Shown here: positions 1 through 36,775 of the stretch, piece by piece | How the letters are laid out: every line of letters starts with the position of its first letter | How positions within the stretch are numbered: the stretch's first letter is position 1 | Source of the DNA: Pseudomonadota bacterium | Lineage (GTDB): Bacteria > Bdellovibrionota_B > Oligoflexia > Oligoflexales > CAIYRB01 | Length of the DNA stretch: 36,775 nucleotides | NCBI GenBank assembly: GCA_043781115.1 | Contig: JAYWBY010000202.1 | Span: 1-36,775 of the forward strand | Direction: 5' to 3' | The notes under the pieces: generated by a model | What the model was told of the DNA's origin: nothing | Database searches by the model: none | Seen by the model: only the letters and a program-made list of their open reading frames with translations | Made by a program: the position numbers and the translations under genes

Positions 1-152
1 GTCGTTGGGGTTTTCAGCCTGGAGACCGTAGGGCGCCACGTCGACCTGAATCTTGCGGTTGGCGCGAGGATACTTCTTGATGAGGTCCTCGTCGAAGCGC
101 GGATCATCGGAAGAAGTAACCTCGACTGGCCGCACTTGATTCTCTTCTGCCA
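1..152 (-). CDS. Hypothetical protein, N-terminal fragment (runs off the left edge of the window)
   Basis: On the minus strand an ATG at 150-152 opens a frame that stays open to the window edge (MAEENQVRPVEVTSSDDPRFDEDLIKKYPRANRKIQVDVAPYGLQAENPND...). It lies 62 nt downstream of cheY on the same strand. It is absent from the ORF track because it is truncated. I recognise no family. Confidence 0.4.
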
Positions 153-214
153 TGGGGACCTCGTTGGTTGACGGTCAGGGATGGGTGACAGTGCTCTCCC
201 GGGTCTTAGGAAAG

Positions 215-628
215 TCAGCTTGCCTGTTTCTTGACGTTGTAATTCGCGAACACTTTGGCCAGCTTTTCGCCAAGCGTCTGGCCGGTGAACGGCTTGACGA
301 CATAATTGCTGACACCGGACTTCACCGCTTCGATGATGTTTTCCTTCTCCGCCTCGGCGGTGACCATCAAGAAAGGTAGATGTTTGAATTTTGCGTCGGC
401 TCGGACGGCCTTCAGAAACTCGATGCCGGTCATGTTGGGCATGTTCCAGTCGGAGACGATGAATTCGATGTCAGGAGTCCTCTTCAGCAAGTCGTAGGCC
501 TGCACTCCGTCCTCCGCTTCCACGAAGTTGGTGAAACCGTTCTGACGAAGCAACGTTTTTACGATGCGACGCATGGTGGGGAAATCGTCCACCACCAGGA
601 TCTTCATGTTGGGTTGTCCGAGGGCCAT
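215..628 (-). CDS. cheY: Chemotaxis response regulator CheY (single receiver domain)
   Basis: The 137-aa product is near-collinear with enterobacterial CheY as I remember it: [47 protein letters not shown] lies 6 nt upstream of the ATG at 628. Confidence 0.95.
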
Positions 629-643
629 GGGACGCTCCGGAGA

Positions 644-1402
644 TCAGTCGACGAGCAAATTCTTCAGTTTCGCCCGTAGTTTGGTGACGGCTTGCGTGTG
701 GAGCTGGCTGACGCGGGACTCGGTGACCTCGAGGATCTTGCCGATCTCCTTCAAGTTCAGGTCTTCGTAGTAGTAGAGGGAGAGAACGAGCTTCTGCTTC
801 TCGGGGAGCTCTTCGATGTTCTTCATCAGCAGCTGCCGGACGCCCTTGCTCTTTAGTTGGGTGAACGGATTCTTCGAGCCGACGTTCTCCAAACACTCGA
901 GCAGACTCTTCCGGTCATGTTGGTTCGGCCCGGAGAGTTCGTCGATCGAGAGCATCGTGACGGCTTTGACCTTCGCCACCATGCCGTAATAGCCGTCCAG
1001 CGACATGCCGAGCGACTCGGAGATCTCCGAGTCGCTGACGGCGCGACCGAAGCGTTGTTCGAGCTCTTGGTAAGCCCGCTCGATCTTCTTCGCCTTGTCA
1101 CGGACCGAGCGTGGCACCCAGTCCTGCGAACGAAGTTCGTCGAGGATGGCGCCACGGATTCGAAATTCCGCGTACGTCTTGAACTTGTTGTCGCGGCTCG
1201 GATCGTATTTCTCGATCGCGTCCATCAGGCCGATGACGCCGGCGCTGATCAAGTCGTCAATGTCGATGTTCGACGGTAGCCTCGCAGCAATACGCTGGGC
1301 GACGAAACGGATCAGCGGCGCATAGTCCATGATCAATTGATCGCGCAGCTTGCCGTCGACGCCTTGAGTATCCTGCTTGTACCGCTTGACGAGACCTTTC
1401 AT
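644..1402 (-). CDS. fliA: Flagellar sigma factor FliA (sigma-28 / WhiG family)
   Basis: 252 aa. Sigma-70 region 2 (YAPLIRFVAQRI...DLISAGVIGLMDAIEKYD), region 3, and region 4 helix-turn-helix (LVLSLYYYEDLNLKEIGKILEVTESRVSQLH). Sits directly after flhF-flhG, as in polar-flagellate operons. Confidence 0.93.
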   Translation of the reverse strand: MKGLVKRYKQDTQGVDGKLRDQLIMDYAPLIRFVAQRIAARLPSNIDIDDLISAGVIGLMDAIEKYDPSRDNKFKTYAEFRIRGAILDELRSQDWVPRSVRDKAKKIERAYQELEQRFGRAVSDSEISESLGMSLDGYYGMVAKVKAVTMLSIDELSGPNQHDRKSLLECLENVGSKNPFTQLKSKGVRQLLMKNIEELPEKQKLVLSLYYYEDLNLKEIGKILEVTESRVSQLHTQAVTKLRAKLKNLLVD

Positions 1403-1441
1403 GGATCTCCTTCCCGAAGCCTAGAGTACCGAGACCAACAC

Positions 1442-2299
1442 TCAAATTCCCGCGACCGATGCCTTATTTTCTTGGGCGTCATTCCAAAGGAGATGACTCC
1501 AGAATTCTTGAACATTGGCGTTGCGGCTCTTCACCGCGCCTTCGCCGAGGAGCTTACGCGCCGCCTGACCCCAAGCTTGACCAGCGATGGTGAAGGTCGA
1601 TTGCTCGGAGGCGGCGCGGCGTTGCATGACGGATTTCGGAACTTGCGGATCGTAAGGGACGTTGCCGAGATGATTGACACGGACGTTGAGGAAACGCATC
1701 GCCACTTCGGCAATACGGTCCGCGACCTTGAATCCTTCTTCGGGAGATCTTGTTTGGTTGACTAGCAAGTGAAAGGCCTTAACCTGGTTTTCTTCCGCGA
1801 GGACTTTGATGAGGGCGTAGGCGTCGGTCATGGCGTGCGGTTCGGGAGTGGTGACGATTACGTTCTTGTCTGCTGTGGAAGCGAAGTGGATGACGTTGTC
1901 CGCGATGCCGGCGCCGGTGTCGATGAGCAAAAGGTCATATGCTTCTTCGAGACGGTCGATTTGGTCCTGGATCTGCTGCTTCTGCGCGGGACTGAGGCGG
2001 GTAAGGCTGGAGACGCCCGACCCTGAAGGGATCAGATCGATGCCGAGTGGGCCTTGGACGACGATGTCCTTGAGCTCGGCGTGACCATCTAAGACTTCCC
2101 TAATATTGTATCTAGCCGAGAGCCCCAGAACAACATCCACGTTCGCCAAGCCGAGATCGCCGTCGAGAATGAGGACGGATTGACCCATGCGGCGGGCCGC
2201 GACGGCGATGTTGACCGTCGTCAGCGTCTTGCCGACGCCGCCTTTGCCGCTTGAGATTGTGATAACGGTCGGCGTCTTTTTCGAATGCTCTAGCCGCAT
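1442..2299 (-). CDS. flhG: Flagellar number/placement regulator FlhG (FleN/YlxH, MinD-like ATPase)
   Basis: 285 aa. Deviant Walker A ITISSGKGGVGKT, MinD/ParA-like core, located downstream of flhF. Confidence 0.9.
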   Translation of the reverse strand: MRLEHSKKTPTVITISSGKGGVGKTLTTVNIAVAARRMGQSVLILDGDLGLANVDVVLGLSARYNIREVLDGHAELKDIVVQGPLGIDLIPSGSGVSSLTRLSPAQKQQIQDQIDRLEEAYDLLLIDTGAGIADNVIHFASTADKNVIVTTPEPHAMTDAYALIKVLAEENQVKAFHLLVNQTRSPEEGFKVADRIAEVAMRFLNVRVNHLGNVPYDPQVPKSVMQRRAASEQSTFTIAGQAWGQAARKLLGEGAVKSRNANVQEFWSHLLWNDAQENKASVAGI

Positions 2300-2308
2300 T
2301 GACTCTCC

Positions 2309-3478
2309 TCAAAGGCCGAAAATTCTCTCGATGACCCGTTCCCGCGTCGCCCTTTCGAGATCGTCGGGCACGTCGCCGCCGATGCCGAAGAAGCTGAGGG
2401 GCAGGGTCCATTTTTTGGAAAGATTGTAGATCTCGCCGAAACTCCAACTTTCATCGAGCTTTGTAAAGATGAGGCTGTTGAGGCCTAGGCGTGAGAAGGA
2501 CCTAATCGCCTGTTCCATCTGCGTTTCCTTCTCGGTGACGGAAAGGCAGAGATGGTATTCGCACGGGATGCCCGCGAGTTTCAGAGATTCGAGCTCGGAG
2601 ATCGCGTCGGCATTCTTGGGGCTCGTGCCGGCGGTGTCGATGAGGACGAGCTCGACGTCTCTGTGGATGCTGGTGACGTTTTGAACGTCTTGGGCATTCT
2701 GCGCCGTCAAGAACGGCACGCCGATGATTTTACAGAAGACGCGCATTTGTTCGGCTGCGGCCAAGCGCTGATTGTCGAGCGAGACGACGGCGACTTTGTG
2801 TTTTTCGCGCATGCTATAGAGTGCAGCGAGTTTAGCGACGAACGCAGACTTGCCGACGCCGGTGGCGCCGACGAGTGCGTGATAAGAGACGGAACCGGGC
2901 ATGACCGTCCAACGCGAGGCGATCTTGATGCGCTTCATCATCCAGCGCACCGCTTGATCGCGATAGTAGCCTGACGCGTCGTCGGAGCCGCGTTCCGGAG
3001 GCGGAATCGTGCGTAGATGTTTGACGAGCTCGGCGATGGCGACGTCGCTGACACCCATGACGCGCAGTTGACGGTCGATGGGGACGATTGCTTCGGGGAG
3101 GTCTTGCAGAGTGGAACCGTCTTTGCCGCGGAGCGTTTCGACGAGCAAGAGTTTTAGCTCTTGCATGCCGGACTCGAGCGCCGCGACTTGACGTTTCGTC
3201 GGGCTTTGGTCGCTCAGCGTCGTCAGCCGCGCGAGCGTGGCGTCCAGGCGCGTGTCCTGTTCGCCGCCGATGCCGGTGCCGTGGGACGCTTCGCCGCGCG
3301 AGGCGCCGGTTTTTCTCGTCGAACCGGCGGCGGCCGCCGTGACTTCGTATAGCGTGCCCTTGCCGCCAGGCGCGGGCTTCTCTTTCGTCGACAGAATGAC
3401 CGCGTCGACGCCCAAGACTTTCTTCACCGATTTGACGGCGTCTTTCATCGAGAAGGCTTCGAAGGTCCTGATGTCCAT
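2309..3478 (-). CDS. flhF: Flagellar biosynthesis SRP-type GTPase FlhF
   Basis: 389 aa. G1 GATGVGKS, G3 LIDTAG, G4 TKLDES. N-terminal basic/disordered B-domain. Position between flhA and flhG. Confidence 0.9.
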   Translation of the reverse strand: MDIRTFEAFSMKDAVKSVKKVLGVDAVILSTKEKPAPGGKGTLYEVTAAAAGSTRKTGASRGEASHGTGIGGEQDTRLDATLARLTTLSDQSPTKRQVAALESGMQELKLLLVETLRGKDGSTLQDLPEAIVPIDRQLRVMGVSDVAIAELVKHLRTIPPPERGSDDASGYYRDQAVRWMMKRIKIASRWTVMPGSVSYHALVGATGVGKSAFVAKLAALYSMREKHKVAVVSLDNQRLAAAEQMRVFCKIIGVPFLTAQNAQDVQNVTSIHRDVELVLIDTAGTSPKNADAISELESLKLAGIPCEYHLCLSVTEKETQMEQAIRSFSRLGLNSLIFTKLDESWSFGEIYNLSKKWTLPLSFFGIGGDVPDDLERATRERVIERIFGL

Positions 3479-3489
3479 CTTTTAACTCC

Positions 3490-5598
3490 TCACAACGTTA
3501 CGGTGCCGACGGGCTGGGTGTGCACGTCGGACGGCACCTCGTCAAAGGCCAAGATCACGAGTCCCGGAATGAAACGACTGACCAGCTTGCGCAGGTCCCA
3601 GCGGATGCGGGAGCCGCAAAGCAGGATGGGTTGGGTGCCCGGTGCTTCGAAGTTTTTCATGGTTTCTGCGATGTTGTTGAGGAGGCGTTGGGCGATTTCG
3701 GGTTCGATGTTGAGAGAAGTGCTGCCGTCTTCCTGGTGGGCCAGGCCGGCGACGAGCAAGTCTTCAACCGCGCGGTCGAGGCTTGCGATGATCACGTTAT
3801 TGTCGGGAGTTGCGTACTTTTTAATGATACCACGCCCGAGCGTTTTGCGTACATAACGCGTCAACGCGTCGGGGTTTTTCAGGCCTTTGCAATGATCCGC
3901 AAGAGTCTCGAAGATGCTCAAGAGATCTCGAATGCTTACGGCTTCCGCCAGGAGATTTTGCAGGACTTTCACGACGTCGCCTAGGTTCAAGCGGTCGGCG
4001 GCGATCACTTCTTCGACGACTTTTTCGTGCTCGCGTTTCAGGCCTTCGACTAGGGCGTGGACTTCTTGGCGCCCGATCAGCTGGTGTGCGTGCTCCTGAA
4101 TCAACTTGGTCAAGTGGGTGACGATCACGGTGGCGCTGTTGACGACGGTATAGCCACGAAATGTCGCCTCATCTCGTTGTCCTGGCATGATCCAGATCGC
4201 ATCCAAACCATAGGCCGGCTCTTTCGTCTTGATGCCTTCGATTGCTTCCATGACGTCGCCCGGATCCATGGCGAGGTAGCGGCGGGCGTGGAGTTTGCCT
4301 TTGCCGATGACGTTGCCCTTGAGCAAGATCTGATACTCGTCCGGGCGGAGCTGGATGTTGTCGCGGATCATGACCATGGGCACGATGATGCCGATGTCCT
4401 GAGCGAATTGCTTTCTCGCCGAAACGATCCGCTCCAAGACTTCGCCGTCCTGCTGAGTGTCCACCAGCGGCACCAGTTCGACGCCGACCTCGAGGGCGAG
4501 CGTGTCCAAGTGCAGAAGTGTCTCGACCGAGTCTTCTCGGCCTTCAGGCTTGGCCTTCTCGATCGTGGCGGCGACGACCAGAGCTTCGCGACGCGCGACT
4601 TCGCGGGTCGAGTGCCGACCGAGGAAGAAGAAGCAGACGGCGAGCGTCGCAAACGCGAAAAACGGCATGCCGGGAACGAGGGAGAGGAGGGCCAGAAGGA
4701 TCGAGCAGACGTACATGGCCTTAGGGTGGACCATGATCTGGCTGTTCAACTCTTCGCTGAGTCCGGTGGCGCCACCGGCGCGGGTGACGACAATACCGGC
4801 GGCGGTCGAGATGATAAGCGCCGGGATCTGGGCGATCAAGCCCTCCCCGACCGTCAGGAGGGTGAACTTCTGGGCGGCATCGGCGAAAGACATTTTGTGC
4901 TGAACGACGCCGAGGATGAGGCCGACGACGATGTTGATGGCTGTAATCAAGATGCCGGCGATGGCATCGCCTCGGACGAACTTGCTGGCACCGTCCATGG
5001 CACCGTAGAAGTCGGCTTCATTCTCGATCTTGGCGCGGCGGCGCTTGGCTTCGTCTCGGTCGATCAAGCCGGCGTTCATTTCGGCGTCGATCGACATCTG
5101 CTTGCCGGGCATGGCGTCCAAGGTAAACCGGGCGCCAACCTCGGCGACCCTGCCGGCGCCTTTGGTGATGACGATGAAGTTGACGATGATCAAGATCAGG
5201 AAGATGACGAAACCGACGAAGTAGTTGCCGCCGACGACGAATTCCCCGAAGGCATGGACGACGTCGCTGACGTTGCCGGTCGCGCCGTTGAGGAGAATGC
5301 TTCTGGTTGTCGCGACGTTCAGCGCCAGCCGGAACAGTGTCGTCAACAGAAGAACCGTTGGGAAGGTACTGAAATCAAGCGGCTCTTTGACGTAGATCGA
5401 AATCAAGAGAATCATCAGCGAGGCGGTGATCGACAGCGAAAGCAGGATGTCCAAGAGGAAGGGCGGCATCGGGATGACCATCATGAAGATGATCGCGATG
5501 ACGCCTAAAGCGAACTGAACGTCCGTGCTTTTGAACGCCGCGAGGATGGGGTTCCCCGGCAAGGCGCCTTTGGCTTGGGTTGCGGCTTTGGTGGCCAT
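3490..5598 (-). CDS. flhA: Flagellar type III export gate protein FlhA
   Basis: 702 aa. Polytopic N-terminal region with the FHIPEP-family signature area (AEVGARFTLDAMPGKQMSIDAE) and a large cytoplasmic C-terminal domain. Confidence 0.97.
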   Translation of the reverse strand: MATKAATQAKGALPGNPILAAFKSTDVQFALGVIAIIFMMVIPMPPFLLDILLSLSITASLMILLISIYVKEPLDFSTFPTVLLLTTLFRLALNVATTRSILLNGATGNVSDVVHAFGEFVVGGNYFVGFVIFLILIIVNFIVITKGAGRVAEVGARFTLDAMPGKQMSIDAEMNAGLIDRDEAKRRRAKIENEADFYGAMDGASKFVRGDAIAGILITAINIVVGLILGVVQHKMSFADAAQKFTLLTVGEGLIAQIPALIISTAAGIVVTRAGGATGLSEELNSQIMVHPKAMYVCSILLALLSLVPGMPFFAFATLAVCFFFLGRHSTREVARREALVVAATIEKAKPEGREDSVETLLHLDTLALEVGVELVPLVDTQQDGEVLERIVSARKQFAQDIGIIVPMVMIRDNIQLRPDEYQILLKGNVIGKGKLHARRYLAMDPGDVMEAIEGIKTKEPAYGLDAIWIMPGQRDEATFRGYTVVNSATVIVTHLTKLIQEHAHQLIGRQEVHALVEGLKREHEKVVEEVIAADRLNLGDVVKVLQNLLAEAVSIRDLLSIFETLADHCKGLKNPDALTRYVRKTLGRGIIKKYATPDNNVIIASLDRAVEDLLVAGLAHQEDGSTSLNIEPEIAQRLLNNIAETMKNFEAPGTQPILLCGSRIRWDLRKLVSRFIPGLVILAFDEVPSDVHTQPVGTVTL

Positions 5599-5601
5599 CT
5601 A

Positions 5602-6732
5602 TCAGGTACCCCTGCTCGGTGACGGTGAAGGTGATGGTCGAGTGGGCGGCGGCGTCTTGACCGGGATCTTGCGGCCCTTGAGCTTGAAGACGTAGCGGAT
5701 GATCTCGGCGATCGTGCGGTAGAACTTGTCCGGCACTTCTTCGCCTTCTTCGACGGTGGCGTAGAGCTCGCGGGCCAAGGGGCGGTTCTCGATGATCGGG
5801 ATCTTTTCTTCTTTGGCGATCTCGCGCATCTTCAGCGCGAGGAAGTCGACGCCTTTGGCCAGGACTTTCGGAGCCGTGTCCCCGAGCTCGTAGCTCAAGG
5901 CGATCGAATAGTGCGTCGGGTTGGTGATGAGGACGGTGGCTTTGCGAGTCTTTTCCAGGACTTTCTTGGTAGCCATATCGCGCTGCATGCGCCGCATCCG
6001 GGCTTTGATGTGGGGGTCGACCTCGCGGCGTTTGTATTCTTCCTTGATCTCTTGCTTGGTCATCCGGATTTTGCGTTCGAAGGAGATGAAGTTGTAGAGG
6101 TAGTCGGCGCCCGCCACGAAAACCAGCAGTCCAGCGACTGCCCAGAAGAGCGAGCGGGTGATCGTGCCCCAGTAGGCCCATGTGGACTGCATGGGGTAGT
6201 TCATCAATTCGGGAACTTTCGACCACTCACCCTTCAGGATCAGGTAGGCAACCAAACTTACTACGAACATTTTCGCCGAACTCTTGAGGAGCTCGACGAG
6301 CGACGGCACGTTGACGATGCGCAGGAGCCCCGGCATCGGATTTAGGCGGGAGAAGTCCGGAGCAAGGCGTTCCCAAGACCAGTTCATGCGGGTCTGGGCA
6401 AGCGTTACGAAGACGGCGACGGATACTGTGACGATAAAGATCGGCAAGATCATGCGCAAGACGTCGAGCCACGTCACCAGCGCGTAATCCATGATGTTGC
6501 CAGCATTGATGCGACGGGTGGCGATGGCCTCGAAATGGGTCGTAAACAGGCGCTCGAGGGACGTGATCATGTTCGGCGTGGCGACCGTGAAGAATATGAC
6601 GCTGGACGCCAGAACAAAGACCGAGGTGAGCTCTCGCGAAACGACCAATTGGCCACGCTCCCGGAACTCCTCTCGTCGCTCGGGTGTGGCCTCTTCTGTG
6701 CGGTCGTCCTGCGGGACGTCGTTTTCCGCCAT
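5602..6732 (-). CDS. flhB: Flagellar export switch protein FlhB
   Basis: 376 aa. N-terminal DDRTEEATPERREEFRERGQ, four TM segments, and the autocleavage NPTH motif (LITNPTHYSIAL). The start overlaps the fliR stop in a TAATG arrangement. Confidence 0.95.
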   Translation of the reverse strand: MAENDVPQDDRTEEATPERREEFRERGQLVVSRELTSVFVLASSVIFFTVATPNMITSLERLFTTHFEAIATRRINAGNIMDYALVTWLDVLRMILPIFIVTVSVAVFVTLAQTRMNWSWERLAPDFSRLNPMPGLLRIVNVPSLVELLKSSAKMFVVSLVAYLILKGEWSKVPELMNYPMQSTWAYWGTITRSLFWAVAGLLVFVAGADYLYNFISFERKIRMTKQEIKEEYKRREVDPHIKARMRRMQRDMATKKVLEKTRKATVLITNPTHYSIALSYELGDTAPKVLAKGVDFLALKMREIAKEEKIPIIENRPLARELYATVEEGEEVPDKFYRTIAEIIRYVFKLKGRKIPVKTPPPTRPSPSPSPSRGT

Positions 6733-7514
6733 TAGCGCACCATCGTGCGCAGGGCGGCGAACATTTGCTCGTGGCTACTCAGGAAGTGCTCCTGCATCCA
6801 CTCGGGAAAGAACGGCAGCGTCGCGATGTAGACGATCAAGCCAATGGCGAAGCTAGCGGGGAAGCTCATCACGAAAACGTTCATGTTGGGCACGGCGCGG
6901 GCGATCAGACCCAAAGCCGCCATCGTGAACATCAAGGCGACGAGGATCGGGGCGGCGAGTTGAATGGAGACGGCCAGCATGCCGCCGGTGACGTTGATCA
7001 AGAGGCCGGCCAGCGCCCCGTGCATTTCGGCCGCGCCGCCCGGAATCAGTCGGAAGGTGTCGACGATGGCCGAGAAGAACATGTGATGGAGGCCCAAGCT
7101 CAGGAAGATGAGCATGACGATCATTCGGTGCAAGGCCGTAAAACTGTCGAGGCGGTCGGAGTAGTCCGGCATGAAGAGGCTCGCGGTACCAAACCCCATC
7201 TGATAGGCCACGATGGTCGACGCCGTGATCATGCCGTCGAAAGCGACGCGGGCGAAGAAGCCGATAACCACGCCAATCAGCAATTCCCGGAAGATATAGA
7301 CCGCAATCTGGAGCACGTCGGTCGTGAGATGCGGAGCCCAACCCTGGGAGATGATCGGGTAGAGCCCGAAGGTCATGGCGAGCGACGCCAAAATCCGCGC
7401 GCGCACCGGCGTCGGCGAGTCCCCGATGATCGGCAGCGCGAACATGATGCCGCTGATGCGCAGGAAGACCAGCGCGCCGACGAGCAGTTGGTTAGGATCG
7501 GGCAGCGGGCTCAT
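6732..7514 (-). CDS. fliR: Flagellar export apparatus protein FliR
   Basis: 260-aa polytopic membrane protein in the fliQ-fliR-flhB position. TAATG coupling to flhB. Confidence 0.9.
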   Translation of the reverse strand: MSPLPDPNQLLVGALVFLRISGIMFALPIIGDSPTPVRARILASLAMTFGLYPIISQGWAPHLTTDVLQIAVYIFRELLIGVVIGFFARVAFDGMITASTIVAYQMGFGTASLFMPDYSDRLDSFTALHRMIVMLIFLSLGLHHMFFSAIVDTFRLIPGGAAEMHGALAGLLINVTGGMLAVSIQLAAPILVALMFTMAALGLIARAVPNMNVFVMSFPASFAIGLIVYIATLPFFPEWMQEHFLSSHEQMFAALRTMVR

Positions 7515-7520
7515 GGCGAT

Positions 7521-7790
7521 TTAGTGCGTCACTCCGGGAATGCCGTTGAAGAGATCGACCGTGAACCCGGTCATGACCTGCAAAATCCACGGCCCGCACA
7601 CCACCATGGCGACAGTGATGGCGAGAATCTTCGGAACGAACGACAGCGTTTGTTCTTGGATTTGAGTGGCGGCCTGGATGATCGAGACGAGGACGCCCGT
7701 AATCAGGGCGGCGATGAGTACCGGCGCCGCTACTTCGAGCGCCACCCATACCGCGCGAGACCCGAGGTCGATGATCGTTTGGTCGGTCAT
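7521..7790 (-). CDS. fliQ: Flagellar export apparatus protein FliQ
   Basis: 89-aa protein with two TM helices, typical FliQ size and position between fliP and fliR. Confidence 0.9.
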   Translation of the reverse strand: MTDQTIIDLGSRAVWVALEVAAPVLIAALITGVLVSIIQAATQIQEQTLSFVPKILAITVAMVVCGPWILQVMTGFTVDLFNGIPGVTH

Positions 7791-7826
7791 GGTCTTGTCC
7801 TTTCGCGATAAGCGCGGCGAGCAAAG

Positions 7827-8639
7827 CTAGAGATTGAAGCTTTTGACGATATTCTCGACGATCAAGGCCCACCCATCCACGAGGACGAAGAGAATGAGCT
7901 TGAACGGCAGGGACACGACGGTAGGCGGTAGCATCATCATACCCATGGCCATCAGGACCGAGGAGACGACCATGTCGATGACCAGGAACGGGATGTAGAT
8001 CAGGAAGCCGATCTGAAAAGCCGTCTTCAACTCGCTGACCATGAAGGCCGGCATCAGCGTCGTCATGCCGACGTCTTCTGCGGATTTCGGTTTCGCCTGT
8101 TTCGAGATGCCGAAGAAAAGCTCGAGGTCCGTTTCACGAGTTTGGGCCAGCATGAATTTTCGGACGGGTTTGATCAGCTCGTCGAGCGCCTGTTCCTGCG
8201 TGATTTGCTTGGCGACGTAAGGATTGAACGCCTTGTCTCGGACCGTGTCCCAGACCGGCGCCATCGTGAACATGGTGAGGAAGAGGGCCAGACCGACGAT
8301 GACCTGGTTGGGAGGCATCGTCGCGGTGCCGAGCGCTTGCCGCACGAAGCTCAGCACGACCAAGATCCTCGTGAACGAGGTCATCATCAAAAGAATTGCC
8401 GGCGCGATCGAGAGGATCGTTAACATCGCGACGATCTTCACCGCCGGGACGAAGTCCGTCGGCTCATCGGTCTCTTTCAAGTCGACGCTGATAGTAGGGA
8501 TTTTGACCTGGGCCTCGGCCTTGCTTTGCGGCACGGCACCCCAGCAGATGCAGAAAAGCACCACTGCCGACAGGGTCCTGAGCAGGACTCCGCCGGCCTT
8601 GGCCGGGAAAAACCGAAAGAGTGCAGCGAGGTCGAGCAT
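7827..8639 (-). CDS. fliP: Flagellar export apparatus protein FliP
   Basis: 270 aa. Signal-like N-terminus followed by the conserved FliP core (TSFTRILVVLSFVRQALG, FMLAQTRE, FLIYIPFLVIDMVVSSVLMAMGMMMLPP). ATG overlaps the fliO stop (TAATG). Confidence 0.95.
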   Translation of the reverse strand: MLDLAALFRFFPAKAGGVLLRTLSAVVLFCICWGAVPQSKAEAQVKIPTISVDLKETDEPTDFVPAVKIVAMLTILSIAPAILLMMTSFTRILVVLSFVRQALGTATMPPNQVIVGLALFLTMFTMAPVWDTVRDKAFNPYVAKQITQEQALDELIKPVRKFMLAQTRETDLELFFGISKQAKPKSAEDVGMTTLMPAFMVSELKTAFQIGFLIYIPFLVIDMVVSSVLMAMGMMMLPPTVVSLPFKLILFVLVDGWALIVENIVKSFNL

Positions 8640-9907
8640 TAAATCGTCCTGAGCGTCTTGAGTTTTTCGCGGATCATGCGGGTCACGTCGTCGATGGCTT
8701 TTTGGCCGCCTTCGGGCACTTCAGGAGGCAGGGCTTGTTTGGTCCTCTTGGGTGGCATCGATTTTATGCCGTCTTCGCCGACGCTGACGTTGATGCGGCC
8801 GCCGCTCAGCGCCTTATTTTCGGCTTTAGCGACCGGCGCCGCCTGAGTCGGAGCTTCGGGAACAGCTAAGGAGTCGTTGAATTTCTTGCTCGAGAGCGTT
8901 TCAGGGTCGTTACCCGCGAGTTTCTTCAGGACTGGAGCCTGACGCATTTCGAGGGACGGCGCTTTGTCCGTCAGCATGCGTGAAAAGCTCTGAGGAGCGG
9001 CCATGGGAATTGGCGCGGCGACCGCGGCTTGTTTGCCGATCGCCGTGAGGAACGTGACGTTCTCGGGTGTAATGCCGATGAGGATCTTTTCGTCGCCGAT
9101 TTGAATGAGCGAAATCTTTTGACGGGCTGCCAGCGACAGGCTGCCGATCGTCTTCATCGCGATGGAGGCTTCGGGTAGCAGGCCCTTGGCTTGGGCGCGG
9201 CGGCGGATGTAGGGCCGGGCCAACCAAGTAATGCCCAAGAGCCCGAGCATCACGGCGGAGAATACTGAGACTCGGATGAGTTTGTCTCGGAGGTCGATGC
9301 CGCCGCCCGCGAGTTTCGTGTCTTTGACTTCGCCCTTGAGGAGCGCGCTCGGGGCGGGGATGTCGTGTTGAACTTCCGTAGAGGCGATGACGCTTTCGGC
9401 CGTCGTGCCCGGGGCGAGTTCCGCCGGCGGACCAACGAGGTCGAGTGGTTTCGGGACGGCAGCCAGGAGGGCTTCCAGTTTGGCGTTGTCGATCGTGATC
9501 ATGATGCGGTTGCCGAGGAGTTCGGCGCTGAGGGTTTGCTTGATTTTGGTGGCATCTTTGCCGACGAAAAAGCGCACGCCGGCATCGGTCGGCGTCAGCT
9601 GGAACACGGCGATTTTGGTGAGGTAAGGGTTATTACCGTCGAAGAATTTTCCCGGCTCCGGAACGATGGCGCCGGGCAGGTTGAGTTGGAGGAAGGAGCC
9701 GTGATCCTGCAGATCGAAAGGCGTCTTCCAGGTGGGGTGTTGATCGAGGCGAACATTGACGATGGACATTTTCGCGTCCGTTTCGCCGTCAATTTCGCCA
9801 ATGGTAATGAGTTTGGGCGCCTCGGCTTTGGCGGCCGGAACTTTGCCGGCGGCAAAGGCCGAGCCCGCGGCTAGCGACAAAGAGGTCGCGCACAGAAAGA
9901 GACGCAA
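8639..9907 (-). CDS. fliO: Extended FliO-like flagellar protein (signal peptide, periplasmic AMIN-like domain, TM helix, FliO core, long C-terminal tail)
   Basis: The track ORF (8639..10003, GTG) overlaps fliN by 32 nt. An in-frame TTG at 9905-9907, preceded by GGAGG with a 5-nt spacer, gives a clean signal peptide (M)RLFLCATSLSLAAGSAFA. The TM helix LIRVSVFSAVMLGLLGITWLA followed by MKTIGSLSLAARQKISLIQIGDEKILIGITPENVTFL is the classic FliO core. The gene occupies the fliN-fliP slot. Confidence 0.7.
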   Translation of the reverse strand: MRLFLCATSLSLAAGSAFAAGKVPAAKAEAPKLITIGEIDGETDAKMSIVNVRLDQHPTWKTPFDLQDHGSFLQLNLPGAIVPEPGKFFDGNNPYLTKIAVFQLTPTDAGVRFFVGKDATKIKQTLSAELLGNRIMITIDNAKLEALLAAVPKPLDLVGPPAELAPGTTAESVIASTEVQHDIPAPSALLKGEVKDTKLAGGGIDLRDKLIRVSVFSAVMLGLLGITWLARPYIRRRAQAKGLLPEASIAMKTIGSLSLAARQKISLIQIGDEKILIGITPENVTFLTAIGKQAAVAAPIPMAAPQSFSRMLTDKAPSLEMRQAPVLKKLAGNDPETLSSKKFNDSLAVPEAPTQAAPVAKAENKALSGGRINVSVGEDGIKSMPPKRTKQALPPEVPEGGQKAIDDVTRMIREKLKTLRTI

Positions 9908-9971
9908 AGAAGCCTCCGGGCGGGTGTTGAGAATTAACGAGGTGGACGAGCTGAGAGAGAAACGGGGGAAT

Positions 9972-10427
9972 TTAACCGGCTTTATCCGAGTGGGCAAGGT
10001 CACCCAAACCGAACTGCGACACGACGTCGGTGAGACGGACGCCGAATTTCTCGTTGACGACGACGACCTCGCCCATGGCGACGAGTTTGTCGTTGATGAG
10101 GATCTCCATGGGCTCGCCAGCGATCTTGTCGAGTTCGATGACGGAACCTTGGCCGAGCTGCAAGAGGTCGTTGACTAGCATTTTGGTGCGGCCGAGTTCG
10201 ACCGACACCTTGAGCGGGATGTCCAAGATCATTTTGAGCTTGGAAAAATCGGTGCGCGGCGACTTGTGGTCGTCGCCGGTGATCGACATTCCCGCCGACT
10301 CGTCCTTCTTGGCTCCGCCGGCGCCAGGCATGCCGCCGCCGCCCGTCGCTTCAGCCAACGCATCGTCGAAGTCGGAGCCAAGCCCGAAATCCTCCGGACC
10401 CACGCCACCGCCGCCTTCGTTGCCCAT
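9972..10427 (-). CDS. fliN: Flagellar motor switch protein FliN
   Basis: 151 aa. Gly/acidic N-terminus, then the SpoA/FliN C-terminal domain (ILDIPLKVSVELGRTKMLVNDLLQLGQGSVIELDKIAGEPMEILINDKLVAMGEVVVV). GGAGG lies 6 nt upstream of the ATG. Confidence 0.92.
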   Translation of the reverse strand: MGNEGGGGVGPEDFGLGSDFDDALAEATGGGGMPGAGGAKKDESAGMSITGDDHKSPRTDFSKLKMILDIPLKVSVELGRTKMLVNDLLQLGQGSVIELDKIAGEPMEILINDKLVAMGEVVVVNEKFGVRLTDVVSQFGLGDLAHSDKAG

Positions 10428-10452
10428 GGCTAACCTCCTTTAAAACTACGAA

Positions 10453-11433
10453 CTAAACGTCAATGAGGGACTCGACGATCTTCAGCGCCCGGTTGCCTTT
10501 GAGCAGACCCGGAATGCCTTTGAACTTCGGGATGCCTTCGATCTGGATGTCGAGCGGCATCGTCGCGTCGGAGTCGAGCTGGATGATGTCGCCGGGCGCC
10601 AGGTCCATCAAGTCGCGCAGCGTGATGTCGGCCTCGCCGAGTTTCACCAAAACGTTGGCCGAAGTTCCCATGATTTGTTCTTTGATCCGGTTGATCCAGA
10701 TGAAGTCGACTTCGAGCTGCTCGCTTTGGAAGCCGACCGACAGCTTCGACTTGATCGGCTCGAGGGTCGCATAAGGGATGACGATCTTGATCGTGCCCGA
10801 GACCTTCTCGAGTTCGACGTCGAAGGTCGTCGCGATTACGACGTCTGACGGCGGCACGACGGCGACGAACTGCGGATTGATCTCGGTCCGGCTGTAGCCG
10901 ACTTTGAGAGGATAGACCGGCTCCCACGCTTTTTCGTAGTCGTCGATGGCCGAGAGGACGACGCGGCGCGCGATTTTGATTTCGATCTGGGTGAAGTCTT
11001 TGCCTTCGATCTTGGTGTAAGGCACGTCGTTGCCGCCGAAGAAGCTGTCGACCAAGGCATAGAGGAGCTTCGACTCGATGACCATCACGGCTGCGCCGCG
11101 CAAGGGGTCGAGGCGAAGGATGTTGAGGCAGGACGGCAGCGGCAGCGAGTTCATGAATTCGGAGAATTTGAGCGGACCGGTCGAGTTGACGCTGAGGTTC
11201 GCCATCTTGCGCAAAGCGTTCGACAACGTGACGCGGAAGAGACGGATGAATCGGTCGTGGATAATGTCGAGAGTCGGCATCCGGCCGCGAATGATGCGGT
11301 CCTGGTTGGCGAGGTCGTACTGAACGACACCGCTCTTCATCGCGTCGTCGCCCATCTCGTCCGAGTCGACGCGGTTGTCCGACACGGCCGACAACAGGGC
11401 ATCGACTTCCGTTTGCGAAAGTACCTGGTTCAT
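10453..11433 (-). CDS. fliM: Flagellar motor switch protein FliM
   Basis: 326 aa. N-terminal CheY-P binding motif LSQTEVDALL, FliM middle domain, and a C-terminal SpoA-like domain. Confidence 0.92.
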   Translation of the reverse strand: MNQVLSQTEVDALLSAVSDNRVDSDEMGDDAMKSGVVQYDLANQDRIIRGRMPTLDIIHDRFIRLFRVTLSNALRKMANLSVNSTGPLKFSEFMNSLPLPSCLNILRLDPLRGAAVMVIESKLLYALVDSFFGGNDVPYTKIEGKDFTQIEIKIARRVVLSAIDDYEKAWEPVYPLKVGYSRTEINPQFVAVVPPSDVVIATTFDVELEKVSGTIKIVIPYATLEPIKSKLSVGFQSEQLEVDFIWINRIKEQIMGTSANVLVKLGEADITLRDLMDLAPGDIIQLDSDATMPLDIQIEGIPKFKGIPGLLKGNRALKIVESLIDV

Positions 11434-11476
11434 GGGACCTAACTTTTTGGGGGGAGAGAGAAGGGACGACCCCTGA

Positions 11477-12181
11477 TCACTCGATCAGGATGTCGGTAAT
11501 GAATACGTCGTCGATCTTGCGGGACATGTAGTGGTTGACGCGGGTCTGGATCTCTTTGCGGAGCTGTTCCATGCCGTCGGGGCCGAGGAGGAATTCACGG
11601 GTCTTGCGGCGGGTGACGGCGATGACGGCGTCTTTCAACTGGGGCAGACGTTTCTCTAGTTCGGCTTTGGTCTCGTCGTTGCAGCCGTATTCGACGGAGA
11701 TTTCCAAGCGCACATAGCGGTTTTCCAGGGGATTGCCGAGGTTCAAGTGGAAGGGCTGAAATGCCATCGTGCAGCCGAAGTCGATGTTGTCGGCCTTGGC
11801 CAGCTTGGGCGCGTCTTTCTTCTCGCCCTCTTTGCCGTGCTCGCCTTCCTTCTTCGCTTCTTCCTTGCCGTGCTCGCCCTCTTTCTTGGCTTCTTCTTTG
11901 TGTTCGCCTTCTTTTTTGGCTTCTTCTTTGTGTTCGCCTTCTTTTTTGGCTTCTTCCTTGTGCTCGCCTTCCACCGGCGTTTTCGCCGCCATTTTGGCTT
12001 CCGAACCGCCAGCGAGGAAGAACGCGAGGCCGGCGCCGATGCCAGCGGTCAAAACGACGCCAGCGACTACGAACAGCAAGAGCTTGCGCTTCTTGGCTTT
12101 CGCCGCGGCTTCTTCAGGCGTCGCCTCGGGCTTCTCGGCCGCCGCCTTTTCGTCTTTCTTTTCTTCTTTTTTCTCGGCCAT
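11477..12181 (-). CDS. fliL: Flagellar basal-body-associated protein FliL, with a Lys/Glu-rich tandem-repeat linker
   Basis: 234 aa. Charged N-terminus, one TM helix (LLLFVVAGVVLTAGIGAGLAFFLAG), and a C-terminal FliL core (FQPFHLNLGNP..RYVRLEISVEY...LKDAVIAVTRRKT...VFITDILIE). First gene of the fliLMN... order. Confidence 0.85.
   Translation of the reverse strand: MAEKKEEKKDEKAAAEKPEATPEEAAAKAKKRKLLLFVVAGVVLTAGIGAGLAFFLAGGSEAKMAAKTPVEGEHKEEAKKEGEHKEEAKKEGEHKEEAKKEGEHGKEEAKKEGEHGKEGEKKDAPKLAKADNIDFGCTMAFQPFHLNLGNPLENRYVRLEISVEYGCNDETKAELEKRLPQLKDAVIAVTRRKTREFLLGPDGMEQLRKEIQTRVNHYMSRKIDDVFITDILIE
11821..11975. repeat. In-frame tandem repeat of about 5 units of 30-33 bp inside fliL
   Basis: 11891-11920 and 11921-11950 are identical 30-mers (ttcttctttgtgttcgccttcttttttggc), flanked by diverged 30/33-bp copies. 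They encode EGEHKEEAKK x3, then EGEHGKEEAKK and EGEHGKEGEKK. Confidence 0.9.
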
Positions 12182-12242
12182 GGTTCCTCTATTCCCTCAA
12201 AGATATACAAAAGCCATGCCAGCGCGATTTCCACTACCCGAC

Positions 12243-12270
12243 TTGTCGGCGGCTTTGTGCCTTAGCTTTA
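12243..12270 (-). promoter_or_regulatory. Candidate sigma-28 (FliA) promoter upstream of fliL
   Basis: The minus strand reads TAAA(G)-N16-GCCGACAA, against the remembered consensus TAAA-N15-GCCGATAA. The -10 element matches 7/8, the spacer is 1 nt longer than consensus, and the -10 ends about 60 nt upstream of the fliL ATG. Confidence 0.45.
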
Positions 12271-12474
12271 AGGGAGTTGCTTGGAATTATGGATGCTCCC
12301 TGCAAAATCAGTGTCAAAGGTCCGCGGTTTGGGCATTATGTAAGACCGTTGGTGAAAGCCCGGTTTTTTGACGCGATGCCCAAACGCCGCTCCAAATCTT
12401 TGGCGGTGGCGAGTGTCAATCTCCTGGCGGCGGGCGCCAAGGAAATGGCGTCTGGATTTTGACGAGAGGCAGAT

Positions 12475-13737
12475 TTGAGCTCCCTCAATTGGTGCCGAGT
12501 GATATTTGCCGGCGCCGCCCTGGGCGGCGGGTTCCCGGCTTTTGCCGACTCCACGCCCTCGGAAGTGAAGGCAACGACGCTGTCTTACGACGTTGACGCG
12601 GCTTTGACTTACATCGATGCGGCGCGCCGGCCGGATACCGGCGCGATTCAGGCCTCTCCGCCGGTCGCGATGGTCGAACAACCCCGCACGCTCGGCCTGG
12701 AACATCTGAAGCTCGGCCTCGACTGGCGGACGGTGGAAGGAGCCGCTCTCCGTCTCGTTCTGCGTCCCGATGCTGCGAATCACGCTCAATCGGGGGACTC
12801 CGGAGCCCCAGTCCGTGAACTCGACACGCGCAGCGGCGCGCCGTACCGGCCGATGCCGACGGTTCGCCTGCTAGACTCCTACCAGCTGACGGTGAAACCC
12901 GGCACCAGTCTCGACTTGGCGCTAGGCGTCTTCGAGAATCTATTGCCGTCGCAAGCGGCTTATCCCGAAGTGCTGGCCTTCGGTCTAGAAGTTAGAACCC
13001 CGGCCAAGTTCTCCGCCGTCAGGGTTCGTTGGCACCGCCAAGAGCAGGGAGCCGACACGCTCGTTGGCACTGCCAGCGGCTTCCACGTCGACCTATATGT
13101 CCTCCACGGGGACGAAGACCGGGCCGAACAGCAAGGGGGCCGCAAAGGTAGCTTCGACCGGGCGCCCGTCGGCCAAGACCCCTACTACGGCGGCGCCGCG
13201 CAGTTCGGCTGGCAGCCGAGTCGGCGCGTCGAATGGAACTTGCTCGGCGGCTATGGCGACGCAGCGGCGATCGGCGGGCGGCGCAACGAAATTTACACGG
13301 AACTCGCGGGCGTCGGCTTGTTGCCGGTCGCCAGTCGCGATCTGAAGTTGGCGCTCGACTTGAAAGCCGTGCGGGAGAAGTGGCGCGGCGCCGCCGTGAA
13401 CATCAAGAACCGCGAGCAACGGAGCGCCGACCTCACGGCGTCTCTGCCGACGGTTCCCGGCCTTTGGTACGTGCTGGGTGCGGCGATGGGCGTCAGCGAG
13501 CGTCCCGTTTCCGAACAAGCACAAGACGAAACGGTCGCCGTCCGCGGTTACCAAGCCTCGACCGGGTTTCTGAGCCAAGTCGGCAAAGGATTGACTTTGG
13601 AATTCATGGTCAGCCAAGAACGTCGGACGACCTCCGACGCCGCGGGCAATCTCGTCGGAGCTTTTGTCGACGAGGCAGGCAGCCATTCGACAATCCGGCG
13701 CCTTGGTTTGACGCTGCGCTACGAGGGAAATGGATGA
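12475..13737 (+). CDS. Putative outer-membrane beta-barrel / porin-like protein (paralogue 1)
   Basis: 420 aa. TTG start with GAGAGG 5 nt upstream. Signal-like N-terminus ending AFA|DS. Alternating amphipathic strand pattern. The segment RLLDSYQLTVKPGTSLDLALGVF resembles the diagnostic stretch of porin O/P-type barrels as I remember it. The stop overlaps the next start (ATGA). Confidence 0.6.
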   Translation: MSSLNWCRVIFAGAALGGGFPAFADSTPSEVKATTLSYDVDAALTYIDAARRPDTGAIQASPPVAMVEQPRTLGLEHLKLGLDWRTVEGAALRLVLRPDAANHAQSGDSGAPVRELDTRSGAPYRPMPTVRLLDSYQLTVKPGTSLDLALGVFENLLPSQAAYPEVLAFGLEVRTPAKFSAVRVRWHRQEQGADTLVGTASGFHVDLYVLHGDEDRAEQQGGRKGSFDRAPVGQDPYYGGAAQFGWQPSRRVEWNLLGGYGDAAAIGGRRNEIYTELAGVGLLPVASRDLKLALDLKAVREKWRGAAVNIKNREQRSADLTASLPTVPGLWYVLGAAMGVSERPVSEQAQDETVAVRGYQASTGFLSQVGKGLTLEFMVSQERRTTSDAAGNLVGAFVDEAGSHSTIRRLGLTLRYEGNG

Positions 13738-15062
13738 AAATGCTGAAATGGCTGCCGCTCTCGGCGTGTTTGTGGTCTGGTGTTCTCTTCGCGCAATCTG
13801 CCCCGCCCCCGACGGCTCCGTCTTCACCTCGAGTCTCGGGCGACACGAAGGCCTCGCTCGGCGTGCGTGTCGACTGCTTGCATGATTTCAACCTCGACAA
13901 AGGGGCGGCGCAGAACTGCCTCACCATCAGTAGCTTGAAGGTGACGGTGGTCCATCAAGACTCGGCAAAGGTGCGCGCCATGCTGCGCCTTGACCCTTTC
14001 GCTACGCCGCGCTCCAGCGACGCGGACACACCCGACCGCGTCAATGGTCCTGCGGCGAAGGATACCGAACTCGGAATCATCGATGCTTACGCCCTGACGT
14101 GGCTGCCTCGTCCGAACCTCGACGTCTCCGTAGGCTCCTACGACGGCGCGGCGCGAATCCCCTCGACCAGCGGCTTGGCGATGGCCGGGCGCTTTGCCGA
14201 CAACGGCTGGAAGCAAACGGCGCTTACCGTTACGTACAATCTCTCCGTCCCGACCGAGATGCGCGTGCGGTTCGCCGCCGGCAACGGCGAGGGGGAGCCG
14301 GTAAAGAACCTCGACCCGCAGCAATACTTCGGCTTCGACGCCGATGCGCGCATCATCAAAGGTATGCACGCGACCCTCGGGGTTTCCCTCGACGGCAACG
14401 ACGCCGGTTCCGAGGAGCATGACTATCTATCGAAGAAGTACCAACAAGATTGCGCCCTCGACCCGACGAAGGCGATGTCCAAGCTAGGCCATTCGACTCA
14501 GCGCATCGCCGCGGGTCTAGCCCTCGACGGCACGCTCACCGGCGTCGAAGGTTTGAAGGTCGGTCTCGGCTGGCAACGCAATGTCTTGAGCGATCTCGAC
14601 AAGAAGCACCGCGGTGCGCCAAGTGACGCCGACTTGAAGAATTGCCCGCGGCTCGACGTCGACACGGTCTTCGTGGAAGATTCCGGAGATGCCGTCAACA
14701 CGGTCCAAAGGACCAATTACGCCTTCAACCTCAACTACCGGCTTTGGACGGCCTACTTCATCGCCTTCGACTACGAGACGCGCCGCGTCGACACTGGTTC
14801 GGAGAAGCTGTTCGAAGTTTGCCGCGGCTACACCAACGGCAAGTGCAGCGCGCCGTCGGGCGACGAGCGCAACAATCTATCCGAGGACGCCTTCACTGCG
14901 GGCGCTGGCATGGATCTCGAGAGCGACTTGAAGCTGACCGTGGAATACTCGAAGGAGAAGTTCGATCGGACGTTTACGCAGGTTTTCTTCGACAACCAAA
15001 ACGGCAAAGTGGCGACCCAACGAGAAGTCTTCAACGCTCGCCTAGCCTATAATATTCCGTGA
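13734..15062 (+). CDS. Putative outer-membrane beta-barrel / porin-like protein (paralogue 2)
   Basis: The track ORF starts at 13233 but overlaps the previous gene. The in-frame ATG at 13734 (GAGGGA 5 nt upstream) gives the signal peptide MKMLKWLPLSACLWSGVLFA|QS. IIDAYALTWLPRPNLDVSVGSY parallels the equivalent segment of paralogue 1. Confidence 0.65.
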   Translation: MKMLKWLPLSACLWSGVLFAQSAPPPTAPSSPRVSGDTKASLGVRVDCLHDFNLDKGAAQNCLTISSLKVTVVHQDSAKVRAMLRLDPFATPRSSDADTPDRVNGPAAKDTELGIIDAYALTWLPRPNLDVSVGSYDGAARIPSTSGLAMAGRFADNGWKQTALTVTYNLSVPTEMRVRFAAGNGEGEPVKNLDPQQYFGFDADARIIKGMHATLGVSLDGNDAGSEEHDYLSKKYQQDCALDPTKAMSKLGHSTQRIAAGLALDGTLTGVEGLKVGLGWQRNVLSDLDKKHRGAPSDADLKNCPRLDVDTVFVEDSGDAVNTVQRTNYAFNLNYRLWTAYFIAFDYETRRVDTGSEKLFEVCRGYTNGKCSAPSGDERNNLSEDAFTAGAGMDLESDLKLTVEYSKEKFDRTFTQVFFDNQNGKVATQREVFNARLAYNIP

Positions 15063-15250
15063 GCCCAACGGCAAGAAAGTCTTGTTAATTAAAAGGCTTA
15101 CCCCCATCCAGCGGCCCCCCCAAGGGAAGCCTCCTACGCTGCTTTAGCCCTCGCAAGCCGCGACGCACTTTGTTACGATCAGGGGCGTTTTGGCGCGCCC
15201 TCTGCTGTCGTCGCCTTGCCTGTTGCATCTCACGGGGTAACGGAGTCTTG

Positions 15251-15709
15251 ATGCTTTCCGCTCGTATCCGCTTTTGGCTCGGAACCTTAGCCTGCCTGGT
15301 CGTTTTGACCGCCTGCCTCGAGCAGTTCGATCCGACCGCCAATAACGCCAAATTCCACAAAGAACATGATCAGTCGCTCGTCGTCGCGCCGAAGCTGACG
15401 GCGACGGGCGATCTGCCCCCCGCGGGCGGTCCGGCGATCGATATCAACGAACGATTCCAGACGCTCTGCTCGAATTGCCACGGCCAAACCGGACACGGCG
15501 ATGGACCTGGCGGCATGGCGCTAAACCCGCGGCCGAGGAACTTTACCGACGCCGCTTGGCAAGCCGCGACGAACGACGAACGCATCGCCAAGGTCATCAC
15601 CAACGGCGGCGCGTCCGTCGGCTTGAGCGCGATGATGGCTCCCTGGGGCTCGGTTTTGAGTCCGGAAGAAGTCAAATTGATGGTCGGCAAAGTGCGGACC
15701 TTCAAGTAG
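15251..15709 (+). CDS. Mono-haem c-type cytochrome, probable lipoprotein
   Basis: In-frame ATG at 15251 with GGAG 5 nt upstream. Lipobox LVVLTA|C. A single CxxCH haem motif (CSNCHG). Candidate distal Met in LSAMMAPWG. Class I cytochrome c size. Confidence 0.85.
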   Translation: MLSARIRFWLGTLACLVVLTACLEQFDPTANNAKFHKEHDQSLVVAPKLTATGDLPPAGGPAIDINERFQTLCSNCHGQTGHGDGPGGMALNPRPRNFTDAAWQAATNDERIAKVITNGGASVGLSAMMAPWGSVLSPEEVKLMVGKVRTFK

Positions 15710-15727
15710 TGAAGGTCGTCGCCAGGC

Positions 15728-16987
15728 TCACTTGATGAATTCCTTGTGCAGGACGCTCGTGGCTTTGTCCGCGTCCTGCTCGGCGACGACGACCGAGATT
15801 TTGATCTCGGAGGTCGAGATCATGTTGATGCTGATGCCGTGCGAGGTCAGCGCCCCGAAGGTACGACCAGCGACGCCGGAGTAGCTGCGCATACCGACGC
15901 CGACGGTCGACACCTTCGCGAGTCCGCTCTCGGTCGAGACGGTGACGGCAGGGTAACGCTTTTCTTCCATCAATTTGGCGATGGCGCGTTTCGCCCCTTC
16001 GAGATCGGTCTTGGCGACGGTGAATCCGACGCGCATCGTGTGGTCGGTATCCGGTTTGTCGTGAACGATGATGTCGACGTTGACGCCGAGCGCGCCGAGC
16101 TTTTGGAAGATCTCCGAGATGACCGCGCTGTCCTTCGCCAGACCGCTCAACGTGATTTTCGCGATGTTGCGGTCAAGGGTGACGCCGGCAACGACCAGCG
16201 CTTCAATGGAGTCGGCTTCGGCGTGCGACATGATACGGGTCCTTCTGTGGTCATTCGGAGTAAAGGTGTTGCGGACGGTAAGCGGCATTTTGAACTTGGC
16301 GCCGAGTTCGACGCAGCGTGGGTGCAGGACTTTGCTGCCGAGCGACGCCATCTCAAGCGCCACTTCGTAGTCGAGCTCTTCGATGAGTTTCGCTTCCGGC
16401 ACCACCCGCGGATCGGCGGTGAAGACACCGTCGACGTCGGTGTTGATTTCGCAGAACGCCGCCTCGAGCGCTACGGCGAGCGCTACGGCGCTGGTGTCGC
16501 TGCCGCCGCGACCGAGCGTCGTTAGCTCCATTTCGGGCGTGATGCCTTGAAAGCCGGCGATCACGGCGACGGCACCGTTCTTCCAGCCTTCGCGGATCGG
16601 GGCGGTGTTGATGTGTTTGATCCTGGCTTTCGAGTGCAGCTCGTCGGTGTAAATGCCGAGCTTATAGGCCAAAAAGGGCATGGCCTTGATGCCCTCACCC
16701 TCTAACGCCGCCGCCATGAGCGCTACGCTGACCTGCTCGCCGGCGGCGACGGCCATGTCGTAAGACACGCCCGAAGCCTGCGGGTTTACTTCGTTGACCA
16801 TCTCGACCAAGCGATTGGTCTCGCCCGAGCGGGCGCTGACGACGATCGCGAGGTTGGTGTAGCCGTCACGGACTTGCGCGGCGATGCGCGCGGCGACGCT
16901 TTTGATGCGCTCGGCGTTGCCGACGGACGTGCCGCCGTACTTCTGAACGATGGCCGCCGACTTCGGAAATTGCGAATACACGGACAC
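15728..16987 (-). CDS. lysC: Aspartate kinase
   Basis: 419 aa. N-terminal VQKYGGTSVG, kinase core, and two C-terminal ACT-like repeats. GTG start with AGGGGGAAG just upstream. Confidence 0.95.
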   Translation of the reverse strand: MSVYSQFPKSAAIVQKYGGTSVGNAERIKSVAARIAAQVRDGYTNLAIVVSARSGETNRLVEMVNEVNPQASGVSYDMAVAAGEQVSVALMAAALEGEGIKAMPFLAYKLGIYTDELHSKARIKHINTAPIREGWKNGAVAVIAGFQGITPEMELTTLGRGGSDTSAVALAVALEAAFCEINTDVDGVFTADPRVVPEAKLIEELDYEVALEMASLGSKVLHPRCVELGAKFKMPLTVRNTFTPNDHRRTRIMSHAEADSIEALVVAGVTLDRNIAKITLSGLAKDSAVISEIFQKLGALGVNVDIIVHDKPDTDHTMRVGFTVAKTDLEGAKRAIAKLMEEKRYPAVTVSTESGLAKVSTVGVGMRSYSGVAGRTFGALTSHGISINMISTSEIKISVVVAEQDADKATSVLHKEFIK

Positions 16988-17022
16988 TTCCCCCTGATTG
17001 CCTAAAGGCGGAGGAGAGTTTG

Positions 17023-18285
17023 TCAGGCGTCGGCCAAGCCGTCAAGCTCGCTTGCCCAAAGGGATTCAAGGCTTTCCCTTTGGCGAACGACGCGGTAACC
17101 GGAGCCTGAAACCAGGATCTCCGGCGCGCGCGGGCGGCTGTTGTACTGCGAAGCCATCGACGACGAATAGGCGCCGCAGCTGCGGATGAGCACCAGGTCA
17201 CCGGCGGCGGGCAGCGGCAAACTGCGACCTTTGCCGAGGAAATCGCCGGTTTCGCAGACCGGCCCGACGAAATCGCAGAGCTCCTTAGGAGTATCTGGCT
17301 TCGGCGCCTTCACAGCCCGGATGTCGTGATAGGAGTCGTAGAGGCTCGGCCGAATGAGGTCGTTCATCGCCGCGTCGACGACGACGAAGTTGCGGGCCGG
17401 CGTCTTCTTCACTCCAACGACGCGCGTCAGGAGCACCCCGATGTTGCCGACCAAGACGCGGCCGGGCTCGATGATCAGCTTAAGGCCCGTCGGTTTCACG
17501 GCCTCAATCAGGGTCTTGGCGTAAGCCTCGATGGTCGGCGGTGTCTCGTCGTTGTAGCGAATGCCGAGGCCGCCGCCCATGTTCAGGTGGCGAAGCTGGT
17601 GGCCCGAAGCGATGATGCTCTTTGCCACTGAGGCCATGCGGGCCGCCGCCTCGGCCAGCGGCGCCAGCTCGGTGATCTGGCTGCCGATATGGCAGCAAAT
17701 CCCGGCCAATTCGAGGTTCGGATCGCGGCCGATGCGGTCGAGCAGCGACGGAAGCTCGGCTTCCGGTAAGCCGAACTTCGTCGTGTAGAGGCCGGTGGCG
17801 ATCTTTTCGTTGGTCTTGGCGTCGATGTTTGGGTTGAGGCGGAGGCTCACCGGAGCGCGTTTGCCCATTTCCTTGGCGATCTGTGCGATGAGGTCGAGCT
17901 CGTAGGCGGACTCGACGTTGAACATCAAAATGCCGGCCGACAGGGCCCGGCGGATCTCGTCGGGGCGCTTGCCGACGCCAGAGAATACAATGCGATTGGC
18001 GGGGGCTCCGCCAAGCAGCGCTCGTTCCAGCTCGCCCAGGGAAACGAGATCGGCGCCGAGACCTTCCTGGAAGATCCGGCGCAAAACGGCGAGGTTGCTC
18101 AATGACTTGACCGCGAAGCAGGCGAGCGTCGGATAGGCGGCGAACGCCTTCAGAAGCTCGCGGCAATGGCGCGTCAAAGTGGCTTCCGAGTACACGTAAG
18201 CAGGGGTGCCAACGGCGTCGGCAAGGGCCGGCAGTGGCACGTCCTCGCAGTGGTAAACACCGTTTTTTAGCTCGAAATGGTCCAC
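17023..18285 (-). CDS. lysA: Diaminopimelate decarboxylase
   Basis: 420 aa. PLP-dependent Orn/DAP/Arg decarboxylase pattern (GTPAYVYS, FAVKS with the PLP lysine, GGGLGI, EPGR, CETGD). GTG start. Confidence 0.95.
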   Translation of the reverse strand: MDHFELKNGVYHCEDVPLPALADAVGTPAYVYSEATLTRHCRELLKAFAAYPTLACFAVKSLSNLAVLRRIFQEGLGADLVSLGELERALLGGAPANRIVFSGVGKRPDEIRRALSAGILMFNVESAYELDLIAQIAKEMGKRAPVSLRLNPNIDAKTNEKIATGLYTTKFGLPEAELPSLLDRIGRDPNLELAGICCHIGSQITELAPLAEAAARMASVAKSIIASGHQLRHLNMGGGLGIRYNDETPPTIEAYAKTLIEAVKPTGLKLIIEPGRVLVGNIGVLLTRVVGVKKTPARNFVVVDAAMNDLIRPSLYDSYHDIRAVKAPKPDTPKELCDFVGPVCETGDFLGKGRSLPLPAAGDLVLIRSCGAYSSSMASQYNSRPRAPEILVSGSGYRVVRQRESLESLWASELDGLADA

Positions 18286-18294
18286 GAACGAGCT

Positions 18295-18693
18295 TTACTT
18301 GTCCTTGTCGACCGAAGCCAGCGAAATGTCGTGGGTCGGCGCGGCGAGCGGCTGCGTTCCGTCCGGCGCGTGAGGGGCTGGGGCGGGCGTCGCTTCAGGC
18401 TTCACCACGCCGCTCACGACAGTGCCGGATTCGATGGCTTGGACCGTCGTGACCGGCTTCGGAGCGCTGGCGGCGAGCATCGTGCGGAGATGCTCGGCCT
18501 CTTCCTTGCGGATCTCGTCTTCGGCTTCGCGGACGACCTGGTCAAACGTGCCGCGCACGTCGTTGGCCGTGCGGCGGACGTGGACAAAGAACTTGCCGGC
18601 TTGCTTCATCACTTCCGGCAAACGTTTAGGGCCGACGAAAATGAGAGCGACGATGGCGATGACCACCAGCTCAGAGAATCCGATGCCGAACAT
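18295..18693 (-). CDS. tatB: Twin-arginine translocase subunit, TatA/TatB family (TatB-like)
   Basis: The track ORF (to 18921) has an implausible N-terminal extension. The in-frame ATG at 18693 (GAGG 6 nt upstream) gives MFGIGFSELVVIAIVALIFVGPKRLPEV, which closely matches the TatB N-terminus. It is followed by an amphipathic helix and a Pro/Ala-rich tail. Confidence 0.8.
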   Translation of the reverse strand: MFGIGFSELVVIAIVALIFVGPKRLPEVMKQAGKFFVHVRRTANDVRGTFDQVVREAEDEIRKEEAEHLRTMLAASAPKPVTTVQAIESGTVVSGVVKPEATPAPAPHAPDGTQPLAAPTHDISLASVDKDK

Positions 18694-18802
18694 TCGGGAC
18701 CTCACGCGGTTTCTGACTGCCCGCCAGTCTAACCTGATTCTGGAGGGCCCGTCATCCTCAGGCTGCGCGACCCAGCTTGGTCGGGGTACGATGGAGCTCC
18801 AG

Positions 18803-20929
18803 ATGAGCCTAAAGGAATACAACCGCAAACGGCGCCCAGGTGAGACGCCGGAACCCGTCGGCGAGCGCAAGGTCGGCTCCGGCGAGCTGCGTTTCGTCAT
18901 CCAGCTCCACGAGGCGACCAAGCTCCACTATGACTTCCGCCTCGAACACGACGGGGCCTTCCAAAGTTGGGCGATCCCAAAGGGGCCTTCCCTAAACCCG
19001 AACGATCAGCGCCTCGCCGTTCACGTCGAAGACCATCCGATGGACTACGGCGACTTCGAGGGCGTCATCCCGAAAGGCAACTACGGCGCCGGCACCGTCA
19101 TGATCTGGGACCGCGGCACGTTCATCGAAAGGTCGGCGACGGGGCGCGAAGACAGCGAACAGAACTTCGCCAAAGGTATGGCGAAAGGTCACATCACCTT
19201 TCTTATCAGCGGCAGCAAGATCGGCGGCGAGTTCGCGCTCGTCCGCCTCGACAAAGACAACACAGGCAAAGCCTGGCTGCTCCTGAAGAAGCGCGACGAA
19301 TTCGCGACCTACAAAGTCGACGAGCCCCAAGAGGCCCGCTCCGCCGCAACCGGCCGCACGATGGCCGAGATCGCCGCGGAGGCCACTGGTAAGGGCGAAG
19401 TCTGGCTACCGGGCTCGGGCTTGGTGGAAGACGGCGTGCTGAAGCGCGGCTTGGCGAATGATCCGCCGTTGGCGAAACCCAAACGGATGAAGAAAGGCCT
19501 GACCGCGAAACCGCCGAGCGAAGAAGGCGCCTCGACCTCTTGGGACACCGCGCCAACCGAAGCTTTGCCGAGAAAGTTGAAGCCGATGCTTTTCACCGAA
19601 CTCGCGGGTGAATGCGAAGGCGAAGGTTGGCTCTATGAACCAAGGCCGGGTGGCGTCCGGGCCTTGGCCGAAATCGAAGGCGGCAGCGTTCGCCTCCATT
19701 CGAAGCAGTTTTTGCCCTTCGACCAGAGATACCCCGAAATCACGCGCGCCTTGCAACTCCCTGGGCGGAAGCTCGTCGTCGACGGCGAAATCGTCACCAA
19801 AGGTGAGTCACCGCGCAGCGCGTATTGGATCTACGACCTCCTGCATCTCGACGGCAAGAGCACCCGCGGTTTGCCGCTTTCGGAGCGGAAGCGCTTGCTC
19901 GCCGCGCTGCCATTTTTCGGCGACGTCTTGCGGCTCGTGCCGGACGCGCGGGACGAGCCGGCACCAGGGACGCAGGCTCGCCACTCGGCTAGCATTTATA
20001 AACCCGGGACGAGCTCCTTTTGGGTCAAGCCGCGCGACGGGGCGGCCCTCGACCGGCCGACGCTCACCAATTTGGGTCGCGTCTTCTGGCCGAAGGAAGG
20101 CTACACGAAAGGCGACGTCATTGAGTATTACCGCGCCGTCGCCCCGTTCATTCTCCCCTATCTCGCAGGCCGACCGGAGTCGATGCACCGGCACCCCCAC
20201 GGCATCGACGGCGAGAGTTTTTTCCAAAAAGACGTCTCGGGATATCTGCCGCCGTTCGTTTCGACGACGCGGGTCGAATCGAGCGAACGCACGATCGATT
20301 ATTTGATCTGCGACAACGAAGCGACGCTCCTCTACATGGCGAACCTCGGCTGCATCGAGCTCAATCCGTGGCTCTCGCGCGTGCCGCAATTGGACCGCCC
20401 GACCTTCGTCGTCGTCGATCTCGATCCCGCGGAACAGTCGTTCGCGGAAGTGGTAAAAGTCGCGAAGGTAGTGCAGGACGTCTTGCAAATGATCGGCGTC
20501 AAAGGCTTTCTCAAAACTTCCGGCTCGAGCGGCCTCCACATTTACCTGCCGGTCGACGGCAGTGTGAGTTACGACGAGGGCCGCGGGCTAACGGAGGCGA
20601 TTTGCCGGATCGTCGAAGCGCGCCTCCCCAATTTAACGACGATGGAACGGGCGCCGGCGCGGCGTGGCGGCAGACTCTATCTCGACTGCCTGCAAAACCG
20701 CCGCAGTCAGACGCTCGCGGCGCCTTATTGCGTGCGGCCACGGCCCGGCGCGACCGTCTCGGCGCCGCTCCATTGGTCGGAGTTGACCGAGACATTGACG
20801 CCCGCCGCATTTACGATCAAGACGATGCCCGGCCGCCTGAATGCGCTGGGCGACGTGTGGCAAGGAATCGACACGCAGCCGGTCGACGTCGCCGCCGCTC
20901 TCAGCCGGCTTTCTTCCCTAAAGGGTTGA
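18803..20929 (+). CDS. ligD: LigD-like multidomain DNA-repair protein: 3'-phosphoesterase, degenerate ligase remnant, primase-polymerase
   Basis: The track ORF begins at 18422. The in-frame ATG at 18803 (GGAG 6 nt upstream) gives the canonical MSLKEYNRKR..TPEP start; ATG 18791 is also possible. PE motifs: FVIQLHEATKLHYDFRLE, HVEDHP. Pol motifs: VVVDLDP, KTSGSSGLHIY. The central ligase-like segment is degenerate (see findings). Confidence 0.9.
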   Translation: MSLKEYNRKRRPGETPEPVGERKVGSGELRFVIQLHEATKLHYDFRLEHDGAFQSWAIPKGPSLNPNDQRLAVHVEDHPMDYGDFEGVIPKGNYGAGTVMIWDRGTFIERSATGREDSEQNFAKGMAKGHITFLISGSKIGGEFALVRLDKDNTGKAWLLLKKRDEFATYKVDEPQEARSAATGRTMAEIAAEATGKGEVWLPGSGLVEDGVLKRGLANDPPLAKPKRMKKGLTAKPPSEEGASTSWDTAPTEALPRKLKPMLFTELAGECEGEGWLYEPRPGGVRALAEIEGGSVRLHSKQFLPFDQRYPEITRALQLPGRKLVVDGEIVTKGESPRSAYWIYDLLHLDGKSTRGLPLSERKRLLAALPFFGDVLRLVPDARDEPAPGTQARHSASIYKPGTSSFWVKPRDGAALDRPTLTNLGRVFWPKEGYTKGDVIEYYRAVAPFILPYLAGRPESMHRHPHGIDGESFFQKDVSGYLPPFVSTTRVESSERTIDYLICDNEATLLYMANLGCIELNPWLSRVPQLDRPTFVVVDLDPAEQSFAEVVKVAKVVQDVLQMIGVKGFLKTSGSSGLHIYLPVDGSVSYDEGRGLTEAICRIVEARLPNLTTMERAPARRGGRLYLDCLQNRRSQTLAAPYCVRPRPGATVSAPLHWSELTETLTPAAFTIKTMPGRLNALGDVWQGIDTQPVDVAAALSRLSSLKG

Positions 20930-21251
20930 GCCGCGTGTGGAGTTCGGCGAGCTTGTCGTGATGATCGAGCGCTTCCAGTCCAAGGAGAAAACCCGAGCTT
21001 TCGGGAACCGCGCGGCTCCAGCGGACTTGGCAATTGATCTCGACCGTCCAGGGAAAGCTGGCGACGAGCTTCAGCTGCTCGCCTTGCTGATATTTTTTTG
21101 TCGCCCAAAGGCAAAGCCCTTCGGCGGAGACGTTCCAAACCAGCGCGATCTCGTCGGTACCGCCAGTGCGGTCGACGAGCCGGCCCTTGAACTCCTGCGG
21201 AGTCACGGGTAAGCGCTCGCTCGACCTCTTTGATTTCTTCTGGTTCGCCAT
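20901..21251 (-). CDS. PilZ-domain protein (predicted c-di-GMP receptor)
   Basis: 116 aa. RxxxR-type motif (KRSSER) followed about 30 residues later by N-x-S-x-x-G (NVSAEG). GGAGG lies 5 nt upstream of the ATG. The 3' end overlaps the ligD 3' end by 29 nt (convergent). Confidence 0.8.
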   Translation of the reverse strand: MANQKKSKRSSERLPVTPQEFKGRLVDRTGGTDEIALVWNVSAEGLCLWATKKYQQGEQLKLVASFPWTVEINCQVRWSRAVPESSGFLLGLEALDHHDKLAELHTRLNPLGKKAG

Positions 21252-21389
21252 GGAAACCTCCTAGGCTCTTTATCGACGAGACTAGGGGCGACCTTAGGGC
21301 GGCACGATTTCGGTAGAGATAATCTTTAAATATCAATCTGTTATTGGCAGAACCCTAATCCCTCGCCCGAAAGCGCCGATGTTTCTGGC

Positions 21390-21986
21390 ATGAGCAAAAC
21401 CGACAAAAAAATCGACCCGTTCAAAACGAAGAAGACCAAGGCGCCGGCTTCGAAGACGAACGACACGGTGACGCCGCCGGCGCCCGTCGCCGAAGCGATC
21501 GATAAATTCCGCGAATACCAGGAACAAGCGCGCCACTTCGAAGGCGAAGCGACGATCCACAAGGACAAGGTCCAGGACTTCTGCCAAGCGGAATACACGC
21601 GCCGGCTCGCCAACGGCGTCCAGGGCTCCTTCAAAATTCTAGGCGACGAAACGATGGTGACCTACGTCGTCACCGAGTCGAGCGCCGGTCTCAGCGACGA
21701 AGACCGCGACCGGATCGCCGAACGTTGGGGCGTCGATGCCGCCAACGAATTGATCGTCCGCGACTACCAAAGCATCCGCTTCGACGGCGAAGTCCTGGCG
21801 GCGAACTACGACGAGATCGTCGGCGCCCTGCAGTCGCTGAAACCCGAGGTTTTGGAGCGTCTCTTCAAGCCGATGCTGATGAAGGCCGCCCCGGGCGCCG
21901 TCCAAGCGGCGAAGAAATACGCCAAGGCTCCTGGTGAGATGCAAGAAATCATTAAGGACCTGAAGATAAAAAACTATATAAAGTAG
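21390..21986 (+). CDS. Hypothetical protein with a Lys-rich N-terminal tail and an acidic helical core
   Basis: 198-aa ORF filling the gap between pilZ and xthA, on the same strand as and 23 nt upstream of xthA. Codon usage looks similar to its neighbours. I recognise no confident family, and there is no clear SD. Confidence 0.65.
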   Translation: MSKTDKKIDPFKTKKTKAPASKTNDTVTPPAPVAEAIDKFREYQEQARHFEGEATIHKDKVQDFCQAEYTRRLANGVQGSFKILGDETMVTYVVTESSAGLSDEDRDRIAERWGVDAANELIVRDYQSIRFDGEVLAANYDEIVGALQSLKPEVLERLFKPMLMKAAPGAVQAAKKYAKAPGEMQEIIKDLKIKNYIK

Positions 21987-22009
21987 CATCGCCTCTCGGA
22001 GGGTAGTCG

Positions 22010-22780
22010 ATGCTGCGTGTAGTTACTTGGAACGTCAATTCGATCGGGACACGGCTCGAGCGCCTCCTTGCGTTCTTGAAACGGCACGACCCCGACGTCG
22101 TCTGCTTGCAAGAGCTGAAGTGCATGGACGAGAAGTTCCCCTTCGATGCAATAAAGGCGGCGGGTTATCACGCCGCGGCCTTCGGCCAGAAGTCCTACAA
22201 CGGCGTGGCGCTTCTCTCGAAAAAGCCTTCGGAAACCCTACTCCGAAGCTTCGACGACGGCGTCGACGACGGCCAAGCGCGCGCCATCGTCGGCACCTTC
22301 GACGGCGTCAACGTCATGTCGGCTTACATCCCGAACGGCCAGGAAGTCGGGGCCGACAAGTATTTCTATAAGCTCAACTGGCTGGCACGGCTGCGACGTT
22401 TTCTCGACAAGCAGTACGATCCGTCGACTCCGCTGCTCGTAACGGGCGATTTCAACGTCGCACCGGGCGACTTGGACGTGCACGATCCCGCGAGTTGGAG
22501 GGAGAAGATTCTTTGCTCGACGCGCGAGCGCAACGCGCTGGCGGAAGTGCAAGACTTCGGCCTGGTCGATTCGTTCCGCCATCTCCATCCGACGGAGACA
22601 CAGTTCACTTGGTGGGATTACCGGATGCTCGGGTTCCAAAAGAACATCGGCCTCCGCATCGACTTGGTCCTCGCTTCGGCCCCGATGATCAAGCGTTTGA
22701 CCGCCTGCACCGTCGACCGTGACGAACGCAAAGGCGAAAAACCCTCGGATCATGCGCCAGTTATCGCTGACTTTAAATGA
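22010..22780 (+). CDS. xthA: Exodeoxyribonuclease III (AP endonuclease, EEP family)
   Basis: 256 aa. TWNVNS, DVVCLQELK, YNGVALLS, GDFNVAP, WWDYR, RIDLVL and SDHAPV motifs are collinear with Xth/ExoA. Confidence 0.95.
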   Translation: MLRVVTWNVNSIGTRLERLLAFLKRHDPDVVCLQELKCMDEKFPFDAIKAAGYHAAAFGQKSYNGVALLSKKPSETLLRSFDDGVDDGQARAIVGTFDGVNVMSAYIPNGQEVGADKYFYKLNWLARLRRFLDKQYDPSTPLLVTGDFNVAPGDLDVHDPASWREKILCSTRERNALAEVQDFGLVDSFRHLHPTETQFTWWDYRMLGFQKNIGLRIDLVLASAPMIKRLTACTVDRDERKGEKPSDHAPVIADFK

Positions 22781-22794
22781 GGCAGCGCGTTTTG

Positions 22795-22823
22795 TTGCCG
22801 AGGCCCCAACCCTTGGTTATAGT
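22795..22823 (+). promoter_or_regulatory. Candidate sigma-70-type promoter upstream of the mini-ligase gene
   Basis: TTGCCG-N17-TATAGT in the xthA/ligase intergenic region. Confidence 0.3.
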
Positions 22824-22861
22824 CCGGCCATCACTCAAGATGTGCTGGAAGGATACCGCGG

Positions 22862-23464
22862 TTGGCGTTGCCTGGGATTTTTGATTCGACGATTTTCACG
22901 AGACGACCGACCTTGTCTTTGTCCGCGTACATTAAAGCCATGCATCCGAAGACGGAGATCCGTCCCGATCGCGGCGCGATGAAGCGCGTGCTGGACGCCG
23001 GCTGGTGCGGGCAGCTGAAAATCCACGGGCACCGCGCGCAATTTCACATCTCGGCCGAACCGTCTCAAGCCGTACTTGCCTACAATCGCCAAGGCGAGTT
23101 TCATCAAAAGGCCGTGTCGGCGGCGCTCTCCGCCGAACTCCGCCGCCTCTTCGCTCCTGTCGTTGGTTGGACGGTCGTCGACGGCGAATGGCGCAAGTCC
23201 GAAGACCACGTCTACATCTTCGATTTGTTGAAGAAAGACGGGCAATTGCTGAAAGACCGGACCTACCTCGAACGGTGGGAAATGCTGCCGCGCGTCTACA
23301 CGTCGGCGAGCGTCGAGACGCTGCCTCTCTACCGAACCGTAGAGCGCTGTCTCGAAGCGCTGGAAAAGCCCGACGACTTCATCGAAGGCTTGGTCTTCAA
23401 GTCGCTTTCGACGCCCGGCTTCAACGACACGTCGATCGTCCGGTGCAGGAAGCGCCCAGGCTGA
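22862..23464 (+). CDS. Minimal ATP-dependent ligase-like nucleotidyltransferase (NTase domain only, no OB fold)
   Basis: TTG 22862 (GGAAGGA 8 nt upstream) or ATG 22940 (MHPKTEIR...). Covalent-nucleotidyltransferase motifs appear in the canonical order and spacing: I LKIHGHR, III VVDGEW, IIIa VYIFDLLKKDGQLL...YLERWEML, IV EGLVFKS, V IVRCRKR. The protein ends 2 residues after motif V. Confidence 0.75.
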   Translation: MALPGIFDSTIFTRRPTLSLSAYIKAMHPKTEIRPDRGAMKRVLDAGWCGQLKIHGHRAQFHISAEPSQAVLAYNRQGEFHQKAVSAALSAELRRLFAPVVGWTVVDGEWRKSEDHVYIFDLLKKDGQLLKDRTYLERWEMLPRVYTSASVETLPLYRTVERCLEALEKPDDFIEGLVFKSLSTPGFNDTSIVRCRKRPG

Positions 23465-26143
23465 TCAGCCGTGGGCGTCGAGCCAGTCCTTGCCGCTGCG
23501 AATGTCGACCTTCAGCGGCACTTTCGTCTCGAAGGCGTGTTCCATCCCCTGGCGGATCAAGGCCGTCGCCTTTTCGACTTCGCTCAGTGGGGCCGAGAAA
23601 ACCAATTCGTCGTGCACCTGCAGCAGCATGCGCGTCTTCATCTTGTTGCGCCGAAAGTCCGCTTGAATACGGATCATCGCCAACTTGATCAAGTCGGCGG
23701 CGCTGCCCTGGATCGGCGCGTTGATGGCGATATTCTCGCCGCGCGCCATCTGACCTTGGTTGGTGTCACCGATTTCTGGAATCGGGCGGCGCCGACCCTT
23801 CATCGTCACGCAGTAGCCCTTTTCCCTCGCCGATTCGACCAGGGTCTCGGTTAGGCGGTAAATTCCGGGATAGACCTCGAAATAGCGTTGAATGAATTCC
23901 TTCGCTTCCGCCAGCGTCACGCCCGTCTCTTGGGCTAGTCGCTGCGGTCCCATGCCGTAGATGATGCCGAAGTTGACCGCCTTGGCGCGCGAGCGCAGGA
24001 CTTGGTCCACGGCGGATTCTTTCACGCCGAAAATCTTCGCGGCAGTGACCGTATGGATGTCCAAGCCTCGCTTGAAGGCATCGATCAGCGACTCGTCGCC
24101 GGCTAGATGCGCCAAAAGGCGGATCTCGACCTGCGAGTAGTCGGCGGAAATGATGACTTCCCCTTCGCGCCCAGGCGTGAAGGCGCGGCGGATCTTCCGG
24201 CCTAGGTCGCTCCGCATCGGGATGTTCTGGAGGTTCGGCTTGTCCGAGCTTAAGCGGCCCGTCGCCGCGACCGTCTGCCGGAAGCTCGTATGAATGCGGC
24301 CCGACTTCGGGTTGATGAACTGGGGCAGCGAATCGACGTAGGTGTTCTTCAGCTTCGACACGGCCCGGTAGTCGAGGATGAGCTGCGGCACGGCGTGGCT
24401 CGCAGCCAAGCGTAGCAGCACGGACTCGTCCGTGCTGAAGCCGGTCTTGGTCTTTTTCATGCGCTTGATGCCGGCTTCATCTTGAAGCTTCAACTTTTCG
24501 AAAAGCAGCTCCTGCAGCTGCTTTGGCGAGTTGATGTTGAACTCTTGGCCGGCCGCTTGGTAGAGATTGGCTTCCACCTTGTTGCCTATGTCAGCCAACT
24601 CGTTCGAGTACTTATCCAGGAATTCGGCGTCAACGTAGATGCCAGTGCGCTCCATCTCGGCGAGGACGGGGATGAGCGGCATCTCGATTTCTTCGAAGAC
24701 CGCCGTCAACCCCATGTTGGCGATACGCGGCAGAATGGCGTCGGCGAGGCGCAAGAGCGTCAACGCTCGGCTCGCCGCGTCGCCCGCGACCGGGAGGTTG
24801 GGGTTGAAGCGGCCGACCAAGGCTTCCGTGGTGTGGTTGTAGTTATTCGGGTCGATGAGGTAGTCGGCTACTTCCAAGTCGACGAGGTTTGGGCCAAGGT
24901 CGATCCCGACGTTGTAGAGACCTTGCCAGGAGGTCTTCAGCGAGTGGCCGATCTTCTTCTTCTCGGGCTTGGTCAAGTAAGGGCGGATGAAGTAGACGCC
25001 CTCTTCGGTGAGCGGCAGCGCGAACGCCGAGCCGTCTTCCGTCGCGAGGCCGAGCAGCGACGGCTTGTCGGCGATGACGTCCGAACCGAAGCCAAACCCT
25101 TCCATGACGAAGGCGAAAGTCTTGGACTGGTCGAGCGCCGCCTTTAGCGAGGCTTGCGTCGCGGCGTCGTCTACGAGCACGCCCGTGGCCAATTCGATCT
25201 TCGCTCCGTCGACGGCGGGCGCGGAATCGATCTTCGCTTTGGCTTTGCCCTCGCTCTTTTCGAGGGTCTTCAGGACCTTGTTGGCCAGCGTTTTGAACTC
25301 GAACCGGTTGTAAAAGGCGGCCAGCTTGGCGTTGTTCGACGCCAAGTCGGGCGAACAAACCAGGTCCGGGAGCTTCAACGGCAGGTGGAGTTCCGTCGCG
25401 AGGGTGACCAGGCGACGAGACAAAAAGGCATCGTCCTTGCACCGCTCGAGGCCTTCCCGCTGCTTTTTCGCCGTGATCTTGTCGAGGTTGGCATAGATGC
25501 CCTCGAGCGACCCGTAGGTCTGTATCAATTGGGCGGCGCCCTTCTCTCCGATGCCTTGTACGCCTGGGACGTTGTCGACCGTGTCGCCGATCAAAGCCAA
25601 GCAGTCGACGACTTGCGCGGGCGTGCAACCGAACTTCTCCTTAACCCCTGCGACGTCGATGATCAGCGCCTCTTCGTTCTTCTTCGGCGCGTACATGAAG
25701 ATGTGATCGCCGATGATCTGCATGAAGTCTTTGTCGCCGGAGACGATGTAAGCGTCGAGATTCGGACCAGCGTAACGTTTGGCGAGCGTGCCGATGACGT
25801 CGTCGGCTTCCATGCCGGGCAGTCGCAGAAGCGGCATGTGAAAGTGCGAGAAGAGTTCGAAGATCAGCGGAATCTGCTGGCCAAGGTCGTCCGGCATCCG
25901 GTCGCGCGTGGCTTTGTACTCTTTGTAGATCTCGTGGCGGAACGTCGGCTCGGGAGTATCGGTGACGGCGACGAGATAGTGCGGGCGCTGCTCTTGGATC
26001 AGCTTGTTCAAGAACATCGCCGAGCCGTAGATTGCGCCGGTCGGCATCCCTTGGCTAGTGGCGAGCGAACTCCGGCCTAAGGCGTAGAAGCTCCTGAAGG
26101 CCAACGCCATCGCATCGATTATAAATAGTCGTTCCTTGGCCAT
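23465..26143 (-). CDS. polA: DNA polymerase I (5' nuclease, 3'-5' exonuclease-like domain, polymerase domain)
   Basis: 892 aa. N-terminal 5'-3' exonuclease (LFIIDAMALAFRSFYA, GDKDFMQ). Pol A motifs DYSQVEIRLLAH, RSRAKAVNFGIIYG and LQVHDELVF. Confidence 0.98.
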   Translation of the reverse strand: MAKERLFIIDAMALAFRSFYALGRSSLATSQGMPTGAIYGSAMFLNKLIQEQRPHYLVAVTDTPEPTFRHEIYKEYKATRDRMPDDLGQQIPLIFELFSHFHMPLLRLPGMEADDVIGTLAKRYAGPNLDAYIVSGDKDFMQIIGDHIFMYAPKKNEEALIIDVAGVKEKFGCTPAQVVDCLALIGDTVDNVPGVQGIGEKGAAQLIQTYGSLEGIYANLDKITAKKQREGLERCKDDAFLSRRLVTLATELHLPLKLPDLVCSPDLASNNAKLAAFYNRFEFKTLANKVLKTLEKSEGKAKAKIDSAPAVDGAKIELATGVLVDDAATQASLKAALDQSKTFAFVMEGFGFGSDVIADKPSLLGLATEDGSAFALPLTEEGVYFIRPYLTKPEKKKIGHSLKTSWQGLYNVGIDLGPNLVDLEVADYLIDPNNYNHTTEALVGRFNPNLPVAGDAASRALTLLRLADAILPRIANMGLTAVFEEIEMPLIPVLAEMERTGIYVDAEFLDKYSNELADIGNKVEANLYQAAGQEFNINSPKQLQELLFEKLKLQDEAGIKRMKKTKTGFSTDESVLLRLAASHAVPQLILDYRAVSKLKNTYVDSLPQFINPKSGRIHTSFRQTVAATGRLSSDKPNLQNIPMRSDLGRKIRRAFTPGREGEVIISADYSQVEIRLLAHLAGDESLIDAFKRGLDIHTVTAAKIFGVKESAVDQVLRSRAKAVNFGIIYGMGPQRLAQETGVTLAEAKEFIQRYFEVYPGIYRLTETLVESAREKGYCVTMKGRRRPIPEIGDTNQGQMARGENIAINAPIQGSAADLIKLAMIRIQADFRRNKMKTRMLLQVHDELVFSAPLSEVEKATALIRQGMEHAFETKVPLKVDIRSGKDWLDAHG

Positions 26144-26200
26144 CTCGCAGGCTTATCAGAAGTTGGGGCGACCGTCGACGGACGTTAGGCGGACATGACG

Positions 26201-26953
26201 TCAAGCCGACTTAAATAAATTGAAGGAACACACTTCCGGGCTGCCATCGGCCAGAATTTCGTTCCATGCCGGCTCGGCGCCCGGATCTTCGGCGTCCTCG
26301 CTCGCCTCTCCGCCGGCGCCTTGGACGTGCAGCCACTCCATGGCGCCTTCAAAGCCCAAACACACCGGCGAGATTTCGGTGCCGAAGGGCCGCATCGCGG
26401 GATGCGGATCGTCCGAGATGATGGCAAATTCGCGGATCAAAGCGCCCGCTTCTTGGCGTTGGCGCAGATCGAAGAGCACCGGCACGAGGAGGGAACTTCC
26501 GGAGGCCGGATTGAAGTTCGCCAGGACCAGACGGTTTTCGCGAGCCGAACCGAACCGCTGCGACGGCACCGCGAAACGGTTGAAGGCGCAGTTGGCTTCG
26601 TGAAGCGGGAGCAGTCCTTGGCCGAGCAGCATGCCGAGGTTCACCCATTCCGAGAAACTTTTTAGGACTAGCAGCCCGTGCTGGTGCGACAGCATGCGCT
26701 CCGCCCACATGTCGCCGCCAAGGCTCGCACGGTGGAGGACGTAAGAATTGAAGGCCATGCGCTCGGCGACGAGGCGACCGCCATTGCCTTGGCGAATGAT
26801 CACCGCCGGGTCATGGGCTTCGATCCGCTTCGGCGGCGCTTCATGCGCTGATGCGGGCCGCTCGTGCCACGCCGTGACGTCATCGAGGCGCGTCAGATTA
26901 AGGCGCGCGGCAATCCGCTCCAACTCAGTTTCAACGATTGCGGAAACACACAT
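26201..26953 (-). CDS. Divergent SRAP (YedK/HMCES-like, SOS-response-associated peptidase) domain protein
   Basis: 250 aa, starting Met-Cys (ATG TGT, with GGAG 6 nt upstream). Collinear with the remembered YedK layout: MC..., ELERIAARLNL, PAVIIRQ.NGGR, LHRASL (where YedK has INARxE), LLVLKSFSEW (where YedK has the FEW glutamate), and FAIISDDPHPAM. Several canonical catalytic positions differ. Confidence 0.5.
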   Translation of the reverse strand: MCVSAIVETELERIAARLNLTRLDDVTAWHERPASAHEAPPKRIEAHDPAVIIRQGNGGRLVAERMAFNSYVLHRASLGGDMWAERMLSHQHGLLVLKSFSEWVNLGMLLGQGLLPLHEANCAFNRFAVPSQRFGSARENRLVLANFNPASGSSLLVPVLFDLRQRQEAGALIREFAIISDDPHPAMRPFGTEISPVCLGFEGAMEWLHVQGAGGEASEDAEDPGAEPAWNEILADGSPEVCSFNLFKSA

Positions 26954-27043
26954 CAGGAACTCCTAGAGCTTTCCCTAGGTTTCGGCGGTATGTGACGACC
27001 GCCTTAGCCCCGGGAGGCAGTGCCCCGCTCATTTTTTAGGCAG

Positions 27044-27073
27044 TTGACCAGTCGAACACGAACTCCCTATAAT
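27044..27073 (+). promoter_or_regulatory. Candidate sigma-70 promoter for the DUF72 gene
   Basis: TTGACC-N18-TATAAT, with the -10 element ending 38 nt upstream of the ATG at 27112. Confidence 0.45.
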
Positions 27074-27111
27074 TCTCGTGACATTCCCCGTTGGTGCCGC
27101 GGAGCTTGGCA

Positions 27112-27936
27112 ATGCCTGAGATTCTTGTCGGGTTCTCCGGTTGGACTTATGCACCTTGGCGAGGGGTCTTCTACCCTCCTAAGTTGGCGCAGAAGCGCGA
27201 GCTAGAGCACGCCAGCAGGCAGGTGAACTCCATCGAGATCAACGGGACGTTCTATCGGCTGCAAAAGCCGGCAACGTTTCAGCAGTGGCATGCGCAAACG
27301 CCGCCCGGCTTCCGCTTCGCCGTCAAGGCTTCGCAGTTCATCACGCACAGGCGCCGCCTGAAAGAGGTCGAGCAGCCGCTGGCGAACTTCTTCGCCTCCG
27401 GTCTCTTGTGCCTGAAGGACAAGCTTGGTCCGCTGCTTTGGCAATTCCCCCCAAACCTACCTTTGGTCGACAGCCGCTTCGAGGACTTCATCGCGCTTTT
27501 GCCGCAGAGCTCCGAGGCCGCAGCAGCCTTGGCCAGCCGCCATGACAGCTTCGTCGAAGGCCGTAGCCACACCGATCCCGGCGGTAGCTACCCCATTCGC
27601 CACGCCTTCGAATTTCGCCATCCGAGTTTTGACGACCCGGATTTTTTTGAAGTTCTCCGGCGTCACAAGATCGCCCTGGTCATCGCCGACGCCGGCGCAC
27701 ATTCGCTGAAGATGGACGAGCCGACGACCGACTTCGTCTACCTCCGCATGCACGGCCAGGATCCCGAATATGTCGACGGTTACACCGACGAGGCGCTGCA
27801 GGCTACCGCCGGGCGCGTGCGCGCTTGGGCCAAGTCCGGCCGCTCGGTCTATGTTTACTTCGACAACGACGAAAAAGCCCATTCCCCGCGTGACGCCAAG
27901 CGGCTCTCCGATATTTTGTCCTTAAAAAACAAATAG
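27112..27936 (+). CDS. DUF72 (YecE-like) family protein
   Basis: In-frame ATG at 27112 (GGAG 7 nt upstream). ILVGFSGWTYAPWRGVFYP, SIEINGTFYRL, FRFAVKASQFITH and LGPLLWQFPP are typical DUF72 blocks. Confidence 0.9.
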   Translation: MPEILVGFSGWTYAPWRGVFYPPKLAQKRELEHASRQVNSIEINGTFYRLQKPATFQQWHAQTPPGFRFAVKASQFITHRRRLKEVEQPLANFFASGLLCLKDKLGPLLWQFPPNLPLVDSRFEDFIALLPQSSEAAAALASRHDSFVEGRSHTDPGGSYPIRHAFEFRHPSFDDPDFFEVLRRHKIALVIADAGAHSLKMDEPTTDFVYLRMHGQDPEYVDGYTDEALQATAGRVRAWAKSGRSVYVYFDNDEKAHSPRDAKRLSDILSLKNK

Positions 27937-28001
27937 TTACTGTTTTACAGAAGCGCTTGGTTGTGCTAAATCAGGCTAGTACCTAGTGGGAGCGCCTTTT
28001 C

Positions 28002-28988
28002 ATGTTCATCGTTACCGGCGGAGCAGGGTTCATCGGCAGCGGTCTCGTGTGGAAGCTCAACGAAGAAGGGCTTCGCGACATCGTCATCGCCGACCGCATG
28101 GGCACCGGCGCCAAGTGGAAGAACTTGGCGAAGCGCCGCTTTTCGACCGTCCTGCACAAGAACGACCTCTTCAAGTGGCTCGCCGAAGTCGGCGTGCGCC
28201 GTGAGGTCGAGGCGGTGTTCCATCTCGGCGCGAGTTCGGCCACGACCGAAACCGACGTCGACTACTTGATGCAGAACAATCTCAATTATTCGATCAACCT
28301 CTGGAATTTCTGCGCCGAGTACGAGGTCCCTTTCATCTACGCCTCGTCGGCGGCGACCTACGGCGACAAGGAAAAGACCTTCGTCGACGACCCCGCCACG
28401 ATGCCCAGCTTGAAGGCGTTGAACCCGTATGGATTCAGCAAGCAAAAGTTCGACGACTGGGCCATGCAGCAGACCAACACGCCACCCTTTTGGGCCGGCC
28501 TCAAATTTTTCAACGTCTACGGACCGCAGGAATACCACAAAGGGTCGCAGTCGAGCGTCGTCTACCAATTCGTGCCGCAAGTCAAAGAGTCGGGCACAAT
28601 AAAGCTTTTCAAATCGTATCGCGATGGCGTCGGGCATGGCGAACAAAAGCGCGACTTTGTTTACGTCAAGGACTGCATCGACGTCTTGTGGCATCTCTAC
28701 GCGAACAAGAATCGCGCCCAGTCGGGGATCTATAACGTCGGTTCGGGCAAGGCGCGGAGCTTCGCCGATCTCGCGAGGGCAACGGCTAAGGCGATGGGCA
28801 AACCCGAGACCCGTCTCGACTTCATCGACATGCCCGAGACCTTGCGCTCCCAGTACCAGTATTTCACGGAAGCGAGCCTCACCAATTTGCGCGAGCGCGC
28901 TGGCTATCAAGCGCCCATGACCAGTATCGAGGATGGCGTTCGAGACTACGTTCAAAAATACCTCGTGGCCGATGACCCGTTCCTTTGA
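28002..28988 (+). CDS. hldD: ADP-L-glycero-D-manno-heptose 6-epimerase
   Basis: 328 aa. MFIVTGGAGFIGS, FHLGASS, ASSAATYG, YGFSK, FFNVYGP.E.HKG and KRDFVYVKD are collinear with E. coli RfaD/HldD. Confidence 0.93.
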   Translation: MFIVTGGAGFIGSGLVWKLNEEGLRDIVIADRMGTGAKWKNLAKRRFSTVLHKNDLFKWLAEVGVRREVEAVFHLGASSATTETDVDYLMQNNLNYSINLWNFCAEYEVPFIYASSAATYGDKEKTFVDDPATMPSLKALNPYGFSKQKFDDWAMQQTNTPPFWAGLKFFNVYGPQEYHKGSQSSVVYQFVPQVKESGTIKLFKSYRDGVGHGEQKRDFVYVKDCIDVLWHLYANKNRAQSGIYNVGSGKARSFADLARATAKAMGKPETRLDFIDMPETLRSQYQYFTEASLTNLRERAGYQAPMTSIEDGVRDYVQKYLVADDPFL

Positions 28989-30309
28989 GTCGCGGCTGAC
29001 GTTGCTCGCTGCTTGGATGTGGCTGGCCTCCTCGGGAACCGCCTCGGCGGTTCCGCCTGAGACGACGTACCACATCGTCAGCGTCGAAATGTCGGGCCTC
29101 GAGCGCACCGACCCCGATTGGCTCGAAAGCTACGTCGACTACCAATTCCCGGCCGAACTCACCGAAGGCGACATTCAGCGGCTCCAACGAAAGTTGATGA
29201 CCACCGGTGTCTTCACCGACGTCAAGATCGTCCCCGAGCCGAGTTTGTCGACTCCGGGCGGCTACCGCATGCACGTCCTGGTCGACGAAAAGTGGACGAC
29301 GATTCCCGTCATCCGGGGCGTCTACGGCGGCGGCACGCCCCTGCGCATTCTAGGCATGTACGACATCCATTCGTTCGGCCGCCTCTTGACGCTCGGCGCC
29401 GAAATGCGCCGTTACGGCGACGCACCGCCGGGCTTCGTCGTCTATGGGCGGGACCCGCGCAGCCATGCCGGCCGCTACTATCTCGGCGCCGAATTCTGGC
29501 GCGATTTCCACCGGCGCACTGTTTACGACCGTGAGGGCGAGCGCTTGGGCGCCGTCAGCACCAATGCCTCCATCAGCCGCGTCAAACTCCTCACGCCTTT
29601 GTCCGCCGAGTCCGGAAGTTACGCATGGAAATACGGCTTCGATTTTGAAGTCGTCCAAGAGGCGCCGTCCGTCTTCGACCCAGAAGGGGACGAGCCCAAG
29701 CGGCCGCCGAAGGACTTGACGGTTTCGAACGAGAGGCGCATCCAGACCAAGGCTTTGCCGACGCTGCTCTTCGACGACATCGAGGTCAACACGATCGAGT
29801 TCGACGGATTGAGAGCCAAATTGAAAGCGGGGCCCCTCATCGACCGGTCGATCGTTCACAGCACCGGCGAGCTGGAAACGTTCTACTACAAAATCTTGCC
29901 GCGGGGTTGGAACGTCGGCGTTCATGCGGTCGCCGGCCAGTCGACTTTCAATTCGCTGCAGAGTCAGTACTTCCTCGGTGGGCTTGATTCGATTCGCGGC
30001 TTGTCGGACGGCGCGCTTTACGGGACGCACGCCACGTGGGCGAACGCGGAACTGCGGCACTTGTTTCTGAAGAGCAAATACCTGTGGCTGCAAAATGCGA
30101 TGTTCGTCGACGCGGGTGGCGCCGGTGAAACGTGGCGCGACGCCAGCCGCGACGTGCGAGCAACGGCGGGAGTCGGTTTGCGCTTCGCCGTGCCGCAGGT
30201 CTACCGGCTTCTCCTCCGGATCGATTACGCGTGGAGCATCGACGGCAGCCATTCGCAGGGCGTGACGGCCGGGATGAATCAGTTTTTCGAGCCTTACACG
30301 CCGCTCTGA
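28972..30309 (+). CDS. Omp85-family outer-membrane protein (single POTRA-like domain plus surface-antigen beta-barrel)
   Basis: ATG 28972 gives the signal peptide MTRSFESRLTLLAAWMWLASSGTASA; ATG 28933 is also possible. POTRA-like HIVSVEMSGLERTDPDWLESYV...VFTDVKIV. Barrel end motifs YFLGGLDSIRG and GVGLRFAVP...LRIDYAW. Overlaps hldD by 17 nt. Confidence 0.78.
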   Translation: MTRSFESRLTLLAAWMWLASSGTASAVPPETTYHIVSVEMSGLERTDPDWLESYVDYQFPAELTEGDIQRLQRKLMTTGVFTDVKIVPEPSLSTPGGYRMHVLVDEKWTTIPVIRGVYGGGTPLRILGMYDIHSFGRLLTLGAEMRRYGDAPPGFVVYGRDPRSHAGRYYLGAEFWRDFHRRTVYDREGERLGAVSTNASISRVKLLTPLSAESGSYAWKYGFDFEVVQEAPSVFDPEGDEPKRPPKDLTVSNERRIQTKALPTLLFDDIEVNTIEFDGLRAKLKAGPLIDRSIVHSTGELETFYYKILPRGWNVGVHAVAGQSTFNSLQSQYFLGGLDSIRGLSDGALYGTHATWANAELRHLFLKSKYLWLQNAMFVDAGGAGETWRDASRDVRATAGVGLRFAVPQVYRLLLRIDYAWSIDGSHSQGVTAGMNQFFEPYTPL

Positions 30310-30313
30310 CTTA

Positions 30314-31168
30314 TCAAGAATTGCGGTTGCACGGCATAGTCTCAGTCACGGCCTTTGTGCCATCGGTCGCAGTCGTCATGCGCCTGACGTTCATTAGATT
30401 GGTGCCAAGCGTGTTGGCCCGCAGCTCGAGGCCTTTGTATTTGTCGGTCTTGGCGTTCGTCACCGTCAACACGGCGTCGGCGTCGGTTTGGCCCCTGGTG
30501 ATGGCCACTGAGCCTGTCATCCAGATGCTCTCGCGGCCGCCGCGTGGGTCGAAGACGTCGAGGGCGAAGGACGTCTCGTCCTTGACGGTGATCTTCCAAG
30601 AAAAACTGTTGATGCCGCTGCAGATCCAGTCGCCGACGACGGCATCGGCCGCGGGTTGATCGGTGCCGTCCGCGGTTCCGGTTCCGGTCGTAGCTTTGCC
30701 TCGAACGAGGCGCAACGTGATGCGGTCGTTGTAGAGCTCAAGGGCGTCACCGACCAGGTCGTAACTCATGTCCGTGCTGGTGTTAGGCAGTCCGACGGTC
30801 GACAGGTTGGACGTCGTGACGTCGAGAAGGAGGTCTTTGCCTTGGAAGTCATGGTACGTGCCTTTGACCTCCACTTTTTCGAGAAGAGGCAAAGTGAAAG
30901 TGAACGTGCCGGTCTTGGCTTTGTCGTCCGCTGGGATGAAGTTGGCGACGGCGGACGTCTCACGAAGACTCGAACCTTCATCGGCGACTTTGTTCTTATA
31001 GTTGCCCTTCCAGTCCCCGACGATCCACGAAGACTGGGCTTCGGCGTCCGCGCCCGTCGCGCCAGGCAACCCGCCTGAGACGCCCGAGCCGCCGCTGCAT
31101 CCGTAACCGACCAGAAGCAGTAGCGGGAAGAATGGGAATTTGATGCTTAACCAAGCGGATTTGGGCAT
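30314..31168 (-). CDS. Hypothetical lipoprotein with an internal two-domain duplication
   Basis: 284 aa. Lipobox LLLVGYG|C. Two similar halves begin WIVGDWKGNYKN and AVVGDWICSGIN. GGAG lies 7 nt upstream of the ATG. Confidence 0.72.
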   Translation of the reverse strand: MPKSAWLSIKFPFFPLLLLVGYGCSGGSGVSGGLPGATGADAEAQSSWIVGDWKGNYKNKVADEGSSLRETSAVANFIPADDKAKTGTFTFTLPLLEKVEVKGTYHDFQGKDLLLDVTTSNLSTVGLPNTSTDMSYDLVGDALELYNDRITLRLVRGKATTGTGTADGTDQPAADAVVGDWICSGINSFSWKITVKDETSFALDVFDPRGGRESIWMTGSVAITRGQTDADAVLTVTNAKTDKYKGLELRANTLGTNLMNVRRMTTATDGTKAVTETMPCNRNS

Positions 31169-31361
31169 GGCGAGGCTCCGAGTCGTGATCGAACTTCATT
31201 CTATCACGTTCCGGAGCCACTCTAACCGCGCCGTCCTCTAACAGCCTCCGCCCGAAGCAAAGGTTTCGCCGCCGGCGTCGGGGAAGCCGCCGTCTTGGAA
31301 GCCGTCGAAACCCTGGGGTTGTTCGGGGCCGCCACCAAGACCGGGAAAATGCTCTAAGAGG

Positions 31362-34300
31362 TCAACCCGAGGTGGCGCCTTCGACGGCCCGGTCGGAGGT
31401 CGGAGCACCGGCGATTTGCGGCGCTTTTTCCTCTTTGAAGGCTTTGCGGAGGTGCGAAGGCAGGTCCTTCTGCATGTCGACGCCGACAACTTTGGAAACG
31501 CCAGGCTCTTGCATCGTGATGCCGTAGAGCGTGTCGAGCACTTCCATTGTGCGGCGGTTGTGGGTGATGACGATGAACTGGAACTGGGGCGACAGCGCTT
31601 CCAACACGCGGTTGTAGCGGCCGACGTTGGCTTCGTCGAGCGGCGCGTCGACTTCGTCCAGGAAGCAATACGGGGTAGGCTTGGTCTTCAGCAACGCGAA
31701 GATCAAGGAGATCGCCGTCAAAGCCTTCTCTCCACCGGAGAAAAGACTCATCGGCTTCTGGCTCTTGCCGGGCAAGCGGCAGAGGATCTCGACGCCGCCT
31801 TCCATCGGGTTGTCGGGGCTCGTCATCTCGAGCTTGCCTTCTCCCGTGGGGAAAAGGATCGGGAAGAGCTGGCCGAATTCGAAGTTGATGCGTTCGAAGA
31901 CTTCCAGGAACTTCCGGAGCGACGTCTCTTCGATCTCGCTGATCGCCGCGGTCAGGAGGTCGATGCTGGAGACGACCTCGTCGCGCTGCTTGGTAATGAA
32001 GTCCCGGCGCTCGGTCTTGTCCTCGAATTCCTTCAGGGCCATCATGTTGATGGCGCCCATGCCTTCGATCTTGTTGCGGAGCCGCGATACCGACCGCGAC
32101 TTGGAGTCGTGGTTGAACTCCGGGTCGATGTCGAAGCGGTAGGCGTCGAGGTCGAGCTTGTACTTCTCCACGGCTTGCTCGGTGACGCCGGCCAGCGCCA
32201 TGCGCACGCGCTCGAGTTCGACGTTCTTCGTCGCCAAAGTCCGCTGCAAGGAGTTTTGGGTCTCCCGCAGTGTCCGGAGGCGGTTGTCGATGACCCGGGT
32301 CTCTTCGATGAGGCCGGCGTTGGCTTCGCGCTTCGAGGCAAACTCGTCCTGAAGCTTCTCGCGTTCGCGGATCGACTGCTCAATGTCGACTTTCGCCTGC
32401 ACTTCTTCGCGGCGGGCGGCCGAAATATCGGACTCGAGGCGAGTGCGCTCTTCGTAGCGGCGCGACAGCTTATTCTGCAGAAGCTCGAGCTGCGCCTTCG
32501 TCGTCAGGAAGCTGTCGCGGAGAGCCTGGGCGCGGGCGCCCGATTTGGCTTCTTCGATCTTCTTCGACTCGTGTTGGCGGCGGACCTCTTCCTTGCGCTC
32601 GATCAGCGCTTCGGATTCGCCCTCGATGTTGGTCAGTTCGGCCTTGGCGCTGGTCAACTCGCGTGACAACGAGAAGCGGTTTTTGGAGAGCGTCTCGCGC
32701 TCTTCCGTGAGGCGCTGCTCGGTGGCGCGGTGCTTGGCGACGGCGGACTCGGCCGTCTCGATCAGCTCTCGTTTACGGTCGAAGACTTGCTGAACGGCCT
32801 GCTGGGCCGACATGACTTCCAGCACTTCTTTGTTCTGGGCTTGTAGCTTGGCGTCGATCTCCGCGACGACTTGGCGGTCTTCGTTGATCTTGAACTCGAG
32901 CTCGTCGATTTCCGCTTGAGCACGGCCGAGGCCGCCTTCGACGACCTTCAAATCCTTGGCGAGGCTCTCGAGTTCGGTCTTCCTGGTCAAGAGGCCAGGA
33001 GCGCCCTTCCCTCCGACGACGAACTCGTCGATGGCGTTGAACGACACGCCTTGGGCGGTGAAGACGATGACGCCGCGCGGCAAGTTCGCCAACGACTGTT
33101 CGTCGAGCGCCAGGTTCGACAAGAGGTAGAGACGGTCGATGATCGTGTCGAGGCCGTCGATGCGGCGCTCGATCTTGAGGTATTGCCGGAGCGACTCGGC
33201 GCCATTGGCGTCGGCCCACGCCATCACTGCGGCCGTGTCGACCTTCTCGCACTGGGAGAGGACGGTGACCGGCAGGGTGCCTAAGCCGTGCTTGTGCGCG
33301 GTGCGAACTAGGTCGTTGAAGTTATTCAGGTCGCGGATCACCAGGCGCTCGGCCCAGCGTTCGAAGGCGAGCGCGGCCTTTTGCGGCAGCTCGACGGCCT
33401 TCGGTCCGAAAGCGATGAAGTCGGTGAGCAGGCCACTGACGACGTCGTCGATGCCGGGCGCGTCGGACTTGAGTTTGGCGAGTGAGCCGGCGACGTCGGT
33501 GGCCCCCTGGTCGAGCTCGGAGAGCGACGTGTAGCGTGCCTTGATCTCGTGGTACTTCTCGCGCAAGCCGTCACGGCGGACGTTGGCGTCTTTAATCTGA
33601 TGGTAGCGCTGGGCGACGGCCGCTTCGCGGTCGTGCTTTTCGCGGATCTCTTGGTCGAGACCGGCTTGCGTGGCGCCGGCGCGCTTTTCGGCGGCGCGGA
33701 GGTCGACCTCGACGGTCTTGATTTCGTCGCTGAGCACGGCGCGGCGTTGGTCTTCTTCCGAGGCTTCGCGGTGGGCGCGTTCGATGTCCTTGTCGAGGCC
33801 TTCGGCGCGGATCTTGTTGCTTTCGATCAAGCGCTCGAGGTTTTTGATCTCATCTTCGAATTCGTCCATCCGGCTCTGGTAAACCTGGGCGGCCTCGTTG
33901 GCGTTCTCGACCTCTTGTTCGAAGCTCTCGATCGCTTCGCTGAGCGAGCGGGCGATGCTTTCGGCTTGGCTGAGTTCATGGCGCGCGCCGTCGACCTGGC
34001 TCTCGAGGACCTTGAGGTTGGCGTCGTCTTCCGCCAGTTCTTCCGAGATCGACGCGAGGCGGCGAGTGCCGGAATCCATGCGTTCGGTCGCGGACTTCAG
34101 CATCGACTCGGCGCGGGCGATCTTCTCGCGCATCAAAGCGATCGTCTCTTGCAGCGCCTGGATGTCTGGGTCGGCCTCGTCTAACTGGCCTTGGAGTTCG
34201 AGATGGCGGGCTTCCAAGCCGGAAATGTCGGCGAGCGTCTCGGCTTCCTTCGACAGTTCTCCGTCGAGCCCCGAGCGGAGCTTCGACTGCTCGGCTTTGA

Positions 34301-35024
34301 AATGCGAGTGGTTGTGCGCCAGCAAGGACACCTCGTCCTCGCGCAACTTGTCGCTGAGTTCTTGGAACTCTCTCGCCTTTTCGACCTGGTTCTCCAGGGA
34401 TTCGATCGAGCGTTGAACTTCTAGGAGAATGTCCTCGACGCGCGACAGGTTGAGCTGCGTTTGCTCGAGCTTGCGTTGGGCTTCGATCTTGCGCTTCTTG
34501 TAGACGACCGTGCCGGCCGCCTCTTCCAAGATTTCGCGGACGTCTTCTGGCTTGGCGTTAAGGATCCGCTCGACCTGACCCTGTTGAATCATCGAGTAGC
34601 TGCGACCGCCCAGGCCAGTGACCGCGAAGAAGCTGATGATGTCTTTCAGGCGACAGGCTTTTTTGTTGATCAAGTATTCGCGTTGACCGTCGGCGTAGAG
34701 ACGCCTGGTCAAGGTGATCTCGGGTTCGTGACGGTATTCGGCCGGACAGATGGCGTCGTCATCGGAGTTGTCGAACACCAACGACACTTCCGCCATGCCC
34801 AGCGGCTTGCGCCGTTCGGAGCCCGCGAAAATAATGTCGGTGGCCTTCTCGCCCCGCAGGTTCTTGGCGTTTTGCTCGCCCATGACCCAGCGAACGGCGT
34901 CGATGATGTTGCTCTTGCCGGAGCCGTTCGGCCCAACGACCCCAGTGATCCCCTTGTCGAGGGTCACGGTGATTTTGTCGGCGAACGACTTAAAGCCCGA
35001 GATGACGATTTTTTTTAAGAACAT
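31362..35024 (-). CDS. smc: Chromosome partition protein SMC
   Basis: The canonical start MFLKKIVISGFKSFADK is at ATG 35024 (the track ORF extends to GTG 35054). Walker A GPNGSGKSN, long coiled coils, hinge, signature LSGGEKAL and Walker B FCFLDEVDAPLD. Confidence 0.97.
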   Translation of the reverse strand: MFLKKIVISGFKSFADKITVTLDKGITGVVGPNGSGKSNIIDAVRWVMGEQNAKNLRGEKATDIIFAGSERRKPLGMAEVSLVFDNSDDDAICPAEYRHEPEITLTRRLYADGQREYLINKKACRLKDIISFFAVTGLGGRSYSMIQQGQVERILNAKPEDVREILEEAAGTVVYKKRKIEAQRKLEQTQLNLSRVEDILLEVQRSIESLENQVEKAREFQELSDKLREDEVSLLAHNHSHFKAEQSKLRSGLDGELSKEAETLADISGLEARHLELQGQLDEADPDIQALQETIALMREKIARAESMLKSATERMDSGTRRLASISEELAEDDANLKVLESQVDGARHELSQAESIARSLSEAIESFEQEVENANEAAQVYQSRMDEFEDEIKNLERLIESNKIRAEGLDKDIERAHREASEEDQRRAVLSDEIKTVEVDLRAAEKRAGATQAGLDQEIREKHDREAAVAQRYHQIKDANVRRDGLREKYHEIKARYTSLSELDQGATDVAGSLAKLKSDAPGIDDVVSGLLTDFIAFGPKAVELPQKAALAFERWAERLVIRDLNNFNDLVRTAHKHGLGTLPVTVLSQCEKVDTAAVMAWADANGAESLRQYLKIERRIDGLDTIIDRLYLLSNLALDEQSLANLPRGVIVFTAQGVSFNAIDEFVVGGKGAPGLLTRKTELESLAKDLKVVEGGLGRAQAEIDELEFKINEDRQVVAEIDAKLQAQNKEVLEVMSAQQAVQQVFDRKRELIETAESAVAKHRATEQRLTEERETLSKNRFSLSRELTSAKAELTNIEGESEALIERKEEVRRQHESKKIEEAKSGARAQALRDSFLTTKAQLELLQNKLSRRYEERTRLESDISAARREEVQAKVDIEQSIREREKLQDEFASKREANAGLIEETRVIDNRLRTLRETQNSLQRTLATKNVELERVRMALAGVTEQAVEKYKLDLDAYRFDIDPEFNHDSKSRSVSRLRNKIEGMGAINMMALKEFEDKTERRDFITKQRDEVVSSIDLLTAAISEIEETSLRKFLEVFERINFEFGQLFPILFPTGEGKLEMTSPDNPMEGGVEILCRLPGKSQKPMSLFSGGEKALTAISLIFALLKTKPTPYCFLDEVDAPLDEANVGRYNRVLEALSPQFQFIVITHNRRTMEVLDTLYGITMQEPGVSKVVGVDMQKDLPSHLRKAFKEEKAPQIAGAPTSDRAVEGATSG

Positions 35025-35087
35025 GGCGGCAATCTCTAAGCCTAAAAAAGGCACAAAGACATAGAGATATCATGCCTTTAGATGCCG

Positions 35088-36569
35088 TTATTCGATGCGC
35101 TTAAGTTCCGTTATACCAACCCCGGGCTTAACATCCAAGAGCATAACGGCATTGCCATAAAAGGAGCACGACATGGCTCTGCCCGAGGGCGTCAGGGCGA
35201 CTTGATACCACGACGTGAAAGCGCTGTCATTGGTCGTAGTCTCGGCGAACCAGCTGGTGTCGTCCAAGACTTGGGCTCCAAGCGAAAAGTAGGTGTCGGT
35301 GCGGACCCAGTTGATTAAGTCTCTGAAATTATTGACAAGTAGTGTCTTCTGGCCGGCGATCTCCTGAATCTCGAAGTCGCCCGGGAAGACTTGCTTGGTC
35401 GCCTCCGCCCCCTTGAAGCCGTAGACCCTTTCGAAGCTCAAGACTTCTGCCGTGAACGGCTGCTTGCCGTCCGGCTTCACCCGGAGGTCCCCGTTGAAGG
35501 TCACGCGGACGATTTGATTGGCTAAGGGGCTCTTCGTCGGGTTGCCTCGTTGCGAGAGGTAAAAGACGTCGGGGTCGGTCGGATCGGCCTTGGCGTCGTA
35601 GAAATTGGTTCGGTAGTACTTGAAGCTGTTGTCGAAGAAGTGCTCGCTCGGGTCCGGGGCGCCGTCGAAGTTGTAAAGTTTGAAGTAGATCCAGCGCAGC
35701 TCGGCGATGACGATAGGGTCGTTATTGTCGCGCTCCGGAAAAGCGCAGCTCTCGTCCGGAGTCACGGCGCAGACCGGAGCCGCCGCCTTCTCGGCCTGAA
35801 TGTCGTAGACGAAGAATTGATAAAGTTGACGTTGGCCTTTGCTGCTCAGGACGCGGCGGCTGTTCTGCATGTCGTCGGGGATATCGTCGGGGATTGCGGC
35901 GTCACCGTCCTTGATTTCGATGGCGTTGCCGTCGAAGGATGCGTCGTCGCGGAGCTCTTTATCGGACGTCAGCTGCTTCGACGTGTCGGTGGTAAAGCCA
36001 AGCAGCAGGTTGCGCTTGGTATCGAGGTAGAGCGCGCGGCGCGACACGCCGTAGCGACGAACCAGCTTGATTTGCGAGGTTTCGCGGGGCGTGCCGAAGG
36101 TGCCGGCGTAAAGCGCGCCACTCAAGCAAGAAACGAAGAAGTAGGGGTAGCCTTTGACCGCCACGGCGTTCACCGGGCTACAGTCGATCGTGAAGTCGAC
36201 CTTCTGCACGGGATTCGCCGGGTCGGAAATGTCGAACAAGAGCGTGTGCGCCGACTCTTTGTCGTCTGGGTAGTCGAACGTCACGATGAGGTCGTCGCCA
36301 GCAACGGTGAGGCTCCGGCCCATGCGCGGTACTTCGATTGATTTGACTTTGTTGCCGTCCTGGTCGAGCACCAAAATCGAGCCGACGTTGTACGTGCGGT
36401 CGAAGTCGGCGTTCAGTACATAGAAGTGGGAGTTGTCGGCGGACACCCCGACGTCGATCGGGCTGGCGAGATGGAGGGCGATCGTCGGGAATTTCTCTTT
36501 CGTCTTGCAGCCGGTAGTCGCGAAGAGCAGCGAGGAGAGCGACAAGGCAAGGATCGTCAAGCGGGTCAT
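35088..36569 (-). CDS. Hypothetical lipoprotein, probable beta-propeller
   Basis: 493 aa. Lipobox LFATTG|C. GAGG lies 6 nt upstream of the ATG. Repeated strand-rich blocks and LLFDISDPANP resemble LVIVD/YVTN-type propeller repeats (from memory only). Confidence 0.72.
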   Translation of the reverse strand: MTRLTILALSLSSLLFATTGCKTKEKFPTIALHLASPIDVGVSADNSHFYVLNADFDRTYNVGSILVLDQDGNKVKSIEVPRMGRSLTVAGDDLIVTFDYPDDKESAHTLLFDISDPANPVQKVDFTIDCSPVNAVAVKGYPYFFVSCLSGALYAGTFGTPRETSQIKLVRRYGVSRRALYLDTKRNLLLGFTTDTSKQLTSDKELRDDASFDGNAIEIKDGDAAIPDDIPDDMQNSRRVLSSKGQRQLYQFFVYDIQAEKAAAPVCAVTPDESCAFPERDNNDPIVIAELRWIYFKLYNFDGAPDPSEHFFDNSFKYYRTNFYDAKADPTDPDVFYLSQRGNPTKSPLANQIVRVTFNGDLRVKPDGKQPFTAEVLSFERVYGFKGAEATKQVFPGDFEIQEIAGQKTLLVNNFRDLINWVRTDTYFSLGAQVLDDTSWFAETTTNDSAFTSWYQVALTPSGRAMSCSFYGNAVMLLDVKPGVGITELKRIE

Positions 36570-36729
36570 GGAAGTCCTCAGCCGGCGTCCGGCGTGGAAT
36601 CTCGCGAATTAAAATCGGAGCTTAGGATGACATGCCCGGACCTCTAGTGAAAAGCCTTATTTGTGCTTGGCGGGCTGCCCGCGCATTGGGTATGAACAAA
36701 CCAAGTTCTGCAACGAAAGGCACAATCTC

Positions 36730-36775
36730 ATGGCTTCTTTCAATCGCGTCGTAATCATGGGTAACCTCGGCCAAG
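36730..36775 (+). CDS. ssb: Single-stranded DNA-binding protein, N-terminal fragment (runs off the right edge)
   Basis: The ATG at 36730 opens MASFNRVVIMGNLGQ..., the typical SSB OB-fold N-terminus. Only 15 codons are visible. Confidence 0.65.
   Translation, partial: MASFNRVVIMGNLGQ

Follow-up and report, generated by a model that had tools for sequence, protein, structure and literature searches.

The LigD of Ku-LigD non-homologous end joining (NHEJ) carries, in the Pseudomonas aeruginosa type, a 3'-phosphoesterase (PE), a ligase (LIG) and a primase-polymerase (Pol) in this order. The residues reported for these activities are Q40, H42, H48, D50, R52, S61, H84 and Y88 in the PE of P. aeruginosa LigD and D137, D139, S172, H178 and D227 in the Pol of Mycobacterium tuberculosis (PMC8656161). 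In the mycobacterial LigC/Prim-PolC excision repair, the ligase and the primase-polymerase are separate polypeptides, tied to 3'-end-cleaning and excision enzymes in a Ku-independent logic of gap and nick repair, and LigC consists of an NTase and an OB domain (PMC7470946). The combination of NT and OB is also considered the minimal ligation scaffold, and the characterised minimal DNA ligases all retain the OB domain (PMC7470946); the NTase-domain RNA ligases Rnl2, DraRnl and NgrRnl bear a C- or N-terminal accessory domain (PMC1807946, PMC4408790). Among the categories of an NHEJ survey there is none for LigDs whose LIG domain is dead (PMC7719229), and our literature search found no account of such a dead-ligase LigD or LigD pseudoenzyme in Bdellovibrionota.

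The LigD-like gene analyzed here is located in a window (the whole stretch of DNA that was studied, 36,775 nucleotides) consisting of a single 36.8-kb contig. Its 708-aa product has the same domain order as the P. aeruginosa-type LigD, its PE and Pol pass the NCBIfam cut-offs and contain all known catalytic residues, and its middle module is homologous to the LigD NTase subdomain and is predicted to fold like it. Unlike LigD, however, it is devoid of the motif I Lys and Asp, of intact motifs IV and V, and of the OB domain with motif VI. The features of the gene are as follows.

18803..20929, + strand: LigD-like gene, 708 aa, PE – pseudo-NTase – Pol, without OB domain (ORF and translation, Pfam and NCBIfam matches, 109 homologues of the same architecture)
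18803..19312, + strand: PE domain, aa 1-170 (PF13298, 1.6e-40; TIGR02777, 205 bits, cut-off 144)
19568..20038, + strand: pseudo-ligase NTase module, aa 256-412 (1vs0 alignment, column statistics against 11 full-length LigDs, AF2/Foldseek)
19643..19645, + strand: codon AGG (Arg281), where the adenylatable Lys of motif I would be (direct sequence reading)
20063..20929, + strand: Pol (AEP) domain, aa 421-708 (PF21686, 2.6e-90; TIGR02778, 245 bits, cut-off 214.7)

Processing domains and ligase module of the LigD-like protein

Translation of 18803..20929 gave 708 codons with the frame open throughout, as the original prediction, made from the DNA letters alone, had stated. The profile searches that it had proposed returned LigD_N (residues 34-148, 1.6e-40) and LigD_Prim-Pol (435-686, 2.6e-90), the ligase in part and the OB domain not at all, while the whole-protein LigD models of NCBIfam were not passed (NF004628, 523 bits vs 895; NF007210, 416 vs 989; TIGR02776, 317.5 vs 373.2). 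The claim that PE and Pol are intact was also borne out by their catalytic residues. The PE active site comprises Q34, H36, H42, D44, R46, S55, H78 and Y82, which map onto the P. aeruginosa set at an offset of -6 (PMC8656161) and meet the criterion for a LigD PE, i.e., a Mn-binding His-His-Asp triad together with Arg, His and Tyr phosphate ligands. In the family alignment (A1), all eight are invariant or nearly so, with H36, H42, D44, R46, H78 and Y82 being invariant. The Pol motifs D539-x-D541, S573..H579 and D628 are all invariant in A1, show the same spacing as those of M. tuberculosis (PMC8656161), and meet the AEP criterion (hhhDhD, sxH and hD motifs).

About 157 aa of ligase-like sequence are found between these domains, close to the 155 predicted. 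The interval proposed for it, 19577..20040, corresponds to aa 259-412; we place the module at aa 256-412 (19568..20038). Its motif I is E279-P-R-P-G-G-V-R286, and the frame around the AGG codon reads L-Y-E-P-R-P-G-G-V-R, with Arg for the Lys and Gly for the Asp. Both replacements, read earlier from the codon at 19643-19645, were recovered in a phmmer alignment with the M. tuberculosis LigD ligase domain (PDB 1vs0), in which the query 'eprpgg' falls on 'egkwdg', and in an alignment with 11 full-length LigDs. It is Arg281 that occupies the column of the motif I Lys; a Lys stands there in 11/11 full-length LigDs but in no more than 5/109 short forms. Motifs III (D327-G-E329) and IIIa (Y341..D345-L-L) were recognisable and motif V was W407-V-K-P-R411, all as anticipated, whereas motif IV, previously described as not recognisable, turned out to be degenerate, with P388-G-T-Q-A-R393 aligning to EG(I/V)xAK. 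The catalytic set of motif I Lys and Asp, motif IV Glu and Lys, and motif V KxK is not met by the module.

The profile matches in this region were only partial. Pfam DNA_ligase_A_M covered residues 269-332 only (profile positions 15-82 of 204; 29.2 bits vs a cut-off of 26.2), TIGR02779, the NCBIfam model of the LigD ligase domain, aligned over positions 2-127 of 302 only (57.6 bits vs a cut-off of 227.75), and a Pfam search of the 708-aa protein yielded no match to the OB domain PF04679. In a MAFFT alignment with the 11 full-length LigDs, the whole OB domain (~130 columns) was gone, in keeping with the prediction, together with a loop of ~17 aa between motifs III and IIIa. The LigD criteria of an adenylatable motif I Lys (KxDGxR) and of an OB domain with motif VI are not met by the protein. 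The structure prediction suggested earlier was performed with AlphaFold2, which modelled the middle module confidently as an NTase fold (pLDDT 92.1, pTM 0.87), and the best Foldseek matches of this model were M. tuberculosis LigD ligase entries 6nhz, 6nhx and 1vs0 (E 6e-11; TMq, the TM-score normalised to the query, 0.72; rmsd ~3 Å). As judged by the model, the module satisfies the criterion of an NTase fold.

Conservation of the short-form family

The same architecture was found in 109 clusters of short homologues (604-796 aa, 43-66% identity) that had been independently assembled, and their alignment revealed no OB domain in any of them (absent in 109/109). An orthologue with 66% identity from an independent assembly (L001) also shares the synteny; a comparison of orthologues was another check that had been proposed. 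Only members carrying a source name could be assigned to a taxon, and these were labelled Bdellovibrionota.

In this family, the motif I Lys column contains 17 different residues (D22, F11, L9, S8, H8, R7, E7, and others), with Lys in 5/109, two of these five proteins reading KLDG. Variability also extends to the Asp of motif I, the Glu of motif IV and both Lys of motif V, and no invariant Lys was found anywhere in the module among the 109 short forms, the best columns being K/R mixtures. A single sequencing error changing AAG to AGG was rejected as the origin of Arg281, because the column is variable family-wide. Positions of the fold, on the other hand, are near-invariant: the Gly and Arg of KxDGxR are each present in 108/109 proteins, the three residues of DGE in 109, 109 and 101, the motif IIIa Asp in 109/109, and the Tyr and Gly of SxYxxG in 109 and 105, respectively. 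Mean pairwise column identity was 0.39 in the pseudo-NTase module vs 0.13-0.27 in the flanking linkers, with PE and Pol strongly constrained across the family. In a neighbour-joining tree calculated on PE and Pol columns, albeit without support values, the 109 short forms made up one bipartition. An apparently separate loss was noted in L005.

By these sequence comparisons, the loss of the ligase is old and common to a single clade that comprises at least 109 protein clusters, and the column statistics show the pseudo-NTase to be held by purifying selection as a structural module. The original prediction of a retained pseudo-ligase scaffold, not a broken gene, is consistent with the recurrence in 109 clusters, with the freedom of catalytic columns against the retention of fold columns, with conservation above that of the linkers, and with the AF2/Foldseek result. 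A plausible role for the module is to space or orient the PE and Pol domains and to offer a docking or DNA-binding surface.

Genes next to the LigD-like gene

The features downstream of the LigD-like gene are as follows.

21390..21986, + strand: 'U198', 198-aa orphan protein (adjoins the short LigD downstream in 12/12 loci)
22010..22780, + strand: exonuclease III-family (Exo_endo_phos) gene, ExoIII, between U198 and NT200 in this lineage (PF03372, 1.3e-34)
22862..23464, + strand: 'NT200', free-standing NTase-only ligase-like protein, 200 aa, without OB (PF09414, 27.6 bits, cut-off 27; PF01068, 26.5 bits, cut-off 26.2)
23465..26143, - strand: polA (DNA polymerase I), convergent, abutting the NT200 gene, given as context only (PF00476, PF02739, PF01367)
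27091..27936, + strand: DUF72 gene, 3.6 kb from NT200, beyond polA (PF01904, 7.7e-72)

The LigD-like gene was followed downstream by U198 and then by NT200 in 12/12 short-form loci examined (the window, L001, L002/L082, L003, L004, L006, L083, the P0015 contig, L084, L085, L086 and L087), loci that differ in their outer flanks. In compact loci, the gaps were 28-95 nt between LigD and U198, 33-152 nt between U198 and NT200, and -27 to +49 nt between NT200 and DUF72, the latter gene coming directly after NT200 in L082, L083, L084, L086 and L087. In L086 and L087 the gaps were 7-72 nt, and NT200 and DUF72 overlap in L084. The window itself is arranged differently, as a convergent PilZ-like gene lies between ligD and U198 and ExoIII is inserted, so the genes do not form one operon there. 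ExoIII occupies the same position in L001 and the P0015 contig and is found ~6.1 kb past NT200 in L085, while polA is arranged identically in L001 and is nearby in the P0015 contig and L085. DUF72 is a TIM barrel. No Rfam match to an RNA element was found in the window, and the frequency of promoter- or terminator-like sites from 18.5 to 23.7 kb did not exceed that in shuffled sequence. A reading of the locus as a defence system was rejected, since PADLOC was empty for all four proteins.

A tblastn search found Ku within ±10 kb in 0/9 short-form loci searched, and none was present in the gene tables of the other loci. By comparison, Ku was adjacent in 53/75 canonical LigD loci, and U198 or NT200 in 0/75. 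The search reached no further than ±10 kb, and Ku or another ATP-dependent ligase elsewhere in the genomes is possible. The functional link among NT200, U198 and LigD is inferred from synteny only.

The N-terminal tail of U198 is basic and contains DPFKTKK, while KIKNYI(K/R) is conserved at the C-terminus. Its homologues number 363, with lengths of 195-224 aa. When 1.84 billion representatives were searched with its profile, only 129 clusters at 50% identity came up, the full-length members of which are single-domain proteins of ~180-260 aa; essentially all stand alone, without fusion to known domains. Its AF2 model (pLDDT 82) had no Foldseek match in the PDB (best E 0.85, TM ≤ 0.22) and only a marginal one in BFVD, to an uncharacterised marine-phage protein (E 2.4e-3, TM 0.36), and its profile matched no PDB sequence. 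No credible family was found in Pfam, NCBIfam, PHROGs or PADLOC, remote members included; the only sub-threshold matches were to a UvrB model (E 0.014) and Cpf1 REC2 (E 0.0059), both far below the cut-offs. U198 was rejected as a substitute for Ku, Gam or OB by homology, as fold, profile and family searches gave no credible match. Since neither homology nor fold similarity could be detected, any role given to it is a guess.

NT200 contains motif I K53-I-H-G-H-R, motif III D107-x-E109, motif IIIa F120-D121 and motif IV E175-G-L-V-F-K180, and terminates with I-V-R194-C-R196-K-R, i.e., with RxR instead of KxK at motif V and no further domain. Among its 395 homologues, the 120 listed have 162-234 aa, and in 121 sequences K53, G56, H57, R58, F120, D121, E175 and G176 are each conserved in 121/121, E109 in 120/121 and K180 in 117/121. 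The ligase criterion of motifs I, III, IIIa and IV with a Lys nucleophile is met, whereas that of a motif V KxK and an OB or other accessory nucleic-acid-binding domain is not. Hhalign aligned NT200 with the canonical LigD ligase (probability 92%, E 7.6e-7), placing K53 on the motif I Lys, and with the dead LigD module (95%, E 2.8e-8). The NT200 profile also matched the NTase domain of human LIG1, Lys on Lys (KYDGQRAQIH vs KIHGHRAQIH), and on TIGR02779 NT200 scored 17.9 bits vs the cut-off of 227.75. From its motifs, NT200 looks like an active enzyme, though the Pfam scores are marginal and both activity and a DNA or RNA substrate are inferred only.

Possible functions of the locus

It is scarcely credible that the gene is an artefact of one metagenome-assembled genome, whether a LigD pseudogene with a frameshift, a misassembly or a gene in decay. 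AGG is one transition from AAG and the window derives from a single contig, but the gene is an open frame of 708 codons under strong PE and Pol constraint, the OB deletion is common to 109 clusters, and the 66%-identical orthologue, independently assembled, agrees in architecture and synteny. We also consider it very improbable that ligase activity persists in the middle module, with a non-canonical residue as the nucleophile or with a Lys elsewhere that compensates, which would make the protein an unusual true LigD. The motif III Glu, the motif I Arg and the motif IV K/R are kept, and the motif I Lys of 5/109 homologues, two with KLDG, means that residual activity in some members is not excluded. 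However, no Lys is invariant in the module, where K/R mixtures are the best columns; 17 different residues occur in the motif I Lys column, and there is no constraint on the Asp of motif I, the Glu of motif IV or either Lys of motif V. Motif VI functions in the adenylylation step. It is absent in 109/109 with the OB domain, which is considered part of the minimal scaffold (PMC7470946).

It remains possible, though in our opinion unlikely, that the LigD-like protein is a stand-alone PE and Pol end processor whose products are sealed by LigA, the NAD+-dependent housekeeping ligase, that the dead NTase is only a linker remnant, and that NT200 and U198 are merely co-located and have another role, e.g., in RNA repair. 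This would agree with the intact PE and Pol sites, with the convergent gene that parts ligD from U198 in the window, and with the properties of NT200, whose match to the RNA_ligase Pfam model is as good as that to the DNA ligase model and which has His for Asp in its motif I, KIHG, as in Rnl2-type RNA ligases. It is harder to reconcile with an association seen in 12/12 loci across divergent flanks vs 0/75 canonical loci, with the 7-72 nt gaps of L086 and L087 and the NT200/DUF72 overlap of L084, which argue for a functional unit, or with a pseudo-NTase that is conserved well above the linkers and folds confidently, which would be unexpected of a mere remnant.

We lean, with reasonable but by no means firm confidence, towards a retained pseudo-ligase scaffold from which sealing is inferred to have passed to the neighbouring free-standing NTase, an explanation that lacks biochemical data for all three proteins (LigD-like, U198 and NT200). 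The 708-aa product would have descended from LigD, its ligase module having become non-catalytic yet remaining folded, and strands would be sealed by the co-clustered NT200 of ~200 aa, which has all adenylyltransferase motifs except the KxK of motif V. As NT200 is without an OB domain, which is regarded as belonging to the minimal ligase scaffold, we expect it to depend on a partner, which might be U198, the dead LigD NTase, or both. There is no Ku nearby, and the neighbours are DUF72, ExoIII and polA. We infer that repair of nicks, gaps or damaged 3' ends is a likelier task of the module than classical end joining with Ku. DUF72 is related to a UV-damage endonuclease and enriched near damage-response genes (PMC11791011). 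The proposed order would be incision, 3'-end cleaning by PE or ExoIII, short ribo- or deoxynucleotide fill-in by Pol, and sealing by the small NTase.

Such a module would share with LigC/Prim-PolC (PMC7470946) the separate ligase and primase-polymerase polypeptides, the tie to end-cleaning and excision enzymes (here ExoIII, PE and DUF72), and the proposed Ku-independent gap and nick repair. It differs in that LigC is NTase plus OB and NT200 is NTase only, in that the present polymerase protein also bears PE and a dead NTase, and in that U198 has no counterpart there. NT200 likewise has the motifs I, III, IIIa and IV of minimal ATP-dependent DNA ligases (Lig E, Chlorella virus ligase) and of RNA ligases (Rnl2; the Rnl5 enzymes DraRnl and NgrRnl), but at ~175-200 aa it is without an OB or accessory domain and ends right after the RxR of motif V. 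From Ku-LigD NHEJ, the locus is set apart by the position of Ku, which tblastn found near 0/9 short-form loci searched vs 53/75 canonical ones with Ku adjacent, U198 and a bare NTase being found instead. A bolder and only tentative idea is that NT200 is a real polynucleotide ligase completed in trans by U198 or the dead LigD NTase, which would supply nick or end binding, and that with PE, Pol and DUF72 it constitutes a Ku-independent, Bdellovibrionota-specific repair machine. If true, the accepted minimal scaffold (NT and OB in one chain) would be lowered, and this would be a new bacterial DNA-repair pathway.

The short forms bear, in their source names, the automated annotation "non-homologous end-joining DNA ligase". 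On present alignments, these proteins, from at least 109 clusters, cannot be ligases by the known mechanism, and surveys of NHEJ presence or absence that count LigD domains would misclassify these genomes for this reason. The conserved four-gene set of a pseudo-ligase LigD, a ~200-aa orphan, an OB-less NTase and DUF72, which often follows, is a testable case of a pseudoenzyme domain kept inside a multifunctional repair protein, offers in NT200 a candidate ligase below the accepted minimal NT+OB scaffold, and places U198 and DUF72, both families of unknown function, in a DNA-repair context. The LigD-like gene, with a tiny NTase and an unknown protein in place of the usual Ku, points to an undescribed DNA-repair module.

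Architecture of the LigD-like protein

The LigD-like gene at 18803..20929 (+ strand) translates without interruption into a protein of 708 aa, identical to that quoted in the original prediction, which had rightly described the frame as open throughout. Its homologues all begin with MSLKEY, and a longer version of the open reading frame starting at 18422 was therefore rejected. The mechanical open reading frame of a Tat component (18295..18921, - strand; in relatives, of the TatA_B_E family) extends into the start of LigD; placed by its conserved start 'MFGIGFSEL', the true Tat gene extends over about 18295..18693 and thus shares a divergent intergenic region of about 109 nt with the LigD-like gene (18693..18803).

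Pfam searches placed LigD_N (E 1.6e-40) at residues 34-148 and LigD_Prim-Pol (E 2.6e-90) at residues 435-686, and the NCBIfam models of the 3'-phosphoesterase (PE) and primase-polymerase (Pol) domains scored above their cut-offs. The Pfam ATP-dependent ligase domain was matched only at residues 269-332 (profile positions 15-82 of 204), a short hit of borderline significance (29.2 bits, cut-off 26.2), while no OB domain was detected by Pfam. Likewise, the LigD ligase model TIGR02779 was covered only at positions 2-127 of 302 (57.6 bits versus a cut-off of 227.75), and all whole-protein LigD models of NCBIfam scored far under cut-off. The profile searches thus bore out the proposal that a partial ligase module without an OB domain lies between intact PE and Pol modules. 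A phmmer comparison with PDB sequences aligned the segment to the Mycobacterium tuberculosis LigD ligase domain (1vs0, 6nhx, 6nhz), with 'eprpgg' opposite 'egkwdg' at motif I and codon AGG at 19643-19645, in agreement with the inferred loss of both the adenylatable Lys and the Asp. Motif IV, said to be unrecognisable, is indeed degenerate but can be aligned as P388-G-T-Q-A-R393 opposite the canonical EG(I/V)xAK, and this wording was the only statement of the original prediction that needed correction.

Residues 245-424 were then modelled with AlphaFold2 using a 51-sequence alignment (pLDDT 92.1, pTM 0.87). The first Foldseek matches in PDB were 6nhz, 6nhx, and 1vs0, i.e. the M. tuberculosis LigD ligase domain again (E ~1e-10, TMq 0.72, rmsd ~3 Å, 26-27% identity), followed by archaeal and human ligases, matched in their nucleotidyltransferase (NTase) domains. 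The middle module is therefore predicted to be a well-folded NTase domain. The PE residues of Pseudomonas aeruginosa LigD (Q40, H42, H48, D50, R52, S61, H84, and Y88; PMC8656161) correspond, with an offset of -6, to Q34, H36, H42, D44, R46, S55, H78, and Y82, each conserved without exception or almost so across an alignment of 29 short forms (LigD homologues of 604-796 aa without OB). In the same alignment, the Pol motifs D539-x-D541, S573..H579, and D628 were invariant, and their spacing equals that of D137, D139, S172, H178, and D227 in the M. tuberculosis enzyme (PMC8656161).

Short and long forms of LigD

A homologue search over 5.8 billion proteins was analyzed on the basis of the 120 matches listed. 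Among these, 109 were short forms of 604-796 aa with the same three Pfam domains and without PF04679, and only 11 were full-length LigDs (834-924 aa, with PF04679). Short forms with a source name came from Bdellovibrionales, Bdellovibrionia or Bdellovibrio MAGs. All 120 sequences were aligned, and short and long forms were compared by column.

Residues at ligase motif columns in long (n = 11) and short (n = 109) forms
Column; long forms; short forms
Motif I Lys; K 11/11; D22, F11, L9, S8, H8, R7, E7, A6, Q6, K5, others
Motif I Asp; D 11/11; G37, D27, E12
Motif IV Glu and Gly; conserved; unconstrained
Motif V Lys 1; K; R30, K29, I20
Motif V Lys 2; K; P23, R19, E15

The fold-defining positions, by contrast, hardly varied in the 109 short forms: Gly and Arg of KxDGxR (108 each), DGE of motif III (109, 109, and 101), the motif IIIa Asp (109), Tyr and Gly of SxYxxG (109 and 105), and the motif V Trp (106). 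The OB domain was absent from every short form, and a loop of ~17 residues between motifs III and IIIa was missing in ~91% of them. Mean pairwise column identity was 0.67 for PE, 0.58 for Pol, 0.39 for the pseudo-NTase, and 0.13-0.27 for the linkers, which argues that the module is under purifying selection, though not for catalysis. Together, the 109 homologues of the same architecture, the column statistics, and the confident fold favor the proposed retained pseudo-ligase scaffold over a broken gene. In a neighbor-joining tree on PE and Pol columns (no support values), the short forms made up one bipartition, suggesting a putative single ancestral loss.

Lys occupied the motif I column in five short forms, two of which (P0094 and P0096) read KLDG within a full EPKLDGLR. 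The one inspected, P0096 (L083:10001-12028, 'Proteobacteria bacterium SG_bin7'), lacks OB, and its motifs IV and V are degenerate as well (HIAK; WLIVE); the two proteins could be intermediates or reversions. A further LigD with a dead ligase module (PE, NTase, and Pol, without OB) was found in an 'uncultured delta proteobacterium' (L005:116-2308, contig CAVUBF010000006.1). Its motif I reads ELAHGGYR (Lys to Ala, Asp to Gly), the III-IIIa loop is retained, and the Pfam ligase match spans positions 21-200 of 204. It grouped with full-length LigDs outside the Bdellovibrionota clade (neighbor-joining, no support values), and no U198, NT200 or Ku was found in the 10 kb downstream. Judged from its sequence, this protein is apparently of independent origin.

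Genes accompanying the short forms

The following features lie downstream of the LigD-like gene:

20901..21251, - strand, PilZ-like open reading frame, 116 aa (PF07238, E 8e-4, under cut-off)
21390..21986, + strand, U198, an orphan protein of 198 aa, no family match
22010..22780, + strand, ExoIII-family gene, between U198 and NT200
22862..23464, + strand, NT200, a free-standing NTase of 200 aa, weak matches to RNA_ligase and DNA_ligase_A_M
23465..26143, - strand, polA, convergent, after NT200
27091..27936, + strand, DUF72, a further 3.6 kb on
31362..35054, - strand, SMC-type protein, 1230 aa, SMC_N match

The window is thus also rich in other DNA-metabolism genes (SMC-type, polA, ExoIII-family); the open reading frames 26201..26953, 27966..29108, 30314..31168, and 35088..36569 had no Pfam match. 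The PilZ-like frame converges on the LigD-like gene, whose final 29 nt it overlaps, an arrangement also seen in L001 (12102-12452) and not in more distant relatives.

The same set recurred in every short-form locus inspected (n = 12, counting the window), including L001 (66% identical), L082 (the same locus as L002), the P0015 contig (911 kb), L083, L003, L004, and L006. Four loci were reached from partner proteins, namely L084 (labelled Bacteriovoracia) and L085 (labelled Oligoflexales) from U198, and L086 and L087 from NT200; they attest the reverse association and are not independent LigD-first samples. Outer flanks differed entirely among loci. In compact loci, LigD-short, U198, NT200, and DUF72 lie on the same strand with successive gaps of 28-95, 33-152, and -27 to +49 nt, and form an operon-like unit. 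We probed loci by tblastn, taking as queries the proteins of the window together with Ku from M. tuberculosis (as a probe only). U198 and NT200 were each found in all nine short-form loci with DNA and in none of 75 canonical full-length LigD loci, whereas Ku was found in 53 of the latter and, within ±10 kb, in none of the nine; the rest of these genomes was outside this view and may encode Ku or another ligase. DUF72, described as a TIM-barrel relative of UV-damage endonuclease that is enriched in the vicinity of genes for the damage response (PMC11791011), lay within 10 kb of LigD in 6 of 9 short-form loci and also in 12 of 75 canonical Ku-LigD loci from unrelated phyla (L017, L041, L042, L056, L057, L059, L060, L063, L071-L074). 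Its association with LigD may be a general one in repair, and its function remains unassigned.

NT200 has 395 homologues, many sharing contigs with short LigDs; the 120 listed are of 162-234 aa. Over 121 aligned sequences, motif I (Q-L-K53-I-H-G-H-R) had K, G, H57, and R in 121 each, motif III D107 in 116 and E109 in 120, motif IIIa F120-D121 in 121, and motif IV E175-G-L-V-F-K180 in 121, 121, 119, 120, 120, and 117. NT200 stops a few residues past I-V-R194-C-R196, so that motif V is RxR and neither an OB nor any other accessory domain could fit. Its profile matched canonical LigDs (probability 92%, E 7.6e-7; K53 on the motif I Lys, EGLVFK on EGIIAK), the short LigD family across the pseudo-NTase (95%, E 2.8e-8; K53 on the dead column), and, among PDB sequences, the human LIG1 NTase domain (KYDGQRAQIH opposite KIHGHRAQIH). 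Each locus thus encodes two homologous NTase domains, of which the one fused in LigD looks dead and the free-standing one live, in the absence of biochemistry. The database version of NT200 (P0121, 174 aa) starts at Met27, while the longer frame has a TTG start at 22862; since residues 3-27 (L-P-G-I-F-x-x-T-I-F-S-R-R...) are conserved in most of the 121 homologues, the deposited start was probably called too far downstream (22862..22939).

Of the three proteins (LigD-like, U198, NT200), U198 is the best conserved, with 363 homologues (those listed have 58-79% identity). Only 129 clusters came out of a profile search against 1.84 billion representative proteins, and their full-length members are stand-alone proteins of ~180-260 aa. 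It has a basic N-terminal tail with a near-invariant DPFKTKK and a conserved C-terminal KIKNYI(K/R). The alpha/beta AF2 model (pLDDT 82, pTM 0.65) had no fold match in PDB and only a marginal one in BFVD, to an uncharacterised phage protein; by these comparisons, U198 resembles neither Ku nor an OB domain.

A putative repair system without a LigD ligase

The ligase module of the LigD-like protein lacks both the residues for three-step ligase chemistry and the OB domain, is still NTase-folded in its model, and has been kept dead through diversification of the whole clade. By function and descent the protein is a LigD derivative; judged by what defines LigD (a Lys nucleophile, an OB domain, scores against whole-protein models), it falls outside. 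We found no literature on a dead ligase domain in LigD, on the LigD-short operon or on the NT200 and U198 families; the search was incomplete, and a prior description is possible. That the module serves as a pseudo-ligase scaffold is, even without biochemistry, very probable. The inference that ligation has been outsourced to NT200, the sealing step having moved there from the LigD module, is only slightly favored. Because the minimal ligation scaffold consists of NT and OB (PMC7470946), a bare NTase should need help with substrate binding, for which U198 and the dead NTase would be obvious candidates, since they are always encoded with NT200; any specific role assigned to U198 would be of low confidence. 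ExoIII and polA are recurrent neighbors of the short-form set, and, with DUF72 and the lack of Ku within ±10 kb, they point to repair of nicks, gaps or dirty ends rather than classical NHEJ, an arrangement that would resemble LigC/Prim-PolC excision repair in mycobacteria (PMC7470946).

Follow-up and report, generated by a model that had tools for sequence, protein, structure and literature searches.

A first-pass annotation of the window, by which we mean the whole 36,775-nt stretch of DNA analysed here, had described eight open reading frames between nt 18803 and 27936, and we found all eight of them in place (Table 1). They encode a LigD-like protein, a probable PilZ-domain protein, an orphan protein of 198 aa (unk198), exodeoxyribonuclease III, a very small ATP-dependent ligase (mini-ligase), DNA polymerase I, a divergent SRAP-like protein and a DUF72 protein. 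The PilZ gene is convergent with the LigD-like gene and overlaps its 3' end, polA is convergent with the mini-ligase gene with zero gap, and polA and the SRAP-like gene stand between the mini-ligase and DUF72. A Pfam scan of the roughly 36 ORFs in the window gave zero Ku matches, in agreement with the claim that the window has no Ku.

Table 1. Genes, domains and promoter-like sites at the locus (positions in the window)
Feature	Position	Strand	Evidence
LigD-like protein, 708 aa	18803..20929	+	Pfam and NCBIfam domains, PDB matches, 34-orthologue alignment
PE domain of LigD-like	~aa 3-166 (nt 18809-19300)	+	Pfam E 1.6e-40
NTase-sized ligase remnant of LigD-like, catalytically dead	~aa 255-420 (nt 19565-20062)	+	no motif I lysine, no OB domain
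AEP primase-polymerase domain of LigD-like	~aa 421-690 (nt 20063-20872)	+	Prim-Pol E 2.6e-90
Probable PilZ-domain gene	20901..21251	-	PF07238 E 8e-4, below Pfam cut-off
Sigma-28-like site of PilZ gene	21296-21270	-	TAAG-N15-GTCGATAA
Weak sigma-28 (FliA)-type promoter-like site	21356..21382	+	TAAT-N15-GCCGATGT; 9/12 positions of TAAA-N15-GCCGATAA
unk198, 198 aa	21390..21986	+	orphan; constant mini-ligase partner
xthA (exodeoxyribonuclease III, AP endonuclease)	22010..22780	+	TIGR00195, 274 bits vs cut-off 183
Mini-ligase, 200 aa, ATP-dependent, NTase domain only, no OB	22862..23464	+	PF09414 27.6 bits, PF01068 26.5 bits
polA (DNA polymerase I with 5'-3' exonuclease domain)	23465..26143	-	NF004397, 972 bits
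Divergent SRAP/YedK-fold protein, 250 aa	26201..26953	-	AlphaFold model matching SRAP structures
DUF72 TIM-barrel protein, putative UvdE/Endo IV-like nuclease	27091..27936	+	PF01904 E 7.7e-72

The LigD-like protein and the mini-ligase

We found that the LigD-like protein has the same domain order as the LigD of canonical Ku-LigD systems (Pseudomonas-type PE-Lig-Pol; B. bacteriovorus Tiberius), and that the catalytic motifs of its PE and Pol domains are intact, as they are in all 34 orthologues in our alignment. The PE domain matched PDB 2lj6 (E 6e-46) and the Pol domain matched 5dmu (E 1e-57); the latter also matched mycobacterial Prim-PolC (5op0, E 5e-46) as well as it did LigD PolDom (2iru, E 1e-43). 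In contrast to canonical LigD, the ligase domain lacks both the catalytic lysine and the whole OB domain, and it gave only weak matches to PF01068 (E 9e-7) and to the Mtb LigD ligase (1vs0, E 2e-8, residues 259-402). Since its motif I reads YEPRPGGVR and not E-x-K-x-D-G-x-R, the first-pass description of this domain as dead is correct. The motif I lysine is missing in every one of the 34 aligned orthologues that retains the remnant, the OB domain is absent from all 34, and in two orthologues (L036 and L038) the remnant is gone altogether, with unk198 and the mini-ligase retained. As had been proposed, sealing appears to have been split off from the LigD-like protein to the separate mini-ligase.

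The mini-ligase, at 200 aa, is to our knowledge smaller than any characterised DNA ligase, and its scores against PF09414 and PF01068 are barely over the Pfam cut-offs. We identified 395 homologues, and in an alignment of 29 of them NTase motifs I (K53-I-H-G-H-R, nt 23018-23035), III (DGEW), IIIa (FDLL), IV (EGLVFK) and V (VRCRK) were invariant or nearly so. We prefer the TTG start at 22862 because the N-terminal 26 residues are conserved among the homologues; the public gene call of 174 aa, which would drop these residues, is disfavoured. In profile comparisons, motif I of the family lined up with motif I of human LIG1 (E 3e-4). By hhalign the mini-ligase also proved homologous to the dead LigD-like ligase domain (97.4%, E 9e-12), its motif I aligning with the position there that has no lysine. 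DNA ligase NTase domains without an OB domain are usually poor at self-adenylylation, and thus activity of the mini-ligase is an assumption. The minimal and atypical covalent NTase ligases (Chlorella virus ligase, Lig E, the N-terminal domain of T4 Rnl2, DraRnl; PMC1807946) carry the same five motifs and, like the mini-ligase, match PF01068 and PF09414, but the mini-ligase differs from them in having no OB or other accessory domain, in a motif I of KxHG rather than KxDG, and in always being encoded beside one particular partner gene.

unk198 and the conserved gene order

That partner, unk198, has zero matches in Pfam or NCBIfam, and none of its 363 homologues carries a Pfam domain. The 132 cluster representatives found among 1.84 billion proteins are nearly all about 200 aa or fragments (the longest at most 261 aa), indicating a family of stand-alone proteins with no fusion to another domain. 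The protein has a basic, disordered N-terminal tail (pI 10.0), whose PFK core is invariant (consensus DPFKT), and a globular body that is acidic (pI 5.2 without the tail), and an acidic globular part is unusual for a DNA binder. The AlphaFold model is confident (pLDDT 80, pTM 0.65), and a Foldseek search of it against PDB and BFVD returned no match (best E 0.5, TM <0.21); as modelled, the globular body is a fold not seen before. Ku, Gam and OB folds are thus among those that the model did not match, and in sequence, too, unk198 resembled neither Ku nor Mu Gam.

We compared the window with 43 related genome loci, giving 44 module copies. The related loci belong to Pseudobdellovibrionaceae, Bacteriovoracia and Oligoflexales, and one of them is that of the isolate Oligoflexus tunisiensis Shr3. 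Their flanking genes differ, but the order LigD-like, unk198, mini-ligase and then, usually, DUF72 is kept in Bdellovibrionia, Bacteriovoracia and Oligoflexia alike; conservation of the module is independent of flanking synteny. unk198 adjoins the mini-ligase in 43/43 related loci, as in the window, which marks out the 198-aa ORF as the candidate non-Ku partner. The LigD-like gene is present in 34/35 loci and DUF72 in 23 of the 31 that have sufficient flank, usually 1-60 nt 3' of the mini-ligase, and no other gene family is common to more than six loci. DUF72 is thus a fourth, frequent member of the module; it matched TM1631 (PDB 1vpq, E 3e-17), which has been predicted to be Endo IV-like (PMC3828134), and UV-damage endonuclease has a fold related to that of DUF72 (PMC11791011). 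The first-pass reading is partly supported: a coherent, non-canonical LigD-type module without a neighbouring Ku is present, its gene order is kept in relatives, and the grouping is beyond chance for the four-gene core, over less than 9 kb, but not for the eight-gene set, as only these four genes commonly travel together.

The remaining four genes, PilZ, xthA, polA and the SRAP-like gene, were added in the window's lineage. Among the 43 loci a PilZ orthologue occurs in L003 only (53% identical), and this gene is a lineage-specific insertion outside the conserved module. An xthA gene separates unk198 from the mini-ligase only in the window and in two near relatives, L003 and the P0034 contig; in the window it shares their strand, 23 nt after unk198 and 81 nt before the mini-ligase. 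polA is adjacent to the module only in these same two relatives, and in L035 it is 3 kb off, with unrelated genes between the module and xthA-polA; it adjoins the module in this lineage without being a conserved member. Since the P0034 contig has the whole wider gene order in common with the window (lysC, lysA, tatA, epimerase, Omp85), the common positions of xthA and polA are one inherited event. The 250-aa SRAP-like ORF gave nothing in Pfam or PDB sequence searches, and the top 21 structure matches of its AlphaFold model (pLDDT 80, pTM 0.80) were all SRAP-family proteins, including BB2244, YedK and HMCES (E 5e-8 to 3e-5). In the alignment with its only 15 homologues, none of which has a Pfam domain, Cys2, Asn69 and Glu102 never vary, and the SRAP histidine has no evident counterpart. 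This gene is found in 0/43 related loci, outside the conserved module. We also note a link to excision repair, in that the operon of the window and its near relatives includes xthA, and DUF72 is related to UvdE.

Promoter motif and Ku search

We scanned the loci for the sigma-28 (FliA) motif TAAA-N14-17-GCCGATAA with a threshold of at least 10/12 positions, and found it upstream of unk198 in 22/42 loci, compared to 2.8% of background windows (binomial P 1.8e-23), and upstream of the LigD-like gene in 0/35. The 9/12 match in the window, which ends 7 nt 5' of the unk198 start codon, is not significant taken alone. The same consensus drives attack-phase genes of B. bacteriovorus (PMC3627812). The enrichment before unk198 suggests that transcription from there takes place in motile, non-growing cells.

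Ku queries (two proteins confirmed as Ku by Pfam, E 1e-53 to 1e-58) gave a best tblastn match of just E 0.14 in the 707,605 nt of the window and the 43 related loci, and Ku is absent within ~10 kb of the module in 44/44 copies. In contrast to canonical systems, the orphan protein and the NTase-only ligase adjoin instead.

Function of the module

Ku and LigD genes are not always adjacent, and we considered that this might be ordinary Ku-dependent NHEJ with ku elsewhere in the genome, the Ku-less look coming from a one-contig view. Ku does exist in the phylum, B. bacteriovorus Tiberius having an adjacent ku-ligD pair of PE-Lig-Pol architecture (supplement of PMC7719229), and our scan covered module loci rather than whole genomes. 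However, the ligase domain is dead in every LigD-like orthologue that keeps it, and thus the system is not canonical whatever its Ku status; moreover, 10.3% of bacterial genomes have LigD without Ku (PMC7719229), and Ku is missing around all module copies here; we regard this explanation as improbable. Less probable still is an absence of any functional link over the eight genes, with xthA, polA, SRAP and PilZ as chance housekeeping-type neighbours that look like a unit only by close-relative synteny. The rarity of PilZ and the SRAP-like gene in related loci, the single inherited event behind xthA and polA, and the intervening genes in L035 all fit such an explanation, but it covers only the four accessory genes, the core being conserved though its flanks differ completely, and an xthA gene on the same strand inside the unk198/mini-ligase operon is hard to square with it.

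True NHEJ of double-strand breaks in non-replicating cells, with unk198 replacing Ku in end binding and bridging and the mini-ligase joining the ends, is a better candidate than either of these, if still an unlikely one. The PE-Lig-Pol architecture is of the NHEJ type, unk198 holds the slot beside ligD that is the usual place of ku and has a basic tail like bacterial Ku, sigma-28 control implies expression without an available sister chromosome, and the module loci contain no Ku. Nonetheless, unk198 resembles neither Ku nor Mu Gam in structure or sequence, its core is acidic, and the enzymes that recur around it (DUF72 throughout, with ExoIII and Pol I in the window) act on nicks and lesions.

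Taking the gene identities, motif status, gene-order conservation and promoter-motif enrichment as established here, we infer the biochemical activities, the unk198-ligase partnership and the substrate as follows. At a probability of about 0.5, the window holds a lineage-specific expanded form of a conserved three-to-four-gene Bdellovibrionota module for strand-break repair, whose most likely task is to heal and seal broken strands and abasic sites without Ku. The LigD-derived protein would clean 3' ends with its PE domain and fill short gaps with its AEP polymerase domain, and, its own ligase domain being dead and OB-less, sealing would fall to the separate 200-aa NTase-only ATP-dependent ligase. 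From adjacency alone, unk198 may provide this ligase with DNA binding, positioning or activation, as an OB domain or Ku normally would. On two virus-like contigs without LigD (L046 and L047) an unk198-like gene also adjoins a mini-ligase-like gene, and thus the two are probably a two-part ligase; on L047 the NTase-like partner has no catalytic residues, so that persistence of the pair does not require ligase chemistry. DUF72, as a UvdE/Endo IV-type TIM barrel, is the likely nuclease for incision or end cleaning, and unk198, the mini-ligase and DUF72 would be transcribed from the sigma-28 promoter in motile, non-replicating cells without a sister chromosome. In the window's lineage the operon has also taken in ExoIII and come to adjoin Pol I and the divergent SRAP protein. 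The substrates suggested by this are nicks, gaps, 3'-blocked ends and abasic sites, handled without Ku much as in mycobacterial LigC/Prim-PolC, instead of or besides two-ended break joining; since these neighbours occur in one clade plus L035, the AP-site substrate rests on few independent events.

Shuman laboratory work reportedly describes a proteobacterial repair gene cluster of Lhr-Core, MPE, ATP-dependent ligase and exonuclease. Like the module, this is a conserved bacterial operon that combines an ATP-dependent ligase with end-processing enzymes and has no Ku, but the partners are entirely different, the module having no helicase, metallophosphoesterase or beta-CASP nuclease. Mycobacterial LigC/Prim-PolC (PMC5663958) offers a base-excision-repair precedent for an AEP polymerase and a ligase that work without Ku. 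As proposed for the module, its polymerase partners a separate ATP-dependent ligase, and both systems are linked to AP-endonuclease and base-excision-repair enzymes. In contrast to the module, LigC is a full NTase-plus-OB ligase, and the module's polymerase is fused to PE and a dead ligase domain and comes with an obligate orphan partner, DUF72 and a sigma-28-type promoter. Bdellovibrionota, a group of predatory-type bacteria, carry a small conserved set of DNA-repair genes, and within it joining seems to have passed from a dead LigD domain to the mini-ligase.

Extent and conservation of the repair neighbourhood

We found that all eight genes at 18803-27936, which the first-pass annotation had proposed as one coherent repair neighbourhood, are real and have the identities that it had given them. 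They lie on a complete MAG contig of 36,775 bp with a G+C content of ~60%, and xthA, polA and DUF72 score far over the curated cut-offs (for DUF72, PF01904 with E 7.7e-72 and 242 bits vs a cut-off of 25.3; PDB 1vpq with E 3e-17), while the PilZ gene gives a weak match (E 8e-4). The 3' end of the LigD-like gene overlaps that of the opposite-strand PilZ gene by 29 nt (20901-20929), and polA and the mini-ligase gene converge with zero spacer (23464/23465), so that separate terminators have no room.

Features of the window and of selected related loci (coordinates are those of the contig or locus named)
Feature	Coordinates	Strand	Remarks
Flagellar export cluster	644-12181		Start of the window gene order; includes fliA
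fliA	644-1402	-	Probable sigma-28 gene; adjoins probable flhF (SRP54-type GTPase) and flhG (ParA/MinD-type ATPase)
Sigma-28-like site before fliL	12270-12243	-	TAAA-N16-GCCGACAA
Sizeable ORFs without Pfam match	12475-15062	+	420 aa and 609 aa, in overlapping frames
Cytochrome c, lysC, lysA, tatA			Between the flagellar cluster and the eight genes
LigD-like	18803-20929	+	708 aa
PilZ	20901-21251	-	
Sigma-28-like site before PilZ	21296-21270	-	TAAG-N15-GTCGATAA
Sigma-28-like site before unk198	21356-21382		9/12 positions
unk198	21390-21986	+	198 aa
xthA	22010-22780	+	
Mini-ligase	22862-23464	+	200 aa
polA	23465-26143	-	
SRAP-like	26201-26953	-	250 aa
DUF72	27091-27936	+	
Epimerase, Omp85 protein, SMC			Downstream of the eight genes
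Sizeable ORF without Pfam match	30314-31168	-	284 aa
Sizeable ORF without Pfam match	35088-36569	-	493 aa
L035, xthA-polA pair	13375-16857	-	Oligoflexales MAG
L036, PE-Pol fusion	5957-7606		~550 aa
L038, PE-Pol fusion	7675-9276		~534 aa
L046, unk198 and mini-ligase relatives	7200-8540		Virus-like contig
L047, unk198 and NTase-like relatives	6001-7237		Virus-like contig

A profile search of species-representative genomes with the mini-ligase yielded 43 related loci, every one of them from Bdellovibrionota (Pseudobdellovibrionaceae, Bdellovibrionales, Bacteriovoracia and Oligoflexales, including the cultured Oligoflexus tunisiensis Shr3). We compared these loci by tblastn of every window protein against all 43, and by a window-independent, all-against-all clustering of the ORFs of 44 loci, and the two analyses agreed on the conserved gene set. 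The gene for unk198, a 198-aa orphan protein, adjoins the mini-ligase gene in 43/43 related loci, as in the window; the LigD-like gene is present in 34 of the 35 loci with sufficient upstream sequence and DUF72 in 23 of 31, most frequently in the order LigD-like, unk198, mini-ligase, DUF72, on a single strand with short gaps. ORF clustering of the 44 loci revealed no further conserved partner, such as a helicase or nuclease, and other families were common to at most six loci. The window's flanking genes lysC, lysA, tatA, epimerase and Omp85 did not recur at the 43 loci; since the core is kept while these genes do not recur, its conservation is not simply inherited synteny.

The first-pass reading is borne out in part: a conserved, non-canonical repair module does exist, with three to four genes rather than eight. 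Gene order across the 43 loci is kept for LigD-like, unk198, mini-ligase and DUF72, but not for xthA, polA, PilZ or the SRAP-like gene. Outside the window, xthA separates unk198 from the mini-ligase in just two cases: L003, a related locus, and the P0034 contig of a near relative, which has the same wider gene order as the window, and these are also the only two in which polA is adjacent. The PilZ gene has an orthologue only in L003 among the 43 loci, and the SRAP-like gene was found at none of them (0/43). An adjacent, same-strand xthA-polA pair also occurs in L035, 3-6 kb from the module with unrelated genes intervening; from this pair, the xthA-polA linkage may be older than the arrangement in the window. 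One locus that carries the module, L030 (CAZUYQ010000070.1), bears the record label 'uncultured Polynucleobacter sp.', which is probably a binning or labelling error.

Two other settings for the module were considered and rejected: a plasmid-borne system, as tblastn of unk198 against PLSDB gave no match, and an anti-phage defence system, as PADLOC gave no match for six of the proteins. In the searchable literature we found no description of a LigD-like/unk198/mini-ligase module, and nothing relevant on LigD or end joining in Bdellovibrio or Oligoflexus.

The SRAP-like ORF had no Pfam match (including PF02586) at E up to 10 and none by PDB sequence search, and its family is tiny (15 homologues, none with a precomputed Pfam domain). 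Its AlphaFold model (pLDDT 80, pTM 0.80) matched 21 SRAP chains (E 5e-8 to 3e-5, TM 0.53-0.69), with the next match at E 0.4; because the model matches SRAP chains only, the earlier call of a divergent SRAP/YedK-like protein was right at the fold level. M1-C2, N69 and E102, the last within FSEW, are the same in all 16 sequences. With residues paired to those of YedK by eye, the counterpart of IHDRRP is FGTEISP, which lacks a conserved His, and no match for the catalytic histidine is evident; the C-terminus has a conserved FxLFKSA. This family possibly represents a new subfamily of SRAP proteins whose chemistry is altered.

A ligase-dead LigD-like protein and a predicted NTase-only ligase

Bacterial LigD break repair is understood as a system of two proteins, Ku and a single multifunctional LigD, and the gene for the Ku homodimer usually adjoins ligD. 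The first-pass annotation had reported that the window lacks Ku, and indeed we found none: a Pfam scan of ~36 of its ORFs gave no Ku domain (PF02735), and the best tblastn match to two queries, validated as Ku, had an E of 0.14 across the window and the 43 loci (707,605 nt, out to ~10 kb from each locus). In Bdellovibrio bacteriovorus Tiberius, Ku adjoins a full PE-Lig-Pol LigD (supplement of PMC7719229), so Ku does occur in the phylum, and LigD without Ku is found in 10.3% of bacterial genomes (PMC7719229).

In an alignment of 34 LigD-like orthologues, the motifs of the two terminal domains are conserved. The PE domain retains HxxxxxHYDxR and HVEDHP, which hold the His/Asp/Arg metal and phosphate ligands (window: PF13298, E 1.6e-40; PDB 2lj6, E 6e-46), and the AEP Pol domain retains DLDP and TSG..G.H (DxD, SGxxGxH; window: PF21686, E 2.6e-90). 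The domain between them had been called a dead ligase, and this was borne out. Wherever the central domain survives, motif I has another residue in place of its lysine (YEPRPGGVR in the window; in one orthologue FEPAWDGYRA vs FEPKWDGYRA in a canonical ligase), and no OB domain is present in any of the 34. The match of the window protein to TIGR02779 spans only profile positions 2-127 of 302, and comparison with PDB gave strong PE and PolDom/Prim-PolC matches, with the NTase half of the Mtb LigD ligase at only E 2e-8. We considered that the domain might be a truncated half-NTase and rejected this, since the alignment shows full NTase size (158-234 aa, with motifs III, IIIa and IV recognisable) without the lysine and the OB domain. 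In two loci, L036 and L038, the dead domain is missing altogether and the LigD-like protein is a PE-Pol fusion; both fusions still adjoin unk198 and the mini-ligase.

The mini-ligase family (395 homologues of ~200 aa, with lengths of 162-234 aa) presents the reverse picture in motif I. By hhalign, the mini-ligase and the dead domain of the LigD-like protein are homologues (97.4%, E 9e-12), with the live lysine of the former opposite the non-lysine position of the latter, and in the family profile motif I of the mini-ligase aligns with the catalytic lysine of human LIG1. Motifs I (K-I-H-G-H-R), III (DAEW), IIIa (FD), IV (EGLVFK) and V (VRCRK) are invariant or nearly so in 29 sequences, with K53, R58, E109, F120, D121, E175, G176 and R194 invariant and K180 in at least 90%; the window protein scores just over the cut-offs of PF09414 and PF01068. 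In the public annotation, the mini-ligase (P0001) has 174 aa and begins MHPKT, 26 N-terminal residues short (22862-22939); these residues are conserved, which makes the TTG at 22862 the more probable start. All homologues end 3-8 residues past motif V and so have no OB domain, and a C-terminal OB domain with motif VI is absent throughout. To our knowledge, all characterised DNA ligases have such a domain, and the mini-ligase, an NTase domain alone, is the smallest ligase-like enzyme yet seen. Of the separate sealing enzyme proposed earlier, the gene and its NTase motifs stand; ATP-dependent self-adenylylation and nick sealing are its predicted activities.

The module shares PE and AEP Pol motifs with canonical NHEJ, but it is not a canonical NHEJ system, since both an adjacent Ku and a live ligase domain are lacking. 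In evolutionary terms it stands nearest to the canonical Pseudomonas-type LigD; as regards function, its nearest precedent is the LigC/Prim-PolC excision-repair complex of mycobacteria (PMC5663958).

The unk198/mini-ligase pair and a sigma-28-type promoter motif

The partner of the mini-ligase resembles nothing that we could name. None of the 363 unk198 homologues has a Pfam domain, and a search without word filter recovered 132 members among 1.84 billion cluster representatives, essentially all of them ~200 aa or fragments; as the longest is 261 aa and 0/132 are fused to another domain, Rosetta-stone fusions were dismissed. The AlphaFold model is confident (pLDDT 80, pTM 0.65), and Foldseek found no structural neighbour for it in PDB or BFVD (best E 0.5, TM <0.21). 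The N-terminal tail is disordered and rich in lysine (pI 10) and contains an invariant core, PFK, within the consensus DPFKT; the body is acidic (pI 5.2). Judged by this model, unk198 appears to be the one component of the module outside any known category, with a predicted fold that has no match in either database.

We considered whether unk198 might be a known end-binding protein. By eye, its basic tail, long helix and strands recall Mu Gam, but hhalign gave this a probability of 0.3%; Pfam gave no match of any kind with E allowed up to 10, and we rejected Ku, Gam and an OB domain for lack of support from Pfam, Foldseek and hhalign. PF22709 was touched by only one of 30 distant relatives, at a marginal E of 0.0085.

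On two virus-like contigs (L046 and L047), a distant relative of unk198 stands immediately before a relative of the mini-ligase, and LigD and DUF72 are absent. The L046 mini-ligase relative has intact ligase motifs; in the NTase-like protein of L047 the lysine of motif I is gone, as are motifs III and IV, with the pair still present. More distant unk198 relatives occur among small orphan genes in phage-like arrays, without an NTase neighbour. The unk198/NTase pair is thus the tightest unit. The simplest reading is that unk198 and the mini-ligase would together form a two-part ligase, with unk198 giving a function that normally comes from an OB domain in cis or from Ku in trans.

The spacer between the LigD-like gene and unk198 contains a recurring TAAA-N15/16-G(C/T)CGAT(A/G)A, 17-36 nt before the unk198 start. 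We scored sites against TAAA-N14-17-GCCGATAA, with a threshold of at least 10 of 12 positions and random windows of the same loci as background, and found that 22 of 42 loci reach it upstream of unk198, vs 2.8% of background windows (P 1.8e-23). No region upstream of the LigD-like gene did so (0/35), and there was no enrichment before LigD-like, mini-ligase, polA or xthA. TAAA-N15-GCCGATAA is the sigma-28 (FliA) consensus, and at the family level the spacer thus carries a putative FliA-type promoter. The window's own site before unk198 is weak; better sites precede PilZ and fliL, which suggests that the organism uses sigma-28-type promoters. In B. bacteriovorus, the equivalent TTAAG-N16-CCGATA accounts for 92 of 140 (two thirds) mapped attack-phase-specific promoters (PMC3627812).

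Ku-independent strand sealing as the proposed function

In our view, the most likely role of the module is to heal and seal broken strands independently of Ku. The TIM-barrel protein DUF72, a relative of UvdE and Endo IV (PMC11791011, PMC3828134), would incise or clean the site, with ExoIII added in the window; the PE domain would remove 3' blocks, the AEP polymerase would fill short gaps, and the mini-ligase with unk198 would seal. True end joining, in which unk198 would bind the DNA ends, is a less probable alternative. We give about a one-in-four chance to a further reading, that unk198 is a new-fold DNA-end or nick-binding cofactor (a Ku, XRCC4 or OB analogue) in a two-subunit ligase with its NTase-only partner, that the pair and the ligase-dead LigD make up a Ku-independent pathway of end joining and break sealing, which FliA switches on in motile or attack-phase cells that are not replicating, and that the same pair is carried by some phages.

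An active pair would amount to a natural ligase in two pieces; it would reveal what is able to stand in for an OB domain or Ku, and it would bear on ligase mechanism and on tool development. DUF72 gains a concrete and testable repair context. Through a sigma-28 promoter, DNA repair in predatory bacteria would be tied to the phase in which the cells are motile and do not grow, in parallel to the use of NHEJ in spores and stationary-phase mycobacteria. In a whole lineage at the level of the phylum, LigD has lost its activity as a ligase and sealing has apparently moved to an NTase-only enzyme tied to unk198.
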